From contig NC_054743.1 in the NCBI RefSeq assembly GCF_018143015.1, forward strand, positions 35,339,243 through 35,403,242: a stretch of 64,000 nucleotides of DNA, in the 5' to 3' direction. Made by a program: the position numbers and the translations under genes. The notes under the pieces were generated by a model. The model saw only the letters and a list, made by a program, of their open reading frames with translations. It searched no databases and was not told the DNA's origin. Below, one piece after another: positions 1 through 64,000 of the stretch; within the stretch, counting starts at the first letter, position 1, and every line of letters starts with the position of its first letter. Origin of the DNA: Lytechinus variegatus (lineage: Eukaryota).

Positions 1-692
1 TCCTACCTCTTGCAAATAATTTTTTCGCAACTATATTTTGATGAAATATCACCATACTTTTATGAAATGCATTACAGAGAGAAACAGCATAGAGAGAATG
101 AAAAAAAAGTACTCATTACAGTTCTCTTTATAAAAAAAATATAAATCTTTTCTAACTTTGACCTGAGATTGTAACCAAATCTTTACTAAGATGTAATTGC
201 ACTACAGACTTATCCCTTTCAATGTGGAATTTCAATGTAGTGCATGACAACAATATAATTTAGGATGGACATTTAAAATACATGTGATTTTTCATAAGGA
301 TTGAAATGGTAACTAATTAGTCCATCTGATAGAAATAACCATATCGATAATTGATAAGTTTTCATTTCGTGAAGAAACATAGAAGGAAAGTGTATTTTCT
401 TATTAGACAATTATCTAAGATTACTTCAAACTATTATTTCAATGACCAGGAGATGTTATTAATTGGCAACACAATTCTGATCACAATCAGACTTAAAACT
501 AATTAATTTTGAGGATTTTTATTATTTTTGATTACAAAAAAGATATGAAAGATGCTCAAGTCAAGTGGAATCATGACTTTTTGTGCATAACATATTGGGT
601 GGTAGTTCCTACCCCAGCCTACCTGAAACCAAATCTTTAACTACTTTTTACTCATCCCAGAGGCAAACTCTCCAGGATTTCATAGAAGCACA

Positions 693-1160
693 GTGCTGAG
701 CAATTATTTGAGAAGCAACCGCTCTCCAGGAATCCCGCCCATCACAATCTCAACCTCCATCAGTTTGCAATCATCCGAGAAGCAACCTCAATCCAGGAAT
801 CCCGCCCATCACAATCTCAACCTTCATCAGTTTGCAATCATCCGAGAAGCAACCTCAATCCAGGAATCCCGCCCATCACAATCTCAACCTTCATTAGTGT
901 GCAATCATCGAGAAGCAACCTCAATCCAGGAATCCCGCCCATCACAATCTCAACCTTCATCAGTTTGCAATCATCCGAGAAGCAACCTCAATCCAGGAAT
1001 CCCGCCCATCACAATCTCAACCTTCATCAGTTTGCAATCATCCGAGAAGCAACCTCAATCCAGGAATCCCGCCCATCACAATCTCAACCTCCATCAGTTC
1101 GCAATCATCCGAGAAGCAACCTCAATCCAGGAATCTGTTCGTGCGATCTCCAGATGTTGA
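693..1160. repeat. minisatellite, about 60-bp unit x about 7.5 (gcaatcatccgagaagcaacctcaatccaggaatcccgcccatcacaatctcaaccttcatcagttt)
   Basis: Direct tandem copies with a 60-bp period visible in the sequence. The overlapping ORFs 693..1160 and 899..1213 are repeat artefacts. Confidence 0.9.
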
Positions 1161-1600
1161 ATGTAGTGGGTAAGCTGGTTGAGGTTGAGATGATCGGTGG
1201 GCTTGGTAGATGATAGTTTCTGGGCACAACACACGACCAGAGACACCATCAACACTCTCAGAAGTTTGCCACCAATCTTCCCTCCTATGAAACAAAGAAA
1301 TCAAGACACAGAGGTGTAAAGCAAAACTAAAAGAGGGCCTTTCTCATATTCATTACTTTTATTATCACATATGTAATTTCATGCTTCATTTATTGATTCA
1401 ACCATGTTTACAAACAGATAAAAAAGTTACAAAAATATTCAAAGAACAATACATCAGAAAATAATACAAAGTAAAAATTGTTAATGGGGAATAAGAGCTT
1501 GTTGGTGGGGCTACCTACATGTAACAAATATGAGTAGCAAAGACAAGTATTATAAACATGTATTCTCTCAATTATCTTATGTAATTGAATTTTGCCACAT

Positions 1601-2010
1601 AAGACAACACAATAGCCACCACCAACACCATCACTACCACCACCGCCACCACTACCATTAACTACTACTAATCCTACTACTGCTACTAAAACAACACAAT
1701 AGCCATCACCAACACCATCACTATCACCACCACCGCTACCATTAACTACTACTAATCCTACTACTGCTACTAAAACAACACAATAGCCATTACCAACACC
1801 ATCACTACCACCACCACCACCACCATTAACTACTACTAATCCTACTACTGCTACTAAACCAATACAATAGCCATTACCAACACCATCACTACCACCACCA
1901 CCACCACCATTAACTACTACTAATCCTACTACTGCTACTAAACCAATACAATAGCCATCACCAACACCAACACCATCACAACCATTAACTACTACTAGTC
2001 CTACTACTGC
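1601..2010. repeat. minisatellite, about 81-87-bp unit x 5 (aacacaatagccat.accaacaccatcactaccaccacc...ctactactgctactaaa)
   Basis: Tandem periodicity by eye. It is followed by a G11 homopolymer at 2041-2051. Confidence 0.85.
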
Positions 2011-2189
2011 TGCTACTCAGTAGTGATCTAGTTATTTGCTACAAGGGGGGGGGGGTGTGGACAAGTTGATTTGACCCAACAATGATGAGCTGTGTCATAA
2101 TGCATCCTATTCCACTACTGTTCTGCTTGCATGATCCCACACTCCTATTCAAATTATTTGCAGGGAACCAGTAGTTGGGGTTTAAACGC

Positions 2190-2285
2190 CCCCCACCCCC
2201 CGCTTTACCACCGCTACTACTATCACTACTACTACTTCTACTACTACTGCTGCTGCTACTACATGTACTACTACTTCTAACTATA

Positions 2286-2352
<67 letters not shown>

Positions 2353-2384
2353 CTACTTCTCCTACTCCTACTACTACGACTATG

Positions 2385-2416
<32 letters not shown>

Positions 2417-2440
2417 TATACAAACTAGCTTGAGTATATA
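2190..2440. repeat. (ACT)n trinucleotide microsatellite, about 80 units, nearly pure
   Basis: Runs of ctactacta. The ORFs 2039..2599(-) and 2175..2537(+) are poly-V and poly-T artefacts. Confidence 0.95.
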
Positions 2441-2635
2441 CTTACCAAGTGAGTATATGCCTGCATTCTTGAGCAGGCCAAACAGTTTCACAAAGCTTAC
2501 ATGTTTACCAAGAGTAAAGAATAACTGCAGTTCCTGAAACATGACATGGCAGAAAACAATACAAGACTGGATGTTGATGATAATAATGATATGAAACATT
2601 TATATAACACTTAATACAGATGTTTCTAAGTGCTG

Positions 2636-2850
2636 CATATTATTACCACGGCTTTAGCACGACAATTATGATCGGATACTCAAGCATTCAAGGAATTCCT
2701 TCCTACCAAATATACTGCACCTGGGTGGAGAGTGGCAAACGTAAATAACGCCTTGCCAAAGGACGCAGTGCTGCGGCAGGGTTTGAACCCCGGACCTTAT
2801 GTTTACATTGCAATTATTGCAACTACATTGGAAACCTTGACTTTGATTGG
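2636..2850 (-). mobile_element. SINE family 1 copy (tRNA-derived head, conserved core tgctgcactcgacccaggtgaggtgaatgggtacc, AT-rich tail)
   Basis: It shares the head and core with the copies at 4451-4745, 4778-4995, 29283-29565, 45040-45185, 48350-48625 and 54836-55105. Confidence 0.7.
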
Positions 2851-3676
2851 CTGCTCAGACTTGTTACCATGAAAGTTATCAAAATGACAAATATACAATT
2901 ATGAGTCCTTTTATAGGAAACTGGCAGCTCTTCATACAAGTTAAAGTCAAATGGATGATTGCAAAATTGCTTTTATAACCATAATTCACTTTACATATCA
3001 ATAAAAATATTCTTAAATATAACAATTTAAAAACTATAGGGGCCTATATATTTATTAGGAAAATCAAACTGCGAATACTTAAAGAACCTGAAATCATATA
3101 TATTTCCTTTTTTAACCTATTGTGATAGATGTAAGAAATTGAAATATATCTCTAAAATTGATCAAAGTTTATTTCTTGTAAGAATAAGCCGTTTTTATTC
3201 ATAATATGACCTAGGGAACATGAGACATATGACCTCTGATCATCGCCACTCCAAAATGCAACTAGTACATGAGACTAGTTTGTAGTTGATCCCTCAAACA
3301 GCACTTTATGTATCTTTGTGACCTTAAAAGACATCATCACCCAAAATCTATTCAGGTTATTGCCACTATAATACCATCTGAAGAAATCGAGCTTTCTCTG
3401 CATTTACTTTTACGCACGACAGAGCAAGTGCATTATTTGTTTTATAAAATAGCAACACAGAAACAATTTCTTAAAAAGTTACAGTACAGTTTTGTTGGAC
3501 TTCTCCTGGGACTTCTACTGCACTGGTTTGCTTGAGCATGCAATATCAATTTTCATTGCGCACCTTTTGCACTGTCGTGCAGTGCACCAAAAAAGTTGGA
3601 TGTCACGTGACGCGTATTGGCCAATCGCGATGCTTTCAGAACTAATACACCTATTTTATAAAACTTGTTATACTTA

Positions 3677-3736
3677 CAGGCTCCCATTCATCACTGGAAC
3701 TAGCATCATCATCATCATCATCTGGATCGTCTACAC
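3677..3736 (-). CDS. small poly-Asp exon (CVDDPDDDDDDASSSDEWEP)
   Basis: Acceptor tttttttctttgtggcag| and donor CCT|gtaagt, 60 nt, phase 0 to 0. Confidence 0.35.
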
Positions 3737-4450
3737 ACTGCCACAAAGAAAAAAATCAAGACTTTCATTAATGCACATTATATAAGGCCCATAACTGGTG
3801 TGTTAATAACATGTACATGTATTTTGTTCTGCATAATTTGCCCACATGGAAGACTGTACATGTATTGCAAGATGCACTAAAATTCTCCAATGGCTTATGT
3901 ACAAAACTTGCGATGCAATATCTTGTATTTCAATGTAAACAATAAACAAAATAAAAATCCACTAATAGAAGCTGATACAAGTATAGAAATGTACATAGTG
4001 CTTACACTGAACAGATCCAGGACAAGCAAGGATTCCAGGGTGTCCTTGTCCGGTAACGACTCCACTATAACAGGAACCACGAAAGGTTCTAGGGTCATCA
4101 TGTAACCGTTCACGGCCTGCTTTAAAACGGAGAGCTCCCCCGTTGTCCATCCAGGGAAAGACTCTGGTATGTTTCCAGTACACAAGGCCCTCTGCCACAT
4201 CCCTAACTCATGCGGCCGGGTGTAGACGCGAGATGTCATTTCTTCAACTGCAAATGATAACAAAAGCGATTACCAAATTGACTATGTACATGCATCATAT
4301 ATTCTTTAAAGCTTTCAAAAGCTGTATCATTTTCACAATTGAAGCACGCAACTAAAAACACAACCATGAACTCGCCATGAAAGACAACACACAAAAACAC
4401 TATTGGGAAACTCCAACAGTTAGGAATTTTAAATGGTAAATAGTACTCTA

Positions 4451-4745
4451 TGGAAGCGTCACCGTCCAGTGGTTCTGACACTTGCCTTTCAATCAGAGGG
4501 TCGTGGGTTTGAATCCTACTCCGGGCGTTAATTTTCTTCAGCAAGACATTCATCCACATTGGCTGCACTCAACCCAGGTGAGATGAATGGCTACCTGGTA
4601 GGAATAATGCCTTTATATTTTAGGGTATATGGTGGCTCAGCAACACAGCCTTGGTGATATTAAGCGCAGAAGACTATACGCATATACATGTGGTAGCTGG
4701 GCTATAAAAATGGATATTACTATCAACAGCTTTATAATAATACCA
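4451..4745 (+). mobile_element. SINE family 1 copy
   Basis: tRNA-like head ccagtggttctgacacttgcctttcaatcagagggtcgtgggtttgaatcc, then the conserved core and an A/T tail. Confidence 0.8.
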
Positions 4746-4777
4746 ACATGCTTCGTCCCTATGCGCTTAAAATTGGA

Positions 4778-4995
4778 TATTATTACCATGGCTTTAGCCC
4801 TGCAGCCTTTTATTGCACGGTAGCATTTCAAGGAACAAAATCCTGCCAGGTACCCATTTACCCCACCAAGGTCGAGTGCAGCACAATGTGGATAAATTTC
4901 TTGCAGAAATTACGCTTGGCTGGGATTCGAACCAATGACCATCTGTTTCAAAGTCAGAAGAGTCAGAATCCACTAGGCCACAACGCGCCACAGCT
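4778..4995 (-). mobile_element. SINE family 1 copy (inverted, adjacent to the previous copy)
   Basis: Reverse complement of the head ggcctagtggattctgactcttctgactttgaaacagatggtcattggttcgaatcccagcc plus the core. Confidence 0.8.
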
Positions 4996-5107
4996 TACTA
5001 TTCTATATGATTGTACTTCATCAAATAAAGTTACAAGTGTTTCCATTTTCTGGTCCGAGAAAGGAAGACACGGTTTGGAGTGGAACCAATAGCAGAACTA
5101 AATTCAC

Positions 5108-5342
5108 CTGTTACTTCCTCTCCATCTGAAGGAGACCTTGAACGTGACCTTGCACGTGACCTTGAGCGTGACCTTGAGAGTGACATTCTCAAACTTCTTC
5201 CCACTGTCCTACCTGTCCAGAACTGACGCATCTTACCCCGCCCCTCCTCCTCGGTCTCCTCCTCGGTCCCCTCCTCCTCGTCAAATAAGTCATACCCCAT
5301 ATCATCATCCGATTCCTCTGAACTTCCTCCTTCTAATATCAA
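5108..5342 (-). CDS. acidic plus RS-rich exon (LILEGGSSEESDDDMGYDLFDEEEGTEEETEEEGRGKMRQFWTGRTVGRSLRMSLSRSRSRSRARSRSRSPSDGEEVT)
   Basis: Strong acceptor ttcctcctttttcag| and donor ACAG|gtgaat, 235 nt, phase 0 to 1. It contains an Arg-Ser dipeptide run. Confidence 0.5.
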
Positions 5343-5469
5343 CTGAAAAAGGAGGAACAAAATCATACATACATACATGTATATCCCACCTCAAAAAAAA
5401 AATCTTAAAATCCATATTCTATTGATCGAAATAGACACCAGAAATGAAAAACTCCAAAAATTTGTTTTG

Positions 5470-5665
5470 CCCAATTGATCATGGGCCCGAAAGCCGTCGT
5501 GCAGCGCCATATCGACGAGGCTCTATCCCTTTTACTCATTAAATGCCAAACAGGGTAGCAGCAACTCCCATCTTTTAACGTCTTTTGGTCTGACGCGGCC
5601 AGGGTTTGAACTCCCCACCTCCCGGTTGTGAGACGGACGCTCTACCAACTAAGCCAACATACCTT
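5470..5665 (-). mobile_element. SINE family 2 copy (tRNA-like head ggctcagttggtagagcgtccgtctcacaaccgg..gttcaaaccc)
   Basis: About 200 bp; near-identical copies at 35255-35450(-) and 51150-51355(+). Confidence 0.8.
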
Positions 5666-5985
5666 TTGGATGCTATCGCTAATGGTGTTGGATCATGTCT
5701 CTTTCTTTCACTGAAATGTCGTACAATTGCATAAATAAGCATACTTATTGTACAACACCTCAGCAGTTGGAGAAAACATAAATGATAATCAACTTTTTTC
5801 TTATGTTAAACTATGAATATGATGAAACAATTTAATATTGAAAGCAAAAAAACACAAAATCCCTCAAGGGCGAATCATAATTATCTGTCAGTAAAGCAGT
5901 TTTTTTTAGCAAGTAGACAATACACACATTGGACCTGCATTTATTTACTCAGCGCAAATGAATATCGTCACATAACTTCCTAATG

Positions 5986-6361
5986 CCCCTTTCATAAACC
6001 CATCCTCCAATTATCCGCCTAAGAATAATGCGGATAATTCAATAAAAATTGCGTTCACAAACTCTGAAAATAATCCGCACTTTTTTTTACGAGCGCCCAA
6101 CCTGAAAAAGGCGATTAATTGTCATAGCAACTGCACACGCCCCCTCCGATGGGGTTGCGTTGGAAAAGGGTGACCTTGTGACCACACCATGGCAATTATC
6201 CGCATTACTTTGGAAATGCGTTCATAAAGTCAAAATCTGGTCCCGATGCTGCTATTATGCGGATAATAGCAGCATCGAAATAATGCGGATAACTCTGGTC
6301 CTCCTCCGATTTTACAACCAAATTATGCGGCTATTATCCGCATAATTGGGTTTATGAAAGG
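5986..6361. mobile_element. MITE with TIR ccccttt(c)ataaaccca; internal palindromic motif attatccgcataat x4
   Basis: The terminal inverted repeat 5986-6003 matches the reverse complement at 6343-6361. Confidence 0.6.
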
Positions 6362-6995
6362 GGTATAAGACACACAACAGTACATTTTGGAAGGTATGTG
6401 TGCAATGGTATGAAAGGTCATATTGATGCATGAATGTTTGACGGATTAGAATGAAAATATGCTTTTTCTCATGAAAACTTGAGGTAATTTGAGACAGCTT
6501 TGGAAAATAAACTGTATACATGTGTGGTTCCTCCCTTAAAGCCAGTCAAGATCATATTGCATTCTGGGAAAGGATACTGGGTGGATATGAGGTAATTCAT
6601 ATCTTGGGATGGTAATGCTTTAAAGTAAAAGTAGCGATTACAATCTCAAAATGAATTCGAACAGAATCCAATAAAATATGTGCCAAATATCTCTGGAAGA
6701 GAATACGCAATTGCTGAGAAATGAGCAAAATAAGCACGGAATTCCATCAAATTTCAGGCATTTTTCAAAGCACTATTACTACACTGACCCACATATGCTT
6801 TTCTGTGCAAGTTATCAGAATTATCGATTTCGAGCTAAGATTTCATGATTTTACATATACAAGTTTTTATTAATGTAATGGATGTAGATGTATGATAATA
6901 TTTTGACAATTAACCTTGATTTAAAAGACTTTCTCGTGAAATAATTGTTTGCTGCAACTACTGTGTTTAACCTTTAGATACATGTGATTGCTTAC

Positions 6996-7085
6996 CAAAT
7001 CTGATTGGACATTCTTCCTCTTCGCAGGAGCCAAATAAACCTCTTCTTTGTGTCTTTCTTCCTCAAGAGCATCAAAACATTCTTC
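6996..7085 (-). CDS. cassette exon A (EECFDALEEERHKEEVYLAPAKRKNVQSDL)
   Basis: Acceptor ctattgtcgtag| and donor TTG|gtaagc, 90 nt, phase 0 to 0. The intron flank (acatgtgattgcttaccaa..atctgattggaca) is shared with the A-prime copy. Confidence 0.4.
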
Positions 7086-7269
7086 CTACGACAATAGCGA
7101 ATGAAAAAATAAAAAAGAGACAATAATATATCGTTGAATGTGATAAATACCATGCACTCTCACGATGTCTGAATATGAGGGTGCATAATAGGACCGAGTT
7201 TGAAGTTGATTTATGAAAGGGTTCTTAGAGGTCGAGTTCACTCCAGAAAATGTTGATTTGAATAAATAG

Positions 7270-7860
7270 AGAAAAATCAAACTAGATTAATGATGAAAAA
7301 TTCATCAAAAACGGTTGTAAAATGAGAAAGTTATGACATTTTAAACTTTCCCTTATTTATCACAAAATAATGATAGGTACAACTCAGTGACATGCAAATG
7401 ATGATGTCCCTCACTCACTATTTATTTGTTTTTAACTTAAACAATATTTCATTTTTGTAAACAGATTTGACAATAAGGTCCACCTTGACTGAACCATACA
7501 GTATTAAACAATGCTAATATCACATGTTCAGGGAGGAATTAATCATTGTTTCATTTGACAATGAGGAGAAAATTAGAACATTTCATATTTCATATAATAA
7601 AATACAAAAGAAATAGTGAGTGGGTGACATCATCAGTCTTCTCATTTGAATACCGACAAGGATGTGCATATAACTGTTTTGTGAAATTACATGTAAGCAA
7701 AACTTTAAAATGTCATAACTTCCTTGTTTTACATCTGATTTTGATGAAATTTTCAGTGTTAAGCTTGTTGGATTTTTCTCTTTATATTCAAATCAACTTT
7801 CTGTTGGGGTGGACTTGTCCTTTAAGTTATCAAGAGAATGAAAAGGGGACGAACGGACAG
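7270..7860. mobile_element. foldback/MITE-like element family E (internal inverted repeats agtgagtgggtgacatcatcag; tcatcaaaatcagatgtaaaacaaggaagttatgacatttt)
   Basis: Paralogous copies at 14290-14830 and 50040-50640 with the same internal hairpin architecture. Confidence 0.6.
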
Positions 7861-8126
7861 ACGCACCGAAAACATAATGCTGCACGTTGTACAATCCAAC
7901 TACAGCAGGATTTTGAACAAATAGCATTTATGCATTGAAAAAGAAAGTATCAAGAGGTGAAATTATTCTAATTGAAGTTTGGCATAATGCTAGTCATACT
8001 AAAATTGCTTTGCTGCAGGCCTTGCGGTCGAACTTCCCTAAATCGGCTTTAAAGGGGAATGAAACCTTTGGAACAAGTAGGCTTGTGTCGAAACAGAAAA
8101 ATCAAAGAATAAGAACAAAGAAAGTT

Positions 8127-8566
8127 TGAGAAAAATCGGACAAATAATGAGAAAGTTATGAGCATTTGAATATTGCAATCTGTAATGCTATGGAGATCCT
8201 CCTATTGGCAACACGACAAGGATGTGTGATGTCACACATGAACAACTTTCCCTTTGATGGACTATGAAATACCCTGAAAATGTGTCTTTTTGCTTTTTTG
8301 TATGGTGATACAAACTCTTTATCCATGATGTATTCTTTAAAAATCTGTATTACATGCCCTCCTATAGAAAGAATACATGTTCTACTGATAGATGTAATAA
8401 AAGAGGCAATTTAAGTGAAATATATACTAAAGTAATGGGGAGAGTTGTTCAAGAGTGACATCACACATCTTTGTCGCATTGCCAATGTGAGGATCTCCAT
8501 AGCATTAGTGATCGCAATATTCAAATGCTCATAACTTTCTCATTATTTGTCCGATTTTTCTCAAAC
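8127..8566. mobile_element. foldback element with about 110-bp terminal inverted repeats
   Basis: 8127-8237 is the reverse complement of 8456-8566 (ttgagaaaaatcggacaaataatgagaaagttatgagcatttgaatattgc...). Confidence 0.75.
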
Positions 8567-8589
8567 TTTCGTTGATCTGTTTCTTTCAT

Positions 8590-9290
8590 TTTTCTGTTTT
8601 CACACAAGCTATCTTGGTCCAATGGTTTCATTCTCCTTTAAATCGCAGCCGATCGGGACGTCATTACGATTTGAATTTGCTTTTATTCCTACAGGAAGCT
8701 TTTTATGACTGGAATTTGATTTTAGTATTCATACCACTCTTCGGAAACATTAAATGTTAACGATTTATGGGTTGGAATGATCATATCAAATGTTAAATTT
8801 CTTTGAAAATCGTATCGCAACTGATCGTGAAGGGTGTGCTTGTCTTTCAATAGAACACAATGAGACAAACAAATCTGAGACGCTGCAATAAACACTCATT
8901 TTGCAAAGTCTCATAATGGCTTCCCAAGCCCACAAGGGTAATGTAAATGTCAAACACCTTAAAAAGGGGGGGGGGGGAATCTGAGATCCATTTTATCTAA
9001 GATAAAATTAAAAAAATGTCATCTTTGTTAAATCAGTGAGATAAATACCCTAAAGTCTCTCCACATTGGTGTTCTGAGAACCATACAAGAAAGTACAATA
9101 AATGATAAAATACTTACTAAATCTCCGAACAGTACATCTAGTGCTTCTTCTTCTTTCTGCTTTTTGGCTTTGTCTCTATCGCGTCTCCTATCACCCTGAA
9201 ATGAAAAAAATGGAATCAAGAATGAGGGAGGTGCATTTTAGAGAAACTACAAATAACCATGAATCCATATTAGGGTGATTCAATACTACC
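8590..9290. repeat. segmental duplication copy 1 (about 0.7 kb, carries exon B and flanking intron); copy 2 at 11840-12690
   Basis: Long collinear similarity including gattttagtattcatacc...gttaacatt...atcaaatg(c/t)taaatttct(c/t)tgaaaatcg and the exon B region. Confidence 0.7.
9118..9195 (-). CDS. cassette exon B (GDRRRDRDKAKKQKEEEALDVLFGDL)
   Basis: Acceptor tttttttcatttcag| and donor TTA|gtaagt, 78 nt, phase 0 to 0. Confidence 0.4.
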
Positions 9291-9655
9291 GTTTTCATAC
9301 TGAAGGTGAAGTGGAATTACTCCGGAATAACTCCGGATTGAGTTTATACGCTTGTACTGCGGACCGACTTTAAACCCCCTTTCATATTGGCAAGCACCGC
9401 AGCAGTGTATCCGCAGTCGTTGCAATGGTTTCCAAGCGAGTTCGCGCCATACGTGTGGCGAGATCACAGCGATAAGCGCATACCGCATTTCCGGTGCGGA
9501 GTAACTCCGTTTGTAACCCTCTTCTGGAAGTGGGTTGAGTACTCCGCTTTGAATCCGGATCGAACTAATCTCAGAATTTTCATATTGCCCTCCAAAGTGG
9601 AGCAACTCCTTCTGGACTCCGGACTTACTCCACTTCAGCTCTCACTATGAAAGGG
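9283..9655. mobile_element. MITE with TIR ttttcatactgaaggtgaagtgga
   Basis: 9286-9310 is the reverse complement of 9625-9650. It sits at the edge of duplication copy 1 and is absent from copy 2. Confidence 0.6.
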
Positions 9656-11446
9656 GTAAACGTGTCCTACAGGAAATTTCAACAAAAATATCCGGTCTCT
9701 TAGCTGAATGCCTGAGCAATAAAATTTTCTGTTTTTTTCAATGAGAAAGTTATGGTGGGTAGTTATGTGAAAAACTGATAACCAGAGATGCCAACCTCTT
9801 GACACAAAAAATCAGACTGAATATCCTCAAAAATCATATTTTTTAGTGAAAAATCAGATTTTCACGAAAACTCAACATGACAAGTGCAAGCCTTGAATTA
9901 AGCAAGGCTTTAAAAAAAATTGCCCCCTGCTCGCGGGCTTTTTACAGGAACCGGGGGCAATTTTCTGGAACCAGGGGCAATTTTCTGGAACCAGGGGCAA
10001 TTAAAAAAAAGAATATAACTGTGAACCACACTCCAAATTTGTTTATAGTAAGTGCAACTCCTGCAATTTTTTAATAAGTAGTAAGTAATAGGCTTTTTAA
10101 ACAACTAAGAAATCAGAGTTAAATGTTTAAGCGTGTTTTGACACCCTCACTCCACATCCCCTTTACATGGGCTGATTTACTTTTCATCTTTAATGAACCA
10201 CAAACAATGAACCCCCCCAAAAAAAAAAATCTAAATCAATGAATAAAATAAACATAAAAAAGAGAGAATTCAGATCAAATAATAACTTAGAAAAAAAAAT
10301 TTTAAGTTTTTTTTTTCATGGTTAGAATCACGGTTGTGGGTGAGTGTTTGTGTATGATTGTGACTGTGAGGCGCACTTTGATTGCATATAAATTATGTTA
10401 AAGAAATGAAGAAATTAAATCAATATCTAACTCAGTCTGTTCAAATTCCAGCACATAGCCACAGGCTACATGTGATTTTTTAAATGTACATGTATCGTAG
10501 GTTCATGTACCTTAAGTTTTTCACAAGTTTTTTGAAAACGCAGATATTCACAGAAAATGCCTTTCATTCAGGGGAGAGTCTAAATTCTGTGAAAATGTAT
10601 TCATTAATAACTTGAATATTCATCACAATGAAGGAATCATCAAGTTTTTTTGACAGTTATCAAAAATTAACATGATATCTAAACTCTATCTGAAACAGAA
10701 AATCACCATCACTTAGGCCATTACTGATAGAATTCTCACCCAGAGCTCTGGCAGAGAACGTGAGCTCAAACTGGCTAGCTAACAGCATACAAGTTCCACA
10801 CTCAAGTGCACGGCGTCCTCCTATTTTTTTTTTAGATGGAGCCTTGTTTATAATTTATTGTCTGATATTTACCCCTCACCAAGAAAGAAATTAAAAAGCT
10901 ATAATTCACAACTATTGATTTTGGATTAATAAGGCTCCGTTTTGACAAGCAAAGTCGGCGATGTGAGGATAAAAGACTCGAACATCCTATGTGCTGAGAA
11001 CGGGGATTTATCTCCTGTGCAATTCAAATTACTATTTCACAGAATTGTGATATCCCGACTGGAAATGTGTGCATTAGAAATTACACATGGTGAAGTAGGG
11101 GAAAAACTACTGGAAGCATGCGCGTACATGTATTACAGGAAAAAAAAAAGGGGGACGTAGCTCACTTTTTATGGTACTGAAAAAAAGACGCACTTGGCAA
11201 TTTGAAACTGTGCTTATACATAGCACACATATGGGACAAAAACAGGACAATCAAAGAAAGTCGGGAAATCGTATTTTTGATGGCCAAAATCGTACTGTCG
11301 TATTTTACTTGTTTTATCGTACTAAATACGATAAAATCGTACTGGTTGGCATCTCTGGATAACCAACAAAAAATGTTTGATTATGGGGGATTTAAAGGTG
11401 AAAAGGTGTGTTTCATAAGGGATTTTAAACACATGTGATTGCTTAC

Positions 11447-11569
11447 CAACAGATCTGATTGGACACTGTCTTTCTTTCCTTCAATAGCAGGAGCCATACT
11501 ACACAAAAAATCTATCGACCCAAACTCATCATCTTCTTCTTCAAGTACTATTTCTCCACACATCGTAGT
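11447..11569 (-). CDS. cassette exon A-prime (TTMCGEIVLEEEDDEFGSIDFLCSMAPAIEGKKDSVQSDLL)
   Basis: Acceptor tctttcgtag| and donor TTG|gtaagc, 123 nt, phase 0 to 0. Paralogue of 6996-7085. It resembles the human PARP4 acidic stretch SILCFLEVKEEDEIVCIQ. Confidence 0.45.
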
Positions 11570-12099
11570 CTACGAAAGAGAATGAAATACACAGGAAAAT
11601 ATATAAGGTCACTGAATGTAATGACTAACATGCCCTCTCGTGACGACCGTACATGTATGTGAGGATGCTTACTTGGACCAAGTTTGAAATTGATCCATAA
11701 GCGCTCAGAGACATGATTTGTGATAAGCGCTATACAAATAATGTTCATCATCATTATCATTATTATAAAATGGTTATCACGCAAATGACAAAAGTTTGGG
11801 TAGTCCTTTTCAGGACCGACAATTGCCTACAAAAGATGATGTACCATGAAACATACTACACTATTTTTCTTGACTTCGCCATGGAAACCTTCAGAAATTA
11901 CTTTCCTACAGGAAGCCATAAAATAGACAGAAATTTTGATTTTAGTATTCATACCAGAAACATTGATCGTTAACATTTTACGGGTTGGCATGACTATATC
12001 AAATGCTAAATTTCTCTGAAAATCGGATTGTGTGCACTGGGCTTTGGGTAGAACACATTGACAATGCAATAAACTTTCATTTTGCAAATAATGGCTACC

Positions 12100-12395
12100 C
12101 TTTCCTCCAGGGGAAGTGTGAGGGTTGAACAGGGGTGGTATGAGGAGACCTGGGATGGTAACTCCGGTAGGAACTCCGCAGAACAGCTTTATGCCAAGCT
12201 GGTATAAAACCAATTATCTTCATTAACACTTTATGTCTAGGTTAATCAGTCACAGTGGCTGAGCGTATATACAACAAAAAATACTCTCGGGTCTTTTTAT
12301 CAAAGAGGAGACAATGGCAGAGGAGGGATTTGAACTCACAACCTTACGGCTAAGAGTCAAGTGTTCTAACAACTATACCACAGACCCATTTTATC
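12100..12395 (-). mobile_element. SINE-like insertion with tRNA-like head (gggtctgtggtatagttgttagaacac...gagttcaaatccctcctctgcc), present only in duplication copy 2
   Basis: An insertion of about 290 bp relative to copy 1. It is tRNA-like but does not fold as a clean tRNA. Confidence 0.45.
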
Positions 12396-12511
12396 TCAGA
12401 TGAAATAAAAATCTCCTGTCAAATCAGTGAGATAAAATGCACCTAAAATCTCTCAGAATTAGTCGTCTGAGAACCATGCAAGAAAGTACAATAATAAATG
12501 ATAATACTTAC

Positions 12512-12592
12512 AAAATCTCCAAACTCTACATCTAATACTTCCTCTTCTTCTTTTTGCTCTTTCTCCCTGTCTCTATCACGTCCCTTATCACC
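12512..12592 (-). CDS. cassette exon B-prime (GDKGRDRDREKEQKEEEEVLDVEFGDF)
   Basis: Acceptor tttttttcatttcag| and donor TTT|gtaagt, 81 nt, phase 0 to 0. Paralogue of 9118-9195, lying inside a duplicated segment of about 0.7 kb. Confidence 0.4.
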
Positions 12593-13442
12593 CTGAAATG
12601 AAAAAAAGGGAAACAAGAATTAAGAAGGTGCATTTCAAAGAAATTACCAACCATAAATCCATATTAGGGCAATTCAATACGTGTCATACAGGACAGTTCA
12701 ACAACAATTTCTCGTCTCTTACATGAAGCTGAATGCTTGAGCATTAAAATGTTGATTTTTGTCAATGATAAAGTTATAGTGGGTAGTCATGAGAACTGAT
12801 TATCAACAAAAAATATTTGATTATGGGTAAAAAGGTAAAAATGTTGTGTGTCATACATGACTAAAAAATATCCCATACGGCACGAAACATTTTCATCTTT
12901 AAGTCACCCATGGACAACATATTTTTGTTGGATGTCATTTTTTTACATGACTCCCAGTAGTATTTTACTGTGGCCACAAAACAAATTGATGTTCCTTGTT
13001 TGTTTGGACAGCAGGTTGAAACATGATGCGAAACTGGCTGACATTTCTTTCATGGACTCATCCATCAACTGAAACGCTTGTTCCATGCAGTTTCATGACT
13101 TTTTTCTTTAAAGCTACATGTAAGTATCTATAGTGGCAGCAAACAATGAGTTCATGATAAAGTCATTGTTAAAATCAATGCTTCTTGTCACCATGTCATT
13201 GTAGACCCCATCTTCTTCTAAAGAGTTACGACTGATCCAATCAATCATAACTATGGAAAGCCAGCAGCATTAACATTTATTTTGTTCAAAATATTTTCTA
13301 GATACCCGTACAGTATGTTGTACATTCATGCACTCATACTTTTCTTGAAAATTCTGTGTACTTCTCTTTCTTTAGAGAGGACATCATGCAAATTTCCCGG
13401 AGAAAAAAATTATGACACTTAAGGATTTCCATATAAGATGAT

Positions 13443-13750
13443 CAGGGGCCTGTCTTACAAAGAGTTACGATTGATCCAATCAATCACAACTGTATGGAAA
13501 TCCACCCATACCATAATCTCTTCTACAAGAAGTTTGCACAATCTCCTTAGTAAACAAAGAGTCACACTGAATCTTCAAGAGAAGGATGAATGTATGAATA
13601 TACATATCTCAAAAGCATATTTAACAAATATGTATTTAAGATGTTGATGTTGCTGGCCACCCATAGTTGTAATTGATCGGATGAATCATGACTATTTGTA
13701 AGACGGGGCCAAGATCAATCATAACTCTTTGTAAAATGGGCCCCATAACC
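13443..13750. mobile_element. MITE family A (TIR cagggcc(c/t)gtcttacaaagagtt(a/g)cgattgatc)
   Basis: Clear TIRs. Other copies lie at 27541-27825, 31016-31310 and 42336-42597, with a partial copy at 13190-13280. Confidence 0.75.
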
Positions 13751-14878
13751 ATTTCATTTGCATGAACTGAACAATTTGAGATCATGAAATCTAAGCTGAA
13801 TGGTGACCAAACAGAAGCTCAGCAACACAACAAAGATGAGCAGCCTCTCTCTATGTTTGTGATATGATCTTTTTTTTTAAATGTAGTTTTCTCACAAAAT
13901 TTCAAACAATTCTATTTGTGGGATTAATATATCATGAGACTCATCATTCTGTAAGGAAAATATTCCTATTTGTCATGTTCCATTTAAAAATATGATTTAT
14001 GAAATTTACATTTAATGATTTTAGGAGGGAGCTGTTCGCATATGACATCACAAATCAAAAATCTTTAAGGTTTCATAACTCTTATTCTTGGATGGATTTT
14101 CATCAAACCTTCACCATTATTTTCTCTAATATTTACTCCGTTATCAAAACCAACTTATTGATGGAGTGAACTTCCCCTTTATATATGATACCTTTAGTGT
14201 TTTCTCTTCATTGATGAAAGTTCACAATAGGTTAACATACATGTAGAGCACACATTTATGCAGTGCCACACGAAAATCTCATTGATTAAAGATCAAGTCC
14301 ATCCCAGAAAAATGTTGATTTTAATTAACAAAGAAAAATCAAACAAATGCAATGTTTTGCTTGATTTTCACAAAACAGTTATATGCATAACTCGGTGATA
14401 TGCAAATGACAGAGATAACGATGTCCCTCAATCACTATTTCTTCTTTTTTACTGTTTGAATTGTACTACATTTTAATTTTACAGATTTTACAATAATGAC
14501 CAACTTGACTGAACCAAAAAATGTTTAAACAATGGTAATTCCACATGTTCAGGGACGAATAAAACTTTGTTTCACATGACAATGAGGAGAAAACTAAAAA
14601 ATTTCATATTTCTCATGACATACAAATGAAATAGTGAGTGGGTGATGTCATCAGTCTCCTCCTTTGCATACCAACCAGGATGTGCTATAACTATTTATGA
14701 AATTAAGCAAAACTTTAAAAACTAGTATATTTTACATCTGATTTTGATGAAAGTTTCCGTGTTATGCTTGTTGGATTTTCCTCTTTATTGGAATCAACTC
14801 TTTTTTGTTGGTATGGACTTGCCCTTTAAGAAGAGATTATTTCAATACTGTAGACAAAGGCATGGTATATCAACAAAC

Positions 14879-15013
14879 CTTTTCACGGTTCAGTTCCATC
14901 CCAGTTTCCATCAAGCAATAGACATCATCTTGTTCGTATAAAACTCCTTTCTTTTGCTCCTCTTCTCGTTTGTGTAAAACTGCTTTCTTCTTCTTCTTCT
15001 TTGCCTTCTCCTC
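14879..15013 (-). CDS. candidate K/E-rich exon (EEKAKKKKKKAVLHKREEEQKKGVLYEQDDVYCLMETGMELNREK)
   Basis: Acceptor ttttgtttaag| and donor AAG|gtttgt, 135 nt, phase 0 to 0. Same strand, downstream of the giant exon. Confidence 0.4.
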
Positions 15014-15585
15014 CTTAAACAAAATATCATAAAAGACAAATTAGAAAGACAAATTATGCACTCATACATGGAGGCCTATAAATAAAGTATGACTTGTAAA
15101 ATAACTCAAATCATCCAACAATGACCTTTGAACTCGTGACCCCTAAATCCAATCAGATTATCATCCTTTTAATACGAATACATGAACCCACCAATATGAA
15201 TGACAATCATTCAGTTTTTTGGTGATCACAAAAACACAATATTTCAATATACAGGTATATAATGACCTCTGTGACCTTTAACCTTTGTCCTCTTGACCCC
15301 AAAGTCTGATCAGATCATTGTCACTCCCATATGCATGCATAGCCAAGTTTGAAGCTGAACCATCAAGTAGTTCTTTAGTTACTGCAAGAACAAAGTACTT
15401 TCGTGACCTATGACCTTGATACTAGATCATCGTCACTCCTATATGCATACCTGGAACAAGACTATAGTTATCGTGAGATGAAATACATGGACAGGAGGTA
15501 CAAAGCAGAACCCCTTCCCCCCCAAAAAAATTTTTTTTAATGAAATCATAATGCTTCCAGTAAGAACCTATATTACGGTGGGTGC

Positions 15586-16075
15586 ATGCAGGCTTACAAA
15601 AAAAGAGGGGGGAAGGGAGATTATCAGCATCACCACCATCATCATCATCATCACCATCATCTACATCATCATCACCATCACAATCATCACCATCACCATT
15701 ATCATCATGATCATCACCATCATCATTATCAGCATCACCATCACCATCACCACCACCATCATTATCATCATTATCATCATCATTATCAGCATCACCATCA
15801 CCACCACCATCATTATCATCAGCATCACCATCATCACCATCACCACCACCATCATTATCATCATCATCACCATCACCATTATCATCATGATCATCACCAT
15901 CATCATTATCAGCATCACCATCATCATCACCATCATCATCATCATCACCATCACCATTATCATCACCATCATCATTATCAGCATCACCATCATCACCATC
16001 ACCACCACCATCATTAACATCATCATCGCCATCATCATAACCATCATCATTATCATCATCACCACCATTACGAAA
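15586..16075. repeat. (CAY)n microsatellite of about 490 bp (catcac/catcat), plus a short copy at 16860-16920 and a (GAAR)n block at 16550-16605
   Basis: Pure trinucleotide periodicity. The poly-His (+) and poly-M/V (-) ORFs here are artefacts. Confidence 0.9.
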
Positions 16076-18959
16076 ATCTCCCGTTTGATTCTCGACCGCA
16101 CTTCGGACTGCAAACTGCGGTCGTATACCCCATTTTTCGTTTGCAAAATCTCAACAACATTTCCAACCCCGATAAACCCATCTTGGCCAGGTAATCCCCT
16201 TGTCTCAATTTCACATCCACGGGCCAAATAAACGAGCGTTGAGCCAAGGACGAAATGATAAACAACAGCTGTGCTATTACGTAAGACTTGTCTGCCTGTA
16301 GAATGATCTTCGGAATGAAATTATTGTATTCGATATTAATCACGTTTTCAAAGGCATATTACATTCAGACATCCAATACTAGTCCATTTTCAATTTCGAA
16401 CGAAGAAAATCGACCTCGAAATAAGGAAAGTAAGCGAATAAAAATTACGGTATGCTTAGCATGCAAGGACCGCGATGCATCCCATATAGTTTCTGTCCGT
16501 CCAGCAAGAAAATATGGGATGCATGCCGTTCACTCGCGCAATGATACAGTCTTAACGAAAGAAAGGAAGGAAGGAAGGAAGAGAGAGAGAAAGAAAGAAA
16601 GAAAGAAAAAAGTTTCTATCAACGCGTGTATACATGGAACTCCATGCACTCACCAGAACTACAAACATTGCAATCCATCGTGTGTGGCCCCCTGCTGTGA
16701 CCGTTGATGCTGGGGTGTGTTATCTTCGGACCGAGGTCAAGAAACAGGTGTTTCTATACTTAAATTTCATGCTTGAGGGCAATAGGGTTTGTAGTACTGG
16801 GAGAAGAGAATTGATAAGGGAAACTGGGGTATACTGCTCTTCAAAGCAAGATTTTCGTCATGATCATCATCACCACCATCATCCTCCTCAACCTCACCAT
16901 CATCACCACCATCACAACATGGATGTCATAACTGAATCCACTGATACAACAAATTCGATGACTGTGAGCATTACGCTCCAATTATCGCAAATGAAAATAA
17001 TTACCGGCATCATTCTCGCTGTAGACAATATGGCTGCTCTCCCCTTCTCACGGTGCACCTCTCTCTCTTCCGATGCTTCATGCTTCTAAACATTCCGAAA
17101 AAAGGAGATCAAATAAAATGAAGGAAAACATGAAGATACATAACAAAAATAAATTACCAAACTAAGAAAAATACTTTAAAAGAGGGAATAAATGAATACA
17201 TAAAGAGCCCTGTTTGCAAATTTCCCACTATCACAATAATCAACGCAAAATCATGGCATGGCTGATAGTGAAATCATTATATGAAGAAGAAAAAGATGGG
17301 GGAAAAATGGTAACATAGAAGCATTTATTCTCAGCAATCACTCCATACAATCTGCACCAATACCACTAATACCATTTCTTATAGTCACTCAGACTTTCAC
17401 CCTGGAAGAAAGGCATTTTATTTGGCCGTGATTTTACATGACAACTGTTAAAAGCTACTGAAATGCTTCCTTCTGATCGGTGGACAAAGACAACGATGGC
17501 AGTGAAAAACAAAACATTCACAAGAGACTTCAAGAAACACTCTCTGTTCTCATTTCTCTATCAGTCACATCATCATCTCACTTTACCATGAAATTTGCTC
17601 TGGCGACAATTGCTCGGCTGTAAAGTCCACCCACAAATGGAATGACCAACTTTAAGCTTGGATTTAACACTACACCCTATCCTAAACCTAACCTTGAACC
17701 TAACATAAAACCCTTTTTCAATCCTCACCCTAATCCTATATCTTAGACAAAATAAAACTCGGAGGAACTGTCACCAGAGCATGTCACCCATTCCACACCA
17801 AAAACATGCAGATGTACCCCTTTAATACAACTAAAAAACAATTTCTGAGTTTCATAATACAATGTAAGACCAAAGATAGGCCAAATGGTGTAAATTTCAA
17901 ATAAAAACAAAACAAAACATGCAATGACAATATACATGTATTCCATCAAATTTGCATGCACTGAGCCTAAATAATGTAGATACAGTGTATATATGTATAT
18001 CAAATATAATGCAGATGAAAACTCAACTAATTTTATTCGTTTATCATTATTCACTTTATTTCATTTTTAAAATCGTTTATTCATTTAGTGGGGGGGTTTC
18101 CATTTTATCTATGGAAGACCAGCGATGTTTGCAAAGTTCTTTTTATCAATACTCCGCTATTACTTTAAAACCCCAAATATTACACTGTACATATAGTTAC
18201 AGAAATGTTGATATTGATATTGACCTGGATTAATCTTATCCCCACTCACTACGTGACTATCAATAAGTCATAATTTGCATTTGGTTTTCATTTGTTTTTT
18301 TTTGTACATGGTCTGCTAAGACAGCGAGTGTCGAGGCCGCATGCCTATGAGGGACAGCGCCATACATGACGCTTTTTTTAAGGACATCACCAGCACTTTG
18401 GCTGGCATTTGACCAGTCTCAGCTTGCGTCTTGTCTCTTGTGGTCCCTCAGAGGCACCTACTAGTGTTTCTAGATCTATGTGATATGTTGTTTATTGTAT
18501 TATATTTTAAGATTTTTTTTCTTCTGGATAGTGAATTTTATTGACCTGCATTTTCTCATTAAAGGGAAGTGTCTAGGGCGTATATTGCATTCCTTCAATG
18601 TGCAGATTTGCAAATAAAGTGATACATGACAACAATTTGACATTTGCATGCTTTCTTGAAGACATCATTCATGAGGACTGGCTCTCAAGATTTCCATACC
18701 AATGATTGTTTTTTTGTCCCGTTTTTTGTACACTGTAACTTTTTTGAGACAATGTTGAAAGACAGGAATATTCATCATAAATCATAAAAACTCATACATG
18801 TACTTAGTTTTCATACATAAAAATCATACATGTACCTAGTTTTCACAGATTAAATAACACTAATGGATTATTTATGTAGCTTTTACGTGAAAATGTTGCA
18901 AGAAAGAATAGAGCCCTAGTGCATATGATAATCATATTCCCACATCACACCCGTCTTAA

Positions 18960-19345
18960 AATTACTATAATGGCTCCCAGCCCAGTTGCGTGTAATGTTA
19001 AACGTACTGCTTTTAACTTATCAGTGCCTCCATGCAATGGCTCCAAAATATCTTATTGATTGTTAAGTATGTGCCATCTCGTAATCTTAGATCAACTCAG
19101 ACGGATTTTTTAAATTGTAACAGTACTCAGACCAGTTTTATGGAGAACGATCCTTTGCCCATGCTGCCCCTTCACTTTGGAATACCACCCCATCATACGT
19201 AAAGAACTCTTCTCCACCCAAGTTTAAATCCACTTTGAAAACATACTTATTTAAAAAGACTTTCTCATTTTTCTCTGCCTTTGCTGTCTTCTTCAAAAGC
19301 GAATAGGGACACATTTGGCAGTGATATGTGCTATATAAGCATGTT
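18960..19345 (+). mobile_element. 3' tail fragment of a non-LTR retrotransposon (L2/CR1-type ORF2 C-terminus)
   Basis: Plus-frame translation ...VPSRNLRSTQTD...YGERSFAHAAPSLWNTTPSYVKNSSPPKFKSTLKTYLF shows the characteristic LINE tail motif (RAF..AAP.LWN.LP..IR...S...FK..LKT.LF). Confidence 0.55.
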
Positions 19346-19507
19346 AGTATTATTATCATCCTGCATTAATCATTAAAAAAATCATACTTTTCTATCAAGG
19401 TTTGAACAACATGGATGGGTTACTTTTGTAAATGTACATGTATTTAAGAAGATGTTGAGAGTGCATAAGATAATCACCATGCATTTATCCAAAAAGCTAG
19501 TACTTAC

Positions 19508-22500
19508 TTTAGTTAAAACTAATTCATTTGAATAAATAGTATCTCCGTCATGTCTCTGGGTAGTCTTCACAGAACGTCTGGTGCTCTGAAACCTCTCTTC
19601 TTCATAGCTTAGCAAAGAATCTCGAAGTTGTGTCTCGGCGATGGAGTGACTGGCAAATCCTAAGCCCTGTGATGCTACCGGGGCATTGGCATGTGTCCAG
19701 TTGTCTGCCCTTGACCGATCGCTGAAACTAAATCCTTGAGACACTCGCGGAACATCACTATGTGTCCGAGCCCTTCCTTCGGACTGACCACCGAAACTGA
19801 ATCCATTTGATACCCTTACAGCACTTTGAGCTTGATCATTTGCTTCATGCTGACTGCTGGAAACAGATCCTTGAGATTCATCAAGACTGGACACCCCTGA
19901 CACTCCCGAGACAGCACTATGCATCCGAGCTATGGCACAAGTTGAACTTCCAAAAAATAACCCTATTGATGGTCTATCAAATCTAGGCATTTGTGACTGA
20001 CTACCAAAACTGAACCCTTGCGACTGGACATTAAAAGGGGACCCTTGTGGCTGGCTACCAAAACCAATTCCTTTGGATGGACCACCAAAAAGTGGCACTT
20101 GTGACTGGCCACTGAAACCAGTTCCTTGTGATGGGCTACTAAAAGGGGACTCTTGTGGCTGATTATCAAACCCAGACTTTTGTAACTGACCACCAAAAAG
20201 TGACCCTTGTGACTGGCCACTAAAAGGGGACCCTTGTAACTGGCTACCAAAACCAATTCCTTTTGATGGACCACCAAAAAGTGGCACTTGTGACTGGCCA
20301 CTGAAACCAGTTCCTTGTGACGGGCTACTAAAAGGGGACTCTTGGGGCTGATTATCAAACCCAGACTTTTGTAACTGACCACCAAAAAGTGACCCTTGTG
20401 TCTGACCACCAAAAAGGGACCCTTGTGACTGGTTACCAAAAAGTGACCCTTGTGATTGGCTACTAAAAGGGGACCCTTGTGATTGATCCCTGAAACCAGT
20501 TCCTTGTGACTGACCACCAAAACTGAACCTATTAGACTGACCATCAAATCCAGACTTTTGTGACTGAGCACCAAAAAGTGACCCGTGTGACTGACCACCT
20601 AAATCTGTTCCTTGTGACTGATCACCGAAACTAAATTCGTTTGGCGTACCAACAGAGCTAGAAGCTGATTTTTGTGACAGAAAACAAAAAGGTGACCCTT
20701 GTGACTGACCACCAAAAATTTGAGCAGTACGTTGTTGAGCTGATTCAGATTTCTTGAAGGACATCCTGTCAGATTGTGAAGAAGATCCAAATAGACCCAC
20801 TGTGGGCTTAGACACTCTTCCCGACATCTGGAAAGGCAAGCTCGTGGGTGGCAGTTCTGTACTTCCATGATTGTTTGTAGACTGCTCTTGTGATGCAGGC
20901 CCATTGACATCAGGAATTTCAAGCTCGCTTCCTTGTCTTGGGCAGAGGGCATTGTTGGCTTGATGATTTGGATGTAGCAATGACATATCTGATGATTCCA
21001 TTTCCTGTGCAGATTTGCTTGGGGATTCCGGGTATGTTTTGGATACTTCCTCTGGTTGCTCTAATCTCTCAGGAGCATTCTGATCCTGTCCACACCAATT
21101 ATCGGGTTGAAAAGGCGTCTCAGTAACTCTCGAATGGTGTGCATGTGTTCCAGTTCCAAGTTTCAGGCTCTGAGGTTTTCCAGTGGAATCACTCACAGAT
21201 TTGTCTAGCATACCTTGGAGATGTTGACGTCCATTTGGATACAATTCTTGACTGAAATCTTGAGCTGTGGTATCCATGGCAACATTAAACCTTTGGAATT
21301 GAGGCCTTTGTTGTAGACTTCCACTATCTCTGGACTCACGGTCAAGCTTCTTTGTCTCACGTTTCTTGCTTTGAGTAGTATCAAGATCCCCACCTTTAAA
21401 GACCTTTTCTCTGCCAATTTCATTTTTACTATCAAGAAAAATGACACCTCTTTCACATTCACTTCTCTCTTCCGCTAAATCATCATCAACATCCACTCCA
21501 AACCCACAGAATTCCACATCTATAGATGGTGCTAACATTGTACTACCTTGATGAATATGATCTTTTTCATTGTTACTAACTTTTTGCAGTTGGGAGGCAG
21601 GTTCAACACCCGAACCCAATGAACAAGGAAACACTTGTACTGACTGCATGGCCTGTTGAACAAGTGAAGGATGAGAAGAATCAAAATCTCGAGAAACTTG
21701 AGCATATGCAGGAGAAGCTGGAGAATATGCAGGAGAGGTTGGAGAATATGCTAAATATATTGGAGAAGTTGGTGGAGAAGTTGGTGAATATGCAGAAGGG
21801 GAGCGCTGCTGCATGGCTTTTCCAAATGTTTGTTTTTGTGTAGCAAGTTTCTGTGACAGAACTGAGCTCCCATGCATTAACGAGTCAGCCCTAATATCTA
21901 GTAGAGACAGATTACTTTCATATGTACTGGAAGCTTTATCAGATATTCTCTCCAAACCTCCAGCAAGGTCCTGGTATTCCGAAGTTCCTCTTGGTTTGGG
22001 ACTACCTTTCCCACCCTTGTTTAAACCAATGGATTTTACAAGATCTGTATGTCCAGAGTTCCGTGGAGGTGGTGCTGGCATTGATTGAGGAAGAGCTCTA
22101 GCAGCTCGGCGTCGAGTTGGAGGTGGAGCACCAATGGCTTCACTCAGAGGTGGAGGTGGCGGATGAGGAGCACTAGCAGCTTTAAGTGACGGAGGAGGAA
22201 GAACAGCACCATACACAGGAGCACCAAACATGGCACCATCATGTGAATGTGGAGCCGAAGCAGCAGGAAGACCACTACCAGTAGGTGGTGGAGGAGCAGG
22301 TGCAGCAAAACGGCCACGAGAAGGAGGCGGAAGAGGAGGAGCATGAAAGCCACTTAGGGGAGGAGGAGGTGGAGGAGCAGCGAAGACACCAGGAGGCGGT
22401 GGAGGAGGATCACAAACACCACCAGTAAGAGGAGCAGCAGCAGGACGGCCATCAGAAGGAGTCAGAGCATAAAACCCACTTTGAGGAGGTGGAGGAGCAG

Positions 22501-22801
22501 CAAAAACACCAGGAGGTGGTGGAGGTGGAGCACCTGGAGCAAAAATGCCATCAGGAGGAGGTGGGGGAACACCAGCACCCCTACCTCCACCACGACCACC
22601 AATAGCAGATGGAGGACGAGCACCACCAATAGAACAATATCTTCTTAAAGGCATTCCTAGAACTCCTTTTTTTCCTGCCCATGCGGATGATATCTGTCGG
22701 GGATGTCCTTTTCTCATTATGGATGCTTTATAAAGAACCTCATCAGCAGAGAGAGCTTTTGCTTCTAACATTGTCTCCATGATTGCACCATGTTGTTGTT
22801 G
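19508..22801 (-). CDS. PARP4: giant 3294-nt low-complexity coding exon (1098 codons): proline-rich blocks, CTD-like YSPTSPA heptads and about 20 FG-type SQGxxFGGQ repeats; probably the PARP4 C-terminal disordered region
   Basis: Uninterrupted ORF (the 1176-aa ORF 19382..22912). Its 5' end is a strong acceptor tttgttctttgtacag|CAA, in phase 0, which matches exon 24321-24376. Its 3' end is a consensus donor AAA|gtaagt at 19508. Human PARP4 also has a long Pro-rich C-terminal region after the vWA and ITIH-like part. Assignment to the same gene rests on strand, order and phase only. Confidence 0.55.
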
Positions 22802-23147
22802 CTGTACAAAGAACAAAATATGATAGAAAGCAAGCAATGAAATAATATTGATATATAATACAAACAATAATAACATGCAATTTTCATATAGTGCTTGAAA
22901 CGATGCTTTCAAGCTCTACATACTATAACCCACTAACACTAATAGCACTGATTATTTATAAGGGGCTAGTGACATACACTGTATGTACATGTATGTATAA
23001 GCTATAACCCTAGTCATCAGATTCGATCATTCACTCCCACAAAGTGGACTAAACACCATGCATTCATCAGTTTATCTCTTTCAAGGTAATTACAAACCTT
23101 GTTTAAACACTAGTTTTTCTGGGATCTCACATGTAGCACTATTGATT

Positions 23148-23660
23148 AAAAAAGAAGTTCACCCTGAAGAAAAGTTTGTTCTTAAAATAGCAGGAAAAAT
23201 AATAAAAGATATAGATGAAGGTTTGAGGAAAATCCATTAAAGATTATATTATTATATCATCATTATTTTAAATTTAGGATCTGTGATGTCATCAATGAGC
23301 AGTTTGTCATATGTTATGACATATAAAATGCATAAAGTTTAGTAATGGCCTACATGTATTTTTCTTTTTAGAAACAGGTGCGAAAAATATTTGTCTATTG
23401 GGTATATTGAAGGGATAGTAAAAAACATCAAAAATTTTTTTGAGAAAATGACATCTTATTGATTTTTTTTACCATATACCATGTACATGTTAATGTAGGA
23501 AAGCTGCTTGCATATGATGTCACAAATCAAATATTTCAAATTCTTATAACTATTTTATATTTTGGTGGATTTTTCTCAAACCTTTGGCAACAGTTTCAAT
23601 TATTTATTTTTTGCTTTTTTTACGATAAGAATTTTTGTCAGTGTGAACTTTCCGTATAAT
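23148..23660. mobile_element. MITE family B (TIR ttaaaggggaagttcaccctgaagaaaa)
   Basis: Copies at 43698-43990 and 49111-49612 have near-perfect TIRs and ttaa at both ends. This copy is more degenerate. Confidence 0.6.
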
Positions 23661-24320
23661 CCTTATTCACACCAGGCCTGCTCTTTAATCACATCGTTCA
23701 ATTAAATAGTGTCTTATCATTTAAATTCTCACTCATGGTCCATGCTATTTTGTATGTCTTGAGACAAAAAAGTGGTCAACCCTATAAGCCTCTCACGATA
23801 ATGAATGTGGGATTTGTATGCATTATGAAAGAAAAAAAATTATCTAAAAATCAAATGGCACCAGCAATTTATTATGCTCAAAAGCCTGATGCACAATGAA
23901 TGATATATTACCATCCGATTATGAAAGTAATCACAATTGCACGTGATATGAGCATTCCAACTTATAGTTACTCAACGATCAAAGAATTATAAATAGTGGC
24001 ATGAAAACTAAAATAAAAATTCCAGTCTATTTGGAGCCTCCCCATAGAATGAAAGCAAATTCAATTCCAGAGTGTAATGATTTCATCATTCGGCTGCGAC
24101 TTGAAGCCAATTTGAATTTTACCCCGACCACAGGGCTTGCAGCAAGGCAGAATTTGTATATTTATATTCCTAGCTTTACGCCCAACTTTGAATGAAATAG
24201 TTTCACTTCTCAGAACTTTCACATTTGACGCAAAATGTGTTTTGATAAAAAACTTGCGTCGTAGCCGGACCATATCAGCTGAATGATGAATACATTTAAT
24301 GATTTGTGGTTAATACATAC

Positions 24321-24376
24321 CTCCTGAGGTAGAGAAAACATTGCTCTCATCATCTCCACAAGTTTTTGGTCAGTTT
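24321..24376 (-). CDS. candidate downstream exon (KTDQKLVEMMRAMFSLPQE)
   Basis: Acceptor ttttttttcgtaaag| and donor GAG|gtatgt, phase 1 to 0. It leads in frame into the giant exon. Confidence 0.45.
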
Positions 24377-24918
24377 CTTTACGAAAAAAAAATAATACAA
24401 ATACATATTTGAACCATATATTACATTTAATTACTAAATTACATGATAAGAGTTTATCATCATATGAGGCATTACTGGACATACATGTACGTGTACATTA
24501 CTGGCAATGAACGCACATGTACTAGATGTATCCCAAACTTGCAGAATGCTATGACGTCATATTGTATTGGTGTCGAGTGCATGATATACACATGTAACCT
24601 AATTTCAAATTACCTGTATATAACTAGGAGAGTATTTCATCAAAATTTGTTCCTAGTATCATACATGCAGGTTGCCAGATCTAAAAACTTTCGAATTTGA
24701 CTGGCTGAAAATAGCGAGTGGTCTGACCATTACTATGGATGAAACGGAACTTTATCCAACAATTCCTTTCATGACCTCCCCCCCCTTTCCTGGAATTACA
24801 CATACATTGGTAATTCAACATTAATAATGTGTCAAATACAGATAAACTACAGGTAAATTATATGTATATCAAAGATGAATCACATTTAAATTACTCAAGA
24901 CATGTAAATAAGACTTAC

Positions 24919-25027
24919 TCAATGTTTCATGATTCCAGCGAGCTCTCTTGACCTTCCTCGACAGTTGGTCGGCCTTATCCAACTCCCGTTTAGAATTTCT
25001 CAGGAACTCATGGAGAGCAGAAGCAGT
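24919..25027 (-). CDS. candidate downstream exon (TASALHEFLRNSKRELDKADQLSRKVKRARWNHETL)
   Basis: Acceptor gttttatttcacag| and donor TGA|gtaagt, phase 0 to 1. It is in phase with the flanking exons. Confidence 0.5.
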
Positions 25028-25439
25028 CTGTGAAATAAAACACAACAATAACAGGCATTCAAAGAGCGCCACCTAGAAATATTATAGTCCGAGATGCACA
25101 AGAGAAAAGTAAGAATAAGAGAGTATGGATGAGTGTCTGGTGCCAAGAACTGACACTGTTTTAGCAAAGATAAGACTTCAGTTTAGATTTGAAAGTCTCT
25201 AATGATGATGTGATTTTTACATTTACACTGTAATAGTAAAATCATTCAAAAGAGAAGAAGCTGCGGCAAAGAAAGTGGCTCACAGTATTCTACTCATGTT
25301 TTAGGGGCCTTGAGAAGAAGCTAGTGTAATGATCTCAGACTACGATATATGATGTCATAGGGGTGTTGTGGTGTGGAGGAAGTACTTCCGGGCTTCTGAT
25401 TACAGAGTACTGGGTTCAATATTGAAGTGGCACTTTGGC

Positions 25440-25565
25440 AAAACAATGATCTACAATATTATTATTAATACCATTATTATCATTATTATTGTTATTATTA
25501 CTATTATTATTATGATCATAATTATTATCATTATTATTATTATTATTATTATTATTACTACTACT

Positions 25566-25621
<56 letters not shown>

Positions 25622-25654
25622 CATTATTATTATTACTATTACTATTACTATTAC

Positions 25655-25690
<36 letters not shown>

Positions 25691-25775
25691 CATCATTAAT
25701 GATACTATTATCATTATTATCATCATTATTATCATTATTACCATCATTATCATTTTCATTACTTTCATAATTATT
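25440..25775. repeat. compound (ATT)n/(ATC)n microsatellite of about 335 bp
   Basis: The low-complexity ORFs 25368..25835(+) and 25451..25768(-) are artefacts. Confidence 0.9.
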
Positions 25776-25801
25776 TTTAAATACTCAATGCTTCTTCATA
25801 C

Positions 25802-25986
25802 CTTCAAATATACTTCTGTGGAGTCTGGTAAATGATCGGTTGCTATGTCCAACGCTTGTTCATAATATTCTTCTGCCTTCAAGACTGAGAATGTGCTCTC
25901 CTTGTTGGCCTGTTCCAGTAGGTCCTCCACCTTCCTCATCGGATCCACCTTCATTAAAAGAGAAATGCCAGTAGTTGCAGTAAAAA
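25802..25986 (-). CDS. candidate PARP4 downstream exon (FTATTGISLLMKVDPMRKVEDLLEQANKESTFSVLKAEEYYEQALDIATDHLPDSTEVYLK)
   Basis: Acceptor ttctcatgaaatcag| and donor AAG|gtatga; one open frame. It starts in phase 1, so at least one undetected exon must lie between 27337 and 25986. About 100 bp of its upstream intron is homologous to the intron upstream of exon 29666-29892. Confidence 0.5.
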
Positions 25987-26320
25987 CTGATTTCATGAGA
26001 AACTCTGTAAAACGAGACTTCATTGTCAGTATATCATCGAGGATCTAGATCTGGTACAGCTACATAAACTGAACGTTGTAAAATCTTGAAATCTACGCTG
26101 AAAAAAAATTACACAATTTCTTCCAGAATCCTTTGGCACATATGTTTTATTTCTACAAACAGACACTTTGGTGGTCATTTCATTGGATTCTGTACGAACT
26201 CATTTTGATATCGTTACCACAACTGGCATTTACCTTTAAATACAAAATAGTTTCAAGTTGAATATTCAAGTTTCAAGTTTTTAAAAACACAGACATGAGT
26301 GAAAAAAATCAATGATCAGG

Positions 26321-26533
26321 AGGGGTGTATCACAAAGATCTAAGTACAACATAGAATCACACTTAAAAGCCAACGTGTACATGCATGCAACGCGCAATCT
26401 TATTGATCAATACGCAGTAGTATGCGTCATCTTGGCATGATCTGACCAATGCGGTCATGCCTTTCATACCACGCACAGCTACGCATTTAAGTGTGACTCT
26501 AAGTAATACTTAAATCTTTGTGAAACACCCCCC
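26321..26533. mobile_element. MITE family C (TIR ggggggtgtttcacaaagatttaagt)
   Basis: Termini: gggtgtatcacaaagatctaagt ... acttaaatctttgtgaaacacccccc. Other copies lie at 56300-56635 (5'-rearranged), 56636-56908 and 60733-60950. Confidence 0.7.
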
Positions 26534-27161
26534 AGATATGTTTCAGATTTTGGTTAAAAAATAATTAGTGATGAAGAGCTTCTCATGTCAACTGGCAGGC
26601 TATCAGATACACTGTAGTCTGGGGCAGCAAGGGTAAATGCATGATCGCCAAACATGGCTATTGGTTGCAAAAGGGAATCCGGGGAGCGTTTTATGAAGCT
26701 GAAAGGACTTGTCAGACGTTTTATCCGACAACTCCTGTTCTATCTGACTGTTGCCACCAGTAACTGTGGTCCTCAGCCAATCAAAATCATTCAAAATAAA
26801 AAGTTGTCAGATCTGACTTGTCGGAGAAATATGTTCATGAAACACGCCCCTGGAACAATAATTTATCCTCAGAACTGTGTAGCCTTTGCCCGTGTAATTG
26901 AGTTATGAATTTGAGTCATTGTATTAGGAGCTTTACCGATAAATGACTGAAAACAAGTAAAAAAAATAATAAATGAGATTCTTGCACACAATGGTTACAA
27001 ATGGAGATCTCTCAAATTGAAGTAGGACGGAAGTTCAGTCTTGCAATTGTTTAATGTTTTAGAGGGCAATGGTCTAGTTCTCTCCAAATAATACAATTTT
27101 ACTACTTCAATCTTTCACGGTTAATGTGTAATACAATTTATCTTTCAAGTTTGTGTTGTAT

Positions 27162-27303
27162 CAGGGGTCCGTTGCAGAAAGAGTTGCTTTTAAGTCAAAA
27201 AATCAATCGCAAGTCCTGAGGGCGTGCTGTTAATTGCTTGAAAATCAGGTTGCGCTTGATTTGTTGAGTTGCGATTGATTGCAACTCTTTCTGCAACAGG
27301 ACC
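27162..27303. mobile_element. MITE family D (TIR caggggtccgttgcagaaagagttgc), about 140 bp
   Basis: A perfect inverted repeat at both ends. A second copy lies at 42921-43071. Confidence 0.7.
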
Positions 27304-27336
27304 CAGATCACATAGTATGTGCAGGGCTTAAAGCGA

Positions 27337-27453
27337 ACAGACTTACATCTTCATCTGAATCTAATCTTACAGTCTTCTGCCAGTCCATGTAGGAGAGAAA
27401 GTCCACATCCTCTTTCTCAGCAAGCTTCACCAAACTCACCGATCTCCCCTTCA
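27337..27453 (-). CDS. PARP4: PARP4-like exon (GEDLKGRSVSLVKLAEKEDVDFLSYMDWQKTVRLDSDED)
   Basis: Acceptor ctttgtttatgttcag| and donor GAT|gtaagt, 117 nt, phase 0 to 0. It matches human PARP4 VSELIAKEDVDFLPYMSWQ. Confidence 0.65.
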
Positions 27454-29282
27454 AGTCCTCTCCCTGAACATAAACAAAGAAGCAAGTGGAAATCGATCAC
27501 AACAGAGATTTGGTACATGTATTCCCTTGTTTATATAATATCAGGGCCCTCATCTTACAAAGGGTTATGATTGATCCAATCAATCGTAACTCTATGGAAA
27601 TCCATCAATGTAATATTTTTTTTTCTACAGGAAATGTGCAAAATGTCCTTTGTAAACAAAGGAGAACACAACAAACTGTCAAGAAATTAATGAATGTATG
27701 GATAAACATTCATATCTAGAGAAAATTTATTTTTGAGCAAACATGCATTTTATATGTTGACTTTGCTGGCTTCCATAGTTGCAATTGATCGGATCAATCG
27801 CAACTCTATGAAAGACGGGCCCCAGAGCTGCCATCTTTGATATTCACATTTCAGGGAGAATTTATCGAGGAAGGAGGGAGATCTTTCTGAATTACATGCA
27901 ATCCAATGAAACAAAGCAATGCATGAATCAGAAAGATGTTGATAATGTTGATAAGTTGAAAAGCCCTGATAACATGATTGATGTTTTATTGATTACAATT
28001 CACAACCCAAACCATCCTTAAACTTTAACCCAGGGCTCCAAGGAACCCTCATTCCTACACTTTTTACAGGTCCTAATTGTTCATGTTGGACCAGTAGATA
28101 TCCATTTATTTTTTACTGGCCCGAACCTAAAATTTACTAGTCCCCCCAAATAAAGAAAAACATAATAAAAGGCTTAAGTTTGTTTTGATGTCTTCTATAA
28201 TTTTTATTGCCCCTCTAAAAAAAACCCCATACACACAAACAGTAGACACGCACATCCATAACAATTCATGAGAGACATGTCTCAATTTTGGAGAACTGTT
28301 GTTTATAAAGATGCCAGCCATTTTTACAATTTACAAAAGAGGAGAAAATATCATTTGTAATAGTTGATATTATTTTTACTTGTCATATTGGACCAGTCAA
28401 TCTGGCTATTTTCTGAGAAGTTACTGGCCCGTCAGCAATTTTCACTAATCTTGGACCGTCGGACCAACGACAGTGTCACGCACTGTTTTAAAATTGTAAA
28501 ATTGAATGAATACAAATTAAGAAGACCTAGAATCTCAGTGCACCACACACTGAGGAATATAAAGTGTATCCTCCCAAAAGAGGAAACCGGGATTCCCCAC
28601 ATCTATTTTTATTTAAAGGAAAATTAATTAGGACATTTCATTTACATAATCATACAATCAAATTACTCCTCTACATTTTGTATGTGACAAACACTTTACG
28701 CATTAATGAGCAAGACGAGTTTGAAATTTTAATGTCAAAATCAGGTTGCACAGAAAAATTGGACAAAATTGGTTTGTGATTTGACAACCATGCTTATTTG
28801 ACAATTGGCTCATTAGTATTATTTTTTTTTTTCTTCTGTGTTGAATTTCTCTCACTGACCCTGAAAAAAGTGGATTCAGATTAGTATCTGCGCAAATCAT
28901 TTCTGATAGACCTCAATATTTATTATGTGTAATGTGCTATGCAAGGAATATTTGCTAAGCTGTTGGTCTCAACTAAAGATGAGATTCCACTCTTGTCAAA
29001 AGTATAACATTCATAGTAAAAACATGTTTAATTGTGAAATCTGTCTCTGAAAATGGGTTTCCTTTTTTGTGGGACGCACTCTATATCTGGCCACCAGTTT
29101 CTCCATGCCTTAATTGATTACTTTCAAATTTACCATGACAAAATTTCATATGTTTCAATGTGAAAACTCTCATTTCATATTCAGTGCTTCTACCCATTCT
29201 GTCACTTGAGATTACAGTTCGGCCTAATGCAAACACATTTCCGAATACCGATTTGAGATGATATTAGCGAGCCGTTAACTGC

Positions 29283-29565
29283 GGGCGCATCGTGATCTAG
29301 TGGTTCTGATTCTCGCCTTTCAAACAGAGGGTCGTGGGTTTGAATCCTAACCATGGCGTGTTTTCCTTCAACAAGAAATTTATCCGCACTGTGCTGCACT
29401 CGACCCAGGTGAGGTGAATGGGTACCCAGCAGGATTAATTCCTTGCATGCACTGAGAGGCGGAAATGGTAGCTTGAGCTAAAGCCAGGGTAACAAAAGCA
29501 GCGCTTTGTATCCTCAGGCAAAAAGCGCTTTATAAATACAGCTATTATTATCATTATTATCACAG
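29283..29565 (+). mobile_element. SINE family 1 copy
   Basis: Head gatctagtggttctgattctcgcctttcaaacagagggtcgtgggtttgaatcc, then the core and an (ATT)n tail. Confidence 0.8.
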
Positions 29566-29665
29566 AACAGTCTTAACAAATTTTATATCAAGGACTTCCA
29601 ACCTCACATTTTAATCTTATTGCAGATTCTATTGGAGGAAAAATGTAATGCTTCAAGAGTGTCAA

Positions 29666-29892
29666 TCTATTCACCTTCTCTCTCTTTTCAATGGCGACGA
29701 AACTGGTGAGTTGAGTGACGATGGAATACTTCTTGCTAAGATCGATGACATAAGACTTCTGCTGGTTCTTCCTTGCCTCATGGTGGGTCTTGTCAGGGTC
29801 TAAGGTGCCGTCCTCCCAGTCTCTGATCACTGCACGGGCCGTCAAACGATGTAACATCTGCACATCAACAGGTTTAATGAAAGTAGTTAACA
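29666..29892 (-). CDS. PARP4: PARP4-like exon, ITIH-type region (LTTFIKPVDVQMLHRLTARAVIRDWEDGTLDPDKTHHEARKNQQKSYVIDLSKKYSIVTQLTSFVAIEKREK)
   Basis: Acceptor gtgaaatcag| and donor AAG|gtgaat, phase 1 to 0. It matches human PARP4 MIHKLAARALIRDYEDGILHENETSHEMKKQTLKSLIIKLSKENSLITQFTSFVAVEKRDE. Confidence 0.75.
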
Positions 29893-30573
29893 CTGATTTC
29901 ACGAGAGAGCCATAAAACCAAGAATAGTCGTCACTGTATCATCGCAATTCTACACCTGGTACAGTTAAATAAACTGAACTTTGTGAAATCACAAAACCCA
30001 AGATGAACAAATGGAATGCCTGAGGTAGTCCTGCCTGCATTACGCGATTCAATATAGCAGTAGTGCTGACTTTGAAAACAACTAAGATGAATAATTATTC
30101 ACAAAAACATAATACATATGATAATAGAATAAGTTCATTTACCCTAAATAACCTTTGACCTTGACTGTGTGCCCTGAAACTCACGCAAAATGATCAGTCA
30201 TACATTGTACTTGATTTCCCTTATGTCAAAGCTTCATGAAATATGACAATATAAAGAAGTTATGATGACATTTCAAAAATTTGGTTCAAACTTCAATGTT
30301 GATATGCCCAACATGGTCAAAGTTCATGAACCTTAATTGACCATGAACATTAATTGACATTTGACCTTGATCATGTGACCAGAAACTCATGCAAGATGAT
30401 CAGTGAAACTTGATTACACTTTTGTCAATGAAATAGGTCCATTCGTAGGTAACATTTCAAAAACTAATCTAGATTAAGATTTTAATGTTGACAACGAGCA
30501 GCAATCAAATTTAACACCAAAATCAAACGCAACTTGACTTTCGACCAATCAGAAGTGGGTATTTTGGACCTAC

Positions 30574-30654
30574 CTGTCCTTTTGTGATGCAGAGCTCTGG
30601 TGTTGATACCATGGTGGACACCTCCTCTCCATCAATGCTAGCCTTCAAACAAGC
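30574..30654 (-). CDS. PARP4: PARP4-like small exon (ACLKASIDGEEVSTMVSTPELCITKGQ)
   Basis: Acceptor ttttttttccaag| and donor CAG|gtaggt, 81 nt, phase 0 to 0. It resembles human PARP4 ATLCALIQEKEFRTMVSTTELQKTTG. Confidence 0.55.
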
Positions 30655-32220
30655 CTTGGAAAAAAAAAATATTAATAATAATAACAAAGATGATGATGAT
30701 GATAATAATAATAATAATCATCATCATAATGATAATAATAATAATAACAATAATAATACTGTTCTCCCAGCAGACTTTGCTTAACATGACAATAACTATG
30801 GAGAGCCAGTTGTGACATAATTCCCTAATGGTTGAGGTTCAATGTACATGTACATGTATCCGCTCAGTTGACTCTCAGATCATTCTAAGTGTCTGGAAAT
30901 GATGAATAAGATACTTGTTTTCAGCATTAAAGAAATAGAAGAGAGCACAGTAAAAAAGCATCCAATGTAAACAAAATTTTGATGTATTTGTCTCAGTAAA
31001 ACCCGACTTCAGAATACAGGGCCCCCATCTTACCAAAAGACTGATCCAATCAACCTCAAATGTATAGAAGTCCATCAGTGTCATTATTTTCAACAGAAAC
31101 CAAGAGAAGCACCCTCACTTTGCAAGAAAGCAATGAATGTATGAATAAACAGCATATCGAGAGATTATTTTGAACAAACGTGCATTTTAGATGTTCACGT
31201 TGCTGGCTTTCCATAGTTGTGGTTGATGGGATCAATCGCAACTCTTTGTAATACAGAGCCCTGGGCCCCGTCTTAGTTATGATTGATCCGATCAATCGCA
31301 ACTACTGACGGCCAGCAGCATCAACATCTATCATGCATGTGTGTTCAAAATATTTTCTAGCTATGATGTATATTCATGCATTTATTGTTTTCTTGAAAAT
31401 TCACTGCACTTCTCTTACCATACAAAGGACAATGTGCAAATCTCCAGCAGAAAAAAATATGACACTGATGGAATTCCATAGATTTACGATTATTTGGATC
31501 AATTTTTTTTTCCTTTCATAGAAAGATTTTATTCAGAAATCAAACACGAAAGCAATTCACTTTACAAAAGAATCATGAAGCGAACATGTTTACAACAACA
31601 ACTGTACATGCATACTATTATCTAATGATATGACAAAATTATGATGTTTTTGACTGAGAACCCTTTCAATTTCACAATAGCATTTAAATACGCTCTTAAA
31701 AGAGCTAAAACACAACCGATTACCCTTACAACGTGTCGAAAAAATGAAATATTTAGCATAAAGAATATAACGGTTGACAGTAGAGTATTGAGCGTCAGGG
31801 CAACCAAACAAAAATAAATTCTTATTCAAATACACGTTATTGTTCAAATAAGAGGTTTGGAAGTTTTGAATAAATTGTTGAGTTTCAGGGTAGTCCCAAA
31901 ACAGATGTGAAATACTTTCAACAGAGGAAGAACAAAATGTACATAAATATCGTAAAGATGTTTGTTCACCCCCATTATCCGATTGAAAAGTTTATATTGA
32001 AAGTAGCGGAGTTTTGTAGAAAGACAGCATTTAAAGGGAATCATATACAATCTGTTCCAATTATTAACCGGTTCATTTAAAATGGATGCCCATTTTGATT
32101 GCGAAGTAGGGGACTTTAAGATTTTATCAACAGAAATTCTATGGATAAATTTGCATACTCTTTGGAAGACAGCCCCCAGGTCTAGGTCATTATTGCTGCT
32201 ATCATTATACATGTACATAC

Positions 32221-32391
32221 CTCCGTGCAGTACTGTACAAAGCCATACACAACCAGTCTGGAGCCATTAAAGAGTGATGTCAGCTGACGAGGGGCTTGGA
32301 CCGGAGTTGGCGGGTCATTATCATGCTGTTTCCACTGGACCTCAAGGGATGATACCGATGGCTGTTTGGCCTTGCTCAACTGAGCTTTCAC
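32221..32391 (-). CDS. PARP4: PARP4-like post-vWA exon (VKAQLSKAKQPSVSSLEVQWKQHDNDPPTPVQAPRQLTSLFNGSRLVVYGFVQYCTE)
   Basis: Acceptor actcctag| and donor GAG|gtatgt, 171 nt, phase 0 to 0. It matches human PARP4 SVSVKWQQLNPDVPEALQAPAQVPSLFLNDRLLVYGFIPHCTQ. Confidence 0.7.
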
Positions 32392-32699
32392 CTAGGAGTA
32401 TACCACATCCTATGAATTAATCTGATTATATCACATCTTATGCATTTATCTTTTGGTAATCTCAATAATCATATTAATCTTTATCAACTAGCACTCATCT
32501 ACACTGAAACATACAACCAAACCTTATCCATGAGTCTTTCTTTACTGCATACAAAAAATCTTATACTGGAAACTTCCCTAAGGAAGTGTATATGATCAAA
32601 AGATATACCTGAACCTTACCCTTCTGTATATACATGTAATCAAATCTCATTCCTGAAAATTCCCTTACTGTATGTGATCAAATTGTTTGCTAACTGCAT

Positions 32700-33250
32700 A
32701 TGACCTAATCTTTTACATGTACATGAGCCTTCCCTTAACGTATATGACCTAACCTTTATATATGTGAGGCTTCCCTTACTGTATATGACTTGAACTTATA
32801 TGTGAGCCTTCCCTTACTGTATATGATCTAACCTGATATGTGAGCCTTCCCTTACTGTATATGACCAAACTTTCTAGTGGATACTGTGTATGACCAAATC
32901 TATTACCACTATCTTACATGTACATGAGCATTGTATATACAAACCTTATACATGAGGCTTCCCTTACTGGACATGACCTAACCTTATATGTGAGCCTTCC
33001 CTTACTGTATATGACTTGAACTTATATGTGAGCCTTCCCTTACTGGATATGACTTGAACTTATATGTGAGCCTTCCCTTACTGTATATGACCAAACCTTA
33101 TATGTGAGCCTTCCCTTACTGTATATGACCGAACATTATATGTGAGTCTTGCCTTGCTGTATATGACCTAACATTATATGTGAGTCTTGCCTTACTATAT
33201 ATGACCTAACATTATATGTGAGTCTTGCCTTACTGTAGATGACCAAATCT
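32700..33250. repeat. minisatellite, about 41-bp unit x about 13 (tatatgtgagccttcccttactgtatatgacc.aac.t), in a PARP4 intron
   Basis: Tandem periodicity by eye. Confidence 0.85.
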
Positions 33251-33779
33251 TACACCTGGGCCTACCATTAACTGGATTTTATTATTCATTTATTTATTGG
33301 TAAATGCACATATACTGACCAGCAGCAGGACTGAATGGGTCAATTGACAATATCAATACAAAGTTTAAAAAACCAAAACAAACAAATACAGTAAATATAA
33401 CTTTTTGCTTTGGTTTGGATTCACTATCCAATAAATAAAGTTGAACGCAAAAACTAAAAAAAATAGAAAAAAACTTTTTGCTTAATGATTTAATGTCATT
33501 AATAATTATGGAAATCAATTTACATGGAGATATATGCATTTCTTGAATAAAAAAAGAATATATAAGAGAAAGAAAAGTGAGGGAGCAGGGGGGATAGAAG
33601 TAGAAACGTATGTATTGCAGAATGAGAAACTTGGGACGGGGAAATATGGGGAGGTCAGAGACTAAAGAGTATTTGTATATGACCTTATGACTAAATCTTT
33701 AAGTGGTCGACCCTCACGCTTCTCATAATTATGAATGTTGGTGATGTATGTATTATGAAATGCACATATTGCAACATAC

Positions 33780-33879
33780 CTTGGATTCCCATTTTGATTT
33801 TGCATTGTTGTCGAAGAACTCAAAAGCACCACGCCCAACTCTTGCCATGCCCTTCAACAGATGCCGGTTCGAGCTGGAA
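33780..33879 (-). CDS. PARP4: vWA-domain exon (SSSSNRHLLKGMARVGRGAFEFFDNNAKSKWESK)
   Basis: Acceptor cccttctag| and donor AAG|gtatgt, phase 2 to 0. It matches human PARP4 STANRHVLRILSQCGAGVFEYFNAKSKHSWRKQ. Confidence 0.75.
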
Positions 33880-34157
33880 CTAGAAGGGGTAAGGTTAAAT
33901 TATAATTAATTACACAAACACAGATGACTTCATGTACTTGTCAAAGTACATATATAATGGATAAAATTAAAACTAAAATGACTTTTCCAGCAAAGAGTAC
34001 ATCGTGCACTTTACTGCTTTTGGTCTAATGCAATGTCAATTTTCACAATTTCCACTGGAGTGTAATTCCCAAAATGTTGTAGGTCATGTAATGTGTTTTG
34101 ACCAATCACGATGCTTGAACTAGTTCACCTCTTTTATTTAAACAATTTAATCATTAC

Positions 34158-34413
34158 CTGATACCAAACGTGAAGATACGCGAGTGTGTGTTTTGAGATA
34201 TAGCATCCAGAGTAGACTGCTCATTGTTGATATGACCATCGGACACCAGAAAGAGGTTCTGAAGTCCCTCGGATCGCAGCAGAAAGTAGGACTGCAGAGG
34301 GCGCCATGCATCGGTGTTGCCCTGCGTAGCACATGCCTGGTTGATGAACGACGTCGCAGCTTGGACGGAGGACTCCGTCTTGGCTTGGCTGCCAGCGAAC
34401 AGCTCCTCAAAGC
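34158..34413 (-). CDS. PARP4: vWA-domain exon (FEELFAGSQAKTESSVQAATSFINQACATQGNTDAWRPLQSYFLLRSEGLQNLFLVSDGHINNEQSTLDAISQNTHSRIFTFGI)
   Basis: Acceptor gattacag| and donor CAG|gtaatg, phase 1 to 2. vWA motifs (GNTD..., LVSDGH, FxFGIG). It matches human PARP4 KELFSYPK...TMGNTDFWKTLRYLSLLYPARGSRNILLVSDGHLQDESLTLQLVKRSRPHTRLFACGIG. Confidence 0.85.
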
Positions 34414-34942
34414 CTGTAATCGAATGAGACATCCATGTACACTCTGATTTTGGACACAATGTTTGTGTGAAAGACTCAAACTGCCCCCCCCCCCCCAAAA
34501 AAAAAAGTACAAAAATATTGCTGATGTGATAGCCAGGTTGATGAGAAATGAAGAAAATAATTTATTATTGCACACAATGTTTCACACTGCTATTTAATTA
34601 AAAAATAGAATAAATAGATAAAAAGTTGAATAAATGAATACAGACTGGAAAATGTTCTTGGGTAATAAAATAGTTACATACAGATATCACAAGGCACAAA
34701 AAAGGGTCATCAGTTGTGCGTAAAGTCATTCGTATCTTACAAACAGCTTTATGAAACACCCACCTGGTGGGTGTTTCATAAAGCTGTTTGTAACTTAAGA
34801 GCGACTGTACGACCAACTGGTGACCAACTCTCAGGAACCATATCGACGCTAATGGAAATCTGGTGTACATCTTTTACCACAAGGATCACCAGTCGTTTGT
34901 AAAGTCGCTCGTAACTACACGAACAGCTTAACAATACACCTA

Positions 34943-35130
34943 CCTGTTCCAAAGGTGACAACATTGAAGATGCAGTCATCAGCCATGTGATGCAAGGTGA
35001 GGAGGAGGATCTTCTTGGCTTGCTTGAGAGGTTCTCCTTTCATGGAATTGGAACAGTCTAGGAGTAAGACGATCTCGGGTTTCTCGACACTGCTGGCTTC
35101 AAAGTCAGGGTAGAAGGTCACCATGCAGGC
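34943..35130 (-). CDS. PARP4: vWA-domain exon with MIDAS motif (ACMVTFYPDFEASSVEKPEIVLLLDCSNSMKGEPLKQAKKILLLTLHHMADDCIFNVVTFGTG)
   Basis: Acceptor cctcttcag| and donor ACAG|gtaggt, phase 0 to 1. DxSxS MIDAS (LDCSNSM). It matches human PARP4 ACMLVFQPDL...VIICLDCSSSMEGVTFLQAKQIALHALSLV...NIIQFGTG. Confidence 0.85.
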
Positions 35131-35254
35131 CTGAAGAGGCACAGAATCAAGAGTATTGATTTTTTTTTATTTACATTGATTTACCTTAATAAAATGAATG
35201 AATATCCATATTTTATAGTTCAAAATAGACATGAAATGAAATACTCTGAAAAAT

Positions 35255-35450
35255 TGCTTCGCCCAATTGATCGTGGGCCCGGCAGCGCCAGATCGATGCG
35301 GCTCTATCCCTTTAATCGTTGAACGTCAAACAGGGTAGCAGCAACTCCCATCTTTTAACGTCTTTGGGTCTGACGTGGCCGGGGTTTGAACCCCTAACCC
35401 CCTGGTTGTGAGACGGACGCTCTACCAACTGAGCCAACACACCTTGAGGC
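35255..35450 (-). mobile_element. SINE family 2 copy
   Basis: Near-identical to 5470-5665. Confidence 0.8.
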
Positions 35451-35879
35451 ATAAAGTATAGAAAACTTATTTGCCCCTCTGCCTCTTCTTTGAACTTGTC
35501 CTCAGTTGAACTCAACAATTTTACAAAGTATGTGTGGGTTTGGACGAGTTATGAGAATTCTGTGTTTGGGTCGAAACGATTAAACTTGGTTTTCCAGGCC
35601 TTCACTATATTTGATTTGAATGCATTAATTTATACTGTTACTGTTTACAAGCTCAGAAGGCAAATCATGCCATAGGTTGATTACTCGTTGCGAGAAGTCC
35701 CGTAGCCTGATTGATCTTTTTAATATACAGTTAAAAAAACGATTTAGTTACATGACAAGAACGGAAGAAAACAATCTTCAAAAAATAATCTATGCCAGAA
35801 CTTTTTAATTTCATTGTCTTAATGTTTCTACAGTGCACTCCTTATGTAGCTTTGTATTATGAGTTATCACCTCCATTAT

Positions 35880-36830
35880 ATTGTAACTTTTATAATGCTT
35901 AACCATATCGAAATAATTATTGGATTAAATTGATTTAAAAATAAAGGCATGATATACCTGAACAAAAGCCAAAAAAGAGAAAGAATTCATCATAAGAAAT
36001 GTCAACCCCAAAATGCATCAAAAGTTAAAAACTTAATCAAACAAATTTCAACCTTGAGCAAACAGGATAATCAAACTTCAGGAATATAAACACTTAGAAA
36101 ATTTAAAGTTAAAGATTTGTAAGTCTTTAACTTCCATAATGCTTTAAGCTTTGGAAATGATTATTGGATGAAATTGAATTGAATATAAAAGCATGATATA
36201 TCTCAACATAAGCCCCAAAAAGATAAAGAATACAACAGGATCGTACGAAATGTCAACCCAAAAACACATCACAAATTAATCGAACAAATTTCAACCATAA
36301 ACATACAGGATAATCAAACTTCCTAGAAACACAAAATTAAAAGTTGAAAACTTGTACGTCTTTAACTTTCATAATGCTTTAAGCTTTGGAAATAATTATT
36401 GGATTAAATTGAATTGAATATAAAAGCATGATACACCTGAACACAAGCAAAAAAAAGAGAAAGAATACAACAGGATCGTATAAGATATGTCAACCCCAAA
36501 ACACATCAAAAGCTTACAAATTAATTCAACAAATTTCAACCATAAGCATACAGGATAATCAAACTTCCTAGAAACACTTACAAAATTTAAAATTAAAGAT
36601 TTGTAAGTCTTTAACTTTCATAATGCTTTAATTATTGGATTCAATTGATTTAAATATAGTATAAAGGCATGATATATCTCAACATAAGCCAAAAATGAGA
36701 AAGAATACAACAGGATCGTAAGAAATGTCAACCCCAAAACACATCAATCAAAAGTTCACAAATGAACCCGACAAATTTCAACCATAAGCATACAGGATAA
36801 TCAAACTTCCTAGAAACACTTTCAAATATC
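35880..36830. repeat. satellite, about 240-bp unit x 4
   Basis: The marker ataaaagcatgatata recurs at 35941, 36183, 36421 and 36660. Confidence 0.8.
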
Positions 36831-37545
36831 TAAAGGGGGAGTAAACTGGCCAACACTGCATGTGGCCTCTCATTGACATGCAGCTAGTCTTGAATTGAAA
36901 CTTTTTAGAATAACTATTATTGATACAGAGAGTAAATTAGCATATAATTTCTTTTGTATAGAGAAACTGAAAGGTTTTGAGGGGAAGAGTAACTGGTTTG
37001 GTTACTTGGTAACACAATAAGTGTGACATGAAAGCATTGAGTAGTGGATTGGTTGGCTATCATTCAAGAGGGTCTATATTATACGACTGCACAGGCTAGA
37101 AGGTTGCATTATCGGTTGGGAACCTGACCAGATTTTAGTAGTTGAGGACTTGAGGTGGTGGTTTACAAGGCTGGCTGGTTTGTTGACTTTAAATCCTCTC
37201 CAAAGCTTTGGAAGATGCTCAATTAATGTGAATATACTCAAGGATTTTCTAACTTTCCAATCTTACAAAACTATAGAATCCAGTTATACTTCATTAATTT
37301 GTTGATTCTTTGAGAAAAACTGAATTTCAGAGCCCTATCTTAGGTTTCATATTTCTTCTTTTTTTTATGTTTGTTAACATGTAACAGTGTAACAAATATA
37401 TTCAAGAAACAACAATATATTTAAACAAACAGATGAAGAAATACATTAAGAAAGTGTGTATTTTGGGGAAAAAATACATTCAACATATTTCTAACCAATC
37501 ATACTCATGTACATATCCTAAAGAAGATGAATTCAAATTGAATAC

Positions 37546-37686
37546 CTGACTGTCCTTGTTCTCTGGATGTTGCTCGACCCACATACGAGGACGATGGATA
37601 TCGGTTACACCAACTAACAACTGAAAACCTTCCCCAAGACTCTTACAGTCATCGGGTAGGGTTATGACAGCCTTGGTTGCAGTTTG
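37546..37686 (-). CDS. PARP4: PARP4-like exon between VIT and vWA (QTATKAVITLPDDCKSLGEGFQLLVGVTDIHRPRMWVEQHPENKDSQ)
   Basis: Acceptor ttcttacag| and donor CAG|gtattc, 141 nt, phase 0 to 0. It matches human PARP4 ...GFSLHIGLSAAYLPRMWVEKHPEKESE. Confidence 0.65.
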
Positions 37687-39104
37687 CTGTAAGAACAAAC
37701 AATTTATGATATTTGAATTACATATTTTACGATATGCTAAAAAATAACATTTATGTATTTTTTACAATAATTGATTTGTTATTTACATGAAATTGTAGAT
37801 AAAAGCAATACTAGCCTTACTGTTATTGCGATGCTCCGCATGAATTAATTTTTACATAATTAATGCTTCATCATATTAATCTTAACTCTTGCATAATATG
37901 GTTGCCATATAAACGTATATTTGCGCTTGATAATAGTGGGTGTTGTGCTTTAGAAACTTTCAGTATCCCTTGTTAATTAAACTTTGCATCAGGTTGTTTA
38001 AAAGGACAAAACCTGAACCGAAAGAGAGAAAGCTGTATATAGTAAGTATAAATACATTTTTACTATCACTGATTATTACACACTGACATTCACTATAATT
38101 TGAGATATGAATGGCAAATGAATATTGTTCTAGTGTGACTGATGACGTTCAACTTATGACAGTATGAATCTAATGTTTGAAAGGTAAAATCTGTCTGCGT
38201 GTATATATATGATTCTAATATTACTGATTGTAATTACAAATAGTTATTCTACTTAAACCTGCTTATCTGCTAAGCTACAAATCTAATAACCTGCCGATTG
38301 GAATTCTGATGACTTATTGACTATCAATAAAGTTGTCAATACATATCTATATAGTGGAAACTCGTCATTTCTTTTATGACACAGCTTTGCAAACTACCAT
38401 GGTTTAAACTAGAGGCAGCCACACTTACTTTGATCTTCAGGGGGTGCGTAGTAGATTGTATTGCTGTGATATCCGTGGCCATCTCAACAGACACTGCCAG
38501 TGAGAACGAACTGGAAATAACAATAAAAACAATGAAAATTCATGCATCTTCATATTTGTATGAACAGAAAACACTCGAAAGAAAGAATGTACTACATATT
38601 AACCACCCATGGGGAAAGCTCTTTCTCACACAACTTTTGAGACCAAACTTGCAATCTCCAGGTAAATACTTCATGCATTTTAAACCTGCAAATCAGACCA
38701 TGTTTTTGTTATTACTTATTGAAGTATTTAATTGGATGCCTTTTTAAATTACAAAACCATTTCCACAAATTTTCTTAGCCCAAAACAATGAAAAGTAGTA
38801 ATTTTTCATTATAGATTTGCTAAGCAAAGCCAAGAAGAACATCTAGACCAGAATTTCAAGTTTAGAACAAAATTCTGATTTTATACATAAATCCTAAAAA
38901 TATTGGCATAATCAATATAGTCATAATGTTATTTTAACAAATTAAGTGCAATTTTCCTAGATAACGACATTTACATCGGCATTATCACCTGGTAGATGGC
39001 CAAGATCCAATAAGAGGGGGTCAGGCTTTCCAGCTTCCGAAGTATAAAATACACAGTCATGTTATCTGAAATATTTAAGAAAGCTGAAATAATAACTGAC
39101 TCAC

Positions 39105-39310
39105 ATCGATGACTGATCTTTGACCTTTAAAGTAGCAACGTCCTTCTGTAATACTTGAGAGATGGCAGCCTCCTTACGCCACGGTGCAACGGACCCAGGT
39201 AAACTGAAGGCAATCTTATCCCCCTCAACCGACAGCTCAATCACATAGGTAATCTTAATCACAACCTTGACCTTCGGAGGCAGATTGCCCACGCTCACAG
39301 TAAACACATC
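39105..39310 (-). CDS. PARP4: VIT-domain exon (DVFTVSVGNLPPKVKVVIKITYVIELSVEGDKIAFSLPGSVAPWRKEAAISQVLQKDVATLK...)
   Basis: Acceptor cacttcag|GAT. It matches human PARP4 DVFTVSVGNLPPKAKVLIKITYITELS...ATVAPW. The 3' end is ambiguous. The perfect donor GAT|gtgagt at 39105 gives phase 2, which does not join the next exon. A weak donor AAG|gtcaaa at 39123 would join in frame. Confidence 0.7.
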
Positions 39311-39359
39311 CTGAAGTGAAATAAAACAAAGTCCCCTGTGAGCATTTCATTTTGTATAC

Positions 39360-41300
39360 TTTGTCATGCTTCTTTCACAAGATGACTTGTGTAAAACATC
39401 ATGTAAAAGGCTGTGTAAAATGTAGATAAAATATTGTGTAAAAAAGTGGGTAAACATTGTGTAAAATAAGGAGTTGCCAATTTAAAGATTGAGTAATGAC
39501 TTGTGTAAAACAATATGTAAACCAGTGAGTAAAACACTGAATCACATATTGTGTACAACAGTGAGTAGAACATTGTGTACAGCAGTGTGTAAAATATTGG
39601 GTAAATACTGTGTAAAACTTTGTGTAAAACAATGAATAAAGCACTGTATAACAGTTGATAAATCACTGAGAAAAACATTGTGTAAACAGTGTGTAAAACA
39701 GTGTAAACGTAGTGATTAAAATTTGAATAAAACTGTGTGGTAAGAAGTGCGTAAAACATTACAGTTACGGTGTAAAATGAGGAATTGCCAATTTGAAGAT
39801 TGACTTTCTGGGGCTTCTTCATCCATCAGATAGGCTCCGTGCCTCTTACTGATTGCTCCCTTGCATTCCTCATGAGCTTGTTCTTCCTCCTTGTACGATG
39901 TGCTTGAAGTTGAAGACGACTTGTGTAAAATTTGTTAATTATTGTGTGAAAAATTTAATCAAAACAGTGGGTAAAACTTTCATGTGCAGAACAGTATAGG
40001 ATAAAAACGTTGTATAAAACGTCGTGCACAGCATTGGGTAAAATGAGGAATTGCCAAATTGAAGTTTGAGTAATACCTTGTGTAAAACAGTGTATAAATT
40101 GTGCATAAATCATCATATAAAAAGAGTGAGCAAAACTGTATGCAAAACATAGTGTAAAGCTGTGTGCAAATTATGTGAAACAGTGTGTGAAAATTAGGAA
40201 TTGCCAATTTAAAGACTGAGTAATGACTTGGGTAAAACAATGTATAAAACTGTGCATAAAGCATCATGTAAAAAATAGTGAGTATAACTGTGTGCAAAAC
40301 ATTGCATGAAACAGTGTGTAAAACATTGTGTAAAACATTTATGTGACAAAATGAGGAGATGCCAATTTGAAGATCGTTTCGGACTCACTGGTGCTTCTTC
40401 ATCCATGAGATAGGCTCCGTGTCCCTTACTGATGGCTTCCTTGTATTCCTTATGAGCCTGTTCTATGTGCTTTTATCCAATTTAGCCTCAAAACATTATT
40501 GTGTGTTATGAATTGTCAAATGAGTTGCCAATTTGAAGTTTGAGTAACGACTTGTGTACAATGTGTAAATCATTGTGCAAAAAAATGATAAAACAGTGGG
40601 TAAACCTTGCGTAAATCAGTGTAGGATAAAACTAGAATGTAAAACACAGCACTGAGTAAAATGAGGAATTGCCAATTTGAAGATTGATTAATGACTTGTG
40701 TAAAACTGTGTATATAACTGTGCATAAAGCATAATGTCAAAATAGTAAGTATAACTGTGTGCAAAACATTGCCTGAAACGGTGGGTAAAAGATTGAGTTA
40801 AACATGTGACACAATGAGATGCCAATTTGAAGATCGACTGACTGGTGCTTCATCATCCATCAGATAGGCTCTGTGCCTCTTACTGATTGCTCCCTTGTAT
40901 TCCTTATGAGCCTGTTCTTCCTCCTTATCTCTTATCTCCTATGAATGCCTCAAAACCTTGTTGTGTGTTATGAGTTGTCAAATGAATAGCCAAGTTGAAG
41001 TTTGAGTAACGACTTGTGTACAATGTGTAAATCATTGTGCAAAAAAATTATAAAACAGTGGGTAAAACCCTGTGTAAATCAGTGTAGGATAAAAACTAGA
41101 ATGTAAAACACAGCATTGAGTAAAATGAGGAATTGCCAATTTGAAGATTGAGTAATGACTTGTGTAAAACTGTGTATAAAAGTATATATAAAGCATCATG
41201 TCAAAAAACAGCAAGTAAAACTGTGTGCAAAACATTGTGAGAAAAATTGTGTAAAACAGTGTGACACAATGAGGAGATGCCAATTTGAAGATCGACTTAC
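39360..41300. repeat. higher-order tandem array (about 460-bp unit of three sub-repeats of about 150 bp, gccaatttgaag plus tgtgtaaaac-like motifs); one sub-repeat per unit is a copy of the 3' end of the VIT exon plus donor
   Basis: The exon-end copy cttcttcatccat(g/c)agatagg...ccttatgagcctgttc recurs at 39806, 40388, 40843 and, in the real exon, 41297. Confidence 0.8.
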
Positions 41301-41519
41301 TGGTGCTTCTTCATCCATGAGATATGCTCCATGCCCCTTACTGATTGCTTCCTTGTATTCCTTATGAGCCTGTTCTTTCTCCTTGACCGTACCCACTATG
41401 TGCTTGTCTCCTATGAATGCCTCGAACCCACACACGGCGGCACTGTCTTCCAGGGGGAATACATACTTGGCTTCGATGGACTCCCGGTTCACGTTGTCAT
41501 ACTCCTGGAAGATGACGAC
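41301..41519 (-). CDS. PARP4: VIT-domain exon (VVIFQEYDNVNRESIEAKYVFPLEDSAAVCGFEAFIGDKHIVGTVKEKEQAHKEYKEAISKGHGAYLMDEEAP)
   Basis: Acceptor tacctctag| and donor CCA|gtaagt, 219 nt, phase 0 to 0. It nearly matches human PARP4 AKYIFPLDDKAAVCGFEAFINGKHIVGEIKEKEEAQQEYLEAVTQGHGAYLM. Confidence 0.85.
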
Positions 41520-42646
41520 CTAGAGGTACAATGGATGAGAGATAAATTGAAATTTACACCTGAATTACACCCCTAATATAAATGATAATAATAGTAATGA
41601 CGGCAATGTCAATTCAAAGAAATAAATGAATGAATGAACACATAAATAAATATATAAATAATTGAATAAAGAAATATGTAAATGAATAAATAAAGTAATT
41701 GACAATGAAATAAACAAATAGATACATAAATAAATGAAAAACAAAATGGTACATCGTACACATGTAAAGTCCCAAATATCACCATTGAAAAGACCTGTAG
41801 AGATAACGAGATATCTACATATTTTCTGTTTCTGTTTGTGGCAAATCTTGTCGGAACTCGGCAGGACAGCATTCATCAAATAAAATTTACTGCTTCGACA
41901 AGATCAGGATAGAAAACAAGATAAATATAAATTCTCTTAAGGAATTCCAAATCAAGCATCGTATTGACTGCAAGTAACAACAGAGACAAGACTAGTAAAG
42001 GTAACTCTTCCTAAGTCAAATATTTTCAGGAAAACAGAAATCTGTTTGATTTAGGAGAAATTCAACTTAGAAGAGGTATATAACATATATTTTGAACGAT
42101 CTGGTCTAAAAAAAAATTGCTTCGAGTTTTTTAATCAGCAATTATTCCACTTATGGAAGGTCCACTGAAGCAGAGCAACCTTTATATGAGACTATGCACA
42201 GTTCCGGAATAAAGTAACAGACCCAAACTTTTTAGTATTTCTTTTTCTTGTCATACAATATTTCCAATACAAGGTTTTTAAGAACGAACTATATCTTTCC
42301 AATTGAAATAACATAGATTTGACTTTCCTAAACATACCTACGAAGAGTTATGATCAATCCAATCAATCGCAACTCTATGGAAATCCATCAGTGTCATGAT
42401 TATTCTACAGGAAATTTGTAAAATGTCCTTTGTAAACAAAGGAAAACACACCAATTAGTTAAGAAATCAATGAATGTATGGGAATACATTCATATCTCGA
42501 AAAAATTTGAACAAACATGCATTTTATATGTTGACTTTGCTTGCTTACCATGGCTGTGATTGATCGGATCAATCGCAACTCTTTGTAAGACGAGCCCAGA
42601 ACTTTCCTAAACTTTACCTAGAACTGTAAAACTTTTGAAATCTTAC

Positions 42647-42777
42647 CTGGGCTGCTAGGTCCATCATCTTTGCTCGGACGCATACGTTCTTGAGAGGAAT
42701 AGGCTTGCTGGATGTACTTTGTAAACCACTTACAACCTTATCATTAGGGTTAGGGACTGCCAGTACATCTTTCATTT
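42647..42777 (-). CDS. PARP4: PARP4-like exon, linker plus VIT-domain start (EMKDVLAVPNPNDKVVSGLQSTSSKPIPLKNVCVRAKMMDLAAQ)
   Basis: Acceptor ctccttgtag| and donor CAG|gtaaga, phase 1 to 0. It leads straight into the VIT exon and has a VIT-like start (L.sv.V.a.I.g.~a.v). Confidence 0.7.
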
Positions 42778-43327
42778 CTACAAGGAGAAACAATAACAAA
42801 TAAAATACACAAAATGAAACAATAAAATGATTATAAACATATATTTTAATATTAACATAGTCATTTTCCAGTTAGAAAATTAAACATGCTCAAAGCATTT
42901 TACAATAAAAAAAAGAAGAGGGGCCCATTGTAGATAGAGTTGCAATCAATCGTAACTCTAAAAATCAAGCGCAACTTTATTTTCAGCCAATCAACAGCGC
43001 GCATTTGGGACTTGCAATTGATTTTTTGACTTGCGTTTAAACACAACTCTTTCTGCAACGGACCCCTGTTCTACTCTTCAAGTGATTACTGAAGGACATG
43101 AACGGATGTTGCTGGAAAGACTATTCCAAATACTCCGACAAGTGAAAATTATCCATCCTTGACTTTTTTTTGAAGTTCATTTTTAACACACAACCTGTCC
43201 GGACACACAACAACTGGGTATACAACTGATTAAGAATATTGATTTCATTGATAATCATTACAATCAATAACATAATCAATCTTCAGGATCTGTGAAACAG
43301 GGCCCAGATTGAATGAGATGCACTCAC

Positions 43328-43496
43328 CAACAGGTGGAGGTATTGGTTGCTCTTTGGTGTCATCCGTTTCCATGGGAACAGTTGGAAGATCGGGGATGAA
43401 CGATGAAGGAGTGTCAGTCTGATCCTCGGGCAGAGTGAACTCAACCAAGTATCTCAATCGTTGTTGGTTCACATTGTAGATGGTAAACTCGTTAGC
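43328..43496 (-). CDS. PARP4: PARP catalytic C-terminus exon (ANEFTIYNVNQQRLRYLVEFTLPEDQTDTPSSFIPDLPTVPMETDDTKEQPIPPPV)
   Basis: Acceptor tctctaaag| and donor TTG|gtgagt, phase 0 to 1. It matches the PARP1 C-terminus [22 protein letters not shown] and human PARP4 SEYLIYQESQCRLRYLLEVHL. Confidence 0.75.
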
Positions 43497-43697
43497 CTTT
43501 AGAGATATGCAAATCAGTGTTCACGGATTCATTGGAGTTGGTTTCATGCATAACATTTCAATATCATGAGCCAAATTAAAAATCTGAGTCAGTTAAAGAA
43601 TTCAATGAAATTGGCTTTAAATCCAACACTGACATTTTACAAATCCAATTGAAAATTCACATAAAGTTCTTGATCCTACCCTCAAAATACATTGCTC

Positions 43698-43990
43698 TTA
43701 AAGGGGAAGTTCACCCTGAAGAAAACTTTGTTGCAAAAATAGCAGAAAAAATACTAGTGAAGGTTTGAGGAAAATCCGTTAAAGAGTAAGAAAGTTATTA
43801 GAGTTCAAAGTTTTGCATTTGTGACGTCATAAACGAGCAGCTGCCCCATGTGTTATGTAATATAAAATGCATGAATTTCAAATTTTGCATGGTTCCTGAT
43901 GACTTAATTTTCTTTTCTATTCATGATCGGGTGTGACATGATTTGTCTATTGATATTTGTCAGGGTGAACTTCCCCTTTAATGGAAACAT
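43698..43990. mobile_element. MITE family B copy
   Basis: ttaaaggggaagttcaccctgaag ... cagggtgaacttcccctttaa. Confidence 0.75.
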
Positions 43991-45039
43991 TTTTAAAAAT
44001 GGACCATTTAGTCTATCTCGATGCCCTTATTTTGTTATTCCATTTAAGTCGTCAAAGGACAGCATCCCCCAAATGTTTGGAAGTCATTACCATATAACTC
44101 CAAAGAATGTTCTTCAATCTGATTGGTCCAAATCAGATCACATGATATTTAGTAGATGGCTCTGTAGCATCCACTCACATTGGAGTGCAGATCTTGCACT
44201 CTGCCAAATGCAATATTAGACAAACTGATTGTAAATATTGGATGAGACCAAATGGGGTTTAGATAAAGTGGATGTAGTGTTGTGTTGGGGTTGGATCGAT
44301 TGCACTTTAACTTTCAACCAGACTTAAGATGAGACGAAGCAATACAAAGCCTATACAGTTCATATATACATTTATTGAAGATGATAACTAAGGTGATGAT
44401 GATGACAAATAATACAGGAACATGAGTAAGTCTGATGGTGACTATACTCTCTAAACTCCAATCTCTAATCTATCTGTACGCTGGAACAATCTGTAAAGTA
44501 ATCTGCAATCTGTAATAATCTCTAACCAATCTCTAACAATCTGTATTAATCTATAACCAATCTGCATTCTCTGAAGTAATCTGATTTTGGTTCAGATGTG
44601 AACCCCTTTTATATTGGTCTGGTCTAGACTCTTTACGATCAAACAGGTGTTGGTCAACCTTGGACGTTTGACCAAAACAATCTGTACGTCATAACTTTAC
44701 TCTGAATTGGGGGAGTTGACCTTTTAGGGAGAACATGAAATGTAGTGAATAAGAAAGCCATAAAATGTGTGTGCATCAGAAGTTTAGCTGGAAGAAGAAT
44801 GAGTAACACTTTCAAATGAAAGTTGGAGCTGGTATACTTCCTGTAGAAATATTGATTAAGTATTGATTATGTATAGATATAATATTGAATATGTGAGATA
44901 TGTCTCATCATCACATAACAGTAGACCAATCTGCAATTTATCATAATTTATTCCTTGAAATGCCTCATCAGCAGCCACTGATAAAACAGTTTTTGTATAG
45001 AGCATTATGATTATAACTTCTCTATATGCTTCCAAAGGA

Positions 45040-45185
45040 CTTCAATATTACTACCCCAGCTTTAGCTTGGTGGCTGTCATTATTTACAGCTTACTCGCAT
45101 TTCAAGGAATTATTTCCTGCCAGGTACCCATTCGCCTCACCTGGGTTGAGTGCAGCACAATGTGAACAATTTCTCATGTGGAGCA
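45040..45185 (-). mobile_element. SINE family 1, partial copy
   Basis: It holds the core ggtacccattcgcctcacctgggttgagtgcagcaca. Confidence 0.6.
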
Positions 45186-45258
45186 ACTAGAATGTCCTAC
45201 ATGTACTTGACAGATTATATTCCCCTTTACAATTATTATTATTATTATTAATACTTAC

Positions 45259-45445
45259 ACTAAAATCGGAAGCTATCTGTCCAGCTACGGCTCCTAAACC
45301 CTTGACACTATCAAAGCCACTTGGAGGTTGGTCGAGGTCTGGGTGATATTTAGTGACTTCATGGCATCTGCCTAAGGACACCTCACATATCATCAGAAAC
45401 CGACTATTACTCAGTTTGCTTTGGACAGAGTAACATGCGCTGGTG
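45259..45445 (-). CDS. PARP4: PARP catalytic-domain exon (STSACYSVQSKLSNSRFLMICEVSLGRCHEVTKYHPDLDQPPSGFDSVKGLGAVAGQIASDFS)
   Basis: Acceptor ctcttctttttaacag| and donor AGT|gtaagt, phase 2 to 0. It matches PARP1 LLLGEVALGNMYEL...PKGKHSVKGLGKTTPDPS and human PARP4 LLLICDVALGKCMDLHEKDFSL..PPGYDSVHGVS. Confidence 0.8.
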
Positions 45446-45449
45446 CTGT

Positions 45450-45810
45450 TAAAAAGAAGAGATACATGTATGTGGTCGGTTAGATTAGAGATTTATTAAC
45501 ATCTGGTTTGAAATTGGTTAAGATCTGGCTGATATTCAAGGACCTAATGACATCTGCCCAAGGATTCCTCACATATCATCAGAAACCAACTATTACTCAA
45601 ATTGCTTTGGACAGAGTAACATACACTGATGCTAAAACAAGAGAGATATAAGATTAGTTAAGATCAGGTAAGAGGTTGGTTTTGATCTTGGTTATATTCC
45701 ATGACCTTATGATATCTGCCTAAAGAAGCCTCACATATCATCAGAAAACAACCATTACTCAAGGTGTTCTGGACAGAGCAACATGCATTGGTGCTAAATT
45801 AAGAGATACA
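45450..45810. repeat. two degenerate tandem copies (about 180 bp each) of the 5' half of catalytic exon 45259-45445 plus its upstream intron
   Basis: The copies read SNLSNSWFLMICEESLGRCH... with stop codons. Confidence 0.75.
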
Positions 45811-46003
45811 TTACAAGCTTAATAGAAAGATGTCTGTTAATAGTACTAATCAATATCAAATTGTTACTAACACACATGGACACAAAAATGAAAACAAGAA
45901 CCATATTAAACGCCTGAGAACTCCTCTCATTTGTGCCAAAACACATTGAATGGTCCAATATTTTATTTTACACGAAAGTAACATCAACTTAAATATGCCT
46001 TAC

Positions 46004-46102
46004 CTGGCACTATCAGCAAAGTAGATTCCATGTCCCAGCATGCCAGCGTCTGTCCGGCTGACACCTAAATCATCAACCACTATCTTAGGCATCAGCAACC
46101 CT
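46004..46102 (-). CDS. PARP4: PARP catalytic-domain exon (GLLMPKIVVDDLGVSRTDAGMLGHGIYFADSA)
   Basis: Acceptor caattttcag| and donor CCAG|gtaagg, phase 2 to 2. It matches the PARP1 motif [27 protein letters not shown] and human PARP4 GLLLPKVVEDRGVQRTDVGNLGSGIYFSDS. Confidence 0.8.
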
Positions 46103-47562
46103 CTGAAAATTGAACAGAATACAATCAAATAGAACATTACTTGATAACATTAAAATTAGTGAATAATTATTTCATTTCATTTATTTTCATATTTCTCATT
46201 GACATTTGATTGACAATAAAAATGAAACAGCAACAATTACACATAATCATAAAATCATAAACAACTGAGAACTATACAATAACATAATATAAAGATACTA
46301 TCAGTCGAGCTATAAAGAAAAAGCTTAATTTAAGTCAAAGAAATATGATGGGACCTACATTAAAGCAAGCTTGAAAAAATTATGACAAGATTACCAAACA
46401 TAGATATCAATGACATCAAAGCTTTAGGAATTAGACTCTAGTATCATCCAATATTCCAATCTTACAAATGACGAGTGGCCCACCGTAGAATTTTCTTCTT
46501 TCTGCAGCTGATTCTCTATGAAAAACTTGAATTTTCAATCCCTCTTTATATTATTTCCCTCTCTCAGAAATGTTTATCTATTTTTTTTTAAAAGGACCAT
46601 TTGAACACTCATCTTATAAAAATTAAGTTTTATAGTTAAGTAAATTATGTGGAATGTTATAGAAACAGTGGATAGAAGAAGAGAAGAAATGGATAGGCGA
46701 GAAAGTGGAGATTTGAGAGTAAAGTATTCTTTCTTGAAAGTAGTCCTGAAAAGGACTGTAAACTGCTTGAGTCGGCGAGTAGAGATGATGAGTAGTAGAG
46801 AGACGGACAGGTTGACTGTCTGTCTTCACTCCTGAAGATGGACAGTCAACCTGTCCGAAACGTCGAGTCTCTCTACTCGCCAACTCAAGCAGTTTACAGT
46901 CCTTTTCAGGACTACTTTCAAGAAAGAATACTTCACCAAATCTGGCCAGGATCCTAACCCACAATGCATCACTAAGCAGTGTAGTCTTGAAATAAAAATG
47001 CTCACTTGAATTCATACCCTAATAACCATATAACCATGAAGCTACATGTAAGTGAAGTACTTTTCCTCTAAAAAACCGTTTTTTTTCTATAGTCTCTCTC
47101 TATTTCTCTAAACAAATAAAAACCATGCACTAATCTACTCCCGATTTTATTCATAGTTGTCTCATAAGGTAAATTTAAAGACTAGCTATTTATAACACAC
47201 AGTTAATAGAGTACTGAAGTGTGGTGTCATCAATTTTCTCTATGTTGCTTTTCAATTTCAGCATTTTTTATACCATATTTCAGTGATGCATGATGAAAAA
47301 CCTCCACAGTCCAAATCTGGTGGGAATCGGTCCATGGGGGCCATAAGATATGACATGATGAATACATAATTAACCCCACTGGAGTAAATGTATTATTGGC
47401 CTGGTTTTAAATGTAATCATGAAGTCATATCTTGGGGGCCCCCATGGACTGATTACCAAATGCAAAAAAAAAATGTTTTTTTTTCGTCCTCACTTCAGTA
47501 CTCTAAAGACTACAAAAGGCATTGGTCAGTTGCTCCCCATTCGAACCTTTAATCATATTTAC

Positions 47563-47700
47563 CTTGAAAGGATACCTAAGAAGTTGGATGGCTTGGAGGA
47601 ATGGAACAAAAGCTTCTTGTTGCCAAGGTGATGAGCAAAGTTGGAACTTTCTACAAATCGTTCAACGGCAAAGATCCTTTTCACCTCGATGGAATTGCCC
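47563..47700 (-). CDS. PARP4: PARP catalytic-domain exon (GNSIEVKRIFAVERFVESSNFAHHLGNKKLLFHSSKPSNFLGILSR)
   Basis: Acceptor ttttttcttttaaag| and donor CAAG|gtaaat, phase 2 to 2. It carries the PARP signature (PARP1 LEVIDIFKIEREGECQRY...[23 protein letters not shown]; the H-G-S part of the catalytic triad appears here as F-H-S-S). Confidence 0.75.
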
Positions 47701-48349
47701 CTTTAAAAGAAAAAATAATAAAATGGAAATGCACATAGCAATAATGATATTGATATCAATATCAATGGAAGATGAGATTTATATTGCAAATTTTCCATCT
47801 TAGTAAGATGGTTTATGTAATTCAGTGAAAACTAACAACACAAACATTCCTCAAAATGTTATGAAGTGCCCAGCAGGCAGCTACTCTAATTTACTGCAGC
47901 CGTGGTAATAATATGCAGGGCTTAGTAACACTTGTACATGTAGCAAGCTCTATATAAATGCTGCATATCATTATTAATATCATTATTGTCATTATCATTA
48001 CCAATTTACCATTATCGATATAATTATTATTATTATCATTACAATCATTATATCACAATTAAAGGCCTGCCAACATTTGGAAATAAAAAAAGGGGTCATA
48101 ATCGTGCAGCACAAATTTTTCTGCTCAATGTCAGATGTGTCTCCCTCACTTTTTTAAAATTAAGACATGTTAAGCATTCTAATATTCAAACATTTGAGAA
48201 AATACAAGTGTTGAAAAACTATACTACTCTTACACCCATATCCCGCCAAACACATACATATATGAGCTGATTTATTTTTCATCTACGATAAATGGAAAAA
48301 CGGAATGCTCCTCTTTTGGTTGATAAAAAATCTGAAAAATGGGGTAATA

Positions 48350-48625
48350 ATAATAATAATAGGCATTTATATAGCGCCATCTATTAATATTCTATTCCGA
48401 GGCGCATTTATTATTAGTATTACCCCGGCTTAAGCTCGAGCTGCCTTTGAGCGCTCAGTGCATTCAATGAATTAATCCTGCTGGGTACCCATTCACCTCA
48501 CCTGGGTCGAGTGCAGCACAACATGGATAAGGAAATAACGCCATGGCTGGGATTCAAACCATGACCCTCTGTTTCAGAGTCAGAAGACTAATCCACTGGG
48601 CCACATTGCTCCACACATCAAACAC
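48350..48625 (-). mobile_element. SINE family 1 copy
   Basis: Reverse complement of the head ggcccagtggattagtcttctgactctgaaacagagggtcatggtttgaatcccagccatggcg plus the core. It abuts the exon donor at 48621. Confidence 0.75.
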
Positions 48626-48781
48626 CTTACCCCGTCAAGCTGTCTTGGATCTGTTTTGAAATCTGCTCATACTCTGCCGATTCTGATGTTAGGAGTTCCA
48701 TATGACAGCGGAGAGTACGATACTTGGCCTCTGTACTCCCTCGCATAGACCAATCAGTGGCCTCACAGACGCTGTGCACAT
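48621..48781 (-). CDS. PARP4: PARP4-like exon, helical to catalytic junction (LLSDVHSVCEATDWSMRGSTEAKYRTLRCHMELLTSESAEYEQISKQIQDSLTG)
   Basis: Acceptor tgtgtttttcag| and donor GGG|gtaagg, 161 nt, phase 0 to 2. It resembles human PARP4 LAKYRALRCKIEHVEQNTEEFLRVRKEVLQ. Confidence 0.75.
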
Positions 48782-49110
48782 CACTAAGCAACTGAAAACA
48801 CAGTAAAAAACATTAGACTTCTCTGTCACTGTAACATCAAATACTATCCGGAAATGACTTCTTTACGACAAATTCATCATTATGCCCAGTTGTTATAAAA
48901 TTTGCTGGACAAGTTAATTTCTAGACAAGCTTCAGATGCTGTGAACATCGCTAAGCAACTGAAAACACAGTAAACAACATGGCATTTCTCAGTCATTGCA
49001 CCATCAAATGATTTTTTTTCCAGTTAAAACTTGAAAACAGTAGTGCTTATTTTGTTGAAATCGGATTTGACTATGGTGATTTTGATAATAAAATTAAGAA
49101 ACTTAACTAA

Positions 49111-49612
49111 TTAAAGGGGAAGTTCACCCTGAAGAAAACTTTGTTGTAAAAATAGCAGAAAAAATAGTAAAAAATATTGGTGAAGTTTTGAGGAAAATCC
49201 GTTGAAGAGTAAAAAAGTTATTAGAGTTCAAAGTTTTGGATTTGTGACGTCATAAACGAGCAGCTGCCCCATGTGTTATGTAATATAAAATGCATGAATT
49301 TCAAATTTTTTATGGTTCCTGATGACTTAATTTTGTTTTCTATTCATGATCGGGTGTGAAATGATTTGTATATTAGATACAGTGAAAACCATTTTCAATT
49401 TTCTGAGAAAATGACATTTCATTGAATTTTTACCATTCGCTATGTAGGAATGCTGCTCGCATATGACGTCACAAATCAAATAATTGAAATTCTAATAACT
49501 TTTTAATTATTTGATGGATTTTTCTCAAACCTTCGGCAATATTTATTGTTATTTTTTCTGCTATTTTTACAATAAACTTTTTGTCAGGGTGAACTTCCCC
49601 TTTAATCACTTG
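49111..49612. mobile_element. MITE family B copy (about 500 bp)
   Basis: Perfect TIRs with ttaa at both ends. Confidence 0.75.
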
Positions 49613-51149
49613 GTCTGGTGGATTTAATGGCAGCTGGGCATAATAACAAATTTGGCCTAAAGTATATGTTTTAATATTCTGAACATGACATGAATGACTT
49701 TTTTTCTTGGATTTTTACTGCTTTTTTCGTTATTAATACTCAGCTGATTTTCAATCTACAACCTCTGGATACAAGGAATTCAAATTCTTTATATGGAGCA
49801 TTATCTGTGATAATTCTTGACAAGAACTCAAGAAAGGAGATTAAGGAAATGGCTTGCCATAGCCTACGCATGTTGTTTCATGCTAACTAAAACATTCCGG
49901 TATGACAGCCCATTCAGAAATACTGTGACAACCACTCCAGAATGAAGTAAAGTCTGGTTTCACTTTCACGTACTTGCCAAGTCTTCACACAGATTACTAC
50001 TCTCTTTAAGGACAAATCCACCCCAACAAAAACTTGATTTGAATAAAAAGAGAAAAAAACTCAACAAGCAATAACACTGAAAATTTCATCAAAATCGGAT
50101 GTGAAACAAGAAAGCTATGACATTTTAAAGTTTCACTTCATTTCACAAAACAGTTATATGCACATCTCGTTCGGTATGCAAATGAGGGAACTGATGACAT
50201 CACTCACTCACTATTTCTTTGTATTTTACTATATGAAATATTTTGATTTTCTCGTCATTGTCATGTGAAATGAAGTTTCATTCCTCCCTGAACACATGGA
50301 ATTCCATTATTTTAACATTTTGTGCTTCAGGATAGGAGGTGCTTATCATCAAATTCGTAACTATTAAAATATTTTATAATTCAAACAATAAAAAACAAAA
50401 AAATAGTGAGTGACATCATCGACTCTCTCATTTAGATGTAACCGGCTCATTCATATAACTATTTTGTTAAAAATTAGCAAAAATTTGAAATGTCATAACT
50501 TTCTTATTTTACATCCGATTTTGATGAAATTTTCAGCATTGTGCTTGTCTGATTTTTCTCTATTGATTCAAATCAACATTTTTCTGAAGGTGGACTTGAC
50601 CTTTAACTATCTCTTTCTTGCCTCTCGATTCCTACTCAATCTCTTTCATTTTCATTTCTCTTCAATCAAATAGTCCTTCACAGGTTTATTCATGAGGTGA
50701 ACCCTATTAAGCATTGTCAAAGCTTCATGTACAAAGATCACCTAGTCAAACATAAATATCTGCTGATCATAAATCTTGTTCAACACTGGGTGATTGGTAA
50801 CAGCTGTTACAGTCTTACGCACCTGGATGGTGTCAAGTTCCCCAATGAAAACTGATGACCATTGCCTATTAAAAGCTTTTTATTACTTAAGTACACTGTC
50901 ACATCCTTCCATGCAAGCCTTGCGTGTGTCTTGTGGGTAACCATTTATGCTACTCGCAGGTCGCCTGCAATGACAGTATCCGGCGCGGATCTAACACGCA
51001 GTTGCCTAAGGAAGCGCACGCAAGTCTGATTTGGGCGCAAAAAAGTTTTGAACACGCTCAAAACTCTATTGTGCGTGAGTTGCGAGCAATCATCCGTAAC
51101 ATATCGGCGAGGCTTGCACGGAACAATGTGACAGGTCCTTTATAACCAG

Positions 51150-51355
51150 TGTATCGGCTCAGTTGGTAGAGCGTCTGTCTCACAACCGGGTGGTCGGGGG
51201 CTCAAACCCCGGCCGCGTCAGATCAAATGACGTTCAAAGATGGGAGTTGCTGCTTCCCTGTTTGTCGTTCAATGATTAAAGGGATAGAGCCTCGTCGATC
51301 TGCCGTTGCACAGCAACTTCCAGGCCCACAATCAATTGGGCAAAGAAAATTTTCG
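51150..51355 (+). mobile_element. SINE family 2 copy
   Basis: Head ggctcagttggtagagcgtctgtctcacaaccgggtggtcgggggctcaaacccc. Confidence 0.8.
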
Positions 51356-51462
51356 AGGTGTTTCATTTCATGTCTATTTCCAACAATAAAATATGGATTT
51401 TTATCTTACATCTTTTTATTCATTCTTAAATATGCATATATTATGAGAGCTTGAATACTAAC

Positions 51463-51633
51463 CTGACAGAGTCCTTGCTCTCTTGTGATATCCTGTTTAG
51501 TCTTCAAAATAGGCTGCTTCTTATGCGGAATCTTATCATAGTACTCATGACTCAGCTTGAGTAGAACGGCTTGACTTCTATTTGCGTCTAATCCTTCTTT
51601 GATCTGCAGGAGAATGCATTCGCCTTTCTCAAC
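51463..51633 (-). CDS. PARP4: PARP4-like helical-domain exon (VEKGECILLQIKEGLDANRSQAVLLKLSHEYYDKIPHKKQPILKTKQDITREQGLCQ)
   Basis: Acceptor ctaccctccag| and donor CAG|gttagt, 171 nt, phase 0 to 0. It matches human PARP4 KAEGILLLVKAALKNGETAEQLQKMMTEFYRLIPHKG and PARP1 [24 protein letters not shown]. Confidence 0.75.
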
Positions 51634-51879
51634 CTGGAGGGTAGCAAATTCGAAAAGGAAAATAATCATTAAAAGATATAATTGAATAAATACTAGTAAC
51701 AAATAACACAATATATTTTTCTTAGTATAGCACATTTTTTTTTCTTTCTTTTCTTTTAATCCCAAGTACAAACCATGAAGAGAACACATTGCGCTTAGAA
51801 ACACCCGTAGTAAGCGCCTTGTAAATGTTATGTATTATTATCTGCCGACTGTGACAACCAAGAAATGGGAACAACATCC

Positions 51880-52330
51880 TATTCAATATTTCAATATTTC
51901 TGAGAATGTTTCACAGAAATGCATGTAGGAACACAAATCCAGACATTGGCCTTGGCATATTTATGTTCGAACTCAAGAATGACAATTTACCAGATGCCTT
52001 TGCGCCATTATTTCAACGCAATTTCATTGTACATTCCCATTCAACTAGACAAGCTAATCATTACCATCTCCCACAAGCCCGAACCGTTTTTGCTAATAGC
52101 ACCTTTACTACAACAGGACCCAAATTCTGGAACAGCCTTAATAAGGAACTGGTTGAAAGCCCATCTCTCAATTGTTTCAAACGCAAGCTCAAGTTATACC
52201 TCTTGGAGAGGTACAATGCTGGATCGTACTGATGACTGCAATTAATTAATTAATTTTGTCTATTCTTTCTCTTTATATCCCTTGACCCCCCCCCCCCCCC
52301 CGTCTTTTTGGTCGTTTTCCAATTTCTTTT
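51880..52330 (+). mobile_element. 3' tail fragment of a non-LTR retrotransposon
   Basis: ORF 51906..52232 ends ...FTTTGPKFWNSLNKELVESPSLNCFKRKLKLYLLERY, the LINE ORF2 tail motif. It is followed by a C-rich 3' UTR. Confidence 0.5.
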
Positions 52331-52590
52331 TATTTTGCTATTTTTATTTCTATTCGGTTTTTTTCTATTTCATCTTTTTCTGGTAACCTGATGCCATTCG
52401 ATACCATTTGTGTAAAACAATCTACGTAATAAATATGTATTCCGTTTCCACATTTGTTCGCTCAAAGTAACAACTTATATTTTTCCCCCATTGGGAGCCT
52501 AATTTTTTACAAGCTCTGCTTTTTATTTAGGTTTCCTCACTTTTTTTACATTTGTAGTGTACCTTATGCTTAAAAAAAAAACTTATGTTA

Positions 52591-53458
52591 GATAGGGGAA
52601 GGCGGGGTAAGTTGAGCATAGGGCAAGTTGAGCCACCAGCCCCAGGCCAATAATGAATGAGTCAGACATTGTGGTGGTGACATGTATTGATGACCCATAG
52701 CATAACCCCTAACCCCACCACATTGTTTCCAACTTTGAAACAAAAAGTAGTTTTTTAGAGGGAAAAATATGAATTTCAGCCAAAAAAGTAAAAAAGAGTG
52801 TGAAATAGATAAGTGCTTTATAAACACACACATCTTTAAATATAATAAAGACATGATAACAACATTATTAGTCCAGGTATGGATCTTCATTTTTGTCATA
52901 GTCTTTTATATGATGGATGCATAATAAATGTGTGGATACAAAATTATCGCACTAAGTTCGGACTGGGGTAAGTTGAGCCAAACAGCATGGGGCAAGTTGA
53001 GCCATGGTAATTCCTATGGTAATGTATCTTAAAAAACAAACAAACCATAAAAATCGATTGAAATGCAGGCTGAAAGGAGCAAATTTACATGACTGCTCCT
53101 TTCCTTTTACAGGATGTTAGTATTTATAGAGAATTAGCAGGTGAAAAGACTTTAAACAAAAAATTGACATGCTGGTTCTCCCCCATACATTTTGTACATA
53201 ATTTTTGTGGCTCAACTTACCCCAGAAGGTGGCTCAAACTTACCCCATATATGGGGCAAGTTGAGCCATTTGACATCGTTTTTTTCAAAGGTCACAATGA
53301 CTTTCAGTGTGGGGATAGAAAGTTATATATAGGTGGAAAATATTTCAGAAGAATTGAATTTCAAGGGAAGGTACTTATTTCGACAAGATTATTAATCATA
53401 TCAATTCTAACATGCAAAAAGCAAAAACTGTCACAACTTACCCCGCCTTCCCCTACTT
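52591..53458. mobile_element. foldback DNA element of about 870 bp with TIR aggggaaggcggggtaagttg and a reiterated internal motif ggggcaagttgagcca
   Basis: 52591-52612 is the reverse complement of 53437-53458. The motif and its complement recur at least 6 times inside. Confidence 0.6.
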
Positions 53459-53954
53459 AATTTTATCATTGATACACTATGTTTATGACCACATTTGTTA
53501 CGTATATTATGATATTTGTTTTAAAAGTGGAATCAATAAATGAATGAATGAAATGAATGAAACTTAACCTTTTTTTTTAATAACAAAATATTGGTACCCC
53601 CTGCCTCCTTTCAACTAACACTTGTAAGAATACACATGAAGATCTATGGGGGGGGGGGGAGTGCGGGGGAGGGGGGATTTAAAAAGGATGCAAGTTGTGG
53701 ACAGTGCGACAGCTATCCACAATCAGAATTTCATGAGTTTAAAGTCATGCCATTTTTAAATTTTGGCAACCCTTCCCCCCCAAAAAAAAAAGACTAACAG
53801 AAAGAGAAATAAAATAATGGAACTTTCCTAAGAAAGGCCAGGTGTAAATAAACCATGGGCTGCCAATGTACCTCCTCCCTACCCCCCCCCCTCCCATCCG
53901 TTTTTTCCCCATATATGTCCAGGCTATCCCTTGTAATGTCTTTTTCAAAGGGAA

Positions 53955-54165
53955 TGAGAATATGACGTATTGCTGACCTCGTCACATGACACCCTATCCA
54001 AAGGGCATGAGAGTATATCATTAAGATGACCTTTTGCTTACCTGGTCACGCGACACCCTATCCATGGGACATGAGAGTATGTCATTAAGATGACCTTTTG
54101 CTTACCTGGTCACGTGACACCCTATCCATGGGACATGAGAGTATGTCATTGAGATGACCTATGGC
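53955..54165. repeat. 61-bp tandem repeat x about 3.4, made of copies of the 3' end plus donor of exon 54106-54246
   Basis: The unit catgtcccatggatagggtgtcacgtgaccaggtaagcaaaaggtcatcttaatgacatactct is repeated. Two copies retain CCAG|gtaagc. Confidence 0.85.
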
Positions 54166-54246
54166 TTCCATCCATATCTGCTCCACAAGGGCTACTAAAT
54201 CCGATGAAAGCTTCTCACCAGCCAAATAACCCGCATCAAAGGAATC
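54106..54246 (-). CDS. PARP4: PARP4-like exon, start of the PARP alpha-helical regulatory domain (DSFDAGYLAGEKLSSDLVALVEQIWMEAIGHLNDILSCPMDRVSRDQ)
   Basis: Acceptor ttttttatgatttag| and donor CAG|gtaagc. It matches human PARP4 SQEVSDLVEMIWAEALGHLEHMLLKPVNRISLND closely. Its 3' end plus donor is tandemly triplicated downstream (53955-54165). Confidence 0.7.
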
Positions 54247-54835
54247 CTAAATCATAAAAAAAGAACAATAATGAAATATAATCAAATCAAACAACAATCG
54301 TCTTTTTGAAGTTGAAAGATTGTAGCCACCAAACCTCAACAATTTTACAAACTTACAAAATTAAATCAATTTGATGAAAATTGTCATATGCTTTGACAGC
54401 TCAGAAATGAATGAATTGAATGAATGAATGAATTTATTATCCAATGCAATGATAATACCAATTTTACAAGTTTACAGACAATCAGTTATGAATACATAGA
54501 AAAGTAAGGATAATAAGAACCAGAAAATACATGAATGCTAGTCAAGTCTGGCCCCTTCTAGTCTAGATAGAAAGAAATTTGTTTCTTAACTTAATTGTTC
54601 AGAATGAACAATAGTGAGTCTACTGAATATACTCTGTAATATAAATAAACAATGACTACCAGTACTTAACAATTTAACAAAAGTTAACAGTATTTACATA
54701 TGAAAGATATATACATGTATATGATAACAAAAATACCGTATACATGATAACAAAATTCATTTTTCCAACAGATGTTCAACATTCATGAAAAAAAAATCCA
54801 TGTCCAATTTGGCATCATGGTGCTACATGTACATG

Positions 54836-55105
54836 TGGAGTGTCGTGGCCCAGTGGATTAGTCTCCGGACTTTGTAACAGAGGGTTGTGGGTTCTAATCT
54901 CAGCCATGACATAGTTTTCCTTCAGCAAGGAATTTATCTACAGTGCACTTGACCCAGGTGAGGTAAATGGGTACTAGCAGGAAGTAATTCCTCAATAAGC
55001 TGTGTGAACCTGAATAGGTAACCTAGCTTAACCAGGGTAATAATAATAGATGGGCCCGCTGGGAGAACAGTTTTCGGAAATGAAGTGGCTACCCTGGGTA
55101 AATAT
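54836..55105 (+). mobile_element. SINE family 1 copy
   Basis: Head tcgtggcccagtggattagtctccggactttgtaacagagggttgtgggttctaatctcagcc plus the core. Confidence 0.8.
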
Positions 55106-55377
55106 ACCGTTAATACTATCATTTACAATGCTACATGGACAAAACATTATTCATAATTCATAACCCATAATGAAATGTACTGTACTGTAGATAGTTGCCA
55201 GAAGCAAGATTTGGTGGTCAATCAATCCGTTTTCATGCTCATGATAACTCTAGAAACCATGAAACATATCAACTAAAAGCTTGTCTCATGTATGCTTGTA
55301 GACAAAACGAAAATCTGATTGCCATAATTTTTTGCATCATGTGAGAAAGTCGAGCAAACAACAGTTGTGACACTAAC

Positions 55378-55539
55378 CTTTCTAAATGTCGGAGATCCAA
55401 TCCACCTAGAAATCATCTTCTTACACCGTTTCATCTTCCAGGGCGGCTTGATACGTTGCTCATATAACTGACGGTAGATATCAACAGCGGCTTGGCTTGT
55501 CTTCAAGTATCGACACTCCCTTACGCCACTCTCTTCATC
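55378..55539 (-). CDS. PARP4: PARP4-like exon, end of the WGR-like region (DEESGVRECRYLKTSQAAVDIYRQLYEQRIKPPWKMKRCKKMISRWIGSPTFRK)
   Basis: Acceptor cttctatttgatag| and donor AAG|gttagt, phase 0 to 0. It resembles the PARP1 WGR end ([24 protein letters not shown]) and human PARP4 QFAIKKTSEDASEYFENYIEELKKQGF. Confidence 0.6.
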
Positions 55540-56918
55540 CTATCAAATAGAAGAGTGAATACATCACAATAATAATAACAACAACAATAACAACAACATT
55601 GATGATGATGATAATAATGATAATAATAACAATAAAAATAATAATGATAATAACACTAATGATAATAACAATAATAACAACAATAATATTAATATCATGT
55701 AAAGTACATAATGCCTTGTCATCTAATGCCTCTATGTGCTTCCAAAGGGACTTTGGATATATTTGCAGAGCTGCCAACCTGAACAAGAACATTTCAGTAT
55801 TTTCAAGGCTGAAAATCAGTATTTTGGTGAGGAAATTAGTATTTTCACAGGAATACCATAGGACAACACATAAACTGAAGCTTAAAAAATCAGTATTTTG
55901 CATGAAACCATTAGCATTCTTCTCTATTTTCAGTACTAAATACGGAAAATCAGTACTACTTGGCAGCTCTGTATTTGGAGTTGCATTTGATTAAACTTTT
56001 TCATCCTCTTTCTTTCCTATTTTCATTAGGTGGGTATGAATGAACAATAAGACTGTAGCAGTCAAGGGGTTAAGAAGAGTAAATGAAGTACCCACATGGA
56101 ACATTCACCATGTACAGTGGTAAATGCAAATCACTTGAACATACCAGGGGACTGTTTCATGAAAATGTTCTGCATCGACAAGTTGTCATTTTCTGACAAT
56201 CACCATAGCAACCGTTATACACATGTGCTCCTAAGCCAATCAACAGGAAGGATAGTTGTTAATTACATGGCAACTAGTTAATAACAAATGTTTATGAAAC
56301 CACCTCCTAGACCTTGCCTTACACAGAGTTGTGATTGATTTGAATCAATCACACCTTAGGGATTTCTCTCAAATGTACACTAAAAAGATACATGTAGGAG
56401 TTGAAATCACTTGCAAAATTGCGATTGATCTGAATTTATTAGCGTGACTTAAGTCCTGCTTAGAGCTGATGCACACATGCAACACACAATGTTGCTTCAT
56501 GCATAGCAGCATGCATCTCCTTAGCTTGATATGATCAATGCGGTGAGCCTTTGAAACCAAATATAACTGTCCGTTTAAGTGAAACTCTAAGTCACATTTA
56601 ACTTTTGTGAAACATCCCCCCCCCCGGTGTTATTGATTAATACACATGAGCGCATTCTCTTAGCATGATTTGACGTAAGCCCGAATGCCTTTAATTCTGC
56701 ATCAGGACTGTTCTGCATGTAACTGGCAATTTAAGTGCAACTCTAAAGGGATATTGCAACAAAATATTTGCTATCAATTACAAATTTCGGTTGCAAATTT
56801 GCAAGTGATAGATCAATTGAAAATAAAGCAAATCAATTTATTCTTCTTCACGCAAGAAGAGTTATCAATAGTAAATTTGCAATTAAATCTTTGTGAGACA
56901 CCCCCCTGGTGTAATTAC

Positions 56919-57071
56919 CTTCAGTTCATTCACATTACCATGATGTGAAAACACCCGATACATGAACTCATTGCCCGCCTGGGTATCCATTCTCTCTCCT
57001 TTATCCTTCTTTACAGCATGTAACTCTAACTGGTAGAAGATATGTTTACCATTCTTCTCCTCCTTCACACT
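56919..57071 (-). CDS. PARP4: PARP4-like WGR-like exon (SVKEEKNGKHIFYQLELHAVKKDKGERMDTQAGNEFMYRVFSHHGNVNELK)
   Basis: Acceptor ttttcttttcag| and donor AAG|gtaatt, phase 0 to 0. WGR-type pattern (YxLqLl....ryw.fr.wGrvG..) as in PARP1, 2 and 3. Confidence 0.6.
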
Positions 57072-57545
57072 CTGAAAAGAAAATAATGGAACAATTTATT
57101 TCCAGATGACAAAAAAAGGACTCTGATGTACAGAAGAACAGGATAACACATTTACCTGATAAGTACACAAGAGTATGAGAGTAAATGTAACGACTAAAAC
57201 TAAACAAAATAAAACTAGATGTGGGGCTCATTCGACCCCCTCAACATTTTTGGTGATCAATCTGTAAGTGAAAAGCTTGCACCTGTGTCGTTTCATCATA
57301 TTTCCTGTAATTCTCACTCATCTTATGAAAACGAATTGTGAATTCTTTACAGTATAAAGGTACCCTTGTCGCAAAATGGTATAAATCCCTACAAGTAACT
57401 GACCACTTGGCTCATACACTCTGGTGATTCCTGCTTGGTCAAAATGATTGATGTGCCGGTATAAAGAAAAAAGATGTCGATGAGGTTGGTTGAACAACAA
57501 AAATGGGAATTTCGAGGTACACCTGAGGTAAGAATATAAACTTAC

Positions 57546-57627
57546 ATCGAGAAGAAGACTTCTAGCTACAAGATATTGTCCTTCGGATGGAAAGTCTGGA
57601 GCTTTTGGGTCATTCCATGAATACACC
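57546..57627 (-). CDS. PARP4: PARP4-like exon (VYSWNDPKAPDFPSEGQYLVARSLLLD)
   Basis: Acceptor tttcttctgcag| and donor GAT|gtaagt; only one frame is open. It resembles the human PARP4 segment ...CPFLISSHFLLDD. It needs 2 nt from the upstream exon, which implies a missing exon after the BRCT exon. Confidence 0.5.
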
Positions 57628-58370
57628 CTGCAGAAGAAAGATAATAGAGATAATCACAAAAATATGCCTTTTAATTCTACAGATATTCAAGTATTCTGCT
57701 CCAAGCCAAAATTCATTTTGTGGCTTGATTCCTCAGTGAAGGTATAAATTCATTACTGTACTAAGATACTTGGGATATATTATCATATTTAAAATGCCTT
57801 TGTAATTCAATGTGCACTGAAGTAGAAATATGTCATCAGCTTTCTCATTTACGTATACAGCCATTTTTCATTAGACAAAGCAGAACTTCAATGTATAGCT
57901 TTGTAATTTTCACCCAGTATGGATGAAAGTTTTAGTTTCAATTTTCACATTACATGTACATGTATGCCCTTGAATTAACTTAACTTCTGTGTTGGAAATG
58001 TAATCTTACATCTAACAAATCTAGAACACATATGCCATTCAAAAAACAATTAGTTGCAATCATTAAAATTTAATGAATAAACCCCGCAAGTACAGGTTAA
58101 TATTTTGCCACGGCTCATTACCTGATATATTGGTTGTAAGTATGTGTTCAGACTCTAATTGTTTTAATTTGTTCTGGATTATGTTACTTGTCACTTTTTT
58201 TTGCTTTTTTCTTTATCAATGTTGTTGTTTTATTTTTGTTTGTTTACAATCATTTCTAATTATGTAAATATTGTGATTTCTTGTAATTGATTATTTATGA
58301 AAACAATAAAAACATAATTAAAAAAAAAAATTAATGAATAAAAGTTTACACCACAAAAAGACCATGGGTA

Positions 58371-58568
58371 AAGGCATGGTCACACCGCCCGAGCGTTGTT
58401 GGAGCGGTCATGGAGCGGAGAGAAAAAAATCATCACCGCTCGCTACCGTTCACCATTTTCGATTTCGATTGTTTTTTTGTTTTTTTATTTTTCCCCCAAT
58501 TTTGTGAGCGAAATTCGGCCCTCTTTCCCTACCGCTCTAACAACGCTCGGGCGGTGTGACCATGCCTT
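58371..58568. mobile_element. MITE of about 200 bp with 35-bp TIR ggcatggtcacaccgcccgagcgttgttggagcgg
   Basis: 58373-58407 is the reverse complement of 58533-58567. Confidence 0.7.
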
Positions 58569-58653
58569 AAGGAAACATACCTCACAGAATGTAAATCCAC
58601 ATGAAGCGCTCTCTTTTTGATGATCGAGTCTTTGTCTTTCCTTTGGCGAATAC

Positions 58654-58725
58654 CTGGAATAACAATGCCAACGATACAAATTTCATTATATGAGGTCTGG
58701 TTGAGAGGACTCCCTCCCCTTCCTT
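58654..58725 (-). CDS. candidate small exon between the BRCT and WGR-like exons (open in two frames)
   Basis: Strong acceptor gtctttattttag| and donor CAG|gtattc; 72 nt with no stops in two frames. Its phase does not link the flanking exons cleanly, so it is uncertain. Confidence 0.2.
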
Positions 58726-59220
58726 CTAAAATAAAGACTTCAGAAAATGATTCATACCATCAACTATGGCAAGCCACTTAAAACTTTACTCATGTACAGC
58801 TGTTCCCCACAAGTTCCCATCAATTAATTACAGCAAGCAAGTGACATTATTTATTATGTACAGAGTAGAAGGCATTAATCAAAACGCTGTTTGTTTCTAT
58901 CAATAATTTATGGCCAGCCAGCAACAACATTCCTTTCTATCAATTATGGCAAGCCAGCGAGAACAGTATTTATCATATAGAATAAATAAACTGCTTCCAA
59001 ATATTGGAATAAGTTACCTCTTTCACTCAGACAATCACCATCTCTCTCTCTTTATTTAAAAAGGGACTGAAGACATTTATTTTTTTAAGTCCAGAGTTTT
59101 AGGATTACAAATTTCATTCTATAATTGATGTGTTCTTTTGTTGTTGTAAGCGCTTTGGGCCAATTTGGGAAAAGCGCAGTATATTAATAATTAAATAACA
59201 AACCTACGATCTGATATTAC

Positions 59221-59419
59221 CTGATATCTTTCCATGACCAAACCTAGACTGGGCCTGAGTGTCAACGACCAGGTATGGAGTAGGATTGAGTAGTCGAGAT
59301 GCAGCAACGCAGTCGTCCACGTAAGATACGCTGACGATGGGAATGTTAAGCTTCTGTGCTTTGCTACATTTATGTGAGAACCCCCTTCTTTTGCTTTCAT
59401 CAACGATCATGTGAGTTGT
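59221..59419 (-). CDS. PARP4: PARP4-like BRCT-domain exon (TTHMIVDESKRRGFSHKCSKAQKLNIPIVSVSYVDDCVAASRLLNPTPYLVVDTQAQSRFGHGKIS)
   Basis: Acceptor tttttag|ACA and donor CAG|gtaata. BRCT C-terminal signature (THxI...iPiVs..wv.dC....ll....Y), comparable to human PARP4 CTHIILDN...HIANPDFIWKSI..RLLDVKNY. It joins exon 1 in phase 0. Confidence 0.7.
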
Positions 59420-60379
59420 CTAAAAACATCAACAAAGAAGCAAGAATAACAAGAATAGAATATTCATGAGTTCCTCAATCATTTGTGAATATCGTATATA
59501 TGTTTTGATATATTTGTATGCAATTCTTGCTTTTACCCTATTGTGCTAGACCTATTCATTTGTTTTATACACTAGATATGTTATTTGCCAAAGAGCTTGA
59601 TTTGCAAACTAACTATTTAAATGTTATTTCATGCTACCAATAATGATTATGTATATTGTAGGAGAGGGGCTCCACGTCCCACTAGCTGTACTTGCTATTT
59701 CTGTGGAGTCCTTTTATCAATGAAGTATATATGACCATTTACCCTGTATCATCAGTATCGATGTATTTTGACATTATTTGGTAATAAAGTCAGTTCAGGT
59801 CAGTTCAGGATAATGCAAGAAAAATTCAAGTGGTGACACTTGTCATCAGACAATTACTCCGGTCTCAATTTCTCAAAGAGCATAGGGTTGGAGTTAGGAT
59901 TGTAGTTTTGATCAGAATAATGTAAAGAGTATGATTATGGTTTGTTTGGTTTTGGAAGTAAGATAACTAGATTTTATGCCTGGCTTAACATGCAGATTTT
60001 CCATTAGAGCAATTGTCGCTAGAGCATATGTCATGGAACCAATTTAATTACTTGTATGGGCATTTTACTTTATATCTTAATTTATTCCTTTTTTTTCAAG
60101 GCAACTCGCCAAAACTCTCTGCCATGTCTTATAGCACGAATCCCAATATAAAAACACTATGCATATTTTCAAACCGGCTTTCTTGCATTTTCCAGTATTT
60201 TTTCTAGAATGAAATGCGATGTTTGGTAATAAACTGCAAGCTGGATTCCCGCAGGAAAGACAATGCTCTGCCTTGTTCTAAAGAAACATCGATCGTCTAT
60301 CCATCAATTTCTCACAGCGAACTTCCTTCCTAGAAATGACCAAGGGCCAAAATAAATGCAATGGAAGTCAGAACCATAC

Positions 60380-60511
60380 CTTATTATTGAGTGAATATGC
60401 CACTATTCCACTCTGATTGGTAATCTTTGCCTTCAATCCCTGACGGATCTTGTAGCTGACTTTGATCGCATCAAGATCAAACACGATATGACATTTTTCA
60501 AAGACACCCAT
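60380..60511 (-). CDS. PARP4: PARP4-like coding exon 1 (initiator ATG at 60509-60511, minus strand); encodes MGVFEKCHIVFDLDAIKVSYKIRQGLKAKITNQSGIVAYSLNNK
   Basis: Kozak-like context (caggATGG) with an in-frame TGA four codons upstream. The exon ends with donor AAG|gtatgg. The protein resembles the human PARP4 N-terminus (MVMGIFANCIFCLKVKYL...GGKFSFSLNPQ). It is phase-compatible (0) with the BRCT exon below. Confidence 0.65.
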
Positions 60512-62339
60512 CCTGAATGATCAGTGGTGAAACCTAAAGCGCACAAAAAAAAAATAAAAACAATAATTACAATGTATGCAACAGCAAGGAACTGTTAATC
60601 CTTCAAACTGTTATTACTAGGTGAAAAACATCAAATTTTTTCCATTCTACTTCTACCTACTCTTCCTTCTCTTTTGTCCTCCATCTCCTTCTCCCCTTAA
60701 TTCTTCTTGTTCTCCATTATGGTTTCTCTCTGGGGGGCATTTCACAGATTTAAGTATGAATTAGAGTTGCACTTAAATGCAGATGTACCTATATGATATG
60801 CAAAGTGCAATCTCATTAGTATAAGTAATCATCCGCTTCATTTTGGCATGATCTGACCAATGCAGTCATGCATTTTATACACATGCAACCACAGTGTAGG
60901 CATTTTCAAACTTATATTTTTAAATCTTTGTGAACCCCCCCCCCCCCCCGCAGGTTTGACGAGAGCACCAGATGCAGGAAATAAAAGTCAATTTAAGCAA
61001 CATCACACTGCATCATACTGTAAGTGTTATTTACATTAACAATGTCAATATTCTGCCTTTTCAGCATTAGATATGTTTAAAGCAAAAGCAATAGATCTAG
61101 ACCTACATTTATTGTTTTAGACCATATGAGAGGTTATGAGCCTGATGACAACTAACTCTTTACTTTTTCTTTGGACATTTCGACTAAGCATCTCAAGCTT
61201 AATAATTGGCCAGTTTATTATGGCAATTAACATCTGGGGGATTCTGAAAAGTGTCATAAGTTTCCTTATAAGTTACCCATTCAATGGAGTGCTAATGGAC
61301 CTCCAAATTTGTATTCTGAAAACTCTATTAGCGCTCAATTAACTCATTTTAGGCCACGCCCCTACTGAGCAAAATTGGCCAATCAAATATGCTTTTACAA
61401 CATAAATTTTCTACTAGCGCACAGTGTCTCTTCACTTTGTTGGCTTGCATGAAGGGCCCAGTTGCTGCAGGTGCACTGCGCCATGATCTGTTAAGAGAAT
61501 TTTTGCTGAAAAATACATGTACATGTAATGCTGAAGTTTTTGCATCAGAGATGTCTTTTCACTTTCTCTCTTTCTTGTACCTTGTTGCTTTAATTTTTTT
61601 TTTGAATGCATCTATTTGAATCAATTTGTAGCTTTCTTTTTTTTTTACAATATTTTATTTGCCTTTGTCTTGGGGCCTGGCTCAGGGAAGGGAGATTCTT
61701 CTATAACATTCATTCCTGCCTATTTTGAAAATAACATACGTATTGCACCCCTGCCAAATAAAGAAAGGGGCACTTAAGTGACATTTCAAAATACCAAAAT
61801 GCTAATTGTCTGCAAATTTGAGCTTTCAGAATACCACCCCAGGGTTCTAAGACCCGGGGGGGGGGGGTTGGCACTCAATATATAAATCATAGTGGGTATG
61901 TGCCACGGAGGGGACCCCATTTTTACACTCAAATTTTTGTTCCAAGGCATAGCATTTTTGTCTTATTGAGAAAATGCACAAAGTAAGCCGCTCCAAAGCA
62001 TAGCATTTTCTTCTTATCAAGGAAAAAGAAGAAAGTTCCGTAACGCTGTTCCGGCTGTATTGATCTGCTACAATGAGCCGCAATTTGGTGAAAAGCAGCC
62101 GCAAAGCGATGTCAGACCATCGCATCTGCGCTAGCGCACCCATGCCACCGGGCTAGCTGCATGTACGTATGCCCGTTCCATAGGGATGAATACGCAAACA
62201 CACGCAGGCGACCCGTTCCAAGGACCCCCGTTTTCACAAACATTTGTCGTTCCAAAACCCGTTCCGAGGACCCTCCTTTTTACTATAAGCCCGCTCCAAG
62301 CAAGGCCCCCGTTTTTTGTCTCGCCCGCGGCACACCCAC

Positions 62340-62356
62340 ACCACTTTTTTGGTCAA

Positions 62357-62393
<37 letters not shown>

Positions 62394-62398
62394 GGTCT
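62340..62398. repeat. poly-C homopolymer (about 40 C) within a C/G-run-rich region (G10 at 61855, C-runs at 62270-62340)
   Basis: Directly visible. Confidence 0.9.
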
Positions 62399-62399
62399 A

Positions 62400-62765
62400 A
62401 GACTAACGTCAGATTTCCATTAGGATGTCAAAATAAAGTAACGAAAACAAAATGTGTCAAATATACATTGAGGAAATGCATAGGTAAAAAGCAATCTCAA
62501 GACACAAAAATTGGGACAGTTCAAAATTCAGCCTTTTTAACTATTTTCGACTAATAAAATCTAACAATAATTGTTAAGCACAGGCCTACATCTAAAAGTA
62601 GGTAAAATTGGCTAGGCCTAGTTTACAAATAGCAATTAACTAAGACTAAATCAAGTTGTCAAGATTCAAGGAGGATGTCAAAATAAAACAAACAAAATTT
62701 GTCAAATATAAATTGAATTTAAGGAAATGCATGGGTTAACAGCAATCTCAATACAATAGACGAAA
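62400..62765. repeat. two tandem copies of a unit of about 250 bp (gatgtcaaaataaa..aacaaaat.tgtcaaatata.attga..aaggaaatgcat.ggt.aa.agcaatctcaa.aca)
   Basis: Collinear similarity 62420-62520 versus 62670-62760. Confidence 0.6.
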
Positions 62766-64000
62766 ATGGGACTCAGGAGTTGGCCTGTGTTTGATTGATT
62801 TTTTTTCAGTCTGCAAGACTCAGAACTCATAAGACTTTTGCCTTTTCACAGTCTCAGTCACAGACAAGAAAGTCAAGAGGTGGAGGTGGGCTAGATCAAT
62901 ATAATAATGTGAAAACAATAAACTTACACACCTTTCTTGTCTGGCACCAAGCTCGCTCAGTTAACCGCGGGGCCTAAGCTTCCAAGCTCGCTCTCATCGG
63001 GGGAACAATGTCATAACCATCGGGGTCTGCAGCGGTGACCGACCGGATGGGTTGCGATGGGTGGCCGCTCAGCTAAAGCCAAGGCCTAACGTTGGTATTG
63101 GTAAACGGTGTATTTTGGGGGAGTTGTACTTCCGTACTTAATGTAGCTCTGTAGAAACTTGTAAGTTAACCCTTGGTACCGGTACAACATAAAAAGTTGA
63201 CGTGGAATCCACTTAAAATGGGGAGACTCAGCTCAACCAACAACGATTCTCCGCTTGTCATGTCGATCGTGTGATCAAAATAATAATGACCTCATACAAG
63301 GTACGTTTCTAAAAATAGAAAATGACGACATAAAAATAAGGAAGTTGAGGCCAAAAAGTTAGTGGGTAGGAGTGATGTGACTGAATAAAAGTAGTAGAGG
63401 TTTTAAAAATAACAATTAAGCAAGATCGGGTGTGATAATGAGGAAAGTAATGCCACAGCATCGCTTAATTGCAGCACAGGTGATATGACAGGCCTATATT
63501 ATAAAGTATCAAAATAACATTAAACCTAACCTTTCAAAGAAACCAAGCACTATCTCACTGAATATAATCATAAATCACACATAGGTTTCAATTGGTAATA
63601 GTAAAATGCCATAATTCCATTAAAAATACGTTTTAAAAGAAAACGGAGCATAGCTCAGAAACGGAATTTTAATTATCCTTGTTGTGTGTGTATTGACTTC
63701 ACACGAAGATCAATTTATATAAAATAGAAACTAGAAATATATATTATTGACATATTTGTCAAAACAAACGTTGAATTGTTTTTTTTTATCGATAGGCGCT
63801 AAATACAGGGCACTGGGAACGATTTCTTAACAGGGGATGCTGGTTTAAATTTGATGAGCAAACAAAAAGGGGGGATTGCTACAAAATAAAGGTCATTTTG
63901 GTCAAGAGAAATATAACAATCATAAAAACACAAAGTGAAGGTGCTTTTGGTTCAATTTTTGCTATTCAGCTTAGGTCTACACTGTTTAAAGAAAAACCTG

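Follow-up and report, generated by a model that had tools for sequence, protein, structure and literature searches.

The locus raises the question of whether a duplicated pair of small exons is translated, and if so, in which protein. The window, by which we mean the whole 64-kb stretch of DNA analysed, is a sea urchin PARP4 locus (Lytechinus), and the closest annotated orthologue of its gene is the PARP4-like RefSeq protein XP_054753684.1 of L. pictus. An earlier note had described two exon pairs on the minus strand, and when we re-derived their coordinates, lengths, phases and peptides we obtained exactly the same values:

12512–12592, minus strand: exon B′ (81 nt, phase 0-0), GDKGRDRDREKEQKEEEEVLDVEFGDF, with an exact FGDF core and an acceptor score of 11.7
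11447–11569, minus strand: exon A′ (123 nt, phase 0-0), TTMCGEIVLEEEDDEFGSIDFLCSMAPAIEGKKDSVQSDLL
9118–9195, minus strand: exon B (78 nt, phase 0-0), GDRRRDRDKAKKQKEEEALDVLFGDL, paralogue of B′
6996–7085, minus strand: exon A (90 nt, phase 0-0), EECFDALEEERHKEEVYLAPAKRKNVQSDL, paralogue of A′

The order on the minus strand is B′-A′-B-A, and each exon is open and flanked by AG and GTAAG, with acceptors ending in ttcag or cgtag and donors GTAAGT and GTAAGC, as claimed. The product of this cassette would comprise ~124 residues, of which 49% are charged, with basic blocks followed by acidic ones, and the blocks close with short acidic-hydrophobic motifs (LDVEFGDF, LDVLFGDL, DDEFGSIDF and EECFDALEEE). 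The peptide is probably a flexible spacer, which we infer to be disordered. Searches that included the PDB and 1.84 billion cluster representatives detected no homologue of the cassette, no annotation covers it, and copies of it are absent from the three other loci compared here (L001–L003).

Self-alignment bore out the reported duplication of flanking intron sequence, with blocks at 78–80% identity: 8984–9286 matches 12382–12680 (80%), 8686–8815 matches 11903–12028 (78%) and 6973–7033 matches 11424–11496 (78%), while the unit edges are given by 12798–12855 and 11358–11417 (80%). The units are collinear after later insertions are subtracted, so that tandem duplication of a two-exon module holds:

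11418–12855, minus strand: duplication unit 1 (B′ and A′ with introns, ~1.44 kb), from the edge repeat and the collinear blocks
6967–11417, minus strand: duplication unit 2 (B and A), enlarged by later insertions, from the collinear blocks
9779–11361: insertion in unit 2, a TIR element with 18-nt terminal inverted repeats
8048–8642: insertion in unit 2, an inverted-repeat element
7224–7826: insertion in unit 2, a dispersed repeat

A transposon-borne family of pseudo-exons was considered and rejected, because self-BLAST of 6000–13500 against the window returned only the two units; the neighbouring transposon-like repeats recur in the window with 2–4 copies each in the same search. No further copies of the cassette exons or their flanks are present elsewhere in the window. 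B and B′ share 69% amino acid and 81% nucleotide identity with one 3-nt indel. A and A′ can be aligned in the 3′ half and donor region but not in the 5′ half, with about half of the residues identical over the alignable C-terminal stretch of 17; overall, amino acid identities of the paralogues are 35–69%. All exonic indels in the codon alignments are multiples of 3.

Separately, the other local duplicates of exons in this gene cover just part of their originals, and a copy of a catalytic exon at 45514–45654 has a stop codon. Such partial and, in one case, stop-bearing duplicates provide an internal contrast to the intact cassette copies.

A strict exon scan (YAG acceptor, ≥70% pyrimidines, GTAAG[TC] donor, open frame, 60–300 nt, length divisible by 3) yielded nine candidates on the minus (gene) strand, representing eight distinct exons that include three homology-supported PARP4 exons and the four cassette exons, and none on the plus strand; 0.26 per 64 kb are expected by chance (300 first-order Markov resamples of the window). 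The exon signals thus far exceed chance and are strand-specific. This surplus argues against the view that the modules are unused pseudo-exons, left over from a recent segmental duplication or open by chance, that look intact only because they are young. That view would account for exon identity (81%) being no higher than intron-flank identity (80–85%), for dN/dS values of 0.64 in A/A′ and 0.87 in its 3′ half, for the other exon-fragment duplicates in the gene and for a cassette without homologue or annotation in the searches made. However, both copies retain AG, open frame and GT despite ~20% neutral divergence, neutral retention of all four exons was simulated at only 0.9–3.6% before indels are counted, the indels all preserve the frame, the other duplicates are partial and one carries a stop, and the cassette phase fits that of the conserved exon C exactly. 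For B/B′, dN/dS is 0.33 with an excess of synonymous change. We consider pseudo-exons rather improbable.

Upstream of the cassette, the gene contains the following elements:

19508–22800 (start approximate), minus strand: giant PARP4 exon, Pro-rich and then with GQSQGSLFGG-type repeats, ending ELVLTK/gtaagt in phase 0
17005–17085, minus strand: exon X1 (KHEASEEREVHREKGRAAILSTARMMP), at which the annotated PARP4 coding sequence of L. pictus ends
14879–15013, minus strand: candidate exon X2 (135 nt, phase 0-0), EEKAKKKKKKAVLHKREEEQKKGVLYEQDDVYCLMETGMELNREK

XP_054753684.1 terminates at X1 (~17.0 kb in the window) by reading through it; in the window, read-through of the X1 donor leads to a stop ~31 codons on, and the stop of the X1-terminated form lies at ~16.9 kb. 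Nothing in this protein resembles B′-A′-B-A, and its 90% cluster holds no longer isoform. Because the L. pictus model ends upstream of the cassette, the cassette lies outside PARP4 as annotated there. At the GTA that supplies the X1 donor of the window, the L. pictus protein carries Ile; hence X1-to-X2 splicing cannot be conserved, and a long isoform in that species would need X1 to be skipped. X2 has a weak donor, lacks comparative support and contains ATGs in usable context; it could either contribute to the linker or open a coding sequence.

Beyond the cassette we found five further exons that had gone unnoticed earlier, in the order C-E-D-F-G (5342–1094):

5108–5342, minus strand: exon C (235 nt, phase 0 to 1), first acidic, including SDDDMGYDLFD, and then RS-rich, linking the cassette frame to the MINT-like exons
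4006–4247, minus strand: exon E (242 nt), which opens the MINT-like domain (..MWQRAL..FPGWTTGELSVLKQ..) and shows conservation across L001, L002 and L003
3678–3737, minus strand: exon D (60 nt, phase 0-0), CVDDPDDDDDDASSSDEWEP
2446–2533, minus strand: exon F (88 nt), ELQLFFTLGKHVSFVKLFGLLKNAGIYSL, best block against human FLKQKGIQS1614LGVK1618
1094–1284, minus strand: exon G (..LLRVLMVSLVV..HLEIARTDSWIEVASRMIAN) with the stop codon, followed by AATAAA at 523

Exons E–G are conserved in all three other loci, and the introns of L001 are unalignable. Judged by sequence comparison with human residues 1562–1724, they encode a homologue of the MVP-interaction (MINT) domain at the C-terminus of human PARP4, corresponding to residues 1566–1724. 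The comparison included P0122, a 256-aa ORF starting MGGVSS from a 3.6-kb mRNA-like Logan contig, which matched human PARP4 in BLASTP with E=4e-5 and in Smith–Waterman alignment with z=6.8 (0 of 2000 shuffles reached the score; p about 0.01 for the window and L001). A profile HMM comparison scored 12.8 bits against 8.7 for the best of 5000 shuffles, and a four-way alignment with human was collinear at 26–29% identity over ~125 columns. With hhalign the match to MINT had P=0.0046 and a probability of only 7.6%, unanchored phmmer/hmmsearch searches of the PDB with the MINT-like exons gave no match, and the AF2 model of the domain was all-helical with a pLDDT of 45 and meaningless Foldseek matches. 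MINT is characterised by a helical fold and by binding to MVP repeats 3–5, and the MVP-contact residues of human MINT are S1614, K1618, Q1682 and R1689 (PMC12280208). Equivalents of S1614 and K1618 are kept in the window, L001 and P0122 (IYSLGGK / IQSLGVK); the stretch around Q1682 and R1689, in which the urchin protein is shorter, aligns poorly.

X1-X2-B′-A′-B-A-C-E-D-F-G forms a single open frame of 467 codons, and on this one strand the frame runs unbroken from the giant exon up to the stop codon in exon G. Every combination of cassette exons preserves it. Because all are phase 0-0, duplication or skipping would alter only the tether length and the number of motifs. Moreover, with MINT-homologous exons following in frame, the cassette takes the place of the linker that precedes MINT in a PARP4-type locus. 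The proposal that it is the acidic C-terminal region of the same PARP4 unit therefore stands in so far as exons homologous to the human C-terminal domain continue the cassette in frame, and fails for the annotated L. pictus protein, which stops upstream without it. The human stretch offered for comparison, CFLEVKEEDEIVCIQ, does exist directly before MINT (residues 1551–1565), but has no significant similarity to the cassette, for which a PDB search that includes full-length human PARP4 matched only SRSF1.

Our preferred reading, to which we give a probability of roughly 0.5, is that the cassette consists of genuine translated exons, which belong to a long transcript of the PARP4 locus that includes MINT; transcription and the pattern of inclusion are inferred. 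An ancestral exon pair, B then A, would have been copied by the ~1.4-kb tandem duplication to give B′-A′-B-A, and splicing would lead from the giant exon, with or without X1 and X2, by way of the cassette to the MINT-like exons. The L. pictus form ending at X1 would represent either a shorter variant or a model that is not complete, and the cassette would act as a tether between enzyme and docking domain with a length that phase 0-0 exons make variable.

The end of the L. pictus model at X1 and the unconserved X1 donor would also suit a separate gene, in which PARP4 ends at X1 without MINT and a MINT-only protein has its own promoter between ~16.9 kb and B′, the cassette, perhaps with X2, being a lineage-specific N-terminal extension. 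We regard this arrangement as somewhat unlikely. In P0122 (MGGVSS) and L001 (MGSSS) the C-like exon opens with Met-Gly, which is compatible with an independent MINT-only protein, as are the ATGs in acceptable context within X2 and the unexplained 14–55 kDa proteins of sea urchin vaults (PMC550661). However, at the P0122 start position the window has E and L002 has D, neither with an ATG, and L001 has an out-of-frame ATG 7 nt upstream of its own, so that upstream coding exons are expected; the Logan contig begins 11 nt before the P0122 ATG with the frame still open. The very strong B′ acceptor likewise needs at least one more upstream exon. The frame continues back into PARP4, vertebrate MINT belongs to PARP4, none of 10 putative isoforms of a stand-alone protein was found by exact look-up, and no stand-alone annotated MINT-only protein was found among the 1.84 billion cluster representatives.

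An in-frame ATG-GGG within exon C could instead start translation there (MGYDLFDEEE...), leaving the cassette as untranslated 5′-UTR exons. Exon C has a lineage-specific first half and the C-like exon of L001 is just 91 nt, which fits this idea. However, it would be unexpected for four UTR exons all to have lengths that are multiples of 3, to stay open in exon C's frame and to differ by frame-preserving indels, as would the synonymous excess in B/B′, and we think this reading very improbable.

Either B′-A′ or B-A might be used per transcript. Adjacent paralogous modules with the same phase and similar intron flanks would suit mutually exclusive use, but the lengths are unequal (81 versus 78 nt and 123 versus 90 nt), amino acid identity is low, and no steric or frame constraint enforces a choice, all combinations being in frame; hence exclusivity is unlikely. 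An extension of the long-transcript reading, which we hold to be doubtful, is that alternative 3′ processing yields two product classes: a MINT-less enzyme ending at X1, and a vault-docked form in which the length of an acidic tether depends on how many phase-0 cassette exons are included and FGDF-type motifs recruit a partner such as G3BP.

Taken alone, the cassette is an ordinary but clean case of disordered linker growth through tandem duplication of symmetric exons. The wider locus has intact, conserved exons for a homologue of MINT, with two MVP-contact residues kept. The MINT domain docks human PARP4 inside vault particles. The closest RefSeq model ends before the MINT-like exons, and a structural study suggested vault occupancy by PARP4 only for ‘higher order organisms’ (PMC12280208). 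If the long transcript exists, PARP4 vault docking is older than vertebrates, and sea urchins, in which vaults are abundant (PMC550661), would be a system for testing it. If two product classes exist, the tether was recently expanded through exon-pair duplication.

Among known systems, the FGDF motif of USP10, alphavirus nsP3 and HSV ICP8 binds the NTF2-like domain of G3BP, with a core FGxF (x = D/E/S) in which both Phe and the Gly are essential (PMC4450067). VEFGDF in B′ has this core in an acidic, probably disordered context, and is a putative motif, as a four-residue match can be chance. After duplication the motif is present twice in the cassette, as in nsP3; B with FGDL, lacking the essential second Phe, and A′ with FGSI depart from the core. 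FGDF systems usually have two acidic residues downstream, whereas the B′-A′ junction gives FGDF-TTMCG; only a hypothetical B′-A junction would yield FGDF-EECFD. The SDDDMGYDLFD of exon C matches the C-terminal peptide of the ribosomal P-stalk, SD[D/E]DMGFGLFD (PMC3280276, PMC2632931), at 9 of 11 positions, but is internal rather than C-terminal, lies outside the cassette and is absent from L001 and P0122. Like tandem exon duplications and mutually exclusive clusters, the cassette has adjacent paralogous phase-symmetric exons with homologous intron flanks in a probably disordered region; unlike typical mutually exclusive clusters, its duplicated unit is an exon pair, its copies differ in length and exclusivity is unenforced. 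For human PARP4 our reference was the pre-MINT linker with MINT (residues ~1536–1724; PDB 9bw6, 9bw7 and 11jf; PMC12280208). The human linker has no detectable sequence similarity to the urchin cassette, and the urchin MINT-like domain carries ~60 additional residues behind its first helices as well as an acidic insert, and ends earlier. Enzyme and MINT are one polypeptide in human; in the urchin they would be so on the long-transcript reading. The layout is shared: BRCT, PARP catalytic, VIT and vWA domains, an extended disordered region rich in Pro, a short acidic segment and a helical MVP-interaction domain. The human sequence directly before MINT is also a short internal repeat (CFLQIKCDTKDDSIL / CFLEVKEEDEIVCIQ).

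The four minus-strand exons of the cassette were recovered exactly where the earlier note had placed them, and each is preceded by a pyrimidine tract and AG, followed by GTAAGT or GTAAGC, open, and of a length divisible by 3.

Exons of the cassette
12512-12592, minus strand: exon B', 81 nt, peptide GDKGRDRDREKEQKEEEEVLDVEFGDF
11447-11569, minus strand: exon A', 123 nt, peptide TTMCGEIVLEEEDDEFGSIDFLCSMAPAIEGKKDSVQSDLL
9118-9195, minus strand: exon B, 78 nt, peptide GDRRRDRDKAKKQKEEEALDVLFGDL
6996-7085, minus strand: exon A, 90 nt, peptide EECFDALEEERHKEEVYLAPAKRKNVQSDL

The duplication of flanking sequence claimed there also held, with 8984-9286 resembling 12382-12680 at 80%, 8686-8815 resembling 11903-12028 at 78% and 6973-7033 resembling 11424-11496 at 78%. 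Moreover, 12798-12855, just upstream of B', is repeated at 11358-11417, just downstream of A'; this is the junction expected of a head-to-tail duplication with a unit of about 1.44 kb, and unit 2 (B and A) is longer than unit 1 (B' and A') only because of later insertions.

Later insertions in unit 2
9779-11361, about 1.58 kb: element with 18-nt terminal inverted repeats, 9779-9796 TAACCAGAGATGCCAACC and 11344-11361 GGTTGGCATCTCTGGATA; it entered after the duplication
8048-8642: repeat element in a cassette intron, an inverted-repeat element with 205-nt arms
7224-7826: repeat element in a cassette intron, a dispersed repeat with further copies at 14356-14830 and 50004-50606 (about 77% identity)

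Fragments of tRNA-like SINEs lie on the minus strand at ~12310-12385, ~4900-4990, ~5600-5680 and ~35330-35420; ARAGORN called no intact tRNA.

A strict exon scan (YAG acceptor with a pyrimidine content of 70% or more, GTAAG[TC] donor, open frame, 60-300 nt divisible by 3) gave nine minus-strand matches, whereas the plus strand yielded none; the number expected per 64 kb strand is 0.26. Of the eight distinct matches, four are the cassette exons and three are PARP4 exons supported by homology. This excess of perfect exon candidates on the gene strand only argues against the cassette being unused pseudo-exons, a reading that we consider quite unlikely. The AG, open frame and GT are retained in both copies despite about 20% divergence, a joint outcome reached in just 0.9-3.6% of neutral simulations, and exonic indels in the alignment are all multiples of 3, unlike those of the flanks. 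The dN/dS ratio of 0.33 for B/B' and phases that match those of the conserved downstream exon C exactly point the same way, whereas the other exon duplicates within the PARP4 gene are partial copies, one with a stop. In favour of pseudo-exons, A/A' has a dN/dS of 0.64, conservation of the cassette exons does not exceed that of their flanks, and the searches recovered no cassette homologue, these exons being too short for the large cluster-representative search to detect. A word-indexed protein search likewise gave nothing for the cassette or for exons C, E and D, but this silence is uninformative because the index appears to be without long proteins: PARP4 VIT/vWA queries retrieved only fragments of <500 aa, the L. 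pictus protein not among them. No Pfam family matched the cassette chain, and a PDB sequence search with it gave no PARP4 match. That the cassette exons are untranslated is very improbable.

The PARP4 gene of the window lies on the minus strand, with matches to PARP4 fragments in the BRCT, catalytic, VIT and vWA exons. Among cluster representatives, an exhaustive HMMER search retrieved XP_054753684.1 ('PARP4-like [Lytechinus pictus]', 2520 aa), the exons of which map from 60511 down to 16990, mostly at 90-100% identity. Its C-terminal end, ...ELVLTK / KHEASEEREV...ARMIP / IILFIAIIGA and stop, corresponds to a giant exon (to 19508, phase 0), to X1 (17085-17005), the last coding exon as annotated in that species, and to a read-through past the X1 donor, which is not conserved: L. 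pictus has Ile at the GTA that supplies the donor GT in the window. Nothing cassette-like occurs within XP_054753684.1, and PARP4 as annotated in this nearest species stops 4.4 kb upstream of B'. No Pfam family matched the giant exon or the mid exons. The gene also contains several repeats.

Repeats and partial exon copies in the PARP4 gene
53975-54101, minus strand: two short tandem copies of the 3' end of exon 54088-54246 (..GHLNDILSCPMDRVSRDQ and donor region)
45514-45654 and 45673-45795, minus strand: two decayed copies of the PARP catalytic exon, covering its 5' part (the true exon being 45253-45447), 63-66% amino acid identity, one with an in-frame stop
39719-41038, minus strand: three partial tandem copies of the VIT-domain exon 3' end (..KEKEQAHKEYKEAISKGHGAYLMDEEAP) and intron start, in the intron downstream of the true VIT exon (41301-41519)
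19975-20632, minus strand: about 24 degenerate 27-nt repeats in the giant exon, encoding FG-like units of GQSQGSLFGG type after a Pro-rich stretch, also present in L. pictus
15623-16068, between X1 and the candidate following exon X2: (ATCATC)n microsatellite with a gene-strand Asp/Gly-rich open frame of 242 codons, probably non-coding and within a candidate PARP4 3' UTR or intron

In the HMMER search, the low-coordinate end of the query matched four unannotated proteins (P0122-P0125), which were used as guides to define five further exons.

Exons downstream of the cassette
5342-5108, minus strand: exon C
4247-4006, minus strand: exon E
3737-3678, minus strand: exon D
2533-2446, minus strand: exon F
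1284-1094, minus strand: exon G, stop included, with AATAAA at 523

A terminal exon C ending at ~5034 was rejected, as the donor at 5108 joins the conserved exon E in the correct phase. P0122 is the 256-aa ORF of L003, a 3.6 kb mRNA-like Logan contig; in the ENA contig L001 these exons recur at 74-82% nucleotide identity while the introns cannot be aligned, and L002 is a more distant copy. The upstream 10 kb of L002 contain no PARP4 and no cassette-like exons, just a LINE-like ORF, and L001 extends beyond the upstream end of its C-like exon by just 431 nt. A search for literature on SRR6173504 and ERZ26222911 found nothing. At 710-1135 a 67-nt unit is repeated in tandem (6.4 copies, 96% matches), carrying the final codons of exon G with its stop (..ARTDSWIEVASRMIAN and stop) on into the 3' UTR; a similar array in L001 (7901-8130) implies that such arrays are conserved or recurrent.

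By sequence comparison, exons E-G are homologous to the MINT (MVP-interaction, vault-docking) domain of human PARP4. Pfam had no family for exons E/D or P0122, unanchored PDB sequence searches with exons E-G and the profile A3 gave no PARP4 match and no relative, a metagenome scan with A3 gave no relatives, and an AF2 model of exons C-G (5-sequence alignment) reached a pLDDT of 45, its Foldseek matches against the PDB being meaningless. The homology was visible only after human residues 1536-1724 had been read out through anchored queries, in a numbering of S1614, K1618, Q1682 and R1689 that agrees with PMC12280208. BLASTP of P0122 against the human sequence gave E=4e-5 in a single comparison; local alignment with MINT gave z=6.8, a score not reached by any of 2000 shuffles (p about 0.01 for the window and L001), and human MINT scored 12.8 bits with an HMM of urchin-type sequences, the best of 5000 shuffles scoring 8.7. 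A four-way alignment with human MINT was collinear at 26-29% identity over about 125 columns, and hhalign was weakly supportive (P=0.0046). The best-matching block, human FLKQKGIQSLGVKGRECLLDLIATMLVL and window LLKNAGIYSLGGKIGGKLLRVLMVSLVV, includes S1614 and K1618, residues at which mutation weakens MVP binding (PMC12280208). The peptide CFLEVKEEDEIVCIQ, offered in the earlier note for comparison with the cassette, is present at 1551-1565 of full-length human PARP4 chains (11jf_P, 9bw6), immediately before MINT (1562-1724; PMC12280208), but the cassette is not significantly similar to it and was rejected as its homologue. The human pre-MINT stretch 1536-1565 (11jf_P) is itself a 15-residue tandem repeat (CFLQIKCDTKDDSIL / CFLEVKEEDEIVCIQ). 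Exons C, E, D, F and G lie beyond the end of XP_054753684.1, which suggests either an incomplete annotation or an alternative short isoform.

The acidic C-terminal PARP4 region proposed for the cassette is supported in part only, and we give about an even chance (roughly 0.5) that the cassette belongs to a long PARP4 transcript with the MINT-like exons. MINT is the C-terminus of PARP4 in vertebrates, and here the exons are adjacent, on the same strand and in continuous frame, X1-X2(15013-14879)-B'-A'-B-A-C-E-D-F-G reading as one open frame of 467 codons without interruption. That the cassette is instead the N-terminal extension of a separate MINT-only gene is possible but rather unlikely: the L. 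pictus model ends at X1 with its donor lost, Met-Gly opens the C-like exon in two species and X2 has usable ATGs, but the position of P0122's starting Met is occupied by E in the window and by D in L002, an out-of-frame ATG precedes that Met in L001, the very strong acceptor of B' requires an upstream exon, and no stand-alone annotated MINT-only protein appeared in the cluster-representative search. Exact look-ups of ten candidate isoforms found none. The choice between mutually exclusive use, also raised earlier, and tandem inclusion cuts across the transcript, pseudo-exon and untranslated readings; the unequal exon lengths, and a frame that every combination keeps, speak against obligatory exclusivity.

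The unannotated MINT-like domain downstream of sea urchin PARP4 is a more useful result than the cassette, and bears on whether PARP4 vault docking is a vertebrate invention. The cassette itself is 49% charged, of low complexity and without domain matches, and would most likely form a flexible tether; exon duplication or skipping might alter its length and number of motifs with the frame undisturbed. ECFDALE in exon A is a candidate FFAT-like motif. Exon B' contains a putative G3BP-binding motif with the exact FGDF core known from USP10, alphavirus nsP3 and HSV ICP8 (PMC4450067). The B'-A' junction does not supply the acidic residues that usually follow this core, and B has FGDL, without an essential Phe. 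In exon C, SDDDMGYDLFD (5285-5320, minus strand), absent from L001 and P0122, may be compared with the conserved C-terminal peptide of the ribosomal P-stalk, SD[D/E]DMGFGLFD (PMC3280276), which it matches at 9 of 11 positions.

Follow-up and report, generated by a model that had tools for sequence, protein, structure and literature searches.

Minisatellite-like tandem duplications of exon-intron boundaries, known as 'mirages', have been described in amphioxus, where they affect Adh3, the globin genes BflGb6 and BflGb9, troponin C and PGBD5 (PMC3087553; PMC3902484). They occur at both 5' and 3' boundaries and can number three versus six units between haplotypes (PMC3087553; PMC3902484), and no aberrant mRNA was found from them by RT-PCR (PMC3087553, PMC3902484). 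It has been suggested that introns can be gained through them (PMC3087553; PMC3902484). Human genes provide further examples in the form of VNTRs whose first monomer spans the boundary, which lie in F7 IVS7 (37 bp), IFI6 (gene 6-16) intron 2, CBS IVS13, LMNB2 (100 bp) and PDGF intron 4 (81 bp) (PMC1557585). In F7 IVS7, LMNB2 and PDGF, the authentic upstream donor alone is used (PMC1557585). Internal tandem repeats at exon-intron boundaries also remodel genes of human segmental duplications (PMC2812944), and the tandem duplication of AGGT-containing segments has been put forward by Rogers as a model of intron gain, in the account given of it in PMC3087553.

The array studied here lies in the window (the whole 64-kb stretch of DNA that was analysed) and, judged by its sequence, is a junction-spanning 'mirage' in the structural sense. 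Its host gene is on the minus strand. Concatenated exon translations, spanning about 59.4 kb down to 29.6 kb of the window, gave the PARP4-like domain order BRCT, PARP catalytic, VIT and VWA. PARP_reg, PARP, VIT/VIT_2 and VWA_3 scored above the Pfam cut-offs (E-values of 1.5e-34 for VIT, 2e-27 for PARP and 5e-11 for VWA_3), while the BRCT_2 match was sub-threshold. Considering the PARP, VIT and VWA matches and that the retrieved proteins are named PARP4, the predicted protein identifies the host as an invertebrate PARP4 orthologue. The named PARP4 homologues were about 50% identical at best (Lottia, Candidula and corals) and 44% identical in fishes, and protein searches returned no identical ORF. 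Rfam gave only a borderline tRNA-like match. The array and its surroundings contain the following features:

41301..41519, minus strand: authentic VIT-domain exon of 73 codons, phase 0 at both ends (tblastn 100%)
39311..41300, minus strand: intron of 1,990 nt (sequence; both exons by tblastn; orthologous introns L001-L009)
39104..39310, minus strand: next VIT exon (DVFTVSVGNLPP...KDQSSM), outside the array and marking the intron end (sequence, tblastn)
40958..41429, minus strand: unit U0, with authentic exon tail, donor, M1, minisatellite, M2, minisatellite and M3 (alignment, blastn)
40482..40957, minus strand: unit U1, with pseudo-exon copy 40957-40843 (sequence, tblastn, alignment)
39905..40481, minus strand: unit U2, with pseudo-exon copy 40481-40389 (sequence, tblastn, alignment)
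39380..39904, minus strand: unit U3, the most decayed, with pseudo-exon copy 39904-39809 (TRF, blastn, tblastn, alignment)

The VIT exon (41519-41301) ends in ...GAYLMDEEAP at the donor CCA/GTAAGT (the slash marks the junction). The intron thus delimited has its authentic donor GTAAGT at 41300-41295 and its acceptor AG at 39312-39311. Self-comparison of the region revealed a periodicity far beyond chance. TRF reported a period of 462 with a score of 1663 over 40190-41385, and self-blastn gave off-diagonal matches with lengths of 955, 434 and 442 nt and identities of 81%, 77% and 69%, respectively (E 0 to 1e-39), the longest of which paired 40515-41429 with 40038-40957. No further copy of the array was found by self-blastn elsewhere in the 64-kb window. 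With the exon peptide as query, tblastn recovered three extra in-frame copies of the last 25-28 codons on the minus strand (E 1e-11 to 1e-14). These read KEEEQAHKEYKGAISKRHRAYLMDDEAP at 40926-40843, ..EQAHKEYKEAISKGHGAYLMDEEAP at 40481-40389 and KEEEQAHEECKGAISKRHGAYLMDEEAP at 39892-39809. A MAFFT alignment placed the exon tail (85-129 nt), the junction and the intron start in register across all four units. An earlier note on this DNA had described a higher-order tandem array in which the 3' end of the VIT exon is duplicated again along with its donor and the intron start, and each part of that description holds in the self-comparison, the tblastn search and the alignment.

The same note had counted four copies of about 460 bp downstream of the exon. 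There are indeed four head-to-tail units, but only three of them are intronic. The authentic exon is the 5'-most, terminal unit, its last 129 nt (41429-41301) being the exon-derived portion of U0, and the intron holds three decayed exon-tail copies downstream, with junction spacings of 458, 454 and 580 nt. Each unit consists of about three sub-repeats of roughly 145 nt, which align to one another at 72% identity after internal shifts. A motif that we call M, AAGTC..TCTTCAAATTGGCA.(T/C)TCCTCATT, occurs three times per unit with an (GTTTTACACA)n-like minisatellite in between. Compared with the exon, the U1 copy carries a 14-nt deletion; it translates as GFEAFIGDK..KEEEQAHKEYKGAISKRHRAYLMDDEAP. 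The U2 copy has a degenerate 5' end with an in-frame TAA upstream, and its conserved tail differs from the exon by 4 synonymous changes and no non-synonymous one; the unit as a whole is about 120 nt longer than U0 and U1. In U3, an M2-type motif and a long (GTTTTACACA)n-like minisatellite of 12/24 nt come after the junction.

The donor-like sites at the copied junctions have diverged to different degrees. The U2 site, CCA/GTGAGT at 40388-40383, is intact, as the earlier note had reported for the copy at 40360-40470. That note had regarded the donors of the other copies as lost, which is true of U3 (CCA/GAAAGT at 39808-39803), where the GT is gone, but not of U1. Since the real boundary is CCA/GT, the U1 junction (CCA/GTCAGT at 40842-40837) still has its GT and is weakened by a C at +3. 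Donors are therefore damaged in two of the three intronic copies, and none of the pseudo-donors GTCAGT, GTGAGT and GAAAGT is identical to the authentic GTAAGT. Predicted pairing with the 5' end of U1 snRNA was -5.6 kcal/mol for the authentic donor, -5.7 for the copy ending at 40389 and -1.5 for the copy ending at 40843. Upstream of the copies, no convincing acceptor or polypyrimidine/AG context was found in the sequence. In every copy, stops or a disrupted frame lie upstream of the conserved tail; U1, for example, reads GCA TTC ATA GGA GAT AAG AGA TAA, and in U2 a TAA precedes the tail by four codons. Because these stops and frame breaks fall just upstream of the conserved tail, no copy can be a cassette exon. 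We rejected a cassette or mutually exclusive exon on this basis, as phase-0 reading into any candidate acceptor hits stops.

Orthologous loci were reached via read-through ORFs in a large protein collection. Their introns at the same position differ widely:

L002 and L005: closest relatives (94.5% at the amino-acid level); intron of 519 nt with one M-like motif; no exon-tail copies
L003: more distant; intron of 45 nt; no exon-tail copies
L006 and L007: more distant; introns of 252-261 nt; no exon-tail copies
L008 and L009: more distant; introns of 59 nt; no exon-tail copies
L001: 89% at the amino-acid level, exon order colinear with the window gene over 15 exons; intron of 1,779 nt; 5 exon-tail copies
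L004: 93-98% identical to L001 in nucleotides; intron of 2,025 nt; 7 exon-tail copies

The L001 array is built of 111-152-nt units that combine an exon tail of about 87 nt with GTGAGT and a G-rich spacer. Its five copies against seven in L004 represent copy-number variation between two long-read contigs of one sample. Most copies in both loci keep GTGAGT, and these pseudo-donors (CCG/GTGAGT) have a predicted U1 pairing of -11.0 kcal/mol versus -7.3 for the authentic site. We rejected an ancestral array common to the window and L001 as the simplest reading, considering that the exon boundary of the repeat differs (about 129 versus about 87 nt), that the spacers are unrelated and that the nearer relatives L002 and L005 have no array. 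In-frame read-through of the L001 and L004 arrays was likewise rejected as evidence of translation, as the frame is preserved by the 111/114-nt units but broken by the 127-nt units, and stop codons are in any case rare in the G-rich spacer.

We next consider how the window array may have formed. The units differ by 8-40%, with many indels and lengths from 454 to 580 nt, and this divergence together with the length differences excludes a recent assembly duplication. Identity is distributed as a mosaic. U0 and U1 are 96-98% identical in the 3' half of the unit and 78-90% in the 5' half, U1 and U3 are closest in the exon tail (93%), and U0 and U2 are 97% identical at the junction plus the M1 motif. 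An exact 32-nt match of 41120-41151 to 39772-39803 further shows that the U3 junction precedes an internal M2-type motif. The mosaic identities and the M2-type junction of U3 point to several unequal exchanges or conversions via M motifs, and the sequence indicates repeated unequal exchange as the best explanation of the mosaic array.

A plausible course of events can be proposed from this. The ancestral intron start would have held one M motif and a GTTTTACACA-like seed, each of which is still single in L002. This intron start would first have been reiterated into sub-repeats of about 145 nt, after which the terminal ~129 nt of the exon, along with the donor, would have entered the repeat by a misaligned exchange to form the higher-order unit of about 460 nt. 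Amplification would then have raised the number of units to four, and further unequal crossing-over or gene conversion between M motifs would have rearranged them. Lacking an acceptor and an open frame, the intronic copies would be spliced out with the intron and would decay roughly neutrally. The 5'-most, authentic donor would be the one used, and from the described precedents we infer little or no use of the extra donor-like sites. On balance, we consider the array to be, with good probability, a 'mirage'-type minisatellite, selectively neutral and produced by unequal crossing-over in a genome rich in repeats.

The resemblance to amphioxus mirages extends to several properties. The units hold a partial exon, the adjacent intron and a splice signal, with the authentic exon in terminal position. 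Both kinds of boundary are hit in the window genome, with acceptor arrays at 45328-45811 and 48766-49009 and the donor array at 39380-41429. The units are imperfect (81-100% identity in BflGb6, roughly 60-98% here). Copy number may be unstable too: BflGb6 has six versus three units between haplotypes, and the orthologous array has five copies in L001 and seven in L004. Unlike amphioxus mirages, the window units measure 454-580 nt rather than 10-160 nt and are of higher order, with ~145-nt sub-repeats. Unit size is descriptive rather than defining for mirages, and the orthologous or parallel arrays (95-152 nt) fall within the amphioxus range. The window array also shows greater age and decay, two of its three copied donors being damaged. 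Since the best named PARP4 matches, at about 50%, are from molluscs and corals, and no amphioxus PARP4 is among the named homologue matches listed, the mirage phenomenon may lie outside cephalochordates.

The human cases resemble the window array in other respects. As in the F7-type VNTRs, the first unit spans the boundary, the donor is reiterated downstream by a minisatellite and the most upstream site would be expected to be used. Unlike in F7, where the human monomers carry 4 exon nt and the pseudo-sites are identical and tens of nt apart, the window copies carry 85-129 coding nt and their sites are 454-580 nt apart and no longer identical. The repeats of the human segmental-duplication genes and the Rogers model share with the window array the principle that a junction-crossing minisatellite expansion can create new splice-site configurations. 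Unlike those cases, the window array lies wholly inside a conserved, pre-existing intron and gives no sign of having produced a new intron, an extended exon or an alternative transcript.

Tandem repeats make up about 10% of the window, in about 9 arrays over its 64 kb. When the self-comparison was limited to exons, two further junction-spanning duplications emerged in the same gene:

45328-45811: acceptor and about 118 nt of the PARP-catalytic exon, with the real start at 45445 and pseudo-copies at 45631 and 45793
48766-49009: acceptor and about 26 nt of the exon that begins at 48791, copied at 48958

Junction-spanning duplications thus number three for about 20 exons in the window gene and three for 15 in L001, corresponding to per-junction rates of about 3/40 and 3/30, or 7-10%. 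At these rates, the chance that the window and L001 have one junction in common is about 20%, so this coincidence alone needs no special mechanism. The earlier note had proposed recurrent unequal crossing-over exactly at an exon-intron junction. The mosaic units support the exchange, but its position implies no special junction mechanism, given two more such arrays in the gene and a window that is about one-tenth tandem repeat.

A scan of metagenome contigs added 80 loci to the comparison. L014 has an array at the same donor junction with 95-nt units and donors kept, L047 and L048 have 104-nt units in 4-5 copies, and L056 and L057 have partly decayed units of 165-340 nt with a microsatellite. 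In L017 and its relatives, it is instead the acceptor end of this intron that carries a duplication, of 72 nt. Counted over sequence clusters of at least 90% identity, arrays occur at the donor side of the VIT exon in 5 of 32 clusters, at its acceptor side in 0 of 32 and at the acceptor of the next exon in 1 of 24. The donor-versus-acceptor comparison for the VIT exon, which was made post hoc, gives a Fisher P of 0.053, and two of the five array-positive clusters have a common spacer motif and so may share one origin. Arrays are therefore present at the orthologous donor junction in about 4-5 of 32 lineages and are differently built, with units of 95, 104, 111-152, ~165-340 and ~460 nt and unrelated spacers. 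This recurrence is suggestive and exceeds what a purely random model comfortably predicts. That the PARP4 donor junction ...GAYLMDEExP/GT is a recurrent array hotspot in about 4-5 animal lineages is a tentative reading, to which we give a rather low probability.

Somewhat less probable still is that the GTGAGT copy (40388-40383) functions as a decoy, an alternative 5' splice site or a poison exon. As a decoy, the site would compete for U1 from behind a copy of the last 75 nt of the exon, in which the exon's enhancers are possible; as a poison exon, it would pair with a cryptic upstream AG, yielding premature-stop transcripts and down-regulating PARP4. Its predicted U1 duplex energy matches that of the authentic donor, the L001 and L004 pseudo-donors pair better than their authentic sites and are retained in most copies, and IFI6 and CBS do use proximal pseudo-sites (PMC1557585). 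Against this, a good donor survives in only one of the three window copies, no convincing acceptor or polypyrimidine tract lies upstream, and any inclusion would lead to stops. Splicing from the authentic site only is the outcome in amphioxus mirages, F7, LMNB2 and PDGF (PMC3087553; PMC3902484; PMC1557585), and the array is absent from the closest relative. By these precedents, a decoy or alternative-donor role is unlikely to be a major effect.

The exon-tail copies themselves lean synonymous, with pairwise dN/dS of 0.14-0.42. Differences among them comprise 7 non-synonymous and 6 synonymous events (P=0.016 under a uniform mutation model that ignores transition bias, with ambiguous polarisation of the events). 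Conservation of the M motifs, which derive from the intron, matches that of the exon tails. We attribute the synonymous lean to re-seeding from the constrained exon at different times, as the mosaicism of the units suggests. The same lean is also expected under weak constraint, and constraint is unproven. Selection on the reiterated exon tail, for example as a U1/SR-protein loading platform or as an RNA/DNA element, would explain both the repeated arrays at this junction and the conserved-looking tails, and it could draw on the synonymous excess and on same-junction arrays with unrelated spacers and units of 95-460 nt (the window, L001/L004, L014, L047/L048 and L056/L057), present in 5 of 32 clusters versus 0 of 32 at the control junction. 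We nevertheless regard it as quite improbable. The enrichment is marginal and was recognised only in hindsight, a single origin is possible for two of the five clusters, and a base rate of 7-10% per junction already gives about a 20% chance that the window and L001 share one junction. In addition to the equal conservation of the M motifs, the copies have accumulated indels, lost donors and frameshifts, and arrays are absent from most lineages, the nearest included.

The two remaining explanations are scarcely credible. False expansion of a shorter repeat in the assembly would fit a single assembly and the error-prone nature of tandem repeats, but assemblers do not invent 8-40% divergence, many indels and unit lengths of 454-580 nt, and analogous arrays exist in independent contigs of other species (L001, L004). 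Capture of an exon fragment by a mobile element (Helitron/Pack-type) and its insertion into the intron has a precedent in transposon-borne intronic exon fragments, but the copies are colinear, in the same orientation, in register and adjoining the parent exon, have no terminal inverted repeats and no other copy in 64 kb, and carry a spacer that derives from the ancestral intron start seen in L002. An exact-motif scan found no match to the spacer motif in the metagenome contigs, and it gave no second assembly or haplotype of the window species either. Without inverted repeats or dispersed copies, transposon capture was rejected.

Taken alone, this locus matters little and is probably a structural oddity that is selectively neutral. 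Its copies should not be taken for extra exons or alternative donors by gene predictors and splice-site callers. The locus also offers a natural test of 5' splice-site choice, in which a donor of predicted equal strength sits in its native exonic context 912 nt into the intron. Junction-spanning minisatellites, so far described mainly in amphioxus and a few human genes, appear to be common in at least one other repeat-rich invertebrate genome, and it has been suggested that arrays of this type could supply material for gaining introns and extending exons. If the PARP4 donor junction is truly a hotspot, either a mutational mechanism specific to this junction would have to be at work or repeated exon-tail and donor modules would have to confer a selective advantage, and 'mirages' may not be confined to amphioxus.

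Besides the VIT-exon array, the same PARP4 gene contains a second and a third duplication that span an exon-intron junction, and two acceptor-side arrays occur in L001, the orthologous locus of another species.

Window 45328-45811 (minus strand): second junction-spanning array, at the PARP-catalytic exon
Window 48766-49009 (minus strand): third junction-spanning duplication, at the exon starting at 48791
L001 5350-6680: acceptor-side tandem array at the last PARP-domain exon
L001 13283-13580: two-unit acceptor-side duplication, exon at 13477

In the second case, the acceptor and the first 118 nt or so of the exon are repeated twice upstream, with 75-77% identity within the array. The true exon start is at 45445, and the pseudo-exon starts at 45631 and 45793 are both still preceded by AG. 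In the third, the acceptor (ttactgtgttttcag) and about 26 nt from the exon's 5' end are duplicated 167 nt upstream, where the copy begins at 48958 (84% identity over 77 nt). The longer array in L001 comprises about seven tandem copies of the acceptor and 5' part of the exon (ANEFVIYNVGQQRLRYLVEFSLPGD), separated by an (ATC)n spacer, and its final copy is the real exon.

Tandem repeats make up roughly one tenth of the window, with many other minisatellite arrays whose periods range from 21 to 235 nt.

Window 19382-22912 (minus strand): unbroken ORF of 1,176 codons
Window 710-1135, 1600-2015, 15623-16068, 32724-33252, 35884-36819 and 53962-54167: further minisatellite arrays
Window 35371-35443 (minus strand): borderline tRNA match inside a PARP4 intron

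The ORF, probably this PARP4-like gene's large C-terminal exon, starts with a proline-rich stretch followed by GQSQGSLFGG-type repeats that coincide with tandem repeats of 27, 54 and 189 nt at 19975-20632. The tRNA match scores 30.2 bits (gathering score 29); it may reflect a tRNA-derived repeat and not a gene.

Arrays in the VIT-exon intron carry pseudo-donors in both L001 and L004, a contig 93-98% identical to it.

L001 10340-10720 and L004 10343-10960: pseudo-donor-bearing arrays

Every pseudo-donor in these arrays reads CCG|GTGAGT, while the authentic donor is CCA|GTGAGT. Predicted pairing with U1 is better for the copies, presumed silent, than for the site that is necessarily used (-11.0 versus -7.3 kcal/mol). 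In the L004 array, an open frame runs on from the exon across two whole units.

Several WLWD01/WLWI01 contigs (L011-L024) hold two copies of the VIT-exon gene, such as L011 and L016 on WLWD01000407.1. The paired copies lie 24-59 kb apart, and the introns after the VIT exon measure 570 to 3,283 nt. The pattern suggests tandem paralogues in the source organism.

Arrays at the VIT-exon donor junction were also found on metagenome-derived animal contigs, and one group has a duplication at the other end of the intron.

L014 380-640: donor-junction array, 95-nt units
L047 1440-1960, and the same in L048: donor-junction array, 104-nt units
L056 800-1440 and L057 440-830: donor-junction arrays, 165-340-nt units
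L017 4880-5000: acceptor-end duplication of 72 nt in the intron after the VIT exon

Donor-side arrays occur at the VIT exon in five of 32 clusters, compared to none at the control junction (P=0.053). The donor-junction arrays of L014, L047/L048 and L056/L057 look independent.

Follow-up and report, generated by a model that had tools for sequence, protein, structure and literature searches.

Two degenerate copies of the 5' part of a PARP catalytic exon, each carrying the acceptor end of the intron upstream of that exon, lie in tandem with the exon in the window (the whole stretch of DNA that we analyzed, 64,000 nucleotides). These copies very probably arose by local tandem duplication across the intron-exon junction, which left the downstream copy functional and the upstream copies decaying as intron. 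A sequence-only reading of the window had described the units as degenerate tandem copies of this kind, and blastn bore out that description (77 to 80% identity, E ≤ 4e-27).

The minus-strand gene in the window is, by its sequence, an orthologue of PARP4 (vault PARP). Using open frames together with tblastn of homologues, we found a minus-strand domain order of BRCT (about 59.3 kb), helical and PARP catalytic exons (54.2 to 43.3 kb), VIT (42.8 to 37.5 kb), and vWA (35.1 to 29.7 kb). This BRCT-PARP-VIT-vWA layout is common to the human PARP4 protein (PDB 8swy, 8sx1, and 9bw6) and the window gene. The joined catalytic exons matched the Pfam PARP domain PF00644 with an E value of 1e-34. Their best match among solved structures was human PARP4 (8swy, E 2e-41), to which they aligned end to end, and structure matches beyond PARP4 were weaker (1.7e-23 for PARP2 and about 1e-17 for PARP1). 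The motifs LLFHSS, GIYFADS, and NEFTIY of the window gene aligned with LLHGS, GIYFSDS, and DEFVVY of human PARP4, with the His-Tyr-Glu positions aligned. The best named homologue was the "Protein mono-ADP-ribosyltransferase parp4" of the coral Desmophyllum pertusum (52% identity), and the PARP4 proteins of fish, frog, bird, and mollusc were 41 to 50% identical to the window gene; the Pfam domains of the homologues were PF00533, PF00644, PF08487, and PF00092/PF13768. Compared with the named PARP4 homologues, the window protein is only about 44 to 52% identical, and two protein searches of sequence collections returned no homologue above about 52 to 60% protein identity. 3' of the vWA region, the gene has a single open exon of 1177 codons (22915-19385, minus strand). 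This exon contains long proline-rich stretches and a coding tandem array (19975-20632) with periods of 27, 54, and 189 nt that encodes GGQSQGSLFG-type repeats.

The functional catalytic-domain exon, which is copy A of the repeat, is 187 nt long (45445->45259, minus strand) and was recognized from its sequence, its translation, and tblastn, with nine PARP4 homologues supporting 45259-45445. It encodes TSACYSVQSKLSNSRFLMICEVSLGRCHEVTKYHPDLDQPPSGFDSVKGLGAVAGQIASDFS, and this peptide aligns with the human PARP4 segment STSIKYSHPGETDGTRLLLICDVALGKCMDLHEKDFSLTEAPPGYDSVHGVSQTA-SVTTDFE. The exon is preceded by tctcttctttttaacAG, with the acceptor AG at 45447-45446, and followed by gtaagt, with the donor GT at 45258-45257. 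From the reading frame and the protein homology to PARP4, we infer that this acceptor is used rather than the ones upstream of it. The intron that houses both copies, with splice sites read from the sequence, spans 558 nt (46003->45446, minus strand), of which the two copies make up about 363 nt (65%). On its other side is the upstream PARP catalytic exon GLLMPKIVVDDLGVSRTDAGMLGHGIYFADSA (46102->46004, minus strand), which contains ...GIYFADSA and ends GCCAG/gtaagg (slashes mark splice junctions).

A repeat search grouped the exon and the two intronic copies as the three 162-nt members of a single direct-repeat family (45296-45457, 45482-45643, and 45644-45805). The starts of the units are spaced by 186 and 162 nt, with the difference being one 24-nt indel, and the three units run head to tail without a spacer, sharing one orientation and register. 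In blastn against the whole 64-kb window, the exon unit matched copy B at 80% over 147 nt (E 8e-32) and copy C at 77% over 144 nt (E 4e-27), and copies B and C matched each other at 78% over 162 nt without gaps (E 3e-33). An alignment of the three units, which the sequence-only reading had proposed as a check, showed that all of them can be aligned to the exon over its first 122 nt at 78 to 83% (A-B, 83%; A-C, 78%; B-C, 79.5%). The three units share the 19-mer TTTCTGATGATATGTGAGG without any change, and it occurs three times in the window at three or fewer mismatches, compared with the 0.04 occurrences expected from shuffles. Tandem Repeats Finder missed the array when run on this region because the copies are too diverged.

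Both intronic units have the same construction on the minus strand. In copy B (45448..45633), the pseudo-acceptor tctctcttgttttAG (AG 45633-45632) is followed by 122 nt of exon-like sequence (45631->45510) and then by a tail of 62 nt that extends as far as the real acceptor. Copy C (45634..45812) has the pseudo-acceptor tgtatctcttaatttAG (AG 45795-45794), 122 exon-like nt (45793->45672), and a tail of 38 nt. Beyond about ...AACCAACCTC, which is exon nt 122 to 125, neither copy is homologous to the exon, and each copy thus contains about 122 to 125 nt of the exon's 5' end and about 16 to 40 nt of intron, including the polypyrimidine tract and the AG. When the tails of B (62 nt) and C (38 nt) were compared with the last ~62 nt of the exon, the similarity was no better than that of shuffled sequence, and this lack of similarity ruled out duplication of the whole exon. 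The two tails do resemble each other (local score of 13, compared with 8.1 +/- 1.6 for shuffled sequence and reached by 10 of 500 shuffles), and they resemble, more weakly, the 16 to 38 nt before each acceptor. Because the tails are like acceptor-proximal intron and unlike the 3' part of the exon, the duplicated segment would have consisted of ~16 to 40 nt of the intron's 3' end and ~125 nt of exon. The earlier estimate of about 180 bp of exon in each copy was therefore right about the 5' part but too long, since only about 122 to 125 of the 187 nt can be aligned. Similarly, the upstream intron had been counted as part of the copies, and its last ~16 to 40 nt are, but the whole intron is absent from them.

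Next, we examined the state of the copies. Copy B translates as ISVCYSVQSNLSNSWFLMICEESLGRCH followed by a stop, an in-frame TAG after ...SLGRCH, and the interrupted translation reported previously (...SNSWFLMICEESLGRCH, then a stop) is exactly the minus-strand reading of this copy. Copy C translates as TNACCSVQNTLSNGCFLMICEASLGRYHKVMEYNQDQNQPLT followed by a stop, with the frame open for 43 codons until a TGA at the end of the homology, and the conserved Tyr of its ACY motif has become Cys. Thus, the statement that both copies are interrupted by stops holds for B but not for C, which is without an internal stop inside the homologous stretch. Both copies are without the exon's last ~62 nt and without its donor, and no donor is found in register, so B and C cannot be spliced in productively. 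Two cryptic donors picked out by eye were rejected: CATTAG/GTCCTT in B because it includes a stop codon and CATAAG/GTCATG in C because the resulting insert would have a length not divisible by three. If either of the upstream AGs were used, translation would run into a stop.

The substitutions were also tabulated by codon position. Changes private to B and C are distributed 4:10:6 over codon positions 1:2:3, with no third-position bias, and those private to the exon are distributed 4:1:4; both sets are small numbers. The exon differs from a base shared by B and C at nine sites, and at six of them the exon has C where the two copies have T. Of these C-to-T sites, at least three are CpGs (CAGCGC, GTCGG, and CTCGAC), which are kept in the exon and lost in the copies. 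The spread over codon positions and the CpG losses fit an unconstrained, methylation-driven decay of B and C, and neither copy shows a sign of function.

We then looked at orthologous loci. The intron has the same position and phase (after ...YFA.SA and before (T/S).A.YS) in three other loci: L001, a JGI metagenome contig; L003, an ENA contig; and L004, the 18-kb Desmophyllum PARP4 gene. The upstream exon (46004-46102) has 78 to 88% protein identity in all three. In L001, this exon is 88% identical and ends GCAAG/gtagaa, followed by at least 690 nt of intron, and the contig ends before the focal exon. In L003, the junctions read GCAAG/gtatgt ... tttgtag/CACTTGCGCA, and the orthologous exon is single copy in 21.6 kb and continues through the KDDEF motif. 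In L004, the same intron is present and the exon is single copy, with its coding segment split by one extra intron. This extra intron of D. pertusum follows ...ALGSIKE, lies between 9403-9486 and 10942-11049, and is absent from the window gene and L003. The comparison of orthologous loci that had been suggested for dating the duplications therefore yielded a single-copy exon in two distant loci (L003 and L004), but no close relative was retrieved. Because the same intron occurs in three other loci and the exon is single copy in two of them, the intron is of ancient origin, and the duplication belongs to the window's lineage only. The intron position itself is not novel, being present in the orthologues; an existing intron was enlarged, and none was created.

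Taken together, these results suggest the following origin. A segment of ~160 to 190 bp would have been duplicated locally in tandem, either twice or as a single triplication, likely through replication slippage, unequal exchange, or end joining, any one of which may be the cause. The two ends of the segment would have lain in the last ~16 to 40 nt of the ancient intron and ~125 nt inside the PARP4 catalytic-domain exon that follows. The copy farthest downstream would have stayed joined to the remainder of the exon and become the functional exon of today, and the two upstream copies would have been absorbed into the intron, tripling its length, and drifted neutrally since. The arrangement of an intact copy nearest the exon remainder, with acceptor-bearing stumps upstream, is found because one breakpoint would have been intronic and the other exonic.

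The divergence among the units gives a rough age. By hand calculation, the Jukes-Cantor distances are 0.20 (A-B), 0.26 (A-C), and 0.24 (B-C), and the branches are about 0.11, 0.09, and 0.15. These three-way distances are star-like and thus do not fix the order and number of the duplication events. Contrary to the simple prediction of purifying selection, the exon branch is not visibly shorter than the branches of the copies; this can be accounted for if B and C lost CpGs in parallel or descend from a common ancestral copy. With ~0.24 substitutions/site between B and C, or ~0.12 per lineage, and a rate of 1 to 5e-9 per site per year, we infer that the duplication is roughly tens of millions of years old at typical animal neutral rates.

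The AGs and polypyrimidine tracts retained in B and C may occasionally serve as decoy 3' splice sites and so give rise to transcripts with a premature stop, which would presumably be removed by nonsense-mediated decay. Judged from the sequence, such occasional use followed by decay is plausible. A functional version, in which selection has kept the junction duplications and the pseudo-acceptors of both copies work as decoy or "poison" 3' splice sites to tune PARP4 via nonsense-mediated decay, we consider improbable. The pseudo-acceptors are similar to the real site in composition, with pyrimidines at 15 of 18 (B) and 12 of 18 (C) positions from -20 to -3 compared with 14 of 18 at the real site, and all three end in YAG/C. 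However, conservation in the acceptor regions does not exceed that of the remaining unit sequence (~80%). Disease pseudo-exons usually come from point mutations or transposons. The copies are like intronic pseudo-exons and decoy splice sites in having intact acceptor-like signals and in leading to a premature stop if used, but unlike the disease examples, they derive from the neighboring exon itself.

The decoy reading also draws on other duplications in the same gene, since four of its seven local duplications span a junction and keep the copied splice site, a marginal enrichment. Two of these had been cited by the sequence-only reading, and both are real. The one cited as 53955-54165 occupies 53959-54167 (minus strand) and consists of a 64-nt unit repeated 3.2 times at 84 to 90% identity, with the unit made up of the last ~50 nt of an exon, the donor CAG/GTAAGC, and 14 nt of intron. 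Here, the donor was copied intact once (the second copy, which is perfect) and degraded once. Since 64 is not divisible by three, splicing from a downstream donor would change the reading frame and run into a stop. The one cited as 39360-41300 occupies 39387-41429 (minus strand) and contains four to five copies, with a period of ~462 to 580 nt, of the 3' part of a VIT-domain exon and the intron downstream of it. These VIT-exon copies are strikingly protein-like. All of them (39.7 to 40.9 kb) attract tblastn matches from PARP4 homologues, and the copy at about 40365-40472 reads QAHKEYKEAISKGHGAYLMDEEAP, identical to the real exon (41286-41519), which suggests recent duplication or gene conversion. 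The intron between the VIT-exon copies is built of 12-nt TGTGTAAAACAx-like repeats.

Self-comparison of 29.6 to 59.4 kb, which gave the seven local duplications, added a fourth junction-spanning one that was absent from the earlier list (48766..49009, minus strand; segments 48766-48842 and 48933-49009). In it, ~45 nt of the 3' end of an intron and the first ~32 nt of a PARP-domain exon (start at ~48793) recur 167 nt upstream with 84% identity. In this second copy (48933-49009), the acceptor ctgtgttttcag/TTGCTTAG is intact, and the frame then reads into a stop. The identities of the four events differ (77 to 94%), implying that they arose at different times. Additionally, 25979-26106 and 29885-30011, which are not adjacent but 3.9 kb apart, are 72% similar over 128 nt (E 5e-11). 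Both lie in the C-terminal part of the gene and consist of the 3' end of an intron and the start of an exon, and they may be the trace of an older exon duplication within the gene or of an exon start that came from a repeat. A splice site and part of an exon have thus been copied in four local duplications, and possibly in a fifth, nonadjacent one, in a single PARP4 gene.

The three duplications known to the sequence-only reading had been called an unusual concentration in one gene, and this was not established. In a simulation that drew random positions for seven segments, with lengths matching the observed units, on an approximate map of the gene's 22 exons, 1.6 to 1.8 of the seven were expected to span a junction. 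The simulated probability was 0.19 to 0.25 for at least three of seven and 0.04 to 0.07 for at least four of seven, so the concentration at junctions is marginal at best. The count is also biased upward because duplicates partnered by a conserved exon stay alignable longer than purely intronic ones. An enrichment this weak (P of 0.04 to 0.07), and inflated by detection bias, speaks against selected decoys. The coral orthologue speaks against them as well: it has three local duplications, none of which spans a junction, and junction spanning is therefore not a property intrinsic to PARP4. The window overall is rich in tandem arrays (17 Tandem Repeats Finder rows). It is quite improbable, in our estimation, that exon-intron junctions in this gene or genome are preferred sites of small tandem duplication or that such duplications are preferentially retained, whether through junction-associated mutation or through selection for nonsense-mediated-decay decoys.

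Another possibility that we considered is a functional tandem exon duplication, in which B and C would serve as alternative, or mutually exclusive, forms of the exon. Each copy has an acceptor, C keeps a 43-codon open frame with the FLMICE..SLGR motif, and appending the peptide of either copy to the upstream exon still gives a score against Pfam PARP. However, the missing 3' ~62 nt and the lack of a donor in register, the in-frame stop of B, the stop that is read on use of either acceptor, the abutting of the units with no separate intron between them, and the loss of the conserved Tyr in C together make functional alternative exons very unlikely. Letunic, Copley, and Bork reportedly described, in 2002, how tandem exon duplication leads to mutually exclusive exons and found unannotated exon copies in introns. 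The array resembles such clusters in being an exon-derived tandem repeat in an adjacent intron of the same gene, but its copies are without the 3' third of the exon, a donor, and a separating intron, and they are interrupted by a stop or damaged.

It is equally unlikely, that is, very improbable, that the units belong to an interspersed repeat or transposon family, or are a transposon-captured exon fragment, and adjoin the exon by chance. The introns of the window are full of interspersed repeat families. However, the check for interspersed repeats proposed with the original description found no match to the units elsewhere in the 64-kb window: there is no further copy of the unit, no other blastn match falls below an E value of 0.07, and no dispersed family of the window overlaps 45259-45812. 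Furthermore, 44500-46500 contains no inverted-repeat pairs and no terminal inverted repeats, and the tandem register between the units and the exon is exact. Scanning metagenome contigs with the invariant 19-mer returned four contigs that share only 19 to 20 bases, about the chance level, and a metagenome scan with the exon peptide gave 398 pattern matches, none of which was confirmed. None of the features that define a mutually exclusive exon cluster or a transposon-borne fragment is present in the array. Finally, a falsely expanded repeat has a negligible chance of being the explanation, because assembly artefacts give near-identical copies and these copies differ at 17 to 23% of positions and by a 24-nt indel.

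Several other elements were seen in the window. An Rfam scan gave a single match, which was tRNA-like (35371-35443, minus strand, 30.2 bits, just above threshold), and none in the region of the copies. The match sits in an interspersed family of ~250 nt (5407-5665, 35198-35445, and 51149-51404; 82 to 84% identity), which is probably a tRNA-derived SINE. The copies of a ~600-nt interspersed element (7223-7826, 14355-14831, and 50003-50606) match on both strands, and this element is therefore internally palindromic, being MITE-like or foldback-like. A further interspersed family has intronic members at 43698-43955 and 49111-49379 that flank the studied exon region and are 92% identical, with others at 23145-23661 and 14027-14181. 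Long tri- and hexanucleotide arrays of (ATCATC)n, (TAT)n, and (CTA)n (15623-16068, 25457-25779, and 2214-2418) produce spurious long open frames on several strands.

Local tandem duplication across the junction, the reading that we prefer, makes B and C an ordinary leftover of DNA duplication of a known kind, and the array is a new instance of it in an uncharacterized PARP4 gene. Partial tandem duplication of coding sequence that has turned intronic is a recognized process and one proposed route of intron gain (Lehmann et al. 2010, PMC2891723). As in the Rogers model of intron gain, a tandem duplication of a few hundred base pairs includes coding sequence and a splice signal, and one copy is spliced out. 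In contrast to that model, in which an exonic proto-splice site is duplicated and a new intron results, an existing conserved acceptor was copied here, and what changed was merely the length of the old intron, roughly 195 nt before and 558 nt now, with no new intron position. A 2011 study by Hellsten et al. is said to belong with the Rogers model, as intron gain by tandem duplication of exonic sequence.

The PARP4 array is a clean and datable example of how a duplication that crosses a junction lengthens an intron with dead exon fragments while the gene stays intact and decoy-like acceptors are left behind. Gene predictors and homology-based exon callers can be misled by fragments of this kind, and on its own the array is of little importance. 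Something new for mutational or splicing biology would come only from an enrichment of these events at junctions across the genome.

Follow-up and report, generated by a model that had tools for sequence, protein, structure and literature searches.

A 64-bp minisatellite spans an exon-intron boundary of a PARP4-like gene in Lytechinus variegatus and reiterates its 5' splice site

Results

We analysed a 64,000-nucleotide stretch of the Lytechinus variegatus genome (NCBI RefSeq assembly GCF_018143015.1, contig NC_054743.1, positions 35,339,243 to 35,403,242), which is referred to here as the window and whose first letter is position 1. The minus strand of this window carries an orthologue of PARP4 (vault PARP); we assign it so because of a gapless alignment to human PARP4, the Pfam domains that were found and the colinear order of the exons. 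When the exon that carries the array described below (exon N, Table 1) is joined at its first donor to exons N+1 and N+2, the resulting peptide matches residues 258-399 of human PARP4 without a gap (8sx1; 11jf/9bw6; E=3e-21), human PARP4 being its best match among solved structures. At the donor 1 junction, VSRDQ/VEKGECILL is aligned opposite human ISLND-VSKAEGILL (a slash marks a splice junction throughout). The Pfam domain PARP_reg was found on the same spliced peptide (E=4e-11), and exon N codes for part of the PARP4 regulatory helical domain. BRCT was found on upstream open reading frames at about 60.5 and 59.3 kb, and the PARP catalytic, VIT and VWA_3 domains were found on exons further down the minus strand. 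The domain order is BRCT - PARP regulatory - PARP catalytic - VIT - VWA, all on one strand and with colinear exon matches, and the host PARP4 gene is apparently intact. A human PARP4 sequence served solely as a guide for locating exons, and the identity of the gene rests on the PDB and Pfam matches. In a collection of 5.8 billion proteins, the closest sequences were distant PARP relatives only, with at most 51% identity, and two DNA scans of metagenome contigs for the array locus, exact or degenerate, gave 0 matches.

Two further observations concern other open frames. On the minus strand, at 19975-20632 and 21650-22600, there is a long open frame of 27-nt (9-aa), FG-rich repeats of the type GQSQGSLFG, which is neighboured by a proline-rich open frame; the two frames probably represent the disordered C-terminal part of the PARP4-like protein. 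Antisense within the array-bearing intron, on the plus strand at 51906-52232, lies a 108-aa open reading frame, whose C-terminal motif ...FKRKLKLYLLERY may resemble the end of an ORF from a non-LTR retrotransposon.

Table 1. Coordinates of the array, its donors, the surrounding exons and other minisatellites in the window
Feature	Position	Strand	Description
Exon N, PARP4-like coding exon	54246-54106	minus	141 nt, phase 0-0, encodes DSFDAGYLAGEKLSSDLVALVEQIWMEAIGHLNDILSCPMDRVSRDQ; acceptor ttttatgatttag/GATTCC
Intron, exon N to N+1	51634-54105	minus	2472 nt
Exon N+1 (VEKGECILLQ...REQGLCQ)	51633-51463	minus	171 nt, phase 0-0; acceptor ccctccag/GTTGAG, donor CAG/gttagt
Whole minisatellite array	53946-54167	minus	three full units and a decayed partial fourth, ~3.5 copies, 222 nt
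Unit 1	54159-54096	minus	donor 1 with the final 54 nt of exon N (GHLNDILSCPMDRVSRDQ) and 10 intronic nt
Unit 2	54095-54032	minus	intronic copy, 62/64 identical to unit 1, intact putative decoy donor 2
Unit 3	54031-53968	minus	older intronic copy, 55/64 identical to units 1 and 2, weakened donor 3
Partial unit 4	53967-53946	minus	decayed CGTCAT..ATTCTCATTCCCTTTG, 11-nt deletion relative to unit 3; local alignment
Donor 1, CAG/GTAAGC	54100-54108	minus	after 54106; 8/9 consensus, U1 duplex -11.0 kcal/mol
Donor 2, CAG/GTAAGC	54036-54044	minus	after 54042; identical to donor 1 over -3 to +6, 64 nt deeper in the intron; 8/9 consensus, U1 duplex -11.0 kcal/mol
Donor 3, GAG/GTCAGC	53972-53980	minus	after 53978; C>G at -3, A>C at +3; 6/9 consensus, U1 duplex -5.5 kcal/mol
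In-frame TAA TGA	54087-54082	minus	met when exon N is read beyond donor 1
Minisatellite	710-1135		67 bp x 6.4
Minisatellite	1600-2015		84 bp x 5
Minisatellite	32724-33252		38 bp x 14
Minisatellite	35884-36819		235 bp x 3.9

The 3' end of exon N and its 5' splice site are repeated head to tail over the first ~160 nt of the following 2472-nt intron, and this repeat is real and far above chance. TRF reports an array at 53962-54167 with a period of 64, 3.2 copies, 90% matches, 0 indels and a score of 321, a repeat search finds three 81-nt copies spaced exactly 64 nt apart (53959-54167), and self-blastn gives a match of 145 nt at an offset of 64 with 89.7% identity (E=5e-47). As all three agree on the 64-nt spacing, the period is 64 and not 61 bp, as had been proposed in an earlier note on this DNA, which had correctly recognised a head-to-tail repeat of an exon end together with its donor. 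The same note had counted 3.4 copies at 53955-54165; the repeat itself is confirmed, with 3.2 copies according to TRF or ~3.5 if the decayed fourth is included, and its span runs from 53946 or 53959 to 54167. Instead of the suggested ~35 nt of exon and ~26 nt of intron, the unit is made up of 54 nt of exon and 10 nt of intron, or of 62 and 2 nt if a weak match between AAGCCATA and AAGCAAAA, which carries the array upstream to 54167, is counted. The strand had also been misjudged, and both the gene and the repeat read on the minus strand.

Matches to a 40-nt unit probe were confined to the array, with 0 matches in 100 shuffles, and neither this probe nor self-blastn found further copies of the unit in the window. 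It is therefore not a dispersed element, and a transposon or dispersed-repeat origin of the unit, which has 0 other copies in the window, was rejected. Tandem repeats are prone to misassembly and copy-number polymorphism, which raises the question whether the array or its copy number could be an artefact of assembly or an expansion confined to a rare haplotype, in which case the normal allele would have one copy. We consider this very unlikely, because the copies differ from each other in a graded way (2 differences between units 1 and 2, 9 between units 1 and 3, 9 between units 2 and 3, and a fourth copy bearing an indel), which is not expected from a misassembled single-copy site, and because the array, at 222 nt, is shorter than most reads.

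The divergence between the units increases from 3% to 14% and is then accompanied by indels, and this gradation points to successive duplication events, with the youngest copy adjoining the exon. The age of unit 2 is not readable from its two differences, because unequal exchange between diverged haplotypes would create such differences instantly. Both differences between units 1 and 2 are synonymous in the exon frame (2/2), a number too small to carry meaning, and between the units in general there is a mild excess of synonymous differences, since part of the divergence arose on the lineage of the functional exon. Eight changes are specific to unit 3, and two of them are located within the donor, which accounts for 9/64 positions (hypergeometric P=0.31). 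The changes are hence not concentrated in the donor, which fits neutral decay, and no sign of selection to disarm the decoy donors was seen among them.

The two donors reading CCAG/GTAAGC (after 54106 and 54042) and the third reading CGAG/GTCAGC (after 53978) are present as previously described. Donors 1 and 2 both match 8/9 consensus positions, and two sequence-competent donors thus face a single acceptor. Donor 1 is the productive 5' splice site and the sole donor giving the PARP4 reading frame, because it is the peptide spliced at donor 1 that aligns gaplessly to human PARP4. If exon N is instead read to donor 2 (+64 nt) or donor 3 (+128 nt), the peptide continues as ...RDQVSKRSS and ends at two consecutive stop codons, 7 codons (21-24 nt) past donor 1. 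With stops right after donor 1, the use of donor 2 or 3 would lead only to a truncated message or one prone to nonsense-mediated decay (NMD) and not to an alternative protein, and protein-diversifying alternative 5' splice sites are ruled out by the in-frame TAA TGA at 54087-54082. The proposal of tandem alternative 5' splice sites can be kept with regard to the reiterated decoy donors; functional alternative sites are not supported, and the stops follow within 21-24 nt in both the 64-nt and the 128-nt extension. Similarly, the argument that a downstream donor would shift the frame also holds for a unit of 64 nt, which is not a multiple of 3 either, but it is made moot by the stop codons 7 codons past donor 1.

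The intronic copies themselves have no coding potential: the peptide of unit 2 is the same as that of unit 1, yet it is read in a shifted frame and behind stop codons. Mutually exclusive exons were rejected, as the copies are without an acceptor and the unit length is 64 nt; what has been copied is not the whole 141-nt exon but 54-62 nt from its 3' end. The array resembles tandem exon duplications in being a local tandem duplication of coding sequence, but differs from them in that its unit length is not divisible by three and the copies lie in shifted frames and lack an acceptor. Read in the phase GTAAGC...CCAG, every unit starts with GTAAGC, ends with CCAG and contains a TTAAT branch-like motif, which is what one would look for if the intronic units left the transcript stepwise as 64-nt mini-introns in the style of recursive splicing, from donor 1 to the AG before donor 2; the same exon end and donor would be regenerated each time and the array would be harmless. 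This seems highly improbable to us, as the CAG is not preceded by a pyrimidine tract (GGGTGTCGCGTGACCAG), an earlier AG (GATAG) is located between the branch-like motif and the CAG, and an intron of 64 nt would be no longer than the minimum in many animals.

The palindrome GTCACGTGAC is located just 5' of donor 1, and its copies read GTCGCGTGAC in unit 2 (54045-54054) and GTCATGTGAC in unit 3 (53981-53990). In unit 1 (54109-54118), its 10 nt are perfectly palindromic around a CACGTG core, and one might speculate that the repeats form an intronic regulatory element acting at the DNA level, with E-box-type palindromes every 64 bp. Such a function is extremely improbable, since the palindrome is part of the coding sequence (V S R D) of exon N, its core is mutated in unit 2 (CGCGTG) and unit 3 (CATGTG), and chance alone would produce ~60 perfect 10-nt palindromes in 64 kb. 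The palindromes of units 1 and 2 pair with each other in the predicted RNA fold, which is not significant. An RNA structure masking the donors was also considered and rejected: the fold of the 321-nt pre-mRNA is no more stable than those of its shuffles (z=+0.14), and the helix predicted between the palindromes of units 1 and 2 (GUCACGUGAC) does not reach significance. An Rfam search over 51000-56000 gave sub-threshold chance matches only, none of them inside the array.

The window is rich in minisatellites: arrays with a period of at least 20 make up about 8% of its 64 kb (for examples, see Table 1). In the host PARP4 gene, splice sites have been reiterated by local duplication in at least three other places. 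At 39774-41385 (minus strand), the 3' end of the VIT-domain exon, its donor and the downstream intron are present four times with a period of ~460-575 (462 according to TRF, plus an older copy). The donors in this array are GTAAGT (the real one, after 41301), GTCAGT (40843), GTGAGT (40389, still plausible) and GAAAGT (39809), and by its sequence it would represent a second decoy-donor array with a larger period in the host gene. An acceptor (tttactgtgttttcag/) and the first 26 nt of the exon starting at ~48795 have been copied 167 nt upstream with 84% identity (48933-49009 versus 48766-48842, minus strand); this copy is a putative decoy 3' splice site, the use of which would lengthen the exon by 167 nt, shifting the frame. 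Furthermore, the intron before the PARP catalytic exon (the real exon being at 45447-45253) contains, at 45514-45806 (minus strand), this exon's acceptor together with about 125 nt of its sequence in two decayed copies, one with an open frame (45798-45673) and one with a stop (45636-45514). Given ~18 homology-supported exons with ~36 junctions and an array cover of ~8%, about three junctions are expected to be located in arrays by chance, and the exon N array is therefore to be seen as one case of a mutational habit general to this genome and not as a singular device. In the human genome, ties between tandem repeats and splicing have reportedly been documented genome-wide.

Discussion

Minisatellites whose first monomer lies across an exon-intron boundary, with the donor being reiterated in the intron, are a known class (Borensztajn et al., 2006, PMC1557585). 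By its structure, the exon N array belongs to this class, which has been described for human F7, IFI6, CBS, LMNB2 and PDGFA. Members have head-to-tail units of 10-100 bp, and the array studied here has a period of 64 with 3.2 copies and 90% matches, followed by a decayed fourth copy. Its first monomer (unit 1, 54159-54096) holds the authentic exon end at 54106 and the donor, and this donor is reiterated in the intronic monomers, being identical in donor 2 and decayed in donor 3. The earlier description of the locus as silent decoys or a polymorphic array matches the known class (PMC1557585).

The reported arrays resemble the one in PARP4 to different degrees. Intron 7 of F7 (IVS7) contains a polymorphic array of 5-9 copies of a 37-bp unit, and only the most upstream donor is used (PMC1557585). 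As in F7, the authentic donor in PARP4 is followed by reiterated pseudo-donors, and the use of most pseudo-sites would break the frame. Whereas the F7 unit is mostly intronic (33 nt, with 4 nt of exon), the PARP4 unit (64 bp) is almost entirely exonic (54-62 nt), and whereas the F7 donors are strictly identical and weak (UGG/gugggu), the PARP4 donors are strong (CAG/GTAAGC), with one decoy intact and 3.5 copies (PMC1557585). As summarised in the same article, the authentic donor alone is reported to be used in LMNB2 (100-bp unit) and in PDGFA intron 4 (81-bp unit), which is the behaviour that we propose for the PARP4 array; these units are of similar size and the arrays likewise begin at the exon-intron junction, but they have 10-18 copies compared with 3.5 in PARP4 and belong to other genes and organisms (PMC1557585). 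[quoted passage not shown] Here too, a unit made up of exon end and donor is reiterated in the intron as in PARP4, but the arrays comprise 15-26 copies compared with 3.5, and in PARP4 the use of a decoy would give a stop codon (PMC1557585).

We propose that the array is a neutral boundary minisatellite, of which the exonic copy is functional and the downstream donors are non-productive pseudo-sites, and we consider this the probable explanation. In this explanation, a 64-bp segment across the 3' end of exon N and its 5' splice site would have been tandemly duplicated several times, possibly by replication slippage or unequal exchange. Unit 1 within the exon is the ancestral, functional copy, and the intronic units derive from it and would be by-products. 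Unit 2 would be young, its donor still being identical to donor 1, unit 3 would be older, with a donor that has decayed at positions -3 and +3, and unit 4 would be nearly erased. The pseudo-donors may be ignored by the spliceosome or, if they are used, would lengthen the exon by 64 or 128 nt, running into TAA TGA, and the decoy-spliced messages would be expected to be cleared by NMD. Most likely, donor 1 would predominate, and the decoys would be silent or leak into NMD substrates. We judge the predominance of donor 1 to be likely because the gene is otherwise intact and, of the five human arrays described, three use the authentic site only. An adaptive role is not needed to explain the array.

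Studies on competing donors lead to a different expectation. In the globin C174C and adenovirus Ad1CC substrates, two strong donors at least 45 nt apart result in almost wholly intron-proximal splicing (Hodson et al., 2012, PMC3413131). These substrates have two strong, identical donors tens of nt apart and one acceptor, as has PARP4, but they are artificial, unlike the PARP4 locus (PMC3413131). Whereas the F7 rule predicts the use of donor 1, the intron-proximal rule (PMC3413131) predicts the use of donor 2, in which case most transcripts would be unproductive. One might therefore speculate that the array provides functional tandem alternative 5' splice sites, with a regulated choice of donor 2 tuning the PARP4 output via alternative splicing coupled to NMD (AS-NMD) or yielding a truncated BRCT/WGR-only protein, and with the copy number perhaps setting the level. 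Such a function is consistent with the sequence of donor 2, which shares its 9-mer and 62/64 nt of its context with donor 1, with in vitro and HeLa data in which the intron-proximal site is favoured when two strong sites are separated by 45 nt or more (PMC3413131), and with the use of the first pseudo-sites in IFI6 and CBS (PMC1557585). However, we regard it as unlikely: the copies decay with distance in a neutral-like manner and donor 3 is already crippled, the similar splice-site duplications in the gene and the ~8% of minisatellites point to a mutational by-product, and F7 as well as LMNB2 and PDGFA use the authentic site only (PMC1557585). That donor 2 is substantially used and that the array acts as a copy-number-dependent throttle on PARP4 output via stop-containing transcripts, which would make the locus a test case between two contradictory published rules, is in our view quite unlikely.

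Under the preferred explanation of a neutral boundary minisatellite with a productive donor 1, the locus carries a warning for genome annotation: of the two identical donors, the first marks the true end of the exon, and automated gene prediction could take the other and truncate PARP4. It also constitutes a natural experiment, in which identical strong donors are placed 64 nt apart in a near-identical context and the upstream one alone is productive. The 'most upstream' rule derived from F7 and the 'intron-proximal at >=45 nt' rule derived from the globin and adenovirus substrates clash here, and this is the main remaining interest of the locus. Finally, the clustering of splice-site duplications in one gene suggests that a minisatellite-prone genome keeps making decoy splice sites, which then decay.
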